Of a stretch of DNA of 64,000 bases, positions 1 through 64,000 are shown piece after piece. The position numbers and the translations under genes are program-made. Each line of letters begins with the position of its first letter. Within the stretch, counting starts at the first letter, position 1. The DNA is from Mobula hypostoma (taxonomy: Eukaryota). Location: positions 66,712,001 through 66,776,000 of the forward strand of contig NC_086103.1 of the NCBI RefSeq assembly GCF_963921235.1, read 5' to 3'. The notes beneath the pieces were generated by a model that made no database searches, was not told where the DNA came from, and saw nothing but the letters and a program-made list of their open reading frames with translations.

Positions 1-377
1 AGCATCTTGGACCTCCAGAAAGTGGTCCACAGCAGGGGTGATTGATATGTTCGTGGCCTAAAGTAGAAGGAGGTGAGTTATACAGCTCTTGTTACATGCA
101 TGTTCAGTTCAACTCTTTGAGTGATTATGCAGAAAGTTTGAAGTTAATAAATCATCTCCTTCTACCTTAGGCTGTGAACTTATCAATCACCCCTGCTGTG
201 GACCACCTTTTGGAGGTCCAAGATGTTGACTCCTACAAAGAAGGGATCCATATGCTCCACAACTGCTGGACTAAGTGTGTAAATGTAGGAGGGACTATGT
301 TGAAAAATAAATGTGCTAGGTTTTCTAAAATTGACTCCTTCTACCTTAGGCCACAAACTTATCAATCACCCCTTGTA
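1..377 (+). mobile_element. Non-autonomous mariner-type DNA transposon remnant (left end outside window) with nested inverted repeats
   Basis: TIR-like GGGGTGATTGAT..GGCCTAAAGTAGAAGGAG at ~35-72, with inverted copies at ~157-194 and ~335-372, then TTGTA ending in TA at 376-377. About 234-310 encodes YKEGIHMLHNCWTKCVNVGG, then DYVEK after a frameshift, a typical mariner transposase C-terminus. Confidence 0.8.
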
Positions 378-784
378 GTCTACCCTGGCCTCCATCAGAT
401 TTAGTGTTTTTTAAGAAGAGTTCTAAAGCTGAAAACATTTCACAAAATGAGCTGTGCTATGGATAAATCGAACTGAATTGCTCAATTTCAATGACTATAA
501 TTTCAATGTGGTTATATAAACAAGAAGTACATACATATTTCTGCACCCTGGTATGCTTTGCACTGTCCCTCAATAACAAACTCAACAAGAGAGCCATGGA
601 AAATCATGGAAAATGCGGAATAGAATGCATTTGTTAATGATTACTATGGCAGAAAGATATGACATTGTATTACAATGAATTAAAGTGGCAGTGATGGGTT
701 AATTACGAGTAGTGAAAAGTGAATTGATGTGAGGAAAATGCTCAGAGAAGGCAGATGGATGAACAATAAAATGTGCGTCAGTAA

Positions 785-920
785 GCCACTGAACTACCAC
801 CTGGTGGCTCTGATATCCACCATCTTGAAGTGCTTCACGAGACTGCTCATGTCAAGCATCAACCCCATGCTCCCAGACAGCCTTGACGCACTGCAATTTG
901 TCTACAGGTAGAACAGGTTC
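785..920 (+). mobile_element. Rex1/Babar-like LINE RT fragment
   Basis: Translates as LNYHLVALISTILKCFTRLLMSSINPMLPDSLDALQFVYR, similar to the recalled NDYRPVALTSIIMKCFERLV..LDPLQFAYR. Confidence 0.7.
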
Positions 921-1124
921 ACAGTATTCACTTTCCCGTATACGTAGCCAGAAATCCCCATAATTGTATCTCTGCTTCACTTATCCCTACAAAACAATTT
1001 TTAGCATGATTTGAGAAAACGCTTCCTTGCATTTCCTAATGATGTTATTAGTGGCTCTATGCTGGATTTTCAAACCTCTACATGTCAAAATACACTATCA
1101 TACTGCTACCTTAGAAAGACAAGA

Positions 1125-2440
1125 TAATAACTAGTATCTGATGGCTGAGATTTACCACCATGAAGTGCTTTGAGAGGCAGGTCATGGCATGCATTGATTC
1201 CAGTCCCCTAGACAACTTTGACCCGTTTCAATTTGCCTGCCACCAAAAGGGGTCTACAGTAGGTATAATCTTCCTGGAACTACACTCATCTCTGATACAT
1301 CTGGTCAGTAAAGACACCTATGTCTTTACTGATATTGATAACAGCTTCACCTTCAGTAAAATAATACCAAGCAAACTCCTCTCTAAACTCCTAGACTTGG
1401 GACGCAGCACCTCCCTGTGCAAATTGATGCTCAACTTGCTGAACAATGGACCGCAATCAGTAAGGATAGGCAGCAACACCTCTGTAATGATTATTCTCAA
1501 TGCTGGTGCCCCATGAGAATGCGTCCACAGCCGCTTACTCTGCTTCCTGTACACTTACGACAGTGTGGCCAGCTTCTGCTTTAACTCCATCCATAAGTTT
1601 GCATACAATGCCACTATAGTGGGCTGTATGTCAAATAATGATGTGTCAGGTTACAGGAAGGAAACGGAGAGTGTAGTAACATCGTGACGTGACAACAGCT
1701 TTTCCCTCCTTCTCAGTAAAGCAAAAGTGCTGGACATTGACTTCAGGAAGGGGGCGGGCAGTGGGCAGAGTATATGCTCCTGCTTGTATCAATGGTCAAA
1801 AAGGTTGAGAGTTTCAAGTCCCTAGGAATGAATATTATCAATAGCCTGCTCTGGTATAACTACATTGAGGTCACGGCCAAGAAAGCTTGCCAGTGTCTCT
1901 GCTTCCTCAGGACGCTAATGAAACTTTGCATCCCTCTTTGGACCTTCAATAATTCTTATTACTGTCCAATAGAAGGCACCTTCTCTGGATGTGTCATGCT
2001 TGGTATGGCAACAGCTCTGTCTGTGACTGCAACAAACTGCAGAGAACTGTGGACACAGCTCAGCATATCACTCTCTGTCGAATCTGTCTACAATTCTTGC
2101 TGCCTTAGTAAACCAGTTGGCATAATTAAAGACCCCACTTACCCCAGGCATGCTCTCCTCCACCCCTGCCTATCAGGCAGAAGATGGAAAAACTTGAAAG
2201 CACACATCACCAGGCTCATGGACAGCTTCCAACCCATTGTAGTAACTCATTGAGTGTTTGAAAAGATTGTCTCTTGACTTCACAATCTACCTTGTACCTT
2301 GCTCCTTATTCTCTACCCACTGTAGCTGTGACACTTCCCTTTGTGCTATCCCTTTATGAACTGATCTGCATGAACTTTATGCAAGACAAGTTTTGCCCTG
2401 TATCTTGGTACATGTCACAAGAATAAATCAATTTGCCAAT
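1125..2440 (+). mobile_element. Rex1/Babar-like LINE, degraded RT to 3' end
   Basis: MKCFERQV..FDPFQFA..KIIPSKLLSKLLDLG..PQSVRIGSNTS..LNAGAP; downstream IKDPTYPRHALL..LSGRRWKNLKAHITRLMDSF; AATAAA near 2422. Confidence 0.85.
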
Positions 2441-4129
2441 TTACTAACTTAGGTTCACAAACTAATTGGGGTATTGAAATCACTTGTGGCTCTGAATTAA
2501 GGAGAATGGAAGCATATTTGCGCTGCCAACTTTCTACCTTCAGCCAGACCTTTTGGTCTCACTTCTTGCTCCAATTAGTAGGGAAAACAATCCCCCTGTA
2601 GGCTCTTATAGCCCTCAACATCATATCAAGTAATGAGATATTGATTGAGAAGTACACTTATTTTCCATTGTTATCCTGCCCCATACAGAGCACTTTTAAG
2701 TACATGTTTACAATGTGACATATATAGAAAAGCTGCACCTGATTTGTGCATCTTGCCCTGTCAGACTGATCAACAATCAGTTGCTATTAGTCATGAAAAC
2801 AATTTGAACTTCACACATATCGTTCCCCCTGAACTTACTTTTAAGGAAAAGTTAACTCCAAAAATCATGACTTGGTCCTCCACACTGGCATCTCCTGGTG
2901 GGGACGTGACCTGGAGACAGCTGGTTAAATTATGCACCAAATTTATCAAACTGTCAAAGCTGTCAAATACTTTACAGGATTCTGAATGTTTTGGATTTCC
3001 GGACACATTTCTTATTAAAAAATTGTTAAAATACGAGCAAACTACTAAAATTAATTATTGAATCTTTTAAAAATGGATTCAGTTATTAAAAATGCAAAAT
3101 GAAAATGAACTAACTTTTGAGGAAAGCTAAATTAATGCTTACTTTAGTCCCTTGCAGCTGTGCCCCTCCATTGAAGTGAGAAGCTGTCTCTATGGCAGAT
3201 CTGGATTGTTTGAGTGAATTCCCCACCTAAAACGGTAGGGAATTGCTGCAATTTCGCCCTTGCTCACTGGGTTCCATAAGGAGTTCAATGCTCACAGCTG
3301 TTCAGCTATTAACAGCCGACTGAAACAACAGGAATTCCACATTTGCAGGGAAATCCTGACATTGCAAATGGATCTGCAGGCATATTGGGAGTTTTGAGGA
3401 GATCTGCCAACATTTTCCCTGCAAAATCTGAACTTGTAGGCTAGCACCACGGGTTAACAAAGTTCCGACAAACATGCCGCAGTCTCTTTCCTTTTGCCAG
3501 TCCCTACAGGGACTGGAGGAGTAGTCCAATTAGTCTAATGCCTACTATGTAGATCTCCCAATGTGAAGCACAGTGACAAAAATGCCCATTTTACATTGCT
3601 TATCTGCATAATTTAGTGATAAAATTACCATTAGATTTCATGAACAGATGTGTTTATATGAATTTCATTGGAAGAAGAATTAAAAAATCAAACCACCCAA
3701 CAACTGCGAATTAAGTGGGATTCCTTTAGCTTTCCCTTTGATGCCCAATTGGCATCATCTTTAGGTGTCTTCATAAATGAGAGGGTAATGGTTCTGCTTT
3801 ACCCATAGATTTAGGCCATTCAGCTCTAGAAAGTGATTCTGTTAGTTCATGATCTGTAAATAATTGGCATTTCTCCATATTGCTCACCAATCAAAAAACA
3901 TCTATCCATGTTGGACATGTATGAAAATCAATGTACCTTGTTTTAGAAAGATGGGTCTAAAGTGGCCAAAGAACATTACTCTTTAAAGGGAGTTCAGAAG
4001 GTTGCCCAAACAAGGAAGTTCTTTAGCTTGTCCTGTTTAGGACCTGCCACTTGCTAACTACATACTTCAATACTGTTGATCTCATTATTCTTTTTCCTTC
4101 CGGTTTTACTTTGTGAATCTATGGCCAAT

Positions 4130-4580
4130 AGATGTCTCGTGGCCAATATTTATTCCTCACTCAACACTCGGCTGTCTGTAAGGAGTTTGTACGTTCTCCC
4201 CGTGGCCGCATGGGTTTCCTCCGGGTGCTCCGGTTTCCTCCCACAGTCCAAAGACGTAACGGCTGGTAGGTCAACTGCTCATTGTAAGTCGTTCTGCGAT
4301 TAGGCTCAGATTAAATCAGGGGATTGCTGGGCAGCGTGGGCCAAAGGTCCAGAAGGGCCTACTCCGTGCAGTATCTCCATCAATAAATAAATAAATAAAT
4401 GTTACTTAAACTCACTATCCTGTTATTTTAATGTTCACATTTGTTGGGAGTTTACTCTGCTCAAACTAAACACTGTTTTCTACTTCACAATAGCACTTCC
4501 ACTACAAAACTGGCTGCAAAATGCTTCAGAATACCCAGAGATAAGATGTAGTCTATATAAATGCAGGACTTTTTGTTCTT
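4130..4580 (+). mobile_element. SacSINE1/DeuSINE-like remnant (3' half), interrupted by a V-SINE
   Basis: GTGGCCAATATTTATTCCTCACTCAACA at ~4139-4166, and after the V-SINE, TTGTTGGGAG...TGGCTGCAAAATGCTT...TATATAAATGCAGG. Both resemble the recalled Deu-domain and tail consensus. Confidence 0.5.
4170..4400 (+). mobile_element. V-SINE (HE1-like), 5'-truncated
   Basis: V-domain TGGGTTTCCTCCGGGTGCTCCGGTTTCCTCCCACAGTCCAAAGAC and an (AATA)n tail at 4382-4399. Confidence 0.8.
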
Positions 4581-5186
4581 TTCATTGTGACACGGATTTG
4601 ATGACCAGCCACACTGGAGTTAATCAGTTTGCTGGATAGTTTATATAGCATCAAATGCCTGTTTAATTAGACATTTTACTGGTCACAAGGCTCTACAATT
4701 TGCAGCACTTAGAGTACTTACATTTACAGCTGCTGGTGTTAGAAATGGATGTATAAACAATAAGGCTTTAAACCGCCAGGAAATGATTAGAACTGTTTTT
4801 TCTTGGAAATGTTGACTCATCACAGCTTCTCCAACTGGTTCTTCTTGTCCAGTGCCTTATCTGGTAAAATTAACAATAGCAGATTTCTGCTGCAGGATAC
4901 ACAACCTCTTCCAAATAAATGGAGCGGGTCTTCCACTACATTGCAGTCATCAGCCGCCTGTGCCCCAGGCTTTGCCGCCTTTTCATACGTGGGTCTGGAC
5001 ACAGTCCTCTGGTTCCCCCTCATTACCAAGGCTCTCGGTACTTATTCTTTCCCAATGCAAGTGGCCAGATACACTGACAAAACAGCTCTGACAGCCAGCA
5101 AGGTCCTGCCAGGTGTTGAGCCTATTATTCAATACGACTCAGAGCCTGTTAAAGACATAAAGTTACAAAATTAACCTTGGTGTTAG

Positions 5187-5188
<2 letters not shown>

Positions 5189-5222
<34 letters not shown>
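5189..5222. repeat. (CA)n microsatellite
   Basis: About 17 uninterrupted AC units. Confidence 0.95.
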
Positions 5223-5224
<2 letters not shown>

Positions 5225-5294
5225 CCCCAATGTAAATCAAATAAAAATCTCTATTTCTTTTACTCCTGTCATCTGATAGCCCTCTTTATTTGTG

Positions 5295-5820
5295 TCACAG
5301 TGTGGAATAGGCCCTTCTGGCCCTTCAAGCCTTGTTGCCCAACAATTCCCCAATTTACATAAGAACGTAAGAAATAGGAGCAGGAGTCGGCCATCTGGCC
5401 CGTCGAGCCTGCTCCGCCATTCAATAAGATCATGGGTGACCTGGCCATGGACTCATCTCCACCTACCTGCCTTTTCTCCACAACCCTTAATTCCCCTACT
5501 GTGCAAAAATCTATCCAACCTTGTCTAAAATATTTACTGAGGTAGCCTCCACTGCTTCATTGGGCAGAGAATTCCACAGATTCACCACTCTCTGGGAAAA
5601 GCAGCTCCTCCTCATCTCCGTCCAAATACTGGCTTAATCATGGGACAATATACAATGACCAATTAACCTACTAATTGGTATGTCTTTGGACTGTGGGAGG
5701 AGGCTGGAGCACCCAAAGGAAACCCATGCGGTCACGGCGGGAACGTACAAACACCTTACAGGCAGTGGCAGGAAATGAACCTGGGTCACCTGTACTGTAA
5801 CGCATTGTGCTAACCACTAA
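5295..5820 (-). mobile_element. V-SINE (HE1-like) split by a CR1 3' fragment
   Basis: Reverse-complement V-domain at ~5685-5745 and tRNA-like head at ~5760-5820; the tail resumes left of 5358. Confidence 0.7.
5358..5626 (-). mobile_element. CR1 LINE 3' fragment
   Basis: The reverse complement encodes the FSQRVVNLWNSLP C-terminus followed by the CR1 3' UTR (GGCCGACTCCTGCTCCTATTTCTTA) and a short-repeat tail. Confidence 0.85.
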
Positions 5821-6079
5821 GTAATGGGTCTGCGAGTTGCAGAATCTTTTCCTCACCGCTAAGTTCAGGTTGTGATCTCTACTCTTCTCCTAACTTCGGG
5901 TGCATTGCTTAATCGCCCAAATCCCTCCCTGACTTCAGGTGCTTTCTCAATTACTACCACCTTGGTCCTGAGTTCTGTTTTACCCAGACTCCATACTGTC
6001 AAAGACCAAAGCTTAGCCACTAATTAGTTCTGATCTCAGAAGAATGAAGTGATCTGCTAGCGTAGGGGAAAAAGAATGG

Positions 6080-6420
6080 TAAATTGGGAATTTGATTTAC
6101 TGTTGTCACATGTACTGAAAAACATATCTTGCAAACTGTCTGTTCAGATCAATTCGTTACAACAAAATGCAGGAAAAAGTGATACAACTTCAGATGAAGT
6201 GCAGCAAGGTGCAAGTTCACAGTGAGGTAAGTGGTGAGGACAAGAGTCCATCTTATCGTGCTTGTCAACCATTCAATAGTCACAACAGTGGGACAGAAAC
6301 TTTCCTTGATCCTGGTGGTACATGCTTTCAGGCTTTTGTATCTTCTGCCTGATGTGAGGGGGTAGTAGAGAGATTGTCTGGTTAGGTCTTGCCAGTTTAA
6401 GATGGTGTTGTTGAGACACA
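6080..6420 (-). mobile_element. Rex1/Babar-like LINE 3' end
   Basis: Minus ORF contains PLTSGRRYKSLKACTTRIKESFCP. Confidence 0.75.
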
Positions 6421-7411
6421 GTGACATTGTACTGGCCTCAAACAAACCTACTAGCTACTCTATTAATCACATTTTTTTCTGGACAACAATAACTGCAATC
6501 AATTGCCTGTAACCTCCCTCTCAGAGCTGTATGGCCTGTCATTTCTGTGGTGTGAACTGGAGTCTTGAAGGTGCAGTAAGGTTGTAAGTGGCGGATATGG
6601 GTCGAATCGATGTGGCAGAGCTCAGGTCCGAGAGCAAGGAAGGAGTCAATGTTTGACCATTGCTGGAACAGACCTCAGGCCGAATTGAAGGAAAAGGACC
6701 CAGGATCAAGAACAAGGAATGAACCAGTGTCTGGCTGATTTCAGTGCCAACCAGATTGAAAAGGTCGTCGTGTCAGGGCCGAAGATAAGGGATGGGCTTG
6801 TGTTCAGCTCGATCCTCTACGAGGTTTACTTGTTTCTGCGCTGAACTGAGGCTGTGGCCTACTACCAACAATCTCCTGAAATGGCTGCAGCAATGAACTG
6901 GCCTCGTGCCTGTGGACTCACTTTCATGAAATTTAGTTCTGAGGGTTATTTGCTTACATTTTATTGCTTGCACAATTTGTTGTTTTTTTTTGCACATTGG
7001 GTGTTTGATGGTCTTTTTTTTAAATGAGTTTTACTGGGTTTCTTGTTTTGTGGTTGCCTGTAAGGAGACGAATCTCAAGGTTGTATATAGTATGTCGTGG
7101 CTATCCATCGAGGTCGAGCATGATGGTCTTCGTTCTGAAGAAGTGGCCCACAGAGGGAAGATGCCTGTGCGTGTATTTGTTTAAGGTGTACTTGATGTTG
7201 CACTCCAAGAAGCTCACAATACATCTCAAATCAACCAGCTGATTCCAATGGCATGGCAACCACGACAATTGGAGTTGATGGATTTGTTCCAGCCTTCATC
7301 CGCCTTTACAGCCATTGAGTTCGAAGTAACTTTGTCCGTCTGTTCCACTGTTGAGGTCTTGGTTGGATTGTTCTTTGTCAGGGACCTCACCCTCGACCTT
7401 ACCGCCATGGG

Positions 7412-8500
7412 TGTCACAATGGGAGATGCTGGGAATGGACCCAAGTGCAAGACACAGACACTGAAGTACAAGGAACAGGACTTGACTAGAGTAGGGACGT
7501 GACAGGATACAGGTAAGGAGCAAGGATAAGAACTCAGACTTCGGCTAGGACATGGACTAGACAGGGAACCCGGACTAGGAACCATGAACTAGGAGCCTGG
7601 GCTTGGGAAAGTGGGACCAGGACAAGGAACCATGAACGAGGAGCCTGGGCTTGGGAAAGCGAGACCAAGACTAGGAACCATGATCAAGGAGCCTGGGCTT
7701 GGACTCCGAGCCAGAGACTGGACAAGGACCCAGAACCTGGGTCTTGCCTTGGGCTCGGACCCCAGAACTAGGTAAGGACATGAAGTGGCTGGGGTCTTGA
7801 AGCTTGGGACTGGGGTCTTGGGGGGCTGGGGTCTTGAGGCTTGAGGGTGCAGGCTGGGGTCTTGGAATGCGGAGGTTGATAACTTGGAGGTGGAAGCTTG
7901 GAAACAGACTGGGAACTGTACATCAACATAGAGCCGGGACTAATCCTTAGACAAGCTGGGGCTAACTTTATCTCCACACCAAGGTGGGACAGGTCTATCC
8001 ATCAGGTAACAGCAACACGGCCAGACTTACTCAACAGAGGCAAAGACAAGACAAGACAGGTCCCCCCGCAGGGCAATGGCAAAACGGCCTGACTTACCCC
8101 ACTTAGGCAGGACAAGAAGAGACAAACACCGAAGAACGACAGACAGTTCCATCTCTGCATCGGGGTTGCTCCGAGTCGCAGTTACAGCCAGCAACCTTGG
8201 CTGGCTATGGAAACAGCCGGATCCCGACCTAGCTCGGAGTGGCTGACTCCATACCACAAAGACAGCTTCGACTACCGACAGCGAGTCTCCAAGAAGTGAT
8301 GTTCTCCAGTGCGGCCTAAAGATGTCAAGTGGCTGCTCCTAGGGAATCTTGACAAGACAAACCAGCAGCCCACACTTCACCCCAAGGCTACTCATATTCC
8401 AAGCCCCAAGATGGGAATCAAGTGCCTATGATTAACCCAACCGGAAAAAAGGGACAGCTGGAAGACCCGGAGTCCTGAGTCCACAGACCGGACCGTGATA
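7412..8500 (-). mobile_element. Probable solo LTR (1089 bp) with 5-bp TSD ATGGG
   Basis: Starts TGTCAC and ends GTGATA (GTGACA with one change). ATGGG occurs at 7407-7411 and 8501-8505, and the host element is contiguous once the insert is removed. No coding domains. Strand is inferred from a TATA-like motif and is tentative. Confidence 0.75.
7575..7703. repeat. 48-bp tandem repeat, ~2.7 copies, inside the solo LTR
   Basis: C(T/A)AGGAACCATGA..AGGAGCCTGGGCTTGG starts at 7575, 7623 and 7671. Confidence 0.9.
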
Positions 8501-8719
8501 ATGGGTGACCCTACCAGAAGCATAGCTCCAGACGGCATTGCTCTCGGGATCACAGGACTACACAAGCCCCTCCACCACGACAAGGTGACAATCCACGGAG
8601 AAGATACAGTATGTATACTTTGATAATAAATATACTTTGAACTTTGGCTAAGGTGGGTGGTGTGTAATGCTGGCTGCTTTCCCCAGACAGCGAGAAGTAC
8701 AGATAGAGTCCATGGAGGA

Positions 8720-8812
8720 AAGCAACACACAAGAAATGCTGGAGGAGCTCTGCAGATCAGGCAGCATCTGTGGAAAGAGTGACGTTTTGGGGCAAGACCC
8801 TTCAACAGGACT
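8720..8812 (-). mobile_element. Penelope-like element terminal (pLTR) fragment
   Basis: AAATGCTGGAGGAGCTC..CAGGCAGCATC..GACGTTTTGGGGCAAGACCCTTCAACAGGACT is the same motif family as at 22865-22995. Confidence 0.7.
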
Positions 8813-8814
8813 CA

Positions 8815-11800
8815 TGGTAGGGAGGCTGATTTATGTGATGTGCTGAACTAAGATTGCAGTTTCTTGTAGTCATAGGCAGAACAGTTGCCATAGCAACCCA
8901 TGATGCATCTGAATATGGTGCATTGATAAAAGTTGGTGAGGGTCAAACTGGACGTGCAAAACTTCTTTAGCTTCTTGATGAGCTTTCTTGGCCGTGGTGT
9001 CAATGTGGTTAGACCAGGACAAGTTACTGGTGATATTCACTTCTAGGAACTAGGAACTCTCTCTCAACCCTGTCAACCATAGAATGGTTGATGTAGACAG
9101 GAGCATGAGCACCACCATCCTTCCTGATGACAATGACAGCTTTTTAAAACTTTTGATGACATAGAGGGAAACTTGGTATCATAACACTTGTCACTCATTT
9201 CTCTTTTTCTTTACCGTAGTCATTATTTGAGATACGCCCTGGTACTGCAATCGTAGATGCAGTTAGAGGAGAATCTGGACATATAGTCATGAGTGTTGGG
9301 GTAGAGTAGATGGTTGATTCATGAGTGTATGGGGTAGAGTAGAGAGTTGAGGCAGGAGTGTATGGGGTAGAGTAGAGGGCTGAGGCAGGAGTGTATGGGG
9401 TAGAGTAGAGGGCTGAGACAGGAGAGTATGGGGTAGAGTAGAGGGTTGATTCATGAGTGTATGGGGTAGAGTAGAGGGCTGAGGCAGGAGTGTATGGAGT
9501 AGAGTAGAGGGTTGAGGCATGAGTGTATGGGGTAGAGTAGAGGGTTGATTCATGAGTGTATGGGGTAGAGTAGAGGGTTGAGGTAGGAGTGTATGGAGTA
9601 GAGTAGAGGGTTGAGGCATGAGTGTATGGGGTAGAGTAGAGGGTTGAGGCATGAGTGTATGGGGTAGAGTAGAGGGCTGAGGCAGGAGTGTTATAGGGTA
9701 GAGTAGAGGGTTGAGGCAGGAGTGTATGGGGTAGAGTAGAGGGCTGAGACAGGAGTGTATGAGGTAGAGTAGAGAGTTGAGGCAGGAGTGTTATAGGGTA
9801 GAGTAGAGGGCTGAGGCAGGAGTGTTATAGGGTAGAGTAGAGGGCTGAGGCAGGAGTGTATGGGGTAGAGTAGAGGGCTGAGACAGGAGAGTATGGGGTA
9901 GAATAGAGCACTAAGGCAGGAGTGTATGGGGTAGAGTAGAGGGTTGATTCATGAGTGTATGTGGTAGAGTAGAGGGCTGAGGCAGGAGTGTATGGGGTAG
10001 AGTAGAGGGCTGAGGCAGGAGTGTATGGGGTAGTGTAGAGGGTTGAGGCAGGAGTGTATGGGGTAGAGTAGAGGGCTGAGGCAGGAGTGTATGGGGTAGA
10101 GTAGAGGGCTGAGGCAGGAGTGTATGGGGTAGAGTAGAGGGATGAGGCAGGAGTGTATGGGGTAGAGTAGAGGGCTGAGGCAGGAGTGTATGGGTAGAGT
10201 AGAGGGTTGAGGCAGGAGTGTATGGGGTAGAGTAGAGGGCTGAGACAGGAGTGTATGAGGTAGAGTAGAGGGTTGAGACAGGAGTGTATGGAGTAGAGTA
10301 GAGGACTGAGGCATGAGTTTATGGGGTAGAGTAGAGAGCTGAGGCAGGAGTGTATGGGGTAGAGTAGAGGGTTGAGGCAGGAGTATATGGGGTAGAGTAG
10401 AGGGTTGAGGCAGGAGTGTATGGGGTAGAGTAGAGGGCTGATTCATGAGTGTACGGGGTAGAGTAGAGGTTGAGGCAGGAGTGTATGGGGTAGAGTAGAG
10501 GGTTGAGGCAGGAGTGTATGGGGTAGAGTAGAGGGCTGAGGCATGAGTGTATGGGGTAGAGTAGAGAGCTGAGGCAGGAGTGTATGGGGTAGAGTAGAGG
10601 GTTGAGGCAGGAGTATATGGGGTAGAGTAGAGGACTGAGGCAGGAGTGTATGGGGTAGAGTAGAGAGTTGAGGCAGGAGTGTATGGGGTAGTGTAGAGAG
10701 CTGAGGCAGGAGTGTATGGGGTAGAGTAGAGGGTTGAGGCAGGAGTGTATGGGGTAGAGTAGAGGGCTGAGGCATGAGTGTATGGGGTAGTGTAGAGGGC
10801 TGAGGCAGGAGTGTATGGGGTAGTGTAGAGAGCTGAGGCAGGAGTGTATGGGGTAGAGTAGAGGGTTGAGGCAGGAGTGTATGGGGTAGAGTAGAGGGCT
10901 GAGGCAGGAGTGTATGGGGTAGAGTAGAGAGTTGAGGCAGGAGTGTATGGGGTAGAGTAGAGAGTTGAGGCAGGAGTGTATGGGGTAGAGTAGAGGGCTG
11001 AGGCACGAGTGTATGGGGTAGAGTAGAGGGTTGAGGCAGGAGTATATGGGGTAGAGTAGAGGACTGAGGCAGGAGTGTATGGGGTAGAGTAGAGGGCTGA
11101 GGCAGGAGTGTATGGGGCAGAGTAGAGGGTTGAGGCAGGAGTGTATGGGGCAGAGTAGAGAGTTGAGGCAGGAGTGTATGGGGTAGAGTAGAGGGCTGAG
11201 GCATGAGTGTATGGGGTAGTGTAGAGAGCTGAGGCAGCAGTGTATGGGGTAGAGTAGAGGGTTGAGGCAGGAGTGTATGGGGTAGAGTAGAGGACTGAGG
11301 CAGGAGTGTATGGGGTAGAGTAGAGGGCTGAGGCAGGAGTATGGGGTAGAGTAGAGAGTTGAGGCAGGAGTGTATGGGGTAGAGTAGAGAGTTGAGGCAG
11401 GAGTGTATGGGGTAGAGTAGAGGGCTGAGGCACGAGTGTATGGGGTAGAGTAGAGAGCTGAGGCAGGAGTGTATGGGGTAGAGTAGAGGGTTGAGCAGGA
11501 GTATATGGGGTAGAGTAGAGGACTGAGGCAGGAGTGTATGGGGTAGAGTAGAGGGCTGAGACAGGAGTGTATGAGGTAGAGTAGAGGGTTGAGGCAGGAG
11601 TGTATGGGGTAGAGTAGGGGGCTGAGGCATGAGTGTATGGGGTAGAGTAGAGGGTTGAGGCAGGAGTGTATGGGGTAGAGTAGAGAGTTGAGGCAGGAGT
11701 GTATGGGGTAGAGTAGGGGGCTGAGGCATGAGTGTATGGGGTAGAGTAGAGAGCTGAGGCAGGAGTGTATGGGGTAGAGTAGAGGGTTGAGGCAGGAGTG

Positions 11801-14800
11801 TATGGGGTAGAGTAGAGGGCTGAGGCATGAGTGTACGGGGTAGAGTAGAGGGTTGAGGCAGGAGTGTATGGGGTAGAGTAGAGAGTTGAGGCAGGAGTGT
11901 ATGGGGTAGAGTAGAGGGCTGAGGCATGAGTGTATGGGGTAGTGTAGAGAGCTGAGGCAGGAGTGTATGGGGTAGAGTAGAGGGTTGAGGCAGGAGTGTA
12001 TGGGGTAGAGTAGAGGGCTGAGGCACGAGTGTATGGGGTAGAGTAGAGGGTTGAGGCAGGAGTATATGGGGTAGAGTAGAGGACTGAGGCAGGAGTGTAT
12101 GGGGTAGAGTAGAGGGCTGAGGCAGGAGTGTATGGGGCAGAGTAGAGGGTTGAGGCAGGAGTGTATGGGGTAGAGTAGAGGACTGAGGCAGGAGTGTATG
12201 GGGTAGAGTAGAGGGCTGAGGCAGGAGTGTATGGGGTAGAGTAGAGAGTTGAGGCAGGAGTGTATGGGGTAGAGTAGAGAGTTGAGGCAGGAGTGTATGG
12301 GGTAGAGTAGAGAGTTGAGGCAGGAGTGTATGGGGTAGAGTACAGGGCTGAGGCAGGAGTGTATGGGGTAGAGTAGAGGGTTGAGGCAGGAGTGTATGGG
12401 GTAGAGTAGAGGGCTGAGGCAGGAGTGTATGGGGTAGTGTAGAGAGCTGAGGCAGCAGTGTATGGGGTAGAGTAGAGGGTTGAGGCAGGAGTGTATGGGG
12501 TAGAGTAGAGGACTGAGGCAGGAGTGTATGGGGTAGAGTAGAGGGCTGAGGCAGGAGTGTATGGGGTAGAGTAGAGAGTTGAGGCAGGAGTGTATGGGGT
12601 AGAGTAGAGAGTTGAGGCAGGAGTGTATGGGGTAGAGTAGAGGGTTGAGGCATGAGTGTATGGGGTAGAGTAGAGGACTGAGGCAGGAGTGTATGGGGTA
12701 GAGTAGAGGGCTGAGGCAGGAGTGTATGGGGTAGAGTAGAGAGTTGAGGCAGGAGTGTATGGGGTAGAGTAGAGAGTTGAGGCAGGAGTGTATGGGGTAG
12801 AGTAGAGAGTTGAGGCAGGAGTGTATGGGGTAGAGTAGAGAGCTGAGGCATGAGTGTATGGGGTAGAGTAGAGGGCTGAGGCACGAGTGTATGGGGTAGA
12901 GTAGAGAGCTGAGGCAGGAGTGTATGGGGTAGAGTAGAGGGTTGAGCAGGAGTATATGGGGTAGAGTAGAGGACTGAGGCAGGAGTGTATGGGGTAGAGT
13001 AGAGGGCTGAGACAGGAGTGTATGAGGTAGAGTAGAGGGTTGAGGCAGGAGTGTATGGGGTAGAGTAGGGGGCTGAGGCATGAGTGTATGGGGTAGAGTA
13101 GAGGGTTGAGGCAGGAGTGTATGGGGTAGAGTAGAGAGTTGAGGCAGGAGTGTATGGGGTAGAGTAGGGGGCTGAGGCATGAGTGTATGGGGTAGAGTAG
13201 AGAGCTGAGGCAGGAGTGTATGGGGTAGAGTAGAGGGTTGAGGCAGGAGTGTATGGGGTAGAGTAGAGGGCTGAGGCATGAGTGTACGGGGTAGAGTAGA
13301 GGGTTGAGGCAGGAGTGTATGGGGTAGAGTAGAGAGTTGAGGCAGGAGTGTATGGGGTAGAGTAGAGGGCTGAGGCATGAGTGTATGGGGTAGTGTAGAG
13401 AGCTGAGGCAGGAGTGTATGGGGTAGAGTAGAGGGTTGAGGCAGGAGTGTATGGGGTAGAGTAGAGGGCTGAGGCACGAGTGTATGGGGTAGAGTAGAGG
13501 GTTGAGGCAGGAGTATATGGGGTAGAGTAGAGGACTGAGGCAGGAGTGTATGGGGTAGAGTAGAGGGCTGAGGCAGGAGTGTATGGGGCAGAGTAGAGGG
13601 TTGAGGCAGGAGTGTATGGGGTAGAGTAGAGGACTGAGGCAGGAGTGTATGGGGTAGAGTAGAGGGCTGAGGCAGGAGTGTATGGGGTAGAGTAGAGAGT
13701 TGAGGCAGGAGTGTATGGGGTAGAGTAGAGAGTTGAGGCAGGAGTGTATGGGGTAGAGTAGAGAGTTGAGGCAGGAGTGTATGGGGTAGAGTACAGGGCT
13801 GAGGCAGGAGTGTATGGGGTAGAGTAGAGGGTTGAGGCAGGAGTGTATGGGGTAGAGTAGAGGGCTGAGGCAGGAGTGTATGGGGTAGTGTAGAGAGCTG
13901 AGGCAGCAGTGTATGGGGTAGAGTAGAGGGTTGAGGCAGGAGTGTATGGGGTAGAGTAGAGGACTGAGGCAGGAGTGTATGGGGTAGAGTAGAGGGCTGA
14001 GGCAGGAGTGTATGGGGTAGAGTAGAGAGTTGAGGCAGGAGTGTATGGGGTAGAGTAGAGAGTTGAGGCAGGAGTGTATGGGGTAGAGTAGAGGGTTGAG
14101 GCATGAGTGTATGGGGTAGAGTAGAGGACTGAGGCAGGAGTGTATGGGGTAGAGTAGAGGGCTGAGGCAGGAGTGTATGGGGTAGAGTAGAGGGCTGAGG
14201 CAGGAGTGTATGGGGTAGAGTAGAGAGTTGAGGCAGGAGTGTATGGGGTAGAGTAGAGAGTTGAGGCAGGAGTGTATGGGGTAGAGTAGAGAGTTGAGGC
14301 AGGAGTGTATGGGGTAGAGTAGAGAGCTGAGGCATGAGTGTATGGGGTAGAGTAGAGGGCTGAGGCACGAGTGTATGGGGTAGAGTAGAGAGTTGAGGCA
14401 GGAGTGTATGGGGTAGAGTAGAGGGCTGAGGCACGAGTGTATGGGGTAGAGTAGAGAGTTGAGGCAGGAGTGTATGGGGTAGAGTAGAGGACTGAGGCAC
14501 GAGTGTATGGGGTAGAGTAGAGGGCTGAGGCAGGAGTGTATGGGGTAGAGTAGAGAGTTGAGGCAGGAGTGTATGGGGTAGAGTAGAGGGTTGAGGCAGG
14601 AGTGTATGGGGTAGAGTAGAGAGTTGAGGCAGGAGTGTATGGGGTAGAGTAGAGAGTTGAGACAGGAGTGTATGGGGTAGAGTAGAGGGCTGAGGCAGGA
14701 GTGTATGGGGTAGAGTAGAGAGTTGAGGCAGGAGTGTATGGGGTAGAGTAGAGGACTGAGGCAGGAGTGTATGAGGTAGAGTAGAGGGCTGAGGCAGGAG

Positions 14801-17030
14801 TGTATGGGGTAGAGTAGAGGGCTGAGGCAGGAGTGTATGGGGTAGTGTAGAGGACTGAGGCAGGAGTGTATGGGGTAGAGTAGAGGGCTGAGGCACGAGT
14901 GTATGGGGTAGAGTAGAGGGCTGAGGCACGAGTGTATGGGGTAGAGTAGAGGGTTGAGGCAGGAGTATATGGGGTAGAGTAGAGGACTGAGGCAGGAGTA
15001 TATGGGGTAGAGTAGAGGGTTGAGGCAGGAGTGTATGGGGTAGAGTAGAGGGCTGAGGCAGGAGTGTATGGGGTAGAGTAGAGGGCTGAGGCACGAGTGT
15101 ATGGGGTAGAGTAGAGGGTTGAGGCAGGAGTATATGGGGTAGAGTAGAGGACTGAGGCAGGAGTGTATGGGGCAGAGTAGAGGGTTGAGGCAGGAGTGTA
15201 TGGGGTAGAGTAGAGAGTTGAGGCAGGAGTGTATGGGGTAGAGTAGAGGGCTGAGGCAGGAGTGTATGGGGTAGAGTAGAGAGTTGAGGCAGGAGTGTAT
15301 GGGGTAGAGTAGAGGGCTGAGGCAGGAGTGTATGGGGTAGAGTAGAGAGTTGAGGCAGGAGTGTATGGGGTAGAGTAGAGAGTTGAGGCAGGAGTGTATG
15401 GGGTAGAGTAGAGAGTTGAGGCAGGAGTGTATGGGGTAGAGTAGAGAGCTGAGGCATGAGTGTATGGGGTAGAGTAGAGGGCTGAGGCACGAGTGTATGG
15501 GGTAGAGTAGAGAGTTGAGGCAGGAGTGTATGGGGTAGAGTAGAGGGCTGAGGCACGAGTGTATGGGGTAGAGTAGAGAGTTGAGGCAGGAGTGTATGGG
15601 GTAGAGTAGAGGACTGAGGCACGAGTGTATGGGGTAGAGTAGAGGGCTGAGGCAGGAGTGTATGGGGTAGAGTAGAGAGTTGAGGCAGGAGTGTATGGGG
15701 TAGAGTAGAGGGTTGAGGCAGGAGTGTATGGGGTAGAGTAGAGAGTTGAGGCAGGAGTGTATGGGGTAGAGTAGAGAGTTGAGACAGGAGTGTATGGGGT
15801 AGAGTAGAGGGCTGAGGCAGGAGTGTATGGGGTAGAGTAGAGAGTTGAGGCAGGAGTGTATGGGGTAGAGTAGAGGACTGAGGCAGGAGTGTATGAGGTA
15901 GAGTAGAGGGCTGAGGCAGGAGTGTATGGGGTAGAGTAGAGGGCTGAGGCAGGAGTGTATGGGGTAGTGTAGAGGACTGAGGCAGGAGTGTATGGGGTAG
16001 AGTAGAGGGCTGAGGCACGAGTGTATGGGGTAGAGTAGAGGACTGAGGCAGGAGTGTATGGGGTAGAGTAGAGGGTTGAGGCAGGAGTGTATGGGGTAGA
16101 GTAGAGGACTGAGGCAGGAGTGTATGGGGTAGAGTAGAGAGCTGAGGCAGGAGTGTATGGGGTAGAGTAGAGGGTTGAGGCATGAGTTTATGGGGTAGAG
16201 TAGAGGACTGAGGCAGGAGTGTATGGGGTAGTGTAGAGGGCTGAGGCACGAGTGTATGGGGTAGAGTAGAGAGCTGAGGCAGGAGTGTATGGGGTAGAGT
16301 AGAGGGCTGAGGCAGGAGTGTATGGGGTAGAGTAGAGAGTTGAGGCAGGAGTGTATGGGGTAGAGTAGAGAGTTGAGGCAGGAGTGTATGGGGTAGAGTA
16401 GAGGGCTGAGGCACGAGTGTATGGGGTAGAGTAGAGAGTTGAGGCAGGAGTGTATGGGGTAGAGTAGAGGGCTGAGGCACGAGTGTATGGGGTAGTGTAG
16501 AGAGTTGAGGCAGGAGTGTATGGGGTAGAGTAGAGAGTTGAGGCAGGAGTGTATGGGGTAGAGTAGAGGGCTGAGGCACGAGTGTATGGGGTAGAGTAGA
16601 GGACTGAGGCAGGAGTGTATGGGGCAGAGTAAAGAGCTGAAGACACAGTTTTGTCATGATAACAAGCGTGGTGGAATTGTTGCTGCCTATCCTTGCTAAC
16701 CTAAGTCTGTTGGTCAAGAAGTCAACAATCCAATTGCAAAGGGAGGTGTTGAGTCCTAGGTTTAGGATTATGGATATGAGTTTGCCTGGAATTACAGTAT
16801 TGAAAGTGGAGCTGTAATCTATAAACAACAGTCCAACATAAGTGTTTTTATTGTGCCAATATTGCACAAATGAGTGTAGATCCAGGGAGATGGTGTCTGC
16901 CATAGACTTGTTTTGGCAGTGGGCTAAAGTTGTCTGGGAGGCTAGAGATGATGGGTGTCATGACCGGCGTCTTAAAGCACTACATGATAGTGAATGTCAG
17001 AGCCACTGGGCAAGGGTATTAAGGTAATTT
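8815..17030 (-). mobile_element. Rex1/Babar-like LINE RT, split in two by the 33-bp array
   Basis: Right arm (16645-16990): LLFIDYSSTFNTVIPGKLISIILNLGLNTSLCNWIVDFLTNR..RIGSNNSTTL. The left arm (below 9290) continues THDYMSRFSSNCIY, followed by degraded downstream RT sequence. Confidence 0.85.
9287..16640. repeat. 33-bp G-rich minisatellite, ~220 copies
   Basis: Consensus TGAGGCAGGAGTGTATGGGGTAGAGTAGAGGG(C/T); 11-aa periodicity in all three minus-strand frames (PQPSTLPHTLL, CLSPLLYPIHS, ASALYSTPYTP). Confidence 0.98.
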
Positions 17031-20000
17031 ACATTGTTTTTCTTAGGTGTAGTGGTAATAGTGGTTTTCAAAATCCAGCACAGAGCCGTTAATAGCATCA
17101 CTAAGAAATGCAAAAGAAACACTTTCTCAAATAGTTCTAATATTTGGCATTATTAGGAGGAGTGAAACTGATAAGCAGAGGTATATTTAAGATGAATTTG
17201 GCTTTATATATGACAGAGTGCTATGTTTATGCAGTAGACCATAGACCAGAAAGGTGGGAAGGTCTGCCTCTGTGTAGTCGACTTTATGTGCCTGAAAGCT
17301 CCAACAATGCTGAAGTAGAGAACTCATAAGTTGGAACCTTTTAGGTGCTTCATGTGGAACTGCCCACAGCTCTACCATGTGCTTGCCTCTTGCACAAGTA
17401 TGCAAGTATTAAACTTGGTGGCTGAGTCTTGGCTGCATTTTGCTACTGGCTGCACCAGTGGACTTCAAACTTGCTGACCTTCTCTGAGCCAACACCGGCA
17501 AAACTCCCCTCTATCCTGCACAAGATGCAGGAAACCTGCACTGTGCTGCAACAAACGGCAGCAACAACCAGTTACATTTGTCCTTGATTATATCAGAAGT
17601 GTTGCGAGGGAGTTTTACAAATACTTAATAGTTTTAAAAGCATAATTGCTTTATTGACGTTAGTAGACTCTGAACATAAAAGATTTTCAAAAAAAGAGCA
17701 TTTAAAACAAGACAGTTTTGACAACTGTCAGCTTTTCTAGTCATTTTGTTTGTAGGCCTTTCTTCAACCTGTTCATTTGACTCATAAGGCCCTGATACTA
17801 TACTCCAACCCACCAGTTAAAGGATATGTCATCTTCTTTTCCACTTGCCAGTGCAGTCACGATTTGTGGGTGCTTGTGAACTATATGTTTATCATACATT
17901 TATCTTGTTTAAAATCCTTTATTTTAAAGCAGAGTCTCAAAGCTGTATAAACATCTGTTCATCCCCGCTGATCTTTCGGGGTCACTGCAGTGCATTCTTC
18001 GTAACGTACTCCTGCACCTCAGAATGCGATAGTCAGCAGCATGCAGTTGAGGAAATTTCTTTGCACTGGAAGACAAGTAAGTATTGAGCTGACCACACTG
18101 CACTGCACCTTTCACTAAGCTGATGAATATCCAGCAGCAGTTGTTGCTTAGTACCTTGAAGTGATGGACTTCCAGACCAGATTCCATGGACTGGGTTCCA
18201 CAAAAGCACATTCTATTTAAGTAACGATGAAGCAGACCTCACAGATGAAGTGATGACCTATGAGAATGATTAGCCCTTGTTATCCATTGAGTTATACACA
18301 ACTTAATAAAACTGAAAATGAGATCCAGGCATTAACCAATTTGCATGCTAAGGGCCTTGATAAGTTTGTCTTCAGATACATGGAGAATCTGTAAGGAAAA
18401 TAACTGGCAGTGGAATCCATGGTAACCCCATGGTTTACGATTCATTTTTCATTGCATGATGCACAAAATGGTGAATCAATGCAATTCCTGCCCTAGGCAT
18501 AGAAATTTGACCTATTGTCCAAAAATTGTAGATGAGTTCTCTTTCTATAGCAGGAACTTCGAATGATATGAGGTGACAAGATAATATAGCGCCACCTAGT
18601 GTTGTGATTACAAGCAATAGACGTTAACACTGGGATTCGCATTAGAACATAACCTGCTGATGTGATCAAAATAACTAAGTTTAGGTTTATAAGTAACAAA
18701 CACAAGGTGCTGTAGGAGCTCACCAGATCTCGCAGCAGCTATGGACAGGAATTAACAGTTGATGCTTTGAGCCAAGTCCCTTCTATTGTCTACATATAAA
18801 TTTAAAAAAATACTTGGAAGGTTTATCAAAATGTGGAAGATTTTTAATATAAAACCATTTTGTTCAAGATCGCTTTTCTTAGTATCTCCCTAGATTTCTA
18901 GGAATTCAGTTTGTTTTCTCAGAACACTAATTGGAAACTGAAGTTGTCAAAGGATCAAATTAAAAAAACACACATGGAATTTTCCAAAAGATTTATTACT
19001 TATGATTTTTTAAAAATGTAAGAAAATATCAAGCTGTCTGATATTATACTGTGAATCCTAGAAAATGAGGGCATCTGACTTCTCAGTTCAGTGAGATTAT
19101 GCAACTATTCAGAAACTATTTCCACCAGGATTTATGCAAGCATAAATTCTTGTCAAACCTCAGAGCTGTGAAATATAACACTCAGATAGACATTTCATAG
19201 TTAGAGTAATTGACAAGCCTTGTGCAAACTAACTCTCAGAGTCGACATGCCTCACAATTTGATCTTTCCTCATAGCACAGGTTATCCATTTGATACAAAA
19301 GGATGTATATTGAAAAAATATGTTCTCTTTTGAAATAGGGAATGAACAATTTGCAAACTTAATTTTGGCAGTATTAATTTGTTATGCCCCTTGTTGCTGA
19401 AGCAATGCAATATTAATATTCATTATAGCATTATTATGTTATAATGAATTTATTTTTATTCAGAATTTCTGATAATTACAAACTGTGCTTGTCCAATTCT
19501 CAGATGTTTCTGCTCTCATCAGGCATTGGGAGTTGCCTCTTACAGCTTGAGAAGCCTGGCTTGCTCACTATAGACCTTGAATAGATGGACAATATACTCA
19601 CCTTGGCTGTTCAGTGTCTGTTTGATCTGCTACACAATGCACAATAACTCCGTGTTAGTAGAGAACAGTGGGAGATCCATGACAGGTAACCAAGTGAACT
19701 AAAAGGAAGCTTGATTCAAAGAGATTTTGGTCACCATCGCTGCTCTTTACTGCTCAGTCAGCATGTTCTCTACCATCTCAGTGATGAAGTTAGTACCTGA
19801 ACAAGAGTCCTTTGCAGAATGTCGACTTCCAAAGTACAGAGGCTGTTCAAGGGAACCTCAGCCACTGAACTGATGTCTGAGCAGCCTGTATCTGCCTCTG
19901 CTGAGACTACAAGGTTTGTACTTTATAGGCATTCTAGGAATAGGAAGAATATACTTTTGTCTTGTTCTAGGGTACACACACAGTTGTTTAGAACGTTGAT

Positions 20001-20194
20001 GCACTGAGTTTCAGTTCTTTGCACTCAAAGTTACTTTGCATTGAGTAACAAGTGGTCTCCCACCATTTCTAATGATGAAGTCCTGATTGGTGTCAAACGT
20101 AGGAGGATTGTCAGGGTATGCATTGTTGATTATAGGACAAGATCTGCTGGGAGTGAGGCAAAGAAGGGTTGCCACTTTGATGTTAGATAGGTCA

Positions 20195-21540
20195 GCCATA
20201 AAACCATAAAACATTGGAGCAGAATTAAGCCATTTGGCCCACTGAGTCTGCTTCACCATTTGATCATGGCAGATTTATTATCCCTCTCAATCCATTTTCC
20301 TGCCTTCTCCCCATTACCTCTGATGCCCTTACTAATCAAGAACCCATAAACTTCCGTTTTAAGTAAGTTCATTGAGTTGGCCTCCACAGGCATCCATGGC
20401 AATGAATTCCACAGATTCACCACTCTCTGGCGAAAGAAATTCCTTCTCATCTGTTCAAATGAGACATCCTTGTATTCTGAGGTTGTGTCCTCTGGTCCTA
20501 GACTTCCCCACCACTGGAAACATCCTCTCAACATCCACTCTATCTGGACTTTCAATATGCAATAGGTTCGATAAGATCCGCGCCTCCCCCACCCCCCACC
20601 ACCATTCTTGCACACTCCAGCAAGCACAGGCTCACAGTCATTAAATGCTCCTCATACGTTAACCCTTTCATTCCCTGGATCATTCTCATGAACTTCCTCT
20701 GGATCCTCTCGAAACTCCAGCACATCCTTGCTTAGATGAAGGGCTCAAAGCTGTTCACAATACTCCAAATGCGATCTGACCAACACCTTATAAAGCCTCA
20801 GCATTACACCTTACTTTTATATTCTAGTCCCTAAAATGAACATAACATTGCATTTGCTTTCCTTATCACTAAATCAACCTGCAAGTTAACCGTTAGGGAA
20901 TCTTTACTGGGAATTTCAAGTCCTTTGTATCTCCAGGTTATGAATTTGTTCCCCATTTAGACCTTTAGTCTACACCACCAAAGTGCACGACCATAAACTT
21001 ACACTTTATTCCATCTTGCAAACCCTATCCCTTATTTATTTATTTATTTATCTATCTATCTATTTTCTTTTCCCCCCTTTTTTCCCTCTCTTTCTTCTCC
21101 CTCTGTCCCTCTCAGTATAACTCCTTACCCATCCTCTGTGCTTTCCCCCCTCCCCCTTTCTTTCTCCCTAGGCCTCCTGTCCCATGATCCTTCCCCTTCT
21201 CCAGCTTTGTATCCCTTTTGCCAATCAACTTTCCAGCTCTTAGCTCCATCCCTCCCCTTCCTATCATTTTGGATCTCCCCTTCCCCCCCAACTTTCAAAT
21301 CTCTTATTATCTCTTCTTTCAGTTAGTCCTGATGAAGGGTCTCGGCTCGAGACATTGACTGTACCTCTTCCTGTAGATGCTACCTGGCCTGCTGCGTTCA
21401 CCAGCATTTTTTGTGTGTGTTACTTTATTCCATCTGTCACTTTTTTGCCCATTCTCCTGATCTGTCCAATTCCTTCTGCAGACTCCTTGCTCCTTGCTTC
21501 CTGCCTGCCCCTCCACCTATATATGTTTGCCCACAAACTT
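20195..21540 (-). mobile_element. CR1 LINE 3' portion, interrupted at ~21020-21420 by a Penelope fragment
   Basis: Minus translation RRNFFRQRVVNLWNSLPW; CR1 3' UTR at ~20195-20280; RT sequence resumes at ~21420-21545. Confidence 0.85.
21020..21420 (+). mobile_element. Penelope-like element 3' end with decayed hammerhead motif
   Basis: Pyrimidine-rich tract followed by AGTC-CTGATGA-AGGGTCTCGGCTC-GAGACATT-GACT..GATGCTACCTGGCCTGCTGCGTTCACCAGCATTTTTTGTGTGT; closely similar to 26760-27050. Confidence 0.8.
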
Positions 21541-22864
21541 GGCTCCACTGGTCTCAGAACAACAGAAGCACCTGACCCTCTCGGACCATGGACAGCGCTG
21601 TCTTTGGGATTGCCTGCACAGGTTGGTAAGGTTATACAGAGCTACACAGTGCAGGGAACAAGTAAGCAGCAACAAAGTGTGGATCTGAACAGCAAAGCTG
21701 ACAAAGTTAGCAAGTTCAAGTTCACGGAAGAAAACCTTTCAGCAAGTCACCGAACAAAGTAGCTGTGAAGCCGCAGTGTTTATTACCGGATTATCAAAAC
21801 AATTCACTTCCTGTGGGAACTGAAGGGAGAAGAAGAAATGTCTTGTTTTGCATATGGAACAAGAAAGGAGATTCTGCATCAATTGCAGTTATTGCATCAA
21901 TAGCTACCATTGTGGTAGGAACCAATTCCTCTTCCTTTGGCAATGTTAAATGTGCCAATGCAAGCCCAAACAGTTTCCACTGTGTGGCAACATTTTTCAT
22001 GAAAAGTCTAGTAAAAGGAAGCTCATTCTCATTGATGGCTTGAGTTCAATAATTGAAAGGAGCCTACAGTGGGTTTCAGTTGTCCAGACATGGTTGCCTG
22101 AAGAGTAGAGTGGCATGGCAATCTTGTTGTCCTGTCTCCAGGTGACACCATCCCTGCTCCCTTTCCAGCACTCTGCACCATTTCTCCTGGAGCAGGCAGC
22201 CAGGTTGAAGAGAGGCCGCTGTTCGAATGGAATCACTGCAGGCAGTAGCTTCCTTAGGGACGTGATGGACATGTTCCCTTCAGATTCTCAGTAGCCATCC
22301 ACCTCTTCTACTGTTGTCTGGACATCAATAGGATGGTTACAACAGGGACACTCCAGGGTAAATAATTTAACGTTTAGAAGAGCTGCTGCTGTTGCAGTAT
22401 TTTCATTGGATCAGAATCAGAATTCAGTTTATTATCACTGTTCCAAATGATGTGAAATTTGTTTTATTGCAGCTACACTACAGTGCAAAGACATAAAATT
22501 GCTATGAATTACAAAATAATTAAATTGTGCAAAAAAAATTAATGACATCATATTCATGGGGTGCTCAGAAAAATGATAGCAGAGGCTGTTTCTGAATCAT
22601 TGAATGTTGGTCTTCAGGATCCTACACCTCCTCCCTGAGATTTTATCAAAGATAGTGGTGTCATCCTCAGATTTATGGATGATGTTTGAATTGTACTTTT
22701 TGTGTTTTTGTTCAAGTTTATAGTCATTGAGTAATGGTGAGTTTGTGTGTGTGCTTTTTGACTATTCACAGAGCCAGGGATGAGTGACATTGTGCGGCTG
22801 CTGGATTTCTTGATGGAACTTCAGAGACAGACGGAAAAGCAACTGACAGCAGAGCACTGACAAA

Positions 22865-24275
22865 AGAAAATCTGCAAATGCCAGAAATCCAAGGCAACAC
22901 AGACACAAGGCTGGAGGAACTCAGCAGGTCAGGCAGCATCTGTGGAAATGAATAAACAGTTGACGTTTCAGGCCGAGACCTTTCTCGGAGCTGGAAAGGA
23001 AGGGGGAAGATGCCTGAATAAAAATATGGGGTGGGGGGGAGAAGCAGAATGGCTGGAGGGTGATAGGTGAAGCCAGGGAAAGGTCAAGGGCTGGAGAGGA
23101 AGGAATCTGATAGGAGAGGAGAGTGAACATAGGGAGAAAGGGAAGGAGAAGGGGCACCCAGGGGGAGGTGGTAAGCAAATAGGAAGAGGTAAGAGGCCAA
23201 AGTGGGGAATAGAAGAAGAGGGGAAGAGGGGGGAAATTCTTTTTACTGGAAAGAGAAATCGATGTTCATGCCATCAGGTTGGAGGCTACCCAGACAAAGG
23301 ATTTCGGCCTGAAACGTTGACTGTGCTCTTTTCGATAGATGCTGCCTGGCCTGCTGAGTTCCTCCAGCATTTTGTGTGTGTCGCTTCAGAATACTGTATA
23401 AGGTGTTGTTCCTCCACCCTGTGTGGCCTCATCGTGGCAGAAGAGGCGGCCATGGACCAGCATGTTTGAACAGGAATGGGAATTGGAATTAAAATGTTTT
23501 TCCACTGGGAAGTTCTGCTTTTGGAGGATGGAGTGGGGGTGCTCGACAAAGTGGTCCCCCAATTTACGACGTGTTTCACCAATGTAGAGGAGGCTGCACA
23601 GGAGCACCGGACACAATAGACCACCCCAACAGATTCGCAGGTGAAGCACTATCTCTCCTGGAAGGACTGTTTGGGGCCCTGAATGCAGGTGAGGGAGGAG
23701 GTGTGTAGGCAGGTGTAGCACTTTGGTTGCTTGAGGGGGTGTTGGGAGGGAGATTAGTGGGGGAGGCATAAATAAACAAGGGAATTGCAGAGAGAGTGAT
23801 CCCTGTGGAAACTGGAGGGGTGGGGGAAGGAGATGTGAGGTAAAGATATGTTTGGTGTTATGATCCCTTTGGAGATGTTGTGGAGAATGATGTATTGAAT
23901 GTGGAGGCTCATGGAGTGGTAGGTAAGGGCAAGAGGAACGGAGTTGGTAAGTGATAGGTGAATCTGGGTGAGAGGGAGTAAAACAGGAGATAATATGAGA
24001 AGCTGAGCGATAAGAGGTGGAAGAGCCAATGAGTTGAAAAAGATGGAATCTGATAGGAGAGGACAGTTCACCAGGGAATAAAGGGAAGGAGGAACCAGTG
24101 GAAAGTGAAGGTGATGGGCATGTCGTTACGGTGGGGTAGGAGAGAGATAAGAGGTAAAGTGGCTAGAACAATAAGGGAAAAGAAAAGGAGTAACAGAGGT
24201 GTGTGGTTACTAGAAGTTCGAGAAATCAATCCTGTGGCCGTCAGGTTGGAGACTACCAATTCAGAATATAGAGTA
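22865..24275 (-). mobile_element. Penelope-like element cluster with GIY-YIG endonuclease remnant and an inverted pLTR piece at ~23290-23385
   Basis: Minus frames give VYCVRCS / LLYIGETRRKLGDHFVEH..FPVEKHFNSNSHSCSNMLVHG..VEEQHLI, the PLE GIY-YIG C-terminus. Confidence 0.85.
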
Positions 24276-25589
24276 TTGCCTTACCTATCTCCTCCTCTTT
24301 TCCTTCTTTTGATGGCTTCTGGGGTTAAACCTCTAGCATAATCATTGATGGTAATTGTTGGTCACTGGTAGATGGTTACACATCTATGAATCAGGAGAGC
24401 TCCTTGACTTTCTGTCCCTGTTGCCTTCTCCCCAGCAACTGGAGTTCCTCTGCTTGATCTCATCTTCTCCCATTCTTCCTCCAGAAGTGGTAGGATGCCT
24501 CCAGCAAAATCTTCACAGCTGTCCACTCTTCTTTTCCTGATAACATCAATTAAAAACTGTTAAAATGGTGTTGCATAGCACCCATTCTCGTTGGTCATCA
24601 AAGAACTTATGCAATAAATGCTGACAGAATTTTGAAATCAATATCTCTCAGCATATATGAAAAATCCTCTCCAATTGCACAGTAGATCCAACAACCTTGC
24701 TTGGTCACATCTATTTCATTGTTCCTTTCTAACTGGAAGCTATTAGGAGACGTTGCTCAGCAGCTGAGTGGTCATCAGTTTCCTTGAGCCAATAAAATTA
24801 GTCTTCCTCATGATAGCTATGCCTTAACTGCTTTGCTAAAATGGCATCTTGCATTTAAACTTGGACCATATAGCTCAAGATCCTATCTTGGGTGAAAAAC
24901 AACAGCCCCACAGTTCTAATTTAATTCAATAGAACAAGTGACTCATAAGCGAAAGGCTCAGAGCCATAAATTACCCAGGGAAAATAATCCTCTTTGTACT
25001 TATATCCATTTATCTTACCCTTAACCTTTCACTTATTTGAATTCTCAAACCTGTAAGAAAACCTTTTTTTGGCTTTATTTTAAAAAATCAAATATCAATT
25101 TGAGCAATTTTTAAGCCTTCATTCCAAAATGTTCTAATCTGGGGCTGTCTGATTTGTACATTGTTTTAATTCTTGAAATCAATTGATCTGATGTTTTCCA
25201 GAGGTCATTGATGTCACATCCAATCTAACAGTGCCTTGAATTCACGCTCGTCTCTTTGCTTCATGTTTGGACCAAAGCCATGATGAATTCCAGGGCCAAA
25301 TGATCCTGGTAAAACTCATCCTGGGTAGCCCAGGTCAGGTTACTGTTGATGGACGTATCATCAATGTATTGTTTAACTTTGATGATTATGACTAGATGTT
25401 TCTTTCAAAACATTTCTGGATTTGGCAAGATATCATTAGATAGGAAAATGGCAAAACTAAGTGCTTTAACGAACTTGGAGAGAGGAAGAAAGTAGATAAC
25501 TATAGCTCAGTCATTGAAAAAGTTGTTCTTGTGAAAAATTGGAAAATGTTTTTAAAGAGATAATAACAGCACAGCTTGATGAAAAATAA

Positions 25590-25692
25590 ACAAGAGAAAA
25601 TCTGCAGAAGCTGGAAATCCAAATAACACACAGAAAATGCTGGAGGAACTCAGCAGGCCAGGCCTGCTCAGTTCCTCCAGCATTTTGTGTAT
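25590..25692. mobile_element. Head-to-head Penelope terminal fragments forming a hairpin
   Basis: AAAATGCTGGAGGAACTCAGCAGGCC-A-GGCCTGCTCAGTTCCTCCAGCATTTT at ~25634-25686. Confidence 0.8.
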
Positions 25693-25939
25693 GATAAAAT
25701 ATAAGGCAGTCTGGCAAGGCCAGCATGGTTTTGTGAATGGGAAATTACTGTACGTTCAATCAATTAATTAGATTCTTTGAATAAGTGGAACTAGTGAGTG
25801 TGCCATATTTAGATTTACATGATGCATTTTATAGGGTGTTACTTCAAAGCAAAACAAAAGCTTGCAGTGTAGGAGGTGTGGATAAAAGATTAGCCAGCTA
25901 ATAGGAAGCTGGGTAGAATTAATCTTGTATTCGATTGAC

Positions 25940-27275
25940 TGCTTCTCCCGTTGCTTCTCGCTCTTGATTCTCCGTGTAACATTCTATTTCCGTTATGCCA
26001 TGGCCTCCTTTAATGCCACGATAAAGCCACATTCAGGTTAGAGAGGTAACACCTCATATTCTGTTCTGGTAGCCTCCAACCTGATGGTATCAACATTGTT
26101 TTCTCTGACTTCTGGTACATTCTCCCCCTCCCTTCTTTGCTCTTTTGTCCATTCCCATTCTGGCTCTCTGACACCCTTTTTTTTCCTCACCTGACCATCG
26201 CCGTCCTCTGGAACTCAACCTCTTTCCCTTTCTTCCATGGTCCACTGTCATCTCCTATCCTATCATCTTCAACCCTTTATGTCTTTCTACTATCCCCTTC
26301 CAGCTTCTTACTTCACCATTACCTCCCTCATAGACCCGACGCAGACTGGGAGACCGTTTCGCTGAACATCTGTGCTCTGTCCACCAGAGAAAGCAGGATC
26401 TCCCAGTGGCCACACATTTTAATTCCACGTCCCATTCCCATTCTGATATGTCTATCCACGGCCTCCTCTACTGTCAAGATGAAGCCACACTCAGGTTGGA
26501 GGAACAACACTTTATATTCCGTCTGGGTACCCTCCAACCTGATGGCACGAACATTGACTTCTCTAACTTCCATTAATGCCCCTCCTCNNNNNNNNNNNNN
26601 NNNNNNNNNNNNNNNNNNNNNNNNNNNNNNNNNNNNNNNNNNNNNNNNNNNNNNNNNNNNNNNNNNNNNNNNNNNNNNNNNNNNNNNNNNNNNNNNNNNN
26701 NNNNNNNNNNNNNNNNNNNNNNNNNNNNNNNNNNTCCTCGCCTGCTCTCCATCTTCCTCTGGCGCTCCTCTCCCCCTTTCTTTGTCCCTAGGCCTCCCAT
26801 CCCATGATCCTCTCTCTTCTCCAGCCTTGTATCCCTTTTGCCAATCACCTGTCCAGCTCTTGGTTCCATCCCTCCCCCTCCTGTCTTCTCCTATCATTTT
26901 GGATCTCCCCCTTCCCCCTCACTTTCAAATCTCTCACTATCTCTTCTTTCAGTTAGTCCTGTCAAAGGGTCTCGGCCTGAAACGTCAGCTGTGCTTCTTC
27001 CTATGGATGCTGCCTGGCCTGCTGCGTTCACCAGCATTTTGTGTGTGTTGCTTGAATTTCCAGCATCTGCAGATTTCCTCGTATCTACCAACGTACTCCT
27101 TAGCATTCACTCCTTCTTATTCTGACTTCAGCCTTCTTTTTTTAAGTCCTGATGAAGAGTCACAGCACGAAATGTTAATTATTTATTCCCTTCCATAGGT
27201 GCTACCTGATTGAGCTCCTCCAGTATTTTGTGTGTATTATTCATTATTTCCAGCATCTGCAGAATCTCTCGTGTG
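25940..27275 (+). mobile_element. Nested Penelope-like 3' fragments (GIY-YIG C-terminus plus pLTRs)
   Basis: 26337-26570 reads RRRLGDRFAEHLCSVHQRKQDLPVATHFNSTSHSHSDMSIHGLLYCQDEATLRLEEQHFIFRLGTLQPDG. An older copy of the same segment lies at ~25950-26120; pLTR motifs at ~26950 and ~27145. Confidence 0.85.
26588..26734. other. Assembly gap (147 N)
   Basis: Run of n characters inside the pyrimidine-rich part of a Penelope element. Confidence 1.
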
Positions 27276-27536
27276 TAGAATGAAGTGATGGGAGGCCATT
27301 ATGAAGTGTGTTGAATAAACATCATAATTAATTTTATTTAATCTGTAAGACTAGTGTTCATTGATAATATTAAAAAACAACAAAGACTCTATGTGACCAC
27401 ATCTGTGGATCTATTTTGTTCCAAATTGCTAGTAACTTTCAACATCAGTGCTTAATTGCTGAGCATGGCCTAAGCCTGCAAGGTAAGCTTTCAATTTTCA
27501 AATCAGTATCAGAATCAGGTTAATTATCACAGACAT

Positions 27537-27835
27537 TGCTGACTGGCTCAGTAGCATGGCAGTTAGCGTTATGTTATTATAGTGCCAGCAATCAGCGATC
27601 AGTATTAAATTCCTGCAGTTGTCTGTCAGGAGTTTGTACGTACTCTCTGTGACCGAGCGGGTTTCCTCCCACATTCCAAAGCCATAGGTGGTAGGGTTAG
27701 TATGTTGTGGGCTCTGGAACCGTGGCAACACTTGTGGATTACCCCGAGCACTTCCTCGGACTGCGTTGGTCATTGACGCAAATGATGCACTTCAGTGTAT
27801 GTTTCGATGTACATGTGACAAACAAAGCTAATCTT
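27537..27835 (+). mobile_element. V-SINE-like element
   Basis: tRNA-like head (GCATGGCAGTTAGCG), GAGTTTGTACGTACTCTCTGTGACCGAGCGGGTTTCCTCCCACATTCCAAAG, tail ..GATGTACATGTGACAAACAAAGCTAATCTTT. Confidence 0.65.
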
Positions 27836-29440
27836 TTCTCTGAAATTGCGTGTTTTGCAGCAGTATTACAGTGTAACGTGCAAAATTTAAAATAAGGATA
27901 TGTATTAATAAGTAAATGAATAGTGCTAAAAGAGAGGAAAATAGTGAGATAGTATTTTGGGTTCATGGTCTGTTCGGAAATCACAGCAAGAAAAAGCTTT
28001 GCCTGAAAAGTTGAGTGTGTCTCCAGCTTCCTGTACCTCCTAAATGTAGTAATGTTACATTTGCTCTTTTCAAATCTGTAAGAACCAATATAAAATTTAT
28101 GGAACTTATGAAGATGACAGCCTCTGAAATTATGACCTCCATAGCAACTCCTTTCAATACCTTGGGATGCAGGTCCTGGGAGTTTATTGCCTTTTTGTCC
28201 CCTTAGTTTCTCCAGTCTGATTCACATTTTTTTCATGTCCTTACTCATTCTAGACCTGTGGTCCTTCACTACCACTGGGAGGTATTCCTTATCTTCTTCC
28301 ATGAACACAGTACAAGGTATTTGGTTAATTTCTCTGTACTTAGCTTATTCCCCATTCTCTTCTGTCAGGTACACTTTTGCTCATCTTTTCCTATTGATAG
28401 AGTGTATCTGTACAACACTTAACATTGGTTTTCATGCTTCTTGTCAGGTTACTCGCATTACTTTTCTTTAGCAATTTCTTGCACCTCCTTTAATGAATTT
28501 TGATATTTTCCCAATTCTCAGATTCTTTATGACAAATATTAGATATCTTTCCAAAATTTAATACTATCTTATTAATCATAAGTAGACCCCAAGTTTCAGT
28601 GTCTTGAACAGAATGTGTTATTTGCTCTAAACTATAGATTAATTCTTTCAATATTAGCTAATGGAAGGAGATTAGTATTTGAATTGCTTTCTTCCATGTT
28701 TCATTCTATATTTAAACTTAGATAATTTTCTTTAAGTATGTAACATTCTAATATTTTCTTCTTGAAAACTATGGAAAATGGCCAAAATCTAGAAATACAA
28801 TATCATCTCCCAAGGTTCTATGTTCTGTAATAGACATATGAGACTCTGTCAACACTTCTAATAAAATATTATCTCCCTGATTTTCTCTTTCAAACACAAA
28901 CTTAAAAGGAAAAGTATTGACCTAAATTCAAAAAGCTTTCAGAAAGATTTATTGCAATAGCAGTCTAAACGAACCAGTAAACCAATCCAGACAAACTACA
29001 AGAGGTACATAATGTATTCATTTTGGTAGGTGCTCTCTGCTAGGATTTCAAGAAATTGTAATTATGGCTATGCATAAATTTCATTTTAGCTTCAAAGTAT
29101 AGCTTAATTGTGAATTATTCAACTTTAAAGTACGTTAAACTTTGAATTGCCCAATTTGGCTTGACATACAATGTATAAACTGAAGTAGTTAATGGTATAA
29201 ATAGTTTAATGTTCAGTTCCTTGGAATTGAGGAGCATTTGAATTAGTAGGAGTAAACTGGGACATGTGGTGGCACAATTACCGATTTTGCCCAACAAATC
29301 TATACTGAAAGGAAAATTGTCTGTGGGGTCGGGGGGGTGGGGGGTGGATGACGATAAGGGGCCAGAATAACATGGGTACCCTCAGCGATTATTAAGCTGA
29401 ATAAGAACAGGCACATTTGTGCCTGTGTGTATAATATTAC

Positions 29441-32290
29441 TATTCGTAACAAGGCGGATGAATTGAAAGTGCAGATTGTTATTAATGATTATGATATAGT
29501 TGGGATCACAGAGACATGGCTCCAGGATGACCAAGGATGGGAGCTCAACGTTCAGGGATATTCAATATTCAGGAGGGATAGACATGAAAGAAAAGGAGGT
29601 GGGGTGGCGTTGCTGGTTAAAGATGAGATTAATGCAATAGAAAGGAAGGACATAAGCCGGGAAGATGTGGAATCGATATGGGTAGAGCTGCATAACACTA
29701 AGGGGCAGAAAACGCTGGGGGGAGTTGTGTACAGGCCACCTAACAGTAGTAGTGAGGTCGGAGATGGTATTAAACAGGAAATTAGAAATGTGTGCAATAA
29801 AGGAACAGCAGTTATAATGGGTGACTTCAATCTACATGTAGATTGGGTGAACCAAATTGGTAAAGGTGCTGAGGAAGAGGATTTCTTGGAATGTATGCAG
29901 GATGGTTTTTTGAACCAACATGTCGAGGAACCAACTAGAGAGCAGGCTATTCTAGACTGGGTTTTGAGCAATGAGGAAGGGTTAATTAGCAATCTTGTCG
30001 TGAGAGGTCCCTTGGGTAAGAGTGACCATAATATAGTGGAATTCTTCATTAAGATGGAGAGTGACATAGTTAATTCAGAAACAAAGGTTCTGAACTTAAA
30101 GAGGGGTAACTTTGAAGGTATGAGACATGAATTAGCTAAGATAGACTGGCAAATGACACTTAAAGGATTGACGGTGGATATGCAATGGCAAGCATTTAAG
30201 GACTGCATGGATGAACTACAACAATTGTTCATCCCAATTTGGCAAAAGAATAAATCAAGGAAGGTAGTGCACCCGTGGCTGACAAGAGAAATTAGCGATA
30301 GTATCAATTCCAAAGAGGAAGCATACAAATTAGCCAGAGAAAGTGGCTCACCTGAGGACTGGGAGAAATTCAGAGTTCAGCAGAGGAGGGCAAAGGGCTT
30401 AATTAGGAAGGGGAAAAAAGATTATGAGAGAAAACTGGCAGGGAACATAAAAACTGACTGTAAAAGCTTTTATAGATATGTAAAAAGGAAAAGACTGGTA
30501 AAGACAAATGTAGGTCCCCTACAGACAGAAACAGGTGAATTGATTATGGGGAGCAAGGACATGGCAAACCAATTAAATAATTACTTTGGTTCTGTCTTCA
30601 CTAAGGAGGACATAAATAATCTTCCAGAAATAGTAGGGGAGGGAGGGTCCAGTGAGATGGAGGAACTGAGCGAAATACATGTTAGTAGGGAAGTGGTGTT
30701 GGGTAAATTGTAGGGATTAAAGGCAGATAAATCCCCAGGGCCAGATGGTCTGCATCCCAGAGTGCTTAAGGAAGTAGCCCAAGAAATAGTGGATGCATTA
30801 GTGATAATTTTTCAAAACTCGTTAGATTCTGGACTAGTTCCTGAGGATTGGAGGGTGGCTAATGTAACCCCACTTTTTAAAAAAGGAGGGAGAGAGAAAC
30901 CGGGGAATTATAGACCGGTTAGCCCAACGTCAGTGGTGGGGAAACTGCTGGAGTCAGTTATCAAAGATGTGATAACAGCACATTTGGAAAGTGGTGAAAT
31001 CATCAGACAAAGTCAGCATGGATTTCTGAAAGGAAAATCATGTCTGACGAATCTCATAGAATTTTTTGAGGATGTAACTAGTAGAGTGGATAGGGGAGAA
31101 CCAGTGGATGTGGTATATTTGGATTTTCAAAAGGCGTTTGACAAGGTCCCACACAGGAGATTAGTGTGCAAACTTAAAGCACACTATTGGTTAGAATTGG
31201 TTAGCAGACAGGAAGCAAAGAGTGGGAATAAACGGGACCTTTTCAGAATGGCAGGCAGTGACTAGTGGGGTAGGCAAGGCTCAGTGCTGGGACCCTAGTT
31301 GTTTACAATATATATTAATGACTTGGATGAGGGAATTAAATGCAGCATCTACAAGTTTGCAGATGACACGAAGCTGGGCAGCAGTGTTAGCTGTGAGGAG
31401 GATGCTAAAAGGATGCAGGGTGACTTGGATAGGTTGGGTGAATGGGCAAATTCATGGCAGATGCAATTTAATGTGGATAAATGTGAAGTTATCCACTTTG
31501 GTGGCAAAAATAGGAAAACAGATTATTATCTGAATGGTGGCCGATTAGGAAAAGGGGAGGTGCAACGAGACCTGGGTGTCATTATACAGCAGTCATTGAA
31601 AGTGGGCATGCAGGTACCGCAGGCGGTGAAAAAGGCGAATGGTGTGCTGGCATTTATAGCGAGAGGATTCGAGTACAGGAGCAGGGAGGCACTACTGCAG
31701 TTGTACAAGGCCTTGGTGAGACCACACCTGGAGTATTGTGTGAAGTTTTGGTCCCCTAATCTGAGGAAAGACATCCTTGCCATAGAGGGAGTACAAAGAA
31801 GGTTCACCAGATTGATTCCTGGGATGGCAGGACTTTCATATGAAGGAAGACTGGATGAACTGGGCTTGTACTCGTTGGAATTTAGAAGATTGAAGGGGGA
31901 TCTGATTGAAACGTATAAAATCCTAAAGGGATTGGACAGGCTAGATGCAGGAAGATTGTTCCCGATGTTCGGGAAGTCCAGAACAAGGGGTCACAGTTTG
32001 AGGATAAAGGGGAAGCCTTTTAGGACTGAGATTAGGAAAAACTTCTTCACACAGAGAGTGGTGAATCTGTGGAATTCTCTGCCACAGGAAACAGTTGAGG
32101 CCAGTTCATTGGCTATATTTAAGAGGGAGTTAGATATGGCCCTCGTGGCTAAAGGGATCAGGGGGTATGGAGGGAAGGCTGGTGCAGGGTTCTGAGTTGG
32201 ATGATCAGCCATGATCATAATAAATGGCGGTGCAGGCTCGAAGGGCCGAATGTCCTACTCCTGTACCTATTTTCTATGTTTTTATGTTTC
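29441..32290 (+). mobile_element. CR1 LINE with a nearly complete ORF2 (APE endonuclease + RT) and few disablements
   Basis: Endonuclease motifs DIVGITETWL, GDFN, SDH; RT motifs YLDFQKAFDKVPH and KFADDTKL; C-terminus FTQRVVNLWNSLP. TAG at 30711-30713 and deletion/frameshifts at ~31185-31275. TTTCTATG-type tail; possible TSD TATTACT (29435-29441 / 32291-32297). Confidence 0.95.
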
Positions 32291-33324
32291 TATTACTTCT
32301 TCCTTTTTCCCCTCTGAAAAAGTAGTATTGTTTAAATTCTTACATTTCTACATGTCTATCTTTTGACATGCATTGTGGTCGTTTTGGGTGTATTATTAAT
32401 GATGGTTGTGGGAAAAACTTTGTTTCAGCATATTGGTTTAAGTCTGATAGTCCTTATTACTTATTGATAACAATAGGAAAATATTTATGGCAAAAAGAAT
32501 TAACCTGCTTTTCCTGATGGAATGCATATTTGGTTCTCCTTTGCAATATAACGATAAGATCTATTATGCCACCAACAGCTATATCATTGTGAGACAAGCT
32601 GCTTTTCCAGAAGCACCAAGCAGATGCAGTATTGTCACAAAAGGGGTTTTAATGTCTGAGACCATTATGATGTATGCTCTTGCCTTATGAGATCCTATGG
32701 TATCAGAGGAGTACATTTATGCATTGAACAGCTGTAAATTCTCAAACTTTAATATAAAAGGATCATATTCCTGTCACTGTACTCAATGGGAGTGCATCAG
32801 CGAAATGATTTAATTACTTCACCACTTGCTTGATGTCGTCTCAAATGTTTTTGTCACATAGTTCTACCCTCGTGATGAAACCTGATAGTTAGGCAGATCG
32901 AGTGACTGGAGCAACTGTAGGCAATACACTTGCAGCTTTAAATTCTTCCCTACACAGTTGTTCAGGAAGCTTATCCTTACAGGGTCCATCTGGGCCCAGT
33001 ATGCAAGTGCAAAGTCGCAGAATGACAGATATGCACATGTTAATTTTAAGCCACACCAATAGAATCCTCAAGAAAAGTCTCGTGCCAGTTTCCGGCTTCC
33101 CCTTCATGCCTTTAACTCAAACATCTTTATGCTCCGGGAAACATAAGACACTGGACTACTCCATGTATTGTATAGATCCTGGAGAAAATCATGTTTTAAA
33201 ATGACCCTGTTTACTATTTTTTAAGGAAATTTATTTGACATTTATTTTCAAACAGGGTATTTATTTGAAAGTTACTGCGCCAAGTTAGAATGATTTGGAC
33301 TGTTCATCAAACATGAAATATGTC

Positions 33325-33560
33325 ACCCTTGGCTCAGTAACAACTTTTTCATCTCTGACTCAACACATTGTAAGTTCAAACTGCTCTTCAAAGATCTGAA
33401 CACATTATGTAGGCACACTGAGGGAGTGCTGTTAGGTTTCTGTCCTTTAGATAAAATGTTATACTGAGGATCCATCTCAGCTATTTGAAACATTTCAAGG
33501 TCTTTCCCTTGATGTCTTGGCCATCATTAATCTCTTAACTAAAATCATAAGGAAAACAAC
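33325..33560 (+). mobile_element. SacSINE1/DeuSINE-like ancient SINE remnant
   Basis: TGGCTCAGT..TCTCTGACTCA..GTTCAA head, ACTGAGGGAGTGCTG core and TGTCTTGGCCATCATTAATCTCTTAAC, collinear with the recalled consensus. Confidence 0.6.
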
Positions 33561-34269
33561 TAAACTAGATCCATAAATTATTAGAGTCAGTGAGACTCAC
33601 TGTGTGCCAATGTTATTACTAAGTTAACTTTTGTTATGAATGTAGCTCCACTTTCAAACCACTTCAGAGGAAATAAATAACTTGGAAGTCTTGATGTTGA
33701 GTGTTTTCTTTCTCTCTGTTGAAAAATGGACATACGTTGGAAATTAAACATGTCTTTTATCGGAGTGAGGTAAGAAGATAAAAACACTTAACATCTACTG
33801 GATAAAAACCCTTGAATAATTTTGCATAAAAAAAGTCAATTTGTTTAGGTAAAACAGTTTGTTTTGCAAAAAGATTTTTTTTGATTGGTGATTTTGTTTA
33901 CAGTTACTATAATTGTAGCACAGTTACTGTAAGTTAGCTGTGGAAGTCATGGGTCCTGTAAATGGTGCAAACTGCTGCTACTGTGTGTTACAGTTAGAGT
34001 GAGTGAATGGTTGTTTCGGGGTGCCTAGCCAGTAGCTGCTGTGTCCTGTATAGTGCTAAGCTTCTTGAGTGTTTTTGAAGCTTCACTCATCCCGCTAAGT
34101 GGAGAGTATTACATCACACTCCTGACTGGAGCCTTTTAGTTGGTGGAATGGTTTTCAGGAGTTAGGAGGTGACTTATATGCCACAGGATTCTTAGCCTCT
34201 GATCTGATCTTGTAGCCACATTGGTTACATAGCTAGCCTCCAGTCTATGGTAACCCCCCAAAATATTCT

Positions 34270-36925
34270 GATCTCATATCATTCCATTCTAAGGATTTGG
34301 TTAAAATTTAATTCGAATCCTTAGAAAGAGGTGACATAGGATTGGAAGATGTAAAATCCTTGTGGGTAGAGTTAAGAACTGCGAGAGTAAAAAGCTCTAG
34401 ATGGGAAGAGTTGTATACAGACCCCCAAGCAGTGGTAAGAATGTGGCCAACAAATTACAATGGGAGATAGAAAAGGCATGCCAAAAGGGCAATGTTACAA
34501 CAGTCTTGGGGACTTCAATATGCAAGTAGATTGGGAAAATCAGGTTGGTGCTGGAATCCAGGAGGGGAAATTTCTAGAGTGTTTATGAGATGGCTGTTTA
34601 GAGCAGCTTGTGGCTGAGCCTACTAGGGGATAAACTATTCTGGATTGGGTGCTTTGTAATGAACTGCATTTGATTAGGGAGCTTAAAGGCAAGGGACCCT
34701 TAGGAGCTGGTGATCATAATATGATAGACTTCCCCTTTTAATTTGAAAGGGAAAAGCCAAATTCAGATGTATCAGTAGCAACAATAGAGTAAAGGGAATG
34801 GAGTAGAGGCAAGAAAGAGGAGCTGACTAAAGCTAATTGGAAGGGGACACCAGCAGGGATGGTGACAGAGCAGCAATGACTGGAGTTTCTGGGAGCAATT
34901 GGAAGGCACAAGATATATACATCCCAAAGAAGAGAAATATTCTAAAAGCAGGATGACACAATTGTAGCTGACAAAGGAAGTCAAAACTGATATATATAAA
35001 TGAAAGAGAGGGCATGTATTAGAGAAAAAATTAGTGGATTGGGAAATATTTAAAAACCAACAGAAGGCAACGAAAAAAGTCAAGGTGGGGGTGGGGAGGA
35101 GATGAAATATGAAGGTAAGCTAGCCAATAATATCAAAGAGGATACCAAAAGTTTTTTTCAGATATGTAAAGAGTAAAAGATAAGCAAGAGTAGACATTGG
35201 ACAGCTGGAAAATGATGTTGGAAAAGCAATAACAGGGAACAAGGAAATGACTGAAGAACTGAAGTATTTTGCACCAGTCTTCGCTATGGAAGACATTACA
35301 GTATTGATGGAGCTTGAGAGTGTCGGGGGCAAACGTGTGTAGTTGCTATTACTAGGCAGAAGGTGCTTGGGAAACTGAAAGGTCTGAAGGTAGCTAAGTC
35401 ACCTGAACCAGATGGACTGCAACCCAGGGTTCTGAAACAGGTAGCTGAAGAGATTGTGGAGGCATTAGCAATGATCTTTCGAGAATCGCTGGATTCTGGA
35501 ATGGCTCTGGAGGACTGGAAAATTGCAAATGCCACTCCACTCTTCAAGAAGGGAGGGAGGCAGAAGAAAGGAAACTATAAGCCAGTTAGCCTGACCTCAG
35601 TGACTGGTAAGATGTTGGAGTTGATTATTAATGATGGCGATCATTATTGAGATACAGCATGGATACAGGTTTCAGGGTACTTGGAGGCACATGATAAAAT
35701 AAACCAAAGTTCACATGGTTTTTCAAAGAGAAAATCTTGCTTGACAGATTGTTAGAATTCTTTTATGAGATAACAAGCAGGATAGACAAAGAATAATCAG
35801 TAGATGTTGGGTACTTGGATTTTTAGAAGGCCTTTGACAAGGTACTGCACATGACGCTGCTTAACAAGATAAGAGCCCATGGATTACAGGAAAGATACTA
35901 TTATGGATAGAGTATTAGCTGATTGGAAGGAAGAAAAGGTTGGGAATAGATGGACCCTTTTCTGATTGGCTGCAGACAACTAATGGAGTTCTGCAGGGGT
36001 TGGTATTGGAACTGCTTCTTTTTATGTTGTATATCCATAATTTGGATGATGGCATTGAAAGCTTTGTGGCCAAGTTTGCAGATGATACGAAGATCGGTGG
36101 AAGGGCAGGTAGTGTTGAGGAAGCAGGGAGTCTGCAGAAGGACTTGGACAGATTAGGCGAATGGGCAAAAAGTGACAGATAGAATACAATGTTGGGAAGT
36201 ATGTGATTATGCACTTTGGTAGAAGGAATAAAAGCATAGACTATTTTCGGTGTCCTTGTGCAGGATTCCCTAAAGACTAATTCGTAGGTTGAGTTGGTGG
36301 TGACGAAGGCAAATGCAATTTTAGCATTTATTTTGAGAGGACTAGAACATAAAAGCAAGGATGTAATACTGAGACTTCATAAGGCACCCGTGAAGCCTCA
36401 CTTGGAGTATTGTCAGCAGTTTTGGGCTCCTTATTTAAGAAAGGATGTGCTGACATTGGAGAGGGTTCAGAGGAGGTTCACAAGGATAATTCCAGGAATG
36501 AAAGGCCTATTGTATGAGGATGGCTCTGGGCATTTTCTCCCTGGACTTTAGAAGAATGAAGGGGATCCTATTGAAATCTATCGAATGTTGAAAGGCCAAG
36601 ATAGAGGAGATGTGGAAAGGATATTTCCTATGGTGAGGGAGTCTTGGACCAGAGGGCACAACCTCAGAATAGAGGGATATCCATTTAGAACGTAGATGAG
36701 GAATTTCTTTAGCCAGGGTGAGGTGAATCTGTGGAATTGGTTGCCTCAGGCAGCTGTGAAGGTCAGGCCATTGGGTGTATTTGAGGCAGAGGCTGATAGG
36801 TTTTTGATCAGTCAGGGTGGAAGAGGTTTGGGGGAGAAGGCAGGAGAGTGGAAATGAGAGGGAAATGGATCAGACATAATGAAATGGCAGAGCAGACTCG
36901 ATGGTCCTATGTCTTATGGTCTATA
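34270..36925 (+). mobile_element. Degraded CR1 LINE ORF2 plus 3' UTR
   Basis: KSPEPDGLQPRVLKQVAEEIVEAL..NATPLFKKGGRQKKGNYKPVSLTS; VAKFADDTKIGG; PHLEYCQQFWAPYLRKD; many stops and frameshifts. Confidence 0.92.
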
Positions 36926-37629
36926 CTTATACTGGGAGATTCAGCGATGGCAATGCCACTGAATGCCAGAGGGTGATAGCTGGATTTTCTCTTGTCAAGG
37001 ATACTGTCACTGCCTGGGTTTTGTGTGGCAAATGTTATTTGCCACCCTAGGCATAGAAATTATTCAGATTGTGGACTGCTTTAGTTGAGGAGAAGCAAAT
37101 GGTGGTAAACATTATGCAATCATCAGTGACCATCCCTACTTCTGACCTTTTGATTGAAGGAAAGTTGTTGATAAAGCTGCTGAAAATGCTTAAACCTAGG
37201 GTACCCCTGCAGAGATGGTTCATGGCTGAACTGACTGACTTCATCTTCCTCTGTGTTAGGGATACTTCCAACCAGAAAAGTTTTCCTCCCAATTCCCACT
37301 GTTTTCAGTTTAGTCAGGGCACCTTGATGCCATATTTGATCAAATGCTACCTTGATGTCAAGGGCAGTTACTCTCATTATGTCTGGAGTTCACTGCTTTT
37401 CTATAGGTTTGGCCAAGACTGTAGATGAGGCCAGGAGCTGAGTGATATTGGTGAATTCCAAGCTGAGTTTCTGCGAGCAGGATTGTTATGAAGCCAGTTC
37501 TATTTGATGGGACGAACGATTATGCCTTCCATCACTTTGTGGATGGTCAGGGGATACTAATGGGGTGGTAACTGGCTGGGTTGGATTTGTCTTGCTTCTT
37601 GTGGGCAAGGCACACCCAGGCAACTTCCA

Positions 37630-38013
37630 ATGGGATCAGAGGTGACCTGACAGAGGTGTAAAAGATAATGAGAGGCATTGATCATGTGGCTAGTCAGAGG
37701 CTTTTTCCCAGGGCTGAAATGGCTAGCACGTGAGGGCACAGTTTTAAGGTGCTTGGAAGTAGGTACAGAGGAGATGTCAGGGGTAAGTTGTTACTTTTTA
37801 CGCAGAGAGTGGTGACTGCGTGGAATGAGCTGCTGGCGGCGGTGGTGGAGGCGGAAACGGTAGGGTCTTTTAAGAGACACCTGGATGGATAGATGGAGCT
37901 TAGAAAAATAGAGGGCTATGGGTAAAGCCTAGGTAGTTCTAAGGTAAGGACATGTTCGGCACAGCTTTGTGGGCTGAAGGGCCTGTACTGTGCTGTAGGT
38001 TTTCCATGTTTCT
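37630..38013 (+). mobile_element. CR1 3' fragment
   Basis: GGTGACCTGACAGAGGTG..TTTTTACGCAGAGAGTGGTGACTGCGTGGAATGAGCTG..GGGCCTGTACTG-like 3' UTR. Confidence 0.85.
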
Positions 38014-41000
38014 ATTGTTGGGGAGATGCCAGTATTGTATCTGAACTGGAGCAGCTTGTCACAAATTTTGATACTATTGCTGGAATGTTGTCAGGCCGAT
38101 CGCGTTTTTCTGTTTCTTGATATTGCATGTAATGAATTGAATTAGCTGAAGACTGGCATCGATCATGCTGCAGGTCAAGATAGATAATCCACTTGGCACT
38201 TCTGGCTGAAGACTCTTGCAAATGCTTTAGCATTCCCTTTTGTGCTGATTTACTAGGCTTCTCATCAGTGAGAATGGGGATATTTACGGCATTAGCTCCT
38301 TCAGTGTGCTGGTTTATTGACACCATTGTTCACAACTGGATGAGGCAGGATCTGATCTGAGCATGGGTGTGGACTCATTCATCTCTGGCTGTTGTATGTT
38401 GTGTGTGGCGTTTGGCATTCTGTAGTCAGTCTGACAGATACCTGGCATTGCTCCAGGCATGCGTTCTTCATTGGCCATTGTAAATTGCCTTAACGTGTAC
38501 CTGAGTGATAGAACTCGGGGGAATTGATGAGGGTGTGGCAGGGATTAAATAGGATTAGTATAAGATTGCTGCAAATCGATGCTTTATGTTTGACATGGAC
38601 TCAATGGATGGAAAGGCCTGTTTACATGACTTCATGAAAAGCTGTTGAAGCCAACATGAAGAACTTGAGTCAGAACTGGGAAAGTATTAAAGGGTTTGCC
38701 AGAAACAGATAGGGGCAGAAGAGCATTGTTACTGCCCTAAAGATGAGGTATAATGGGCTGCAAATGAGCAAGCTGAAAAGAATTACGCTTGTTGAATTAA
38801 AAAAAATATTCTGGATGATCCCCTATGTATAAAACATTACAGTGTGTGTCTAGAACATTTCCTTGCTGAAAAGCAGACTGAATTAACTGCATTCATGTGT
38901 ACAATAGATCCTTAGATGGAAACTGGATCAATTACCTTTAGGTGTGCCTACATTCAAAATAGTTAAGTGAGGTTACCATAGAGAAATATAATGGACCATG
39001 CATTCAACAAAGCAACCTTAAAATGATAAAAGAGGGGGCCAGTTGTTGAGAGGGCAGCTCTGAATGAAACCAAATTCCACCATTTTCCAAACTAAAATAT
39101 TTACCAAATAAAGGCTTGCAGAATAGAAGAAGTAAGTCCAGATTTACAGAAGTAGATCTTTTTGGACTTAGACCACAAGACATTAACCTCAGGACATTTA
39201 TGGGCATTCAACTAGCAAGACGACTAGGCGTAGACTTAAATGCTTTCATTAATAGATCAGCATTAAGTATGGTAGCAACTAAATCTATTTTTTCTTCATA
39301 AATGTTACAAATGTTTAAAATAAGGCAGATTGTGACCTATTAATTAATAGCCATAGTGACAAAAATATCTTACATTGCATGAAAACAAATCTGCATATGT
39401 TTACTAGATTCAGTTAGTTGATGTTGACAACATCTGTGTTAATATTCCAGAGCCATTTCACTTTTCCTCCATGACCTCATTAATGCCATTAAACCAAAGT
39501 TAATGGTTTCATAATTTCAGCCTTTTTGTCAATATATAATTTCAGTTAGGCATGAATTAGGAATCAAAGTCAACCCTTTCATTACATGATCCACCAGCAA
39601 AATACTGATGGAAATCAGAAAATGCAGGAAATACTCAGCAGGTCAGAGAGTGTCTGGAGATAAAGAATCAGAGTTAACGTTGCAAGTAGGTGACCTGTCA
39701 ACAGAACACAAGGTTCTGGAAAAAGAGTATAAATCTGAGCTAGGAATTCTGCTTCTTTGTCCTCAGTTGTTCCTGATATGCACAGTTTTTCTGACATTTT
39801 CTGCTTTATTCCATTCTCCATGAAGTTACCCTTCATCTTTTGTTGATGACTGTAATTAAATCAGCCATGAAGTATAACTGAATTGTGGAACATGACTTTG
39901 GGTTGGAATGAATATTTCAGTTGCTAATCCTTGTGCCTGAGCTAATAGGTGCTTCCAATATGCTATTTTTACTAATATATCCATGATATTTTCTTTCTTA
40001 CTATGACAAAAAATTTACTTCAGCATAATCTCAAAGATTCTCCTTGACTTTTTCCTTGACATTAAAGCCACTAATAAGTAACTTCTTTTCCCTGCACAGG
40101 CTTTTCCAGTTATTTTTTTGGATTTTTCACCAGCTTAAAAACTTGGCACAAGACATTAATTACATAATTACACTGTATATCAGCAGAAATATACTCTTGC
40201 CTGATATAAATCAATGCAAGAATAATTAAATTCGTATCGTGTTAATGCTGATCACCTCATCCACATTCCAGATGATTGGCGACATCTTGCAGAAATAATT
40301 GTTTGACAAGTGGTTAGAATTTGAAAAAACAGTGTGTAGTAACTTTCAACTGGGAATTTGTAAAATTCTTGATGAAGAATGGATTACTGGAATATGGGAT
40401 GGGAACAGGCAAACTGGAATACTTTTCGAATAACCTTTTCAGTATTAATAAAATGAACAGCCTTTTCCTGTTTTGTATTGTTCTGTGAGATTGTGATAAT
40501 GCATGGTCATTGTTCTCACTCTCTTTGCAGGGACAAACTCGGCTTTCCCTGTCTGGCCCTGAGGCCTAGTGATCAGATGTGAAGTAAGTGTAATTACTAC
40601 TGTTTAATATTGTCATATTCTGCCTATCTCAGTGCAATATATGGCATTTGTGGTGAACCTGATAGTGCATTGTTATCTAAAAGGAAGATTTTGTTCACCC
40701 TGTTTGTCACAAAACACAGCAAGGACAAATAACTAACAAAGTACAGCCACCATGGTGTGGGGAACTGCTGGAAAACCAATGAAGCTGAAACAGTTCTATA
40801 AAAGCCTAAATTTATATTGCTTGGAAACAAGAACAATGAAATGTCATTCAGCTCATCAGATCACCCACTCACCAAAGTCCTGTTTCAAAGTATTTTTCAT
40901 TTTTTTTTCTGTCCTACATCCATATCCATTACCCTGTGTTGAATTAGGATTCAATCCAATTTCTTCTGAATGCTTCAACTGTGTTCAATGTGCAAGGGAG

Positions 41001-42239
41001 CCATTTATTTTGTAAGTCAATAATTCAAAGTGTACAGGAGTCACTCTTTCTGTAGAGTTTATCTTGTGGTTTCTTCAGTTTATAATCTTGCGCTCTGCTT
41101 TTCCTCCTCGGTTTTTTTACACAAAAAAGTCTCTCCATATCCACTTCATTACCTCTCTTCTCTTATGTTGAATAGTTGGATCATATTTTGCTCTTTAATC
41201 TATTTCCAGGGAAAATACATTTCCTCTCCTTGTTTTTACTGCTAAATGGTCTAGGAAATCGAAATCTGTAGAAGAAACTTCCAATAATCCACTCAGCAAT
41301 AAAAATTCAAATATATCAAAACACTAAACTGGAAACAATATCTTTGGTAGTGATTTCATTTCCTTTTAGAACACACATTTTTATTAGATGGGCAATTGTT
41401 CTGTTCTGCTCATGATTCTCCTGAAAGGTTATTATAATTCTCCAAAAACATGTCAAAGTATTGAGAGTACATGTCTAAAATTCCCCTTTGCAAACATGGT
41501 AGGGTGTTAACAACTTGCCATAACATCTGTCACCAAGAAGGTGATGCTCATTGAAAAACCGGACAATGTTGTTATAATTCCAAACAATTTTATTCTAATT
41601 CCCCTGTTTTGTGAACAACCAACTCCGATTGGATCAGCTAGTTTCCCATTTGGATCAGAGCAGGGTAGGTATCTGCCTTACTGGATTTTACAAGAGCCAT
41701 CTATTTACTTTGAACCAGAGTGTTAAAAATGTATGTGAACAAAACCTCATAATGGTTCTGTCATTGTTGATGTGATAGTTACCCAGGACAGTGTTAGCTA
41801 TTGCAAACTTATGTGATAATTTTTAATATGTAAAGTGATTCAATGAACTCATCCCAATTCAGTAGTGAATCTTTGATTTTTTTTGTAAAATCTTCCAGAA
41901 AAAAATCTGTCAGTTAGTTGGCAGAATGTGCTTCCATGTTTGTGTGTTAATAGATATGAAGTAATCATCTAATCCATTCTGGTACCAAAGCATTACCCCA
42001 GCATCATCATGCTACCAATTAAGTGATTGAGGATGGAGCATTTGCAACTACCATTGGCTAGCAGTGTTAAAAAGAATAACATCTTAGTCTACTCCTACCA
42101 GCACATATACAGTCATCTGCAAATTTTATTCACTCCTGATATTAAGAAATGGTTGAGTACTCTGGATAGGTCCTGTGGTCAATGAGGACAACAAAGTCAT
42201 TATCTAAGGCTATAATGTTGAAGACTTGTAGATCTAGTC

Positions 42240-42835
42240 AATAGGTACATTTAATGTTAGAGAAATGTATACAATATACATCCTGAAATTCTTTTTCTTT
42301 GCAGACATCCATGAAAACAGAGGAGTTCCCCAAAGAACGAATGACAGTTAAAATGTTAGAACCCCAACTCCCGTACAAGCAGCAGCAAGGTACTGACCCT
42401 TCCACCCCCACCCCCAGAGAAAAAGCATCACCACCCTCCATCCAGCACTCAAGTGGGCAGCAAAGCATCAATAAAGACACAGACTTGCAGTACCCCAAAG
42501 ACTACTCATTCACCTGGTAATTCAACATACCACAGGCTCTCTCTCCCCTAATAAGGGAGAAAGAGGTGCCTCATTTCACAGCGAGAGGGGAGACATAACA
42601 AACAACTCACAGATTTATGATGTTAAAAGTCTGTTGCGTCACTTTACACGAGCTCTGCGCCCGGAGAGTCGGCACCAAAAAAACGCAGCTCCCCCGACAG
42701 CTAATCCGCTTCTCCAAGTGTTCTGTGTTCTCTGGGGACGCTTCAGTCAGGGACACCGGCCTAGAATCAGCATGTACCCAGAGCCACGAAATTCCAGAAC
42801 CCTGAAGGTGCACTCATCTTCCAGGCTGCGTCCTT
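42240..42835 (-). mobile_element. Non-coding retroelement fragment with Rex1/Babar-like tail
   Basis: GGTACATTTAATGTTAGAGAAATGTATACAATATACATCCTGAAATTC parallels the tail at ~58760-58815; the interior is CpG-richer. Confidence 0.5.
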
Positions 42836-43309
42836 AAACTAAACTTCACAATACAGATACAAGACTGGTACCTGCCAAACTCAGTGGAAGAATGCCTAGG
42901 AGAATGCTGAATGAGTCTAGAACAATGAGCCTAATTGACTACTTCCAGTCATCGGTGAATTGATGGAATGAATGTTGTACATGATTGATAGCAATGAATA
43001 GCAAAATACTTCAGGAGACAAAATGCCCAGACTATTGATTCCTACATCTTATTTCAGTCTGGATACAAACAAGGACAGGAAGGCTGAATTACAGTGAACT
43101 AGAACGAGTAATTATCCTTGCAATCAAGGTGGTGTTTGGTTCAGGAGAACATCAATGAGCTGTTGCAAGATTAAATCAATGGAAATGAGGGAGAACTCTC
43201 TCTGTTAGCTGCAGATACATTGTGCAAAGCAAGATGAAGACAAATTATCTCAGGTCCATTGTACTGATATAGAAGTTTTCAGGGCAATGTCCTGGAGTAA
43301 GCGAAACTG

Positions 43310-44330
43310 CATGAATACAGGCCCTTCAGCTCAACAAGCTTATGCCAACCACGTTGTTCACACAACTAGCCCCAATTTCCTGTATTTGGCCTATATCTCT
43401 CCAGGCTCCTTCCCTCAATGTACCTATTCAAGTTGTTCTTAAATGATACTATTGTTCCTGCCTCAATATCTTCCTCTGTAAGCTCATTCCATATACTCAC
43501 CATCCGATGAATGGAAAAATTGGCCCTCAGATCCATTTCAAACCATTTTCCTCTCACTCTAAATTGATGTTCCCTTGTTTTGGACTCTGCTGATCTGGGG
43601 AAAGGACTGTTACTCTCCATCTTATCTATGCCTCCCATTTTTTAAATACTTCTATAAGGTTGCCCCTCATTCTCCTAGGTTCTAAGGAACAATTACAGTA
43701 CCTAGACTGTCCAATCTCTCTCTATAACACAGGCTCAGCATTCCTGGCAGTATCTTTGTAAATCTTTTTTTGCACGCTTTTCAGTTTAACCACATCTTTC
43801 CTATAAAAGGGTGACCAAAACTGGTCATAATACTCCAAGTCTGACCTCACCAATGATTTATACAACACTAACATGTTGCCCCAACTCTTAAACTCAATGC
43901 TCTGACTGTGCTGAATGTCTTTTTTTCGCAGCCCGCCTATCTGTAATTCTGCCCTCAATGAATTATGCCCTTATACTCCCAGGTCCCTCTGTCCCATTAC
44001 ACTTCCTCGTGCCCAACCATTCATACAGTAAGTCGTATTCTAGTTTGACTTTCCAAAATGCATCACCTCACACTTATCTGTATTAAAATCCATTTGACAT
44101 TCTTCAGTCCACTTCTCCAACTGATCAACCCCCCCTCATAATCTATAGTAACAATCTTCACCATCAATAATACTTCCCAATTTTGTGCCATCTGCAAACT
44201 CACTGATCAAGTATATGTCAATATATGTCACATCCAAATAATTTATATAAATAACAAATAATAAGGGTCCCAAATTTGACTGACCCTTGTGTCACATCAC
44301 TAGTAATTGGTTCTACTCTGAGAATCAAAA
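43310..44330 (-). mobile_element. Degraded CR1 LINE 3' portion
   Basis: LYKSLVRSDLEYYDQFWSPFYRKDVVKLKSVQK; HRMVSIWNEL; rc of KFADD-like sequence at ~44180-44200. Confidence 0.85.
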
Positions 44331-47300
44331 TTCATTATCAGTGGGTCGATATCTTGGAATTCTCTGGCTAACATCTCAAGAACTTAAATAAGATGGCTTA
44401 TTATCAGCTTCTGAAGATTATTTAGGCATTTCTGGCAAAAAGAACAAATTGTCTTCATAAAGTGCTTTTTAATATCCAAAGAATTATACAGCCAATGAAG
44501 TACATTTGAATTATGGTTAAGTTGTAAAATTGGTTTATTATTGGCACAAGTACAGAGGTACAGAGAAAACTTTGTCTTGCATAATATCCATACAGAAGTG
44601 AGCTATCAGGTGCAGCTTAATGGGTTCCGTAGAAGGTGACTATCTATTCCAAACAGGGAAACATAAGCTGCAGGTTCTGTGTATAGTTAATCCAATATTT
44701 CTCCACACTCTTTGATAGTGCACATTTTGGTTCAGTATACTAATCACTTTGCTTCTTTAATCTTGCCCATAGAAGTTCAGCTTATTTTTCTACAGCAGAA
44801 TGAGTATGCAAAGTCGTCTACTGATGAGCAGGGTATCTGTCCTTTTAAGGGTTCAGTTCTAATGGGGGGTCAGGAGAAAGTGAGAAGGTCGTGTTTGCAT
44901 CATCCCATGAGATCAAGAGTGATTGTGAAGTAAGTAAGAATTTGGAATATAGTTGCACAGATACCATCATCATTAATGCTTCCAGCCTTGCTAATGGCTT
45001 CAGAATCGCCCCTTTCTGCAATGGCTAACATTATCCCCTAAGGGTTAAAGAATACTGACCTGACTGCCCCACATCAGTTTTTGCCCCTCCCCCTCCATTT
45101 TCTTGTGATGGGCCAAACTTCTGCAAGAAAATAAAAATTGTGTTGCTGAGTGGAGTGCAACCTGATTGGGCGGTGTGGCTGAGGGTTGAAAAGCCACCAG
45201 TGTGTGAGAGCTGCCAGTTTTTGGTGTAATGTTTCCAAAGTGATAAGCACATGAACTTGAGCAAATATTTATGAACTGAAGAGTCAAAGCACTGATTGAT
45301 AGAGATGGGAGTTGGGTGGTGATTGACTATAGTGAACCGAATAGTAGATGAGACTAGTAGTAAAACTGTTAAGTTGTGACCTCTTAAGTTAAAACCCACC
45401 AATTTGACAATGTCATTTTTTTCTTGTGATGCATTTTAGGATTGCAATTATGATTACTTCTCTCACTGCATCCTGAACATATGGCCTGGAAATGTTATTT
45501 AAAACCTAATTGCTAAATATGTTTGAGCACTCAGTGTGTACTTAGCACATTTTAATAAATTCTGACCTGGTTCCCTGTGTAAATGTTACACACCCACATA
45601 TGTGCCATTGGATATGAACTGTGATATCAGTTACTGAAGTACACTTTGTTGATAACATTTAGCAATTTTTCTAACCCGTATACATGACTGACAAAATCAT
45701 TCCAAGACTCAAACTCTCAATTAAGGACTGCCCTTATGTTTGTTAAATGACCCACATTACTTTGAGGTGCCAATCTTACTTCAGAGGTAAGGATGAAATA
45801 ACATTTTGAGTGATGGCTGCTAATCTCCTCTCTACTAGGGCAATGGGTCTTTGTTCCCTGTTGAGGTCTCAAAATGCCCTCAGTCCCTAATCATCTTCCC
45901 TCCACTAATCTGCTTCTCTGCTCAGCTAATTTTATCTCAAGCCATCCCAATCTTACCCCAGACATGCAGGAATTGTTTTACTAGCCTAATCATTCCCTTA
46001 ATTTCCCCTCCATCTAATCTAATCGTCATCTTGGCACCAGCTCCTCTGAACAAATCCCACTCCTTCCCAGTCTATTACACTCCATATTCTACTACTTTCC
46101 TGCACCTCCCTTCTCCCCATTACCACTCTCTCTCTCTCTCTTTCTCATTTCCATGCTTTGCCATGGTAGAAGGCTGCAAAGTAAAAGGCTTTGTGCATGT
46201 TTACACATGATTGTGTAGTTCTATCAGTCTTGGAAGTCTTTCATCATAGATTATGGCATCTTTTTGACCTTACACTGATCAAGCATGGGCATTCTGCAAT
46301 AATGTTTCTTCAACATCTCAATACCTGCATTAAAATAAACATTATTTATTGGAGGAAGCATTTTATCTATGTGGTTTTTTAAAGCCTTTTGTTTTGTTTA
46401 TCTAGGAAAGTAAAATGGCTTGACAAAGAAAAGACAAGAAGGCTTTGTTTTATGATATTGGAACATGTGGTGCCTGGGGAGGAACTTCTGATGGAAACAG
46501 AATTTTGTATCAATAACACTGTGCCTCACCCCATGTGAAAGAAACACAAGCAGAAGCATAATTGCAAAGATCACCAATTCTCTTTGAAAAGTAAAATGTT
46601 TGCAAAGAAATGCACTAAATAAACTGGGTTAGGAATGCAGCATATGGTCAACACGGAGATTGAACCCAGCAGAGGGAAACATGTTGAATTATTTTGTACA
46701 GAAGCCAGCGAGGGAGTGGAAGGTCAATAGATTGGTCTGCCTTGCTCTACTGAAGCAAATGATTCTGGCATATGCTTAGATGCTCCATCAGCATGAAGTA
46801 TTGCAGTTCCTGATGTATTTAACTCATTTAATTTGTGTTCTTTCATGTACATCAATACGTAACACACAAATCAAATAACTTTTCAGTTAACGTTTCCATT
46901 GTTATGGTCATACATAAAAGAACAGTTGACCATAATGATTTCATGTGCTTTTTCTGTCACATTCATTGAGTGCAGGATGCCTGTGGTTAAAGGTCTACTT
47001 AGAAGCCCCACGGGCGATAAACTATACTGCCATGGCAGAATAGATGAAGCACACATAAGTAATTTTACCTTTGCTCCAACATAGGAATTATTTAAGCAAA
47101 AGTCCATGGCCAATGAAAGATTGCTAAGGTAACTGAGAACTCACGACAATATTTTAACAATTTACACGTGGGGCCAAGCTTTGCCAGAGCAGGCAGCTTA
47201 TGGCACGCATCATTAGTTAGACTTGTTACACATGTCTAAGTTGCACATTGCTAACAAGATAGCAAGAGGAAGATCTCAGGGGCCTTGGCGTACAACAGCA

Positions 47301-47709
47301 TTAATAATCTCTACGCTCTTCATAGAAACAAACAGGGCAAGTAAATTCAATGTCAGATCAGGTACAGAAAGAAAAAGAGAAGGAAGGAAAGATTGGATTA
47401 ACAGAGAGAAAAAGTGAGTAAGGAAGGAAGTGAAAAGTAGGAATTTAAAATGACATTTAAAAAATACTTAACAATTCACAACATCTTAGTTTTTAGTTAA
47501 CAATTAACACATTCTTAAAAAGGGTACTTGAATTTTAAATTACTTATCTCACATTTCTAAATATGTAATGTTTTTGTAAAGCTAAAGGAAGGGAATGAGT
47601 CAGCAGATACTATCAGATGTTTTATAATTCACAAGGCATCTTTCTTCTCTGCACTGATGCTTACTTTTGTAATACAAGCATGGGCTTTTTAGTACAGTAT
47701 CAATATTAC

Positions 47710-48833
47710 TATAAGACCATAAGAGCATAAGATATAGGAGCAGAAGTAGGCCATTTGGCCCATCAAGTCTGCCCCACCATTCAATCATGGGCTAATCCAA
47801 TTCTTCCTGTCATCCCCACTCCCCTGCCTTCTCCCATTATCCTTTGATGCCCTGGCTAATCAAGAACCTATCTATCTCTGCCTTAAATACACCCAATGAC
47901 TTGGCCTCCACAGCTGCTTGTGGCAACAAATTCCACAGATTTACCATACTCGACTAAAGTAATTTCTCCGTATCTCAGTTCTAAAAGGATGTCCTTCAAT
48001 GCTGAAGTCGTGCCCTCTTGTTCTAGACTCCCCTACCATGGGAAATAACTTTGCCATATCTAATCTGTTTGTTCAGGTCTTTTAACATTCGGAATGTTTC
48101 TATGAGATCCCCCCCTCATTCTCCTGAACTCCAGGGAATACAACCCAAGAGCTGCCAGATGTTCCTCATACGGTAACTCTTTCATTCCTGGAATCATTCT
48201 CGTGAATCTTTCTGAACCTTCTCCAATGTCAGTATATCCTTTCTAAAATAAGGAGCTTAAAACTGCACACAATACTCCGTGTGATCTCACGAGTGCCTTA
48301 CAGAGCCTCAACATTACATCCCTGCTTTTATATTCTATATCTCTAGAAATGAATGCCAACATTGCATTTGCCTTCTTCACCACCCTGGAGGTTAACCTTT
48401 AGGGTATCCTGCAGAAGGACTCCCAAGTCCCCTTGCATCTCTGCATTTTTGTTTCCTCAACACTACCGACTCCTTCACCTATCTTTGTATCATTGGCAAA
48501 TTCAGTCACAAATCCATTAAGCCCATAGTCCAAATCATTGACATACATTGTAAAAAGCAGCAGTCCCAACACTTATCCTTGTGGAACTCCACTGGTAACC
48601 AACAGCCAGCCAGAATAGGATCCCTTTATTCCCACTCTCTGTTTTCTGCCGATCAGCCAACCTATGCTAGTAACTTCCCTGTAATTCCATGGGCTCTTAT
48701 CTTGCTAAGCTGCCCCATGTGAGGCACCTTGTCAAAGGCCTTCTGAAAATCCAAGTACACCACATCTACTGCATCTCCTTTGTCTACCCTGCTTATAATT
48801 TCCTCAAAAAATTGCAGCAGGTTTGTCAGGCAG
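47710..48833 (-). mobile_element. CR1 LINE, RT to 3' end, with an internal deletion
   Basis: CLTNLLQFFEEIISRVDKGDAVDVVYLDFQKAFDKVPH; 3' UTR and CTTATGGT-like tail at ~47710-47760. Confidence 0.92.
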
Positions 48834-49015
48834 GCTTTGGGTGGAGTTCTTGGAGAGATTATTCTAATCAAAAGCATTTTATTCCCTGAATTTACTTGTT
48901 AGAAAATTGGATTAAGGCTGGCATAATGCAAGTCTTCGAAGGCTTGATAATGTAACTTTTTCTCATGATGACTACGCAAACATTGGATGTTTGTCTAACT
49001 TTAAGTCAATAACAT
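48834..49015. repeat. ~182-bp direct repeat, left copy (flanks the RTE)
   Basis: GCTTTGGGTGGAGTTCTTGG...AAGTCAATAACAT; manual alignment to 49920-50102 gives ~14 substitutions and 1 indel. Confidence 0.95.
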
Positions 49016-49916
49016 TCCAAGAAGACTCAGATCATCTATCAACCGTCACTAATTGAGACAAATCAGATAGAACCATCAATTCAACTTTGCGAAACAACCC
49101 TGGAAAACGTGGACCATTTTCCGTATCTTGGAAGTCACCTCTCCTCCAATGTTGACCTTAATGACGAGATCCAACATCGTGTTAAATGCACTGGAACAGC
49201 TTTTGGACGTCTTCGAACAAGAGTCTTTTATGATCGTGACATCTGAACAGACAACAAAATGTTAGTGTACAAAGCAGTGGTAATCCCAACGCTCCTGTAT
49301 GCATCAGAAACCTAGACAACATACCAATGACATCTGAAGGCACTTCAAAAGTTCCATCAACGCTGCCTTCAAAACATCTTAAATATCAGCTGGGAAGATA
49401 GAAGAACCATTGTCGGTGTGCTAAATGAAGCAAAACCAACAAACATTGAAGCCTATGTCATCAAGAACCAACTAAGATGGAGCGGTCATGTTGTTTGGAT
49501 GAGAGACAAATGTCTGCCGAAACAAATCTTCTACTCCCAGCTTAAAGAAGGCAAATGTAAAGGAGGCGGACAATAGGAGAGATTCAAAGACGTCTTAAGA
49601 GCCAACATGAAGAAATGTAACATCAACATCAACAATTGGGAAACCAATGCCAAGGACGGGAAACTCTGGCAAGCCATCATCCGAGAAGGAACAGCAACTT
49701 TCGAAGCCAACAGATGTGCAGAATTAGAAGAAAAGAGAAGAAAATGGAAAGAGAGGCAGCAACAACCAAAGCCCAATCTGCTGCCTGGAACTACCTGTCC
49801 TGAATGTGGAAGAACTTTCAAAGCCAAGATTGGAACTCATAAGCCACTTGAGAGCCCATAAGTAGATCAACAGAACGAAGACCATCATCCTCGACTTCGA
49901 GGGATAGCCACGATGA
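49011..49916 (+). mobile_element. RTE-clade LINE, 5'-truncated
   Basis: LENVDHFPYLGSHLSS, YKAVVIPTLLYASET, NQLRWSGHVV and CPECGRTF; short 3' UTR ending GGGATAGCCACGATGA. Confidence 0.93.
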
Positions 49917-49919
49917 CAT

Positions 49920-50102
49920 GCTTTGGGTGGAGTTCTTGGAAAGATTAATTTATTCAAAAGCATTTTATTCCCCTGAATTTACTTGTTAAAAAATTGAATT
50001 TAGACTGGCATAATGCAAGTCTTCGAAGGCTTGATAATGTAGCTTTTTCTCATGATGACCACGCAAACGTTGGACGTTTGTCTAACTGCAAGTCAATAAC
50101 AT
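49920..50102. repeat. ~183-bp direct repeat, right copy
   Basis: Begins within a few bases of the RTE tail and matches 48834-49015. Confidence 0.95.
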
Positions 50103-50297
50103 GAGTTTAATTTTTCCTACTAATTCACACAATATAGGTGAAGTCAGCATTAAATAACTTTCTCTAATTACTCTTGTATGGGTTAGCTGGTTAGGTTATT
50201 TGTTCAGTAATTAAAATTCAATCACAGGGCTGTGAACCTGGAGTGACATACAGGCTAGACTTGGAAACCAGGGGAAATTTCCTTCTCTGAAGAATAT

Positions 50298-50518
50298 TGT
50301 AATGTATGGAACTTTTTCCTTTAGAGCAATAACCTCCCCCCCCCCCCACCACCTTAGCACTATGCATTGATCTGTTGTCTGCACATAGACTGTTGTTTAT
50401 GCAGGCACATTGTGCTCTCTCTCTCTCTCTCTCGTTGCAATGTAGACACACCAGTTAAAGCCATCTCCCACGTGAGTGCTTTTATTTAATTGATATGTAT
50501 TTGTGCACCGACACAACA
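50298..50518 (+). repeat. 5' LTR
   Basis: TGTAATGTATGG...CAGTTAAAGCCATCTCC...GACACAACA. Confidence 0.92.
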
Positions 50519-50521
50519 AAT

Positions 50522-50531
50522 TGGCGACGAG
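50522..50531 (+). promoter_or_regulatory. Primer-binding site, complementary to the 3' end of tRNA-Ser(GCT)
   Basis: TGGCGACGAG lies 3 nt after the LTR; vertebrate tRNA-Ser(GCT) ends ..CCTCGTCG-CCA (recalled). Confidence 0.8.
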
Positions 50532-50699
50532 TATGAACCTGAACTTCAGAAAATATCGCCAACTGCACTGACAGTTATGGCACAATTACAGGACCAAACA
50601 GCGAGAGTTAAACAGTACAGAGAAGGCCATCATAGACACTAACAGATGCGTGAGTAACAGTAAAAGACATGCTGATTTTAAAGTGAAAATAACGTGGTG

Positions 50700-53600
50700 A
50701 TGGCTTCAGTCAGGAAAGTTGATGAATTTGATAGCACTAATGAAGGCTGGGAGTCGTATATTGAGAGGGTTGAACTGTATTGTAACTCAAACAACTTGGA
50801 GGAACTAAAGAAAGCCCCTACACTTCTTAACTTAATGGGTGCAAGGATGTGTAGTCTCTTACACAACATAGTAACCCCTGAAAAGCCAGCAAGCAACATG
50901 TTTGATGAAATTGCTACAATTTTACAAAATCACTTGAGCCCTAAACCACTGGTAATAGCTGAAAGATTTAGATTATAAAAACGGAACCAGTCAAAGATGA
51001 AAGCCCTGAATACACTGCAGAACTGCGCAAACTTTCCCAGTACTGTGACTTCAGAGATAGACTCTCTGATGCATTAAGGGACGGGCTTGTATGTGGCATG
51101 CATAGTCAAAGCACTCAAACAAGGGTACTGGCAGAAAGAGACCTAACCTTAGAATGGGCATTGACCATTGCAATATTGTTAGAGAGTGTCGCAAAGAATG
51201 CAGAACTACAGAAAAGGAGGTTAGAATGTGAAATGCACAAAATGTCCCTGAATGGTGCAAAAAGCCAAAATGTTATCGATGTGGCAAATCATCCCATGAT
51301 GCAAATGACTGTTGGTTCAAAGAAAAAGTTTACAGAAAGTGTCACAGACAAGGTCACATAGAGTGAGTGTGCAAGGCAGACAAAAACCACAACTGAGTGA
51401 AAAGTCTCAAACACAAAACTAAGCAAATCCATAAAATTACCAAATGTAAAACAGAATCAGACAACACAGAGTTCTGACAAAGATGAACTGTCATGCCTAG
51501 AACTGCATAGTACAACTGAAGGAGTTCACAATAGACGGGTCTAGTGTAAAACTGAAAATGGAGCTAGATACAGGGTCAGATTTGTCCATAATTCCAGAGG
51601 CTGACTACAACAGACTGTTTCCTAAGGTACCATTAAAGAAGACCTTAATGATGATAAAGACTTACCAGGCGATAAAATGGCTCCCAAAGGCAAACTGAAC
51701 GTAAGTGTGACGTATGGAGGCCAAACACACCAGTTAGAGCTTTATGTATTGAAAAGTGGAGGGCCAGCACCTTTTGGACATAAATAGTTGAGAAAAATCC
51801 AACTAGGCTGGCACTCAATCAAAGCTGTCAGTGTGACATAAACAGGCAACGGTAGCCCAAATGGTAGCACTAACCAGAGACTGGCACAGCTGCTTAATGT
51901 TAATGAGAAGGTATTTGAGAAAGGGATCGGTAAACTCAAAGGCATGAAGTCCAGAAATGAATTGGATAAAACAGTAACACCTAGATTCTATAAAGCATGT
52001 CCAGTACCATGTCCACAACATCCTAAAGTAGATGCTGAACTTCAGAGCTTGGAGGCATCTGGGATTCTCTCCAAGGTTGAGTGGAGTGATTGGGCCACAC
52101 CCATTGTCTCAGTGATCAAGAAAGGGAAGTCCAGAGCCGTTCGCATATGTGGAGATTTCAAGGGGAGCATCAACCCAGTGCTGTGTACTGTGCAATATCT
52201 CCTGCCATGAATAGAAGACATCATTGCATCTTTGGCAGGAGGGAGGAGTTTTCAAAGATTGACTTGTCACAAGCCTATCTGCAAATGGAGATTGAGGAGT
52301 CAAGCAGGAAGTTCCTCACAATCAACACTCACAAGGGACGGTTCCAGTGTAATCATCTCATCTTTGGCGTCACATCAGCTCCAGCAATTTGGCAAAGAGC
52401 AATGGACAAGTGCTCCAAGTTATCCCAGGAACGCAATGTTACCTTGATGACATCATGATGACAGGTGAGAATGATAAAGAGCACCTCCAGAACCTTGGTA
52501 AAGTGCTGACCAGGCTGAATGAGTATGGTCTGAATGCAAAGAGAGAGAAATGTTAGCTTTTCAAAAATGAAAAACTCATATACTTTGGATGTTATTGACA
52601 AGAATGGCTTACATAAGTTACAAGAAAAAACTGAAGCAGTGCTGCAGGCACCCAGACTGGAAAATGTGTCGCAACCCAGCTCATACTTGGGCCTTGTAAA
52701 CTACTACCACTGTTTTCTCCCAAACATTGCTACAGTGATGCACCCACTGAATACACTGTTACAGACAGGAGCAAAATAGGAATGGTCAGAAAGATGTGAA
52801 AAGGCATTTAAGGAAACAGAGAGACTAATAACATCAGATGAACTGCTCACCCTTTATGACCCGACCCTGCCCATCAGATTGACATGCAATGTGTCCCCTT
52901 ATGGCATTGGAGCCGTTTTGTCACACATTATGAAAGATGGATCTGCAAGTCCAATGCGTTTGCTTCAAGATCACTGATGAGCTCAGAACGCAACTACGCA
53001 CGGATCGACTGAGAGGCCCTTAATCTAGTATGGGGAATAAAGAAGTTCCACCTCTACATCTATGGACAAAAGTTTACGCTAGTGACAGATCACAAGCTCT
53101 TGCGTCTATTTTCAATCCCAGAAAGGGAATTCCAGTGATGACTGCCACCTGTTTACAACGTTGGGCACTATTCCTAGGAGCCTATTCTTATGACATAGAG
53201 TTCAAGAGTACCAAACAACACAGCAATACTGATGGCTTATCATGTCTTCCACTAGTGGCAACTGAAGAAGAAAAGTCTTTTATATTGTGACCCAGTAGAA
53301 GTGTTCCACATCGCAACGGTGGACCAGTTGTGGGTAACAAATTCCAAAATACAAAGGGAAATAAGGAATGACTCAACATTGTCAATGACATCACCATGCA
53401 AGGATGATAAGCTCATGATAATCCTATGTTTCCAGAGTTCTCAGTGAGATGAGACGAACTGTTGGTATGTCAATGAACGCTGATGTGTGGATCTCGCGTT
53501 GTAGTTCCCTTTAACCTCTGCACCAAAGTGTTTGAAAATCTGCATGATGGACATTTGGGTGCAGTCAAGATGAACAGCCTCACTTGGAGCAACTTGTGGT

Positions 53601-54250
53601 GGCCGGGAATAGATAAATCGATTGAAGACTTGACCAGAAGCTGTTCACATTGCCACAAAGTTCTAAGTGCACCACCTCAGCAAAGACCGTCTCCACTTTG
53701 AGGACTATCTTCACCAGAAATGGCTCACCAGAACAAACCAGAATACACATCAGAAAAATTCCAACTGTTCATGAAAAAGAATGGCATCAGGTACTTCAAG
53801 ACAGTTCCTCACCACCCAGCAGTGAATGGGTTAGCTGAAAGGTTTATCCAACCATTCAAGAAGTCCATGAAAGCGATGGACAAGGAGGACATTTCTCTAC
53901 AGCACAATTGGACAAATTCCCTTTTGTGTTTCAGAGCTCTGTTCATGCGACAACAAATCAAACTCCTACAATGCTGTTCAGGAACAGGAATCTGAGATCT
54001 CGCATAGACCTCCTGAAACCAGAACTACAGAGGGAAGTACAGAATAAACAGTTCAGCCCAGTTGCCAAGTGAAGCAGCAATGAGCTTTGAAATTGGACAG
54101 GAAGTCCTAGCACATGATTATCAAGAAGACAAGTGAACACACGGTAGGATAGCTACAAGAGTTGGACGGCTGATGAATGTAGTGAATGTTGGACATCAGT
54201 AATGTGGACCAGACACTGGATGCTAAACTGAAGAACACACCTGAGTCGAT
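50700..54250 (+). pseudogene. Gypsy gag-pol, multiply disrupted
   Basis: Gag start MASVRKVDEFDSTNEGWESYIER; CCHC knuckle CYRCGKSSHDANDC at 51271-51312 plus a second decayed knuckle; protease MELDTGS at 51558; RT WATPIVSV..RICGDFK and CYLDD at 52437-52451; RNase H at ~52880; integrase HHCC at ~53540-53655. Confidence 0.93.
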
Positions 54251-54499
54251 CTCATCCAACAAGTCGGACACATTGCAGTCACCGGACTTACCTCTCAGTG
54301 ATGATCATGTCACTGACAGCAACGTGACACTGGAAACTGAGAACGTTGTCTTAGGCAAGTCACCTACCAAACCCTAAAGCCACTCCACAGATCCAGAGGT
54401 GCTATCCTGAAAGAAACAGTGTGCCACCCAAAATACTGAACCTTTAGAACTGATGGACTGTTTTTGTGAAACCATGTTTATTTGGGAAATCGAAGCAAC

Positions 54500-54608
54500 A
54501 CATACAAAATGCTAGAGACCCTTCAGCAGGACTTGGCTCAAAACAACGACTGTACGTTTTTCCATAGATGCTGCCTGGCCTGCTGAGTTCCTCCAGCATT
54601 TTGTTATG
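54500..54608. mobile_element. Miniature Penelope-derived insert with inverted ends, inside the Gypsy 3' region
   Basis: CATACAAAATGCT..AGCATTTTGTTATG termini; pLTR pieces in both orientations. Confidence 0.7.
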
Positions 54609-54682
54609 TTTATTTGGAATGTGGGCTTATGAAAGGGAAATTGAATGTTTTGTACATATACAGTTTTATGTTGCATTAATCT

Positions 54683-54696
54683 AAAGAGGGAGGAAG
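54683..54696 (+). promoter_or_regulatory. Polypurine tract
   Basis: AAAGAGGGAGGAAG abuts the TG of the 3' LTR. Confidence 0.9.
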
Positions 54697-54808
54697 TGTA
54701 ATATATGGATCTATTTCTTTTAGAGAAAGACACCCTCCCCCGTAGCACAACGTATTGATCTGTTATCTGTGCATGTGCTGTTGTCTACGCCTGTTCATTG
54801 TTCTCTTG

Positions 54809-54843
<35 letters not shown>

Positions 54844-54930
54844 TCATTGCAATATGAATACATCAGTTAAAGCCATCTCCTGTGAGCATGCTTTTATTTA
54901 ATATATATGTAGTTGTGCTCAGACACAACA
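54697..54930 (+). repeat. 3' LTR
   Basis: TGTAATATATGG...CAGTTAAAGCCATCTCC...GACACAACA; contains (CT)n. Confidence 0.92.
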
Positions 54931-55104
54931 AATATTAGTGAACCAAGTAGGTTATTATGAGTTATTGCCAATAACGATTTTAGTTAACTTTTATCTTGTT
55001 ATTCCTTATGCGTTAAATCAACTGAATTTATATTTCCCATCTCCACCATAGGGATTTGAGCTTGGGGCTTCCTGTTATTACACAAGCCTTCTGTAAGTCC
55101 CTTA

Positions 55105-55710
55105 ACATAATGGTAAGGGTTTATAAGGATTAGCCAGACTACACTTTGTGTATTGTGAGCAGTTTCTGGCCCCTGATCTGAGAAAGGTTGTGCTGGCACT
55201 GGAGAGGGTCAGGAGGAGGCTGATGGGAATGATCCCAGGAATAAAAGGGTTAATATGTGAGGAGCATTTGTTGGCTCTGGGCCTGTACTTACTGGAGTTT
55301 TGAAGAATGGGGAGGAGGGGTATCTCATTGAAACATAATGCATATTGAAAGGCCAAGATCGAGTGGATGTGGAGAGGATGTTCTAATAGTGGGAGAGTTT
55401 AGGACCAGATAGCACAGCTTCAGAATAGAAGGATGTCTCCTTAGAACATAGATGAGGAGAAATTTCTTTAGCCAGAGGGTGATATATCTGTAGAATTTAT
55501 TGCCATAGACAGCTGTGGAATCTAGGTCATGGGGTTTATTTAATGAAGAGGTAGATAGGTTTTTGATTAGTAAGAGTGTCAAAGGTTACCGGAAGAAGGC
55601 AGGAGGAAGGGGTGCAGTGGGATAGTAAATCAGACATGATGGAATGGCTGAACAGACTCGCTGGGCAAAATGGCCTAATTCTGCTTCCATGGTCTTCCGA
55701 TCCATGGTCT
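55105..55710 (+). mobile_element. Degraded CR1 3' fragment
   Basis: GAGCAGTTTCTGGCCCCTGATCTGAGAAAGG..AATTTCTTTAGCCAGAGGGTG..3' UTR. Confidence 0.85.
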
Positions 55711-55792
55711 AATACTACCCTGCCATTTCATTGAGAGTGATGTCTTTCAGGATAAAAATCATAACACGACATCTGTATTCCACATTCAATGA

Positions 55793-55930
55793 CTCCCCTT
55801 AGCATTGCACATTGATCTGTTGTCCATGAATGCGCATTGTTTTCTCTCTCTCTCTCTCTGCAATGTGAATACACCAGTTAAAGTCAGCTCCTGCGTGGGT
55901 GCTTTTATGTAGTCGTGCTCAGACGCAACA
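55793..55930 (+). mobile_element. Partial third LTR of the same Gypsy family
   Basis: CCCCTTAGCA..ATTGATCTGTTGTC..(CT)n..ACACCAGTTAAAG..GTGCTCAGACGCAACA aligns with both LTRs. Confidence 0.85.
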
Positions 55931-57599
55931 TTCTGAAAAAAAAATACAATTATTATTTTGGGAATAATAAATACAAATGAAGTGTTTAGAGAAGTTGGCT
56001 ATTAGCTTGTCATAGTCAAAAATATAGAATGTCTATCCCATAGAAATGCATTATGTTGGGATTACTGAACTGTTGAGTTGATCCTCTGGTGACGCAGGAG
56101 AGATTGCAGATGTTGGAATCTGGAGCAGAAAACAAATTGCTGGAGCAGCTCAGTGCATTAAGCTTGACCCATCATGGGAAAAGAATAACCGCATTTTGGG
56201 TTGAGGCTCTGTGGAAGTTTCAACTTCTAGTAGTTTGATATAGATTACTATGAAAAGTCTGTAGTTGTACAAGTTATTTAGAAGTAAAGATGTGTATGTT
56301 CATGCACCACCACTGAACTCATCTTTACCACACGTAGTCTTCTGATTGAAGTTATATCAGATAGTTGATCTTCTGTTCTTTTTAATTTGGGTAATTTATA
56401 AAAAGCGATGGAATAAAATATCATATCTATACACATTTTTCCACACCTTGACTCAAATGGGGATGTGGATAGGAAAGCCAGCCTGGTAAAGAAGCTGTGA
56501 AGAAACTGTCCAAATACCACCTTGTAGAATTTCTTCGAGGTTACAGAAAATCCACTCTCACAGCACGACGTGAGTGAGTCTGGACTCACTCAATCTGGAG
56601 GAAGGATTTGTGGAAAGGCAAGTTCAACGGATTAAAAATCACAGCACAAGCTTTAAAGTGAAGAAGTTCCATCTTCTAGCCTGAGTTTGCACATTGAATC
56701 CTCTCAGTAGGTTAGAAAAAATGGAATTGGAATGGAACTATTAGGGGCATATAGTTCTAGGAATAATCTTGTGAAGACTGGTGAGAAATGCAAAAGAATT
56801 CACATAGGCTACTTGATTCGAACATTTGATATAAGAGAGAAGAACAAAGAATGTTATAATATTGATGACATTCCTGAAGAGAATTTCACAATTATTTGAG
56901 AAATATTTCTGACAAAAATTAAATGTGACAACCTTTCTGATTCCAAAGATAGTTGAAACAGAGGAGAAACAGTGCAAAGTGTGCAATATTTGCTGTGGAT
57001 CCACAATTATTGCTTTAAAACTCTTATTCCTTTAAGTACCAGAGAGTAAGTTCCAAAGGCTGTGTGCAATGAGTCCTTGAATAAACCACAACCTATTCAA
57101 GTTCCTTCAGTTTAACTGGTATCTCTCTGTAAACTCTCCAGTGACTTCATTAGAAGTCCTCTAGAACTCAGTAAAAAGGAAATCTTTACAACTGTCATGT
57201 ACACTTTGTGGAAGGTCCTAAGCCTGCTAGTTCATTCTCCATTTGAACTCAATTTCCCATGGCTGTAGTCATACACAAGGACACCTTTACCTGATAAAAA
57301 CTGCCAATGGAGAATGCAGACTAAAGGAAATAGCCGCAGGCTTAGTAGTCAGATCACAGACTGTCATTTGCTTCAGCACAAAGTGATTTAAAATGCATTT
57401 GCAATGGAGTGAGAAGCAATAATGACCATTTTTGGTTGTTTTGTGTCAGCCTGAAGGTTCAATAATTCAGCGCAGCTCAAGCAGAACGTACTTTTACATT
57501 GTCCTCGAGTCGTACTTCAGATGAAATCATTCTTGCACAATCTCTCCCCCACCCAAAACTCTTCCACCTTGTCAGCCACACTTCAAACCTCCTCACACC

Positions 57600-58140
57600 C
57601 CTGTCCTCCCTTTCCCATGTAGTTGGACAAGCTCCCACTCCCTGATCTATCAAACTCCCTGTCTACCCTCTCCACAGCTGGGTTGGGATCTGTCCCCACT
57701 CAGCTGAACTTTGTCTTGCACCCCCTGATCAACACAGATCCCAAATGCCCATATCTCATCCCCAGTCACAGCTACCTCCCCTGCCTCCGCCCCCCCCCAA
57801 ATCTCTGATTCTTTGACTGAAGCTTTGATCTCTATAAAACTCCACCTCCTATCTCCTGGATACCTGCTATTACCACAGACGCCACTCCAACGTCTTACCA
57901 AACATTCTTACGCAATTTCCAACCTGCTGCAGCCCTCCTGCCATAATTCTTCCAGGCCCTGATATTGACTGCTGAACTGCCGACCCAAACCAATTGCACG
58001 ACAAGCCTCTGCTGTCCTAGTTCCAGGTAAGTCTATGACAGCCACTGGCCACCAAACCAGTTTCCCCCCGCCACTACACACCCACACACACATCCAAAGT
58101 CTGTGGATGCAGTCTCTGCCCCGGGTGACACATTTCCATC
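57600..58140 (+). mobile_element. Very old C-rich retroelement fragment, possibly Penelope-like RT
   Basis: C-rich composition and pieces such as TCTATAAAACTCCACC resembling PLE RT; no clean motif. Confidence 0.3.
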
Positions 58141-58729
58141 TATTTAGCTAAGTATTTCCCTTATAGTAGCAGCAGATCTATGATCAATATGACAGCAGCC
58201 CCACTGTGTAAAATTATCATTGAGTGACCCCTGTGCTATAGCTTCCAGTTACATACATCTTCAATAAAAGATACTAACCATGTTTCTTTCCCAACAGTGC
58301 AGTTTAATTTTTACTATTGGTTATCTATAAATGAGTTTAACTATGTAGCAACCTTTAGTTGTTTTAGGAATAGTGTTAGAGAGCCAAAGTTGAGAAACAG
58401 TGTTTGTGTTGGATTGCAAAATTGTTAAGTGGCCTCACGAATGATTCCTCATCTTTGTGCTCAGCAGGAAAGTTTGTCCTTCAGTAGAGAGCATTCACTG
58501 TTTCCTAAATATGTTGAAAACATAGGAATTCAGGTCCAATTTGAATTCATGCTTCAATTCTGTCAATTCAACATTTTATCATTGAATGATATGTATATTC
58601 CTTACTTTGAACTAATTATTTCAATTTTCATCTTAATATTTGATTTTGAAAAAATATGACTTTGAATTGTTGGGAGTAAATTGTGATACTAAAAGCTCAG
58701 CTAATTCTTGAATCTCAGCTAGTTTCAGA

Positions 58730-59690
58730 GTTCAAAGTTCAAAGTAAAGTTCAAATTAAATTTATTATCAAAGTACATATATGTCACCATATATAACCCT
58801 GAGATTCATTTTCCTGCAGGCATACTCAGTAAATCCAATAACCATAATCATATCAGTGAAAGACCACACAAACAGGGCATTCAACAAGTTTGCAAAAGAC
58901 GACAAAACTGTGCAATTACAAAAAGAACAAAATAGAGAAATATAATAATAATACATAAGCAATACACATTGAGAACATGAGATGAAGAATCCTTGAAAGT
59001 GAGTCCATAGGATATGGAATGGAGTCCATGGATATCGAATGTTAAAAGGCATGGACAGAGTGGATGTGGCAAAGTTGTTTCCCATGATGGGGGAGTCTAG
59101 TACAAGAGGGCGTGACTTCAGGATTGAAGGGTGCCCTTTCAGAACAGAAATGCGAAAAAATTTTTTTAGTCAGAGGGTGGTGAATCTATGGAATTTGTTG
59201 CCACGGGCAGCAGTGGAGGCCAAGTCATTGGGTGCATTTAAGGCAGAGATTGATAGGTATCTGAGTAGCCAGGGCATCAAAGGTTATGGTGAGAAGGCGG
59301 GGCAGTGGGACTAAATAGGATAAAATGGATCAGCTCATGATAAAATGGCGGAGCAGACTCGATGGGCCGAATGGCCTACTTCTGCTCCTTTGTCTTATGG
59401 TCTTATGGTCTTATGGATATGGGAACAGTTCAGAATTGGGCAAATGAAATTGAGTGAAGTTATCCCCTCTGTTCAAGAACCTGATGGTTGAGGGTTAATA
59501 ATTGTTCCTGAATCTGATAGTGTGGGTTCTGGGGCTCTTGTACCTTCTACCTGATGGTAGCAGCGAGAAGAGAGCATGGCCTGGGTGGTGGGGGTCCCTG
59601 ATGATGGATACTGCTTTCCTGTGACAATGCTCCATGTAAATATGCTCAGTGGTGGGGAGGGCTTTACCCATGATGGACAACATCTGACAA
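58730..59690 (-). mobile_element. Rex1/Babar-like LINE 3' end, split by CR1
   Basis: IIRDPHHPGHALFSLLPSGRRYKSPRTHTIRFRNNY; (TTTGAAC)n-type tail at ~58730-58755. Confidence 0.88.
59030..59415 (+). mobile_element. CR1 3' fragment
   Basis: MLKGMDRVDVAKLFP..FFSQRVVNLWNLLP; (CTTATGGT)n tail; possible TSD ATGGATAT. Confidence 0.9.
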
Positions 59691-59736
59691 CATGCAAACA
59701 CCAGGAATAAACCAAGCTCAACAATGTGTTGTAATG

Positions 59737-60110
59737 TAACGTATAAAATTCTAAAGGGATTGGACAGGCTAGATGTAGGAACATTGTTCCCGATGTTGGG
59801 GAAGTCCAGAATGAGGGGTCACAGTTTGAGGATAAAGGGGAAGCCTTTTAGGGCCGAGATGAGGAAAAACTTCTTCACACAACGAGTGGTAAATCTGTGG
59901 AATTCTCTGCCACAGGAAACAGTTGAGGCCAGTTCATTGGCTATATTTAGGAGGAGTTGGATATGGCCCTTGTGGCTAAAGGGATCGGGGGTACGGAGAG
60001 AAGGCAGGTACAGGGTTCTGAGTTGGATGATCAGCCATGATCATACTGAATGGCGGTGCAGGCTCGAAGGGCTAAATGGCCTACTCCTGCACCTATTTTC
60101 TATGTTTCTA
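59737..60110 (+). mobile_element. CR1 3' fragment, same subfamily as 29441-32290
   Basis: TYKILKGLDRLDVGTLFPMLGKSR..FTQRVVNLWNSLPQETVEASSLAIF; very similar to 31910-32290. Confidence 0.93.
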
Positions 60111-60379
60111 ATATAAACAGCTTCAAAAGTTTTTCTTCCATTCAGTCCACCCATACTTGAACCATAACAGAGTTCGAAAACTGGTATACGGAATGTTGAG
60201 ATGGATTTTTGAAGCAGTTTGTATAAAGTTGACAGAATTTTGAGCTTGCTTTCTTCCTGATGTCTGTGCGTTGGCAGTTCTTGCAATAGATAGTTACTGT
60301 TTTATTTTTGTTCTCCTCCTACATACAAAGCTTGCTGGAGTCTTGATTAAACATCTCATTAAAAAGACAGTGATGTAAG

Positions 60380-60930
60380 GAGAGAAAATGCTGGAGATAC
60401 TTAGCAAGCCAGGTAGCATTAATGAAAAGAGAAAGAGGGTTAACATTTTGAAATAACAGCCCATCATCAGAACTAGAAAACCAAGAAAACACTTTGACCT
60501 TAAGAGAACTGGAAATGTGGGAATTTAGAAAGATCAAGGGTAAAGTCTGCGATAAGATTGAGATCAAAGCTGTCCAGGTGACACAAATACTTCAGCTGAC
60601 AGAGGCTGATGACTACTTGTTAAATACCCAAGATCTAAAGGACTGTGACTTAAAAAATGTGCTGGAGCTGTCAGGTGCAGAACACAGGGGTGGCTGGAAA
60701 TATGAAACAGAGGAAATTCGAGTGATACTCTGCAGATCAGTGAGTATTGGTGGAGAGAGTGAACCCCTGAATTACTGTTACAGGTGAATGACTTGACATC
60801 AGAAGCCACCAGTACTGATGCAGGTGGGGAAGTCTGAATTTAGCACTGAATCTCGAGGGCTCCCTTGTACCAATTGAGGTATTGCTCCTGGAGCTGACAT
60901 TGAGTGTTCATCGGAACAGTGTAGGAGCCA
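60380..60930 (-). mobile_element. Old Penelope-like 3' fragments
   Basis: AAAATGCTGGAGATACTTAGCAAGCCAGGTAGCA; rc GTTCTGATGATGGG..CAAAATGTTAACC; decayed endonuclease tail at ~60830-60930. Confidence 0.55.
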
Positions 60931-60944
60931 AAAACAATGTGATT

Positions 60945-61610
60945 AGGTTAGATTATGAGGACATTCAGTCCTCGTTTATTGTCATTTAGAAATGCATGCA
61001 TTAAAAAATGATGCAATGTTCCTCCAGAAAGATATCAATTAAACACAGGACAAACCAAGACTAAAACTGACAAAACCACATAATTATAACATATAGTTAC
61101 AACAGTGCAAAGCAATACCGTAATTTGATAAGAGCAGCCCATGGCACGGTAAAAAAAAGTCCCAAGTCCCGATAGCCCCATCATCTCACGCAGACGGTGG
61201 AAGGGAGAAACTCTCCCTGCCATGAACTCCAAGCACCGCAAACATGCTAATGCATTGGAAGCACCCGACTGTAGCCAACTCTGAGTCCGTCTGAAACTTC
61301 GAACCTCTGACCAGCCCTCCGACACTGAGCACCGAGCACCATCCTCTGCCGAGCGCTTTGACCCCGCCCCGGCCGCCGAGCAACAAGCAAAGCCGAGGAC
61401 TCGGGGCCTTCTCCTCTGGAGATTCTGGATCACACAGTAGCAGCGGCAGTGAAGCAGGCATTTCAGAAGTTTCACAGATGTTCCTCCATGCTCTCACATC
61501 TGTCTCCATCAAATCAGGATAGTGCACGGCACCCTACTTGACAGATAACAGATATTATTCACCGGAGTGGCCGCTGCAAGCTGTGTCACGCCACCATCTT
61601 CTCCTCTCTT
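60945..61610 (-). mobile_element. Short non-autonomous retroelement (CpG-rich, ~660 bp)
   Basis: The minus strand starts GAGGAGAAGATGGTGGCG and ends ..AATGACAATAAACGAGGACTGAATGTCCTCATAATCTAA; no RT ORF. Confidence 0.55.
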
Positions 61611-61992
61611 CTCCTCTGATAAGAGACAGAGAATGCATCTGGCAGACAACCAGACATCTATGGTCAATGCTGGGGAGGAAACAGAAGTACCCTACAAAGC
61701 ACTCATGCACCCGTAATTGGTCCTGTCAGTGCAGAGATGGCTATACTATGAATGCAGAATGCAATCCACAATACTGGAAGAGTTTCTGCTTCTCCTGCAT
61801 GGAAAGCAGGGGTCCCTGGACGATCGGAAGCAAAGAGGTAGAAGAACAAGTATTGCATCTCCTGCAGGGTATGATCATAGGGAGAATGTGTAAACTCCAC
61901 ACTGAGGTCGGAATGGAGTTACGAAATGGCTGCCCCACGTGAAGTGTCAGTGTGTCATTGATCCTACTTTTATTCTGACCTTGCATCCTACA

Positions 61993-62545
61993 CGCACTCA
62001 GTGGCCACTTTATTAGGTATCTCCTGTTTATTAGGTGGAGGAGGTACCTAATAAAGTGGCCATTGAGTATATGTTCATGGTCTTCTGCTGCTGCACCCCA
62101 TCCACTTCAAGATTCAATGTGCTGGTGTTCAGAGATGCTCTTCGGAACACTACTGTTGTAACGTGTGGTTGTGTGAGTTACTGTCTCCCTGTCAGCTTGA
62201 ACCAGTCTGGCCATTCTCCTCTGACATCCCTCAGTAACAACGCATTTTCCCCCAACAGAGCTGCCACTCACTGGATGATTTTTGTTTTTCACACCATTCT
62301 CTGTAAACTCCAGAGACTGATGTGCATGAAAATCCCAGTAGATCAGCATTTTCTGAGATACACAAACCACCCTGTCTGGCACCAACAATCATGCCATGGT
62401 CAGAGCCACTTAGATCACTTATCTTCCTCATTCTGATGTTTGGTCAGGACAACAACTGAAACTCTTAATCAAGTCTGCATGTTTTTATTGCATTGAGTTG
62501 CTGTCACATGATTGGCTGATTAGATATTTGCATTAACGAGCAGGC
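61993..62545 (-). mobile_element. Tc1-like transposon remnant (transposase N-terminus) with a doubled TIR
   Basis: DLSGSDHGMIVGARQGGLCISENADLLGFSCTSVSGVYREWCEKQK / QRRMARLVQADRETVTHTTTRYN; TIR CACTCAGTGGCCACTTTATTAGGTA at 61995-62019 and its inverse at 62045-62068. Confidence 0.88.
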
Positions 62546-63464
62546 ATCAGGACTCAATATTATATTGAATAGGTTTAGACAACTAGCTTTCCCTGTTTGT
62601 GTGAAAAGTATCAATTTTCTAATGTGAGTTTATCCACCAGTGACATTATACTTTTGCCACAATCGTTACCTAATCTGTTGGGAACTTTCAGCATTCTCTT
62701 TTACTTCATATTTCCAGCCACTGAATTGTACAGCTCCAGCACTTTTCCCCTTAGTACTGCCCTAATTCTAGTCTTCCTCCTGATAGATCAGCTGTCATTA
62801 GCAAGCATTCATCACTCTCTCTTAGATGTGTCACCTAGTCAAACTTGGTGACTACTCTAACACAGACCTTCCCCTTTTTCTCTCATCCGCACAGCCTCTG
62901 AAGCTTAAAAACGTACTTATTTTCTTATTTTTCCAGTTCCAGGTGAGAGGTCACTAGTACAGATGTTAACTCTGCTTCTGTCTGCACAAATACTGTCTGA
63001 CCTGCACAATAGCTACATCACACAAGAAATTTTCCCAACATACTGAGGGTTGAATATATAGCAATAAATGTAAAATTAATTAATCCCTTTATACAAGATA
63101 TGGTTAATGATTATAAAGTTATTATAAAATCAAAGTTCAAAGTCTCATATAATTTCATGTTGATACTATGGGAATGTATTGATGTTCAACACACATTTTA
63201 TGATTAATTTCAGGATGCAGAGAAAAGATTTATAGGACATACCCTTAGGGATAACAATAACCTTCGATAAATTGCAGAAGATAACAAGGAGGCACCATTA
63301 GGTTTTTCATTCATTGCCATCTTGGCTCTTCAGTTACAGTTTACCTGAAAACTATGCATGTCAGGTAACTAGTTCCAAATGTTTTCCTCTGAATAATAGT
63401 TTGATTCATCCACATCGAAGATATGATCTTTGTAGTTTCTGATAGACTCTGTCAAAGTGATACG

Positions 63465-64000
63465 TAAGATCACAAGGTCACAAGACAAAGGAGCAGAAGT
63501 AGGCCATTCGGCCCATTGAGTCTGCTCTGCCACTCCACCATGGGCTAAACTATTCTCCCATCTAGTTCCAATTTCAGGTTTTTTCCCCATATCCCTTGAT
63601 ACCCTGACTAATTAGATACCTATCAATCTCCTCCTTAAACACCCTCAATGATCAGGCCTCCACAGCTGTATGTGGCAACGAATTCCATAAATCCACGGCC
63701 CTCTGGCTAAAAATATTTCTCCTCATCCCTGTTTTAAATGGGTGCCCTCTAATTCTAAGGCTGTGGCCTCTTGTCCTGGACTCACCCACCAAGGGAAACA
63801 GCCTTTCCACATCTACTCTGTCCAACCCTTTCAACATACGAAATGTTTCTATGAGATCCCCTCTCATTCTTCTATACTCTAAAGAATACAGTCCAAGAGC
63901 CGACAAATGCTCCTCATATGTTAGCCCCTGCATTCCAGGAATCATCCTCGTAAATCTTCTCTGAACTCTCTCCAACATCAGTACATCCCTTCTAAGACAG
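63465..64000 (-). mobile_element. CR1 3' portion (runs off the window)
   Basis: LERVQRRFTRMIPGMQGLTYEE..LYSLEYRRMRGDLIETF..FSQRAVDLWNSLP. Confidence 0.93.

What the first reader, a model, noticed from the sequence alone, without database searches (positions are those of the whole stretch)
9287..16640. A 7.3-kb minisatellite born from 33 bp of a LINE reverse transcriptase, with the parent gene still around it
Seen: the right arm ends just before the PQG motif (..RIGSNNSTTLVI). The repeat unit in one minus frame reads CLSPLLYPIHS, versus the recalled RT motif VLSPLLYSLYTHD. The left arm resumes with THDYMSRFSSNCIY, versus THDCVARFSSNSIYKFADD. An unexpanded homologous segment lies in this window at ~1518-1600. 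The ancestral-like variant (CATGAGTG, rc CACTCATG, THD codons) is concentrated at the left edge, while CAGGAGTG dominates the interior. This is an unusually clear record of a TE coding segment turning into a large tandem array in situ.
Basis: partly seen in the sequence, partly recalled or inferred. Interest (0 to 1): 0.75.

Follow-up and report, generated by a model that had tools for sequence, protein, structure and literature searches.

The report
Minisatellite grown inside dead LINE copy
A 7.4-kb run of 223 copies of a 33-base unit has grown in place out of a short stretch of the reverse-transcriptase gene of one dead retrotransposon copy; it is a very clean example of an already well-known way that minisatellites arise.

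Summary
TRF finds one array at 9291-16640 (period 33, 222.8 copies, 92% matches). My segmentation gives 223 units on the minus strand, 16648 to 9292.

Both flanks are collinear pieces of one degraded, 5'-truncated LINE reverse transcriptase. The right arm ends at residue 686 of a natural relative (just before PQG) and the left arm resumes at 703 (THD). The unit matches the stretch between them.

The edge copies are in register with the flanks. Three unexpanded relatives carry the segment once. Junction variants form a graded series along the array.

Short-read contigs of the same species confirm the right junction. Depth of the array words there is no higher than this one array explains.

A relative about 2% diverged has the arm, the first unit and the start of the second, so the array began before the two split.

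The kind is known: 23% of human mini/satellites derive from mobile elements, and satellites derived from LINE ORF2 are described. This scan has already found the same thing on other DNA of this genome, including another 33-base array from 11 reverse-transcriptase codons. No function is indicated. Interest is low to moderate.

The parts
16649..17000 (-). Right arm: upstream part of the reverse transcriptase of a degraded, 5'-truncated LINE copy. It ends ...RIGSNNSTTLVI-MTK, just before the PQG motif, and probably extends upstream to about 17150.
   Evidence: tblastn places 16927-16652 on P0002 residues 595-686 at 53% identity, E 1.6e-24 (alignment). The word search gave E 4e-22 to proteins carrying RVT_1. 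Pfam RVT_1 on the arm alone is weak (E 0.004, below the cut-off). blastn gives 68% identity to the other copy at 1145-1478. Relative to that copy, 11 bp are missing in the GAPQ region.
16613..16648 (-). First (RT-upstream) unit. It is 36 bp long and still carries the TGTGTC (Cys-Val) codons that interior units lack.
   Evidence: alignment A2 places it on the G-C-V-L-S codons of three unexpanded LINE sequences.
9292..16648 (-). The minisatellite: 223 head-to-tail units, 213 of them 33 bp, 49 variants. The plus strand is G-rich (GC skew +0.81).
14163..16041 (-). Exact higher-order duplication: units 20-41 are identical to units 54-75 (offset 34 units, 757 bp identical).
11401..14192 (-). Exact higher-order duplication: units 76-115 are identical to units 120-159 (offset 44 units, 1341 bp identical).
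9292..9322 (-). Last (RT-downstream) unit, 31 bp. It runs straight into CATGACT, the His-Asp codons of the left arm.
8651..9291 (-). Left arm: downstream part of the same reverse transcriptase, from THD onward. It has several frameshifts, a deletion in the FADD region, and a short interspersed-repeat insert at about 8712-8812.
   Evidence: Local alignments to P0002 703-715, 719-732, 763-788, 792-816, 821-866 and 869-905, collinear. blastn gives 66% identity to the other copy at 1807-2041 and shows the insert's dispersed matches.
1145..2250 (+). A second, older copy of the same LINE family, carrying the homologous segment once (about 1520-1566).

Best explanation
A LINE of the CR1/Rex1-like kind inserted here on the minus strand, 5'-truncated, and decayed. 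A 33-bp piece of its reverse-transcriptase sequence then duplicated in tandem. The piece runs from the Leu-Ser codons of the conserved G-C-V-L-S-P-L-L-Y stretch to the first base after the T-H-D codons. It already carried a 2-bp deficit that breaks the frame.

The junction that best fits the variants is ...CATGACT joined to CAGCCC..., which implies only 2 bp (CT) of microhomology. The array then grew to 223 units by out-of-register exchange or slippage between copies. Growth included two recent multi-unit steps of 34 and 44 units.

New junction variants spread through the interior, while the copies next to the flanks stayed closest to the original gene. The array most likely has no function; it is a neutral by-product.

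What is shown: the array, the collinear arms, the register of the edge units, the single-copy state in other copies, the variant gradient, the block duplications, and the presence of the arm and the array start in a close relative.

What is inferred: the exact first duplication endpoints, the exchange mechanism, and neutrality.
For: - Array: TRF; 223 units, 49 variants.
- Arms. The right arm ends at P0002 residue 686 and the left arm starts at 703. The left arm continues collinearly to 905. The unit frame CLSPLLYPIHS aligns to residues 693-705.
- DNA level: A1 and A2. The unit aligns to three unexpanded LINE sequences (a goby LINE, a Logan LINE and the window's other copy). A 2-bp gap is shared by the first, interior, near-edge and last units. 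The first unit keeps TGTGTC and the last unit runs into CATGACT.
- Junction-hexamer series: the flank reads ATGACT. ATGAAT occurs in 5 units, all in the last quarter. ATGCCT occurs in 21 units, CTGCCT in 165, and GTGCCT in 19, of which 11 are in the first quarter.
- Edge decay: 2.2-3.0 edits per unit at the left end against 1.2-1.5 in the interior, and 6 of the 10 odd-length units lie among the last 36.
- Block duplications of 757 and 1341 identical bases.
- Reads: contigs of organism A cover 16547-16912 (3 differences) and 16595-16912 (0 differences) and bridge the junction. Depth ratios of the array words are 20-48 against 44-46 copies in this array. A contig of organism B (49 differences and 16 gaps over 2396 bases) holds the arm and unit 1 and stops inside unit 2.
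- No other occurrence in the window.
Against: - Only the right junction could be laid on reads, so the left junction and the total length rest on the assembly alone.
- Organism A's sample may be the one the window was assembled from (0 differences in 2117 bases), so it is not independent support for length.
- Contig depth is a crude copy-number measure. The two runs of one sample disagree (ratios 20 and 48).
- In organism B, array-type contigs appear in one run (about 5-7 times single copy) and hardly at all in the other.
- The first-duplication register is not unique. A 36-bp or a 40-bp first unit followed by a small deletion also fits.
I could not check whether it is the same segment.
Confidence: 0.88

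Rival explanations
1. The repeat was already present as a short internal tandem repeat in an active LINE subfamily and was spread by retrotransposition. On this view, this array is one of several related arrays rather than a purely local birth.
For: Ahmed and Liang describe such propagated repeats for LTR12.
Against: All units share a frame-breaking 2-bp deficit, and the copy has many other defects, so the parent was not a working element. Contigs of other family copies recruited at 88% identity or more diverge from this copy at 16705, before the array (loose ends). Array word depth is no higher than this one array explains. The three unexpanded relatives carry the segment once.
Confidence: 0.06
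2. The array is real, but its assembled length and the two perfect internal block duplications are assembly artefacts.
For: Blocks of 757 and 1341 identical bases inside a repeat are what a mis-joined long-read assembly could also produce. In run X1 the depth ratio is 20, against 46 copies in the window.
Against: In run X2 the ratio (47.6) matches the copy number in the window (44.1). The block boundaries are in unit register, and the blocks are flanked by differing units.
Confidence: 0.08
3. The two arms come from two different LINE copies brought together by rearrangement, with an unrelated satellite between them.
For: The left arm is more broken (several frameshifts) than the right arm, which has 92 residues in one frame.
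Against: The arms share a strand and collinear coordinates that abut within 16 residues, and the missing piece is the unit itself. Both edge units are in register with their flanks. The arms are equally diverged from the other copy, at 68% and 66%.
Confidence: 0.02
4. The array is a coding tandem repeat (an S/T/P-rich, mucin-like exon), because all three minus-strand frames stay open for about 1900-2200 residues.
For: Open frames of 2212, 2234 and 1914 residues. Two frames are rich in Ser, Thr and Pro.
Against: The frames are open only because the C/T-rich strand cannot spell stop codons. Nine units have lengths that are not a multiple of 3 (31, 32 or 34 bp), so no frame is kept. There are no protein relatives. 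The sequence is flanked by dead LINE sequence.
Confidence: 0.01

Closest known systems
TE-derived minisatellites of the human genome (Ahmed and Liang 2012, PMC3389668)
   Same: A tandem array is initiated inside one TE copy and expanded by local duplication of the unit. The paper counts at least 7,276 such repeats, 23% of human minisatellites and satellites.
   Different: Most human cases there have only two units, whereas this one has 223 units and 7.4 kb. The host here is a cartilaginous fish according to this scan's earlier notes. The source is a LINE coding segment rather than an Alu or an LTR.
Tandem repeats derived from LINE ORF2: PROsat (Phodopus), Pvc20 (harbour seal L1 ORF2) and chicken HinfI/CR1, as listed in the review PMC9659126
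   Same: The repeat unit is homologous to part of the reverse-transcriptase ORF of a LINE.
   Different: I know those cases only from the review's listing. Here both parental arms still flank the array at its birthplace, and it appears to be a single locus.
Other TE-born arrays in this same genome, reported earlier by this scan (s1-142002: 97 x 33 bp from 11 RT codons; s1-141869: 584 x 26 bp from a Rex1/Babar ORF; SINE- and LTR-born arrays)
   Same: The same process in the same genome, and in one case the same unit length and the same kind of parent gene.
   Different: They lie at different loci. Whether s1-142002 uses the same RT codons could not be checked here.
Haber-Louis model of minisatellite initiation between short flanking direct repeats (as summarised in PMC3389668)
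   Same: By my own reading of the flanks, the amplified segment is bracketed by an imperfect direct repeat, ACTGTGTCTTCAG upstream and ACTATATGTCCAG downstream (9 of 13 bases). This repeat comes from the C-V-L-S and C-V-A-R codons.
   Different: Slippage between those repeats predicts a 40-bp unit. The observed unit is 33 bp, and its best-fitting junction has only 2 bp of microhomology.

Membership tests
TE-derived minisatellite born in situ | Head-to-tail array with a unit of about 10-100 bp | tested here: met
   Period 33, 222.8 copies, 92% matches; 223 units.
TE-derived minisatellite born in situ | The unit is homologous to an internal segment of a transposable element | tested here: met
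   The unit frame CLSPLLYPIHS aligns to P0002 residues 693-705. The DNA alignment A2 matches three natural unexpanded LINE sequences.
TE-derived minisatellite born in situ | Both flanks continue the same TE copy, collinear and in register with the edge units | tested here: met
   The right arm ends at residue 686 and the left arm starts at 703 and runs to 905. The first unit keeps TGTGTC and the last unit runs into CATGACT.
TE-derived minisatellite born in situ | The segment is single-copy in other members of the TE family | tested here: met
   The window copy at 1145-2250, L001 and L002 each carry it once.
Dispersed satellite DNA family | The same unit forms arrays at many loci | tested here: not met
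   There is no copy elsewhere in the window. The depth of array words in the species' reads is 20-48 times single copy, against 44-46 copies in this array. This is a crude measure, and the whole assembly was not searchable.
LINE (non-LTR retrotransposon) reverse transcriptase | Homology to the RVT_1 domain in the order of its conserved motifs | tested here: met
   The arm matches proteins carrying RVT_1 and ALKBH8_N at E 4e-22. In P0002 the RVT_1 domain spans 550-797 at E 8e-34. The arm alone scores only E 0.004 against Pfam, below the cut-off.
Rex1/Babar clade of LINEs | Placement within the clade in a reverse-transcriptase phylogeny with reference elements | not tested
No reference Rex1/Babar sequences were available.
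Hypervariable minisatellite (VNTR) | Length differs among individuals | not testable with these tools
   Only short-read contigs were available. Array-type words appear weaker in the related species (5-7 times single copy in one run), which is only a hint.
Hypervariable minisatellite (VNTR) | Polar distribution of unit variants along the array | tested here: met
   ATGAAT occurs only in the last quarter, GTGCCT mostly in the first quarter, and odd-length and diverged units lie at the left end.

The most novel reading that the evidence does not exclude
This stretch of the LINE reverse transcriptase (motif B to just before FADD) may be a recurrent seeding site. The other 33-base, 11-codon array reported in this genome (s1-142002) would then come from the same codons in a different LINE copy. 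That would mean the sequence itself, or this ray genome's replication or repair, favours kilobase-scale expansion of particular TE segments. At least eight TE-born arrays are already noted in this genome.
Probability: 0.3. Interest if true: 0.45.

Novelty: new member of a known kind. Interest (0 to 1): 0.25.

Why it matters
Taken alone, this is a textbook-quality locus for how a minisatellite starts and grows. Both parental flanks survive, and the edge copies are still in register with the gene. A graded series of junction variants and two datable block duplications record its growth. A close relative carries the start of the array, so length and variant maps could be compared across species and individuals.

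It does not change what is known about minisatellite origin, and nothing points to a function.

Its practical relevance is for annotation. The array gives three spurious open frames of about 2000 residues.

It also adds one more case to what looks like a genome-wide tendency of this ray genome to inflate short TE segments into kilobase arrays.

Tried and rejected
- Hairpin-driven slippage. Three-unit stretches of either strand and both edges fold no better than shuffles as single-stranded DNA (z 0.2 to 0.9).
- Known RNA families. There are no Rfam matches at gathering score in the whole window.
- Pfam on the short left-arm pieces gave nothing. Collinearity was shown by alignment to natural relatives instead.
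- A protein search with 300 residues of translated array found nothing among 8000 candidates. This speaks against other annotated arrays or a coding repeat, within that tool's length limits.
- A findings search by sequence was blank.
- A 40-bp first unit formed between the flanking imperfect direct repeats was considered. I set it aside because it needs an extra 7-bp deletion, while a direct 33-bp duplication with a CT microhomology explains the junction variants with one change each.
- G-quadruplex potential and the resemblance of the derived junction (GGCAGGAG on the plus strand) to classic minisatellite core motifs were only recalled from memory. They were not tested and are not used.
Only natural sequences were compared.
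Full report
**1. The observation**

Tandem Repeats Finder reports one dominant array in the window: 9291-16640, period 33, 222.8 copies, 92% matches and no indels. The region stands out by composition, with GC about 0.54 and GC skew +0.81 on the plus strand.

A dynamic-programming segmentation on the minus strand gives 223 units from 16648 down to 9292. Of these, 213 are exactly 33 bp, and there are 49 distinct variants.

A 27-base core of the unit matches 215 times with up to 3 mismatches. All listed matches lie inside the array, and none is expected in shuffles. blastn with three units finds nothing elsewhere in the window.

**2. The flanks**

- the right arm, ...FIDYSSTFNTVIPGKL...NTSLCNWIVDFLTNRLRLARIGSNNSTTLVI, followed by MTK and the first unit;
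- the unit frame CLSPLLYPIHS;
- the left arm, THDYMSRFSSNCIY...

A word search restricted to the right-arm residues found fish LINE proteins that carry RVT_1 and ALKBH8_N, at E 4e-22 and 53% identity. In P0002 the RVT_1 domain spans 550-797.

Mapped on P0002:
- the right arm covers residues 595-686, ending at N-T of NTGAPQG;
- the left arm starts at 703 (THD) and continues collinearly through 719-732, 763-788, 792-816, 821-866 and 869-905, with several frameshifts;
- the unit frame aligns to 693-705.

The two arms are therefore on one strand and in one order. They abut at the very stretch that the unit resembles. Both are about equally diverged from a second, older copy of the family at 1145-2250 (68% and 66%). 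That copy carries the segment once, at about 1520-1566.

Pfam on the arm alone is only weakly positive (E 0.004).

**3. DNA-level register**

I fetched the DNA of two natural full-length relatives. I aligned their G-C-V-L-S-P-L-L-Y...T-H-D-C segment with the window's other copy, the right flank plus first unit, an interior unit, a near-edge unit, and the last unit plus left flank (A2).
- The unit aligns from the Leu-Ser codons to CATGACT.
- All array rows share a 2-bp gap relative to the three unexpanded sequences. The frame-breaking deficit therefore predates the amplification or was fixed very early.
- The first unit is 36 bp and still holds TGTGTC (the Cys-Val codons).
- The last unit runs directly into CATGACT (His-Asp plus one base) of the left arm.
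- The right arm lacks 11 bp in the GAPQ region relative to the other copy (A1).

The parent was therefore a dead copy.

**4. History written in the variants**

The six bases at the unit junction form a series:
- the flank reads ATGACT;
- ATGAAT occurs in 5 units, all in the last quarter next to the left arm;
- ATGCCT occurs in 21 units;
- CTGCCT occurs in 165 units;
- GTGCCT occurs in 19 units, 11 of them in the first quarter.

ATGACT is one change from ATGAAT and one change from ATGCCT. The simplest origin is a direct 33-bp duplication that joined ...CATGACT to CAGCCC..., with 2 bp (CT) of microhomology.

It is enriched at the left edge: 5 of the last 10 units against 21 of the other 213 (p = 0.0025). 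Most of its 26 copies are nevertheless interior.

The left end is also the most decayed. It shows 2.2-3.0 edits per unit against 1.2-1.5 in the interior, and 6 of the 10 odd-length units lie among the last 36.

Two perfect higher-order duplications exist:
- units 20-41 equal units 54-75 (757 identical bases);
- units 76-115 equal units 120-159 (1341 identical bases).

They show recent growth by out-of-register exchange in steps of 34 and 44 units.

**5. Evidence from public reads**

Two studies hold parts of the stretch. I laid contigs of two runs each from organism A and organism B on 16448-19000.

Organism A:
- Its contigs match the window without any difference over 2117 bases.
- Two contigs bridge the right junction (16547-16912 and 16595-16912).
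- It may be the assembled individual, so this confirms the junction but not the length.
- Array 61-63-mers have contig depths 20 and 48 times that of the single-copy flank. The same words occur 44-46 times in this array, so one locus suffices.
- Contig depth is a rough measure, and the tool warns against reading it as copy number.

Organism B:
- It differs by 49 substitutions and 16 gap positions over 2396 bases, about 2%.
- Its contig holds the flank, the LINE arm, the first unit and 8 bases of the second, and ends there, about 3 letters further on. This is the expected behaviour of a short-read contig entering a repeat.
- An unexpanded locus would have run on into the left arm.
- One of its two runs has an array-type 61-mer at about 7 times single-copy depth.
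- The LINE insertion and the start of the array therefore predate the split of A and B. The array may be shorter in B.

The conserved LINE core at 16706-16791 recruits about 110-180 times single-copy depth in all four runs, so the family is abundant. Contigs of those other copies diverge from this one at 16705, before the array.

**6. Mechanism and function**

The strands have no hairpin potential beyond shuffles, and there is no Rfam match.

The three minus-strand frames stay open for 1900-2200 residues. This is only because the C/T-rich strand cannot form stop codons. Nine units have lengths that are not multiples of three, and the translated array has no relatives.

I conclude that this is a neutral minisatellite. 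It grew by replication slippage and unequal exchange, and turnover was slower at its ends.

**7. Comparison with what is known**

Ahmed and Liang found that at least 7,276 tandem repeats, 23% of human minisatellites and satellites, derive from transposable elements and expand by local unit duplication. They also found that known initiation models explain only about 6% of them.

A review lists LINE ORF2-derived tandem repeats in hamster, seal and chicken.

Within this scan, the same genome has already yielded a 97-copy, 33-base array from 11 codons of a Rex1 reverse transcriptase and a 584-copy, 26-base array from a Rex1/Babar ORF. It has also yielded several SINE- and LTR-born arrays. Earlier notes call this genome a devil ray; I did not verify that. 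These are unchecked notes, and I could not see their sequences.

The present locus is thus a new member of a known kind. It is notable mainly for how cleanly it preserves its origin.

**8. What remains open**

- Whether the other 33-base array uses the same codons, which would make this RT stretch a recurrent seeding site.
- The true length and polymorphism of the array.
- The exact first duplication event.
- The LINE clade, which was not tested.

The masked N stretch at 26588-26734 was left untouched.

Noticed in passing
window 8712-8812 (inside the left arm); also 21325-21433, 22891-22948, 23330-23386, 25625-25663, 26955-27053, 27191-27235, 54559-54601, 60728-60762 and about 18684-18769: A short interspersed repeat core of roughly 40-100 bp occurs at nine or more places in the window. 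One copy is inserted into the LINE's left arm. The copy near 18684-18769 recruits about 70-140 times single-copy depth in both species, so it belongs to a very abundant SINE-like family.
   Followed up: partly
window 29427-32195 (+): Another LINE of a different family (about 22% identity to P0002). Its open pieces carry Exo_endo_phos and RVT_1.
   Followed up: partly
window 9949-16903 (-): The array yields mechanical ORFs of 2194, 813 and 494 residues with start codons, and stop-free frames of up to 2234 residues. These are likely to produce spurious gene models.
   Followed up: yes
window 16706-16791: The conserved core of the LINE arm (the NTSLCNWIVDFLT region) recruits about 110-180 times single-copy depth at 88% identity or more in all four runs. 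The family therefore has on the order of a hundred or more fairly similar copies in both species.
   Followed up: no
window 7568-7702: A 48-bp tandem repeat of 2.8 copies lies inside the element that another first-reader note (s1-143682) calls an RTE-type 5' end. That element abuts the truncated 3' end of the LINE at about 8600-8650.
   Followed up: no
whole genome (this scan's notes): This scan's notes list at least eight other kilobase-scale arrays in this genome that grew out of a short piece of a single TE copy, and 42 notes mention minisatellites. This suggests a genome-wide tendency that deserves a systematic count.
   Followed up: no
window 17544, 17560, 17688: The related species (organism B) has a 14-bp insertion and two single-base indels in the unique flank, with about 2% substitutions overall. 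These could serve as markers for orthology.
   Followed up: no
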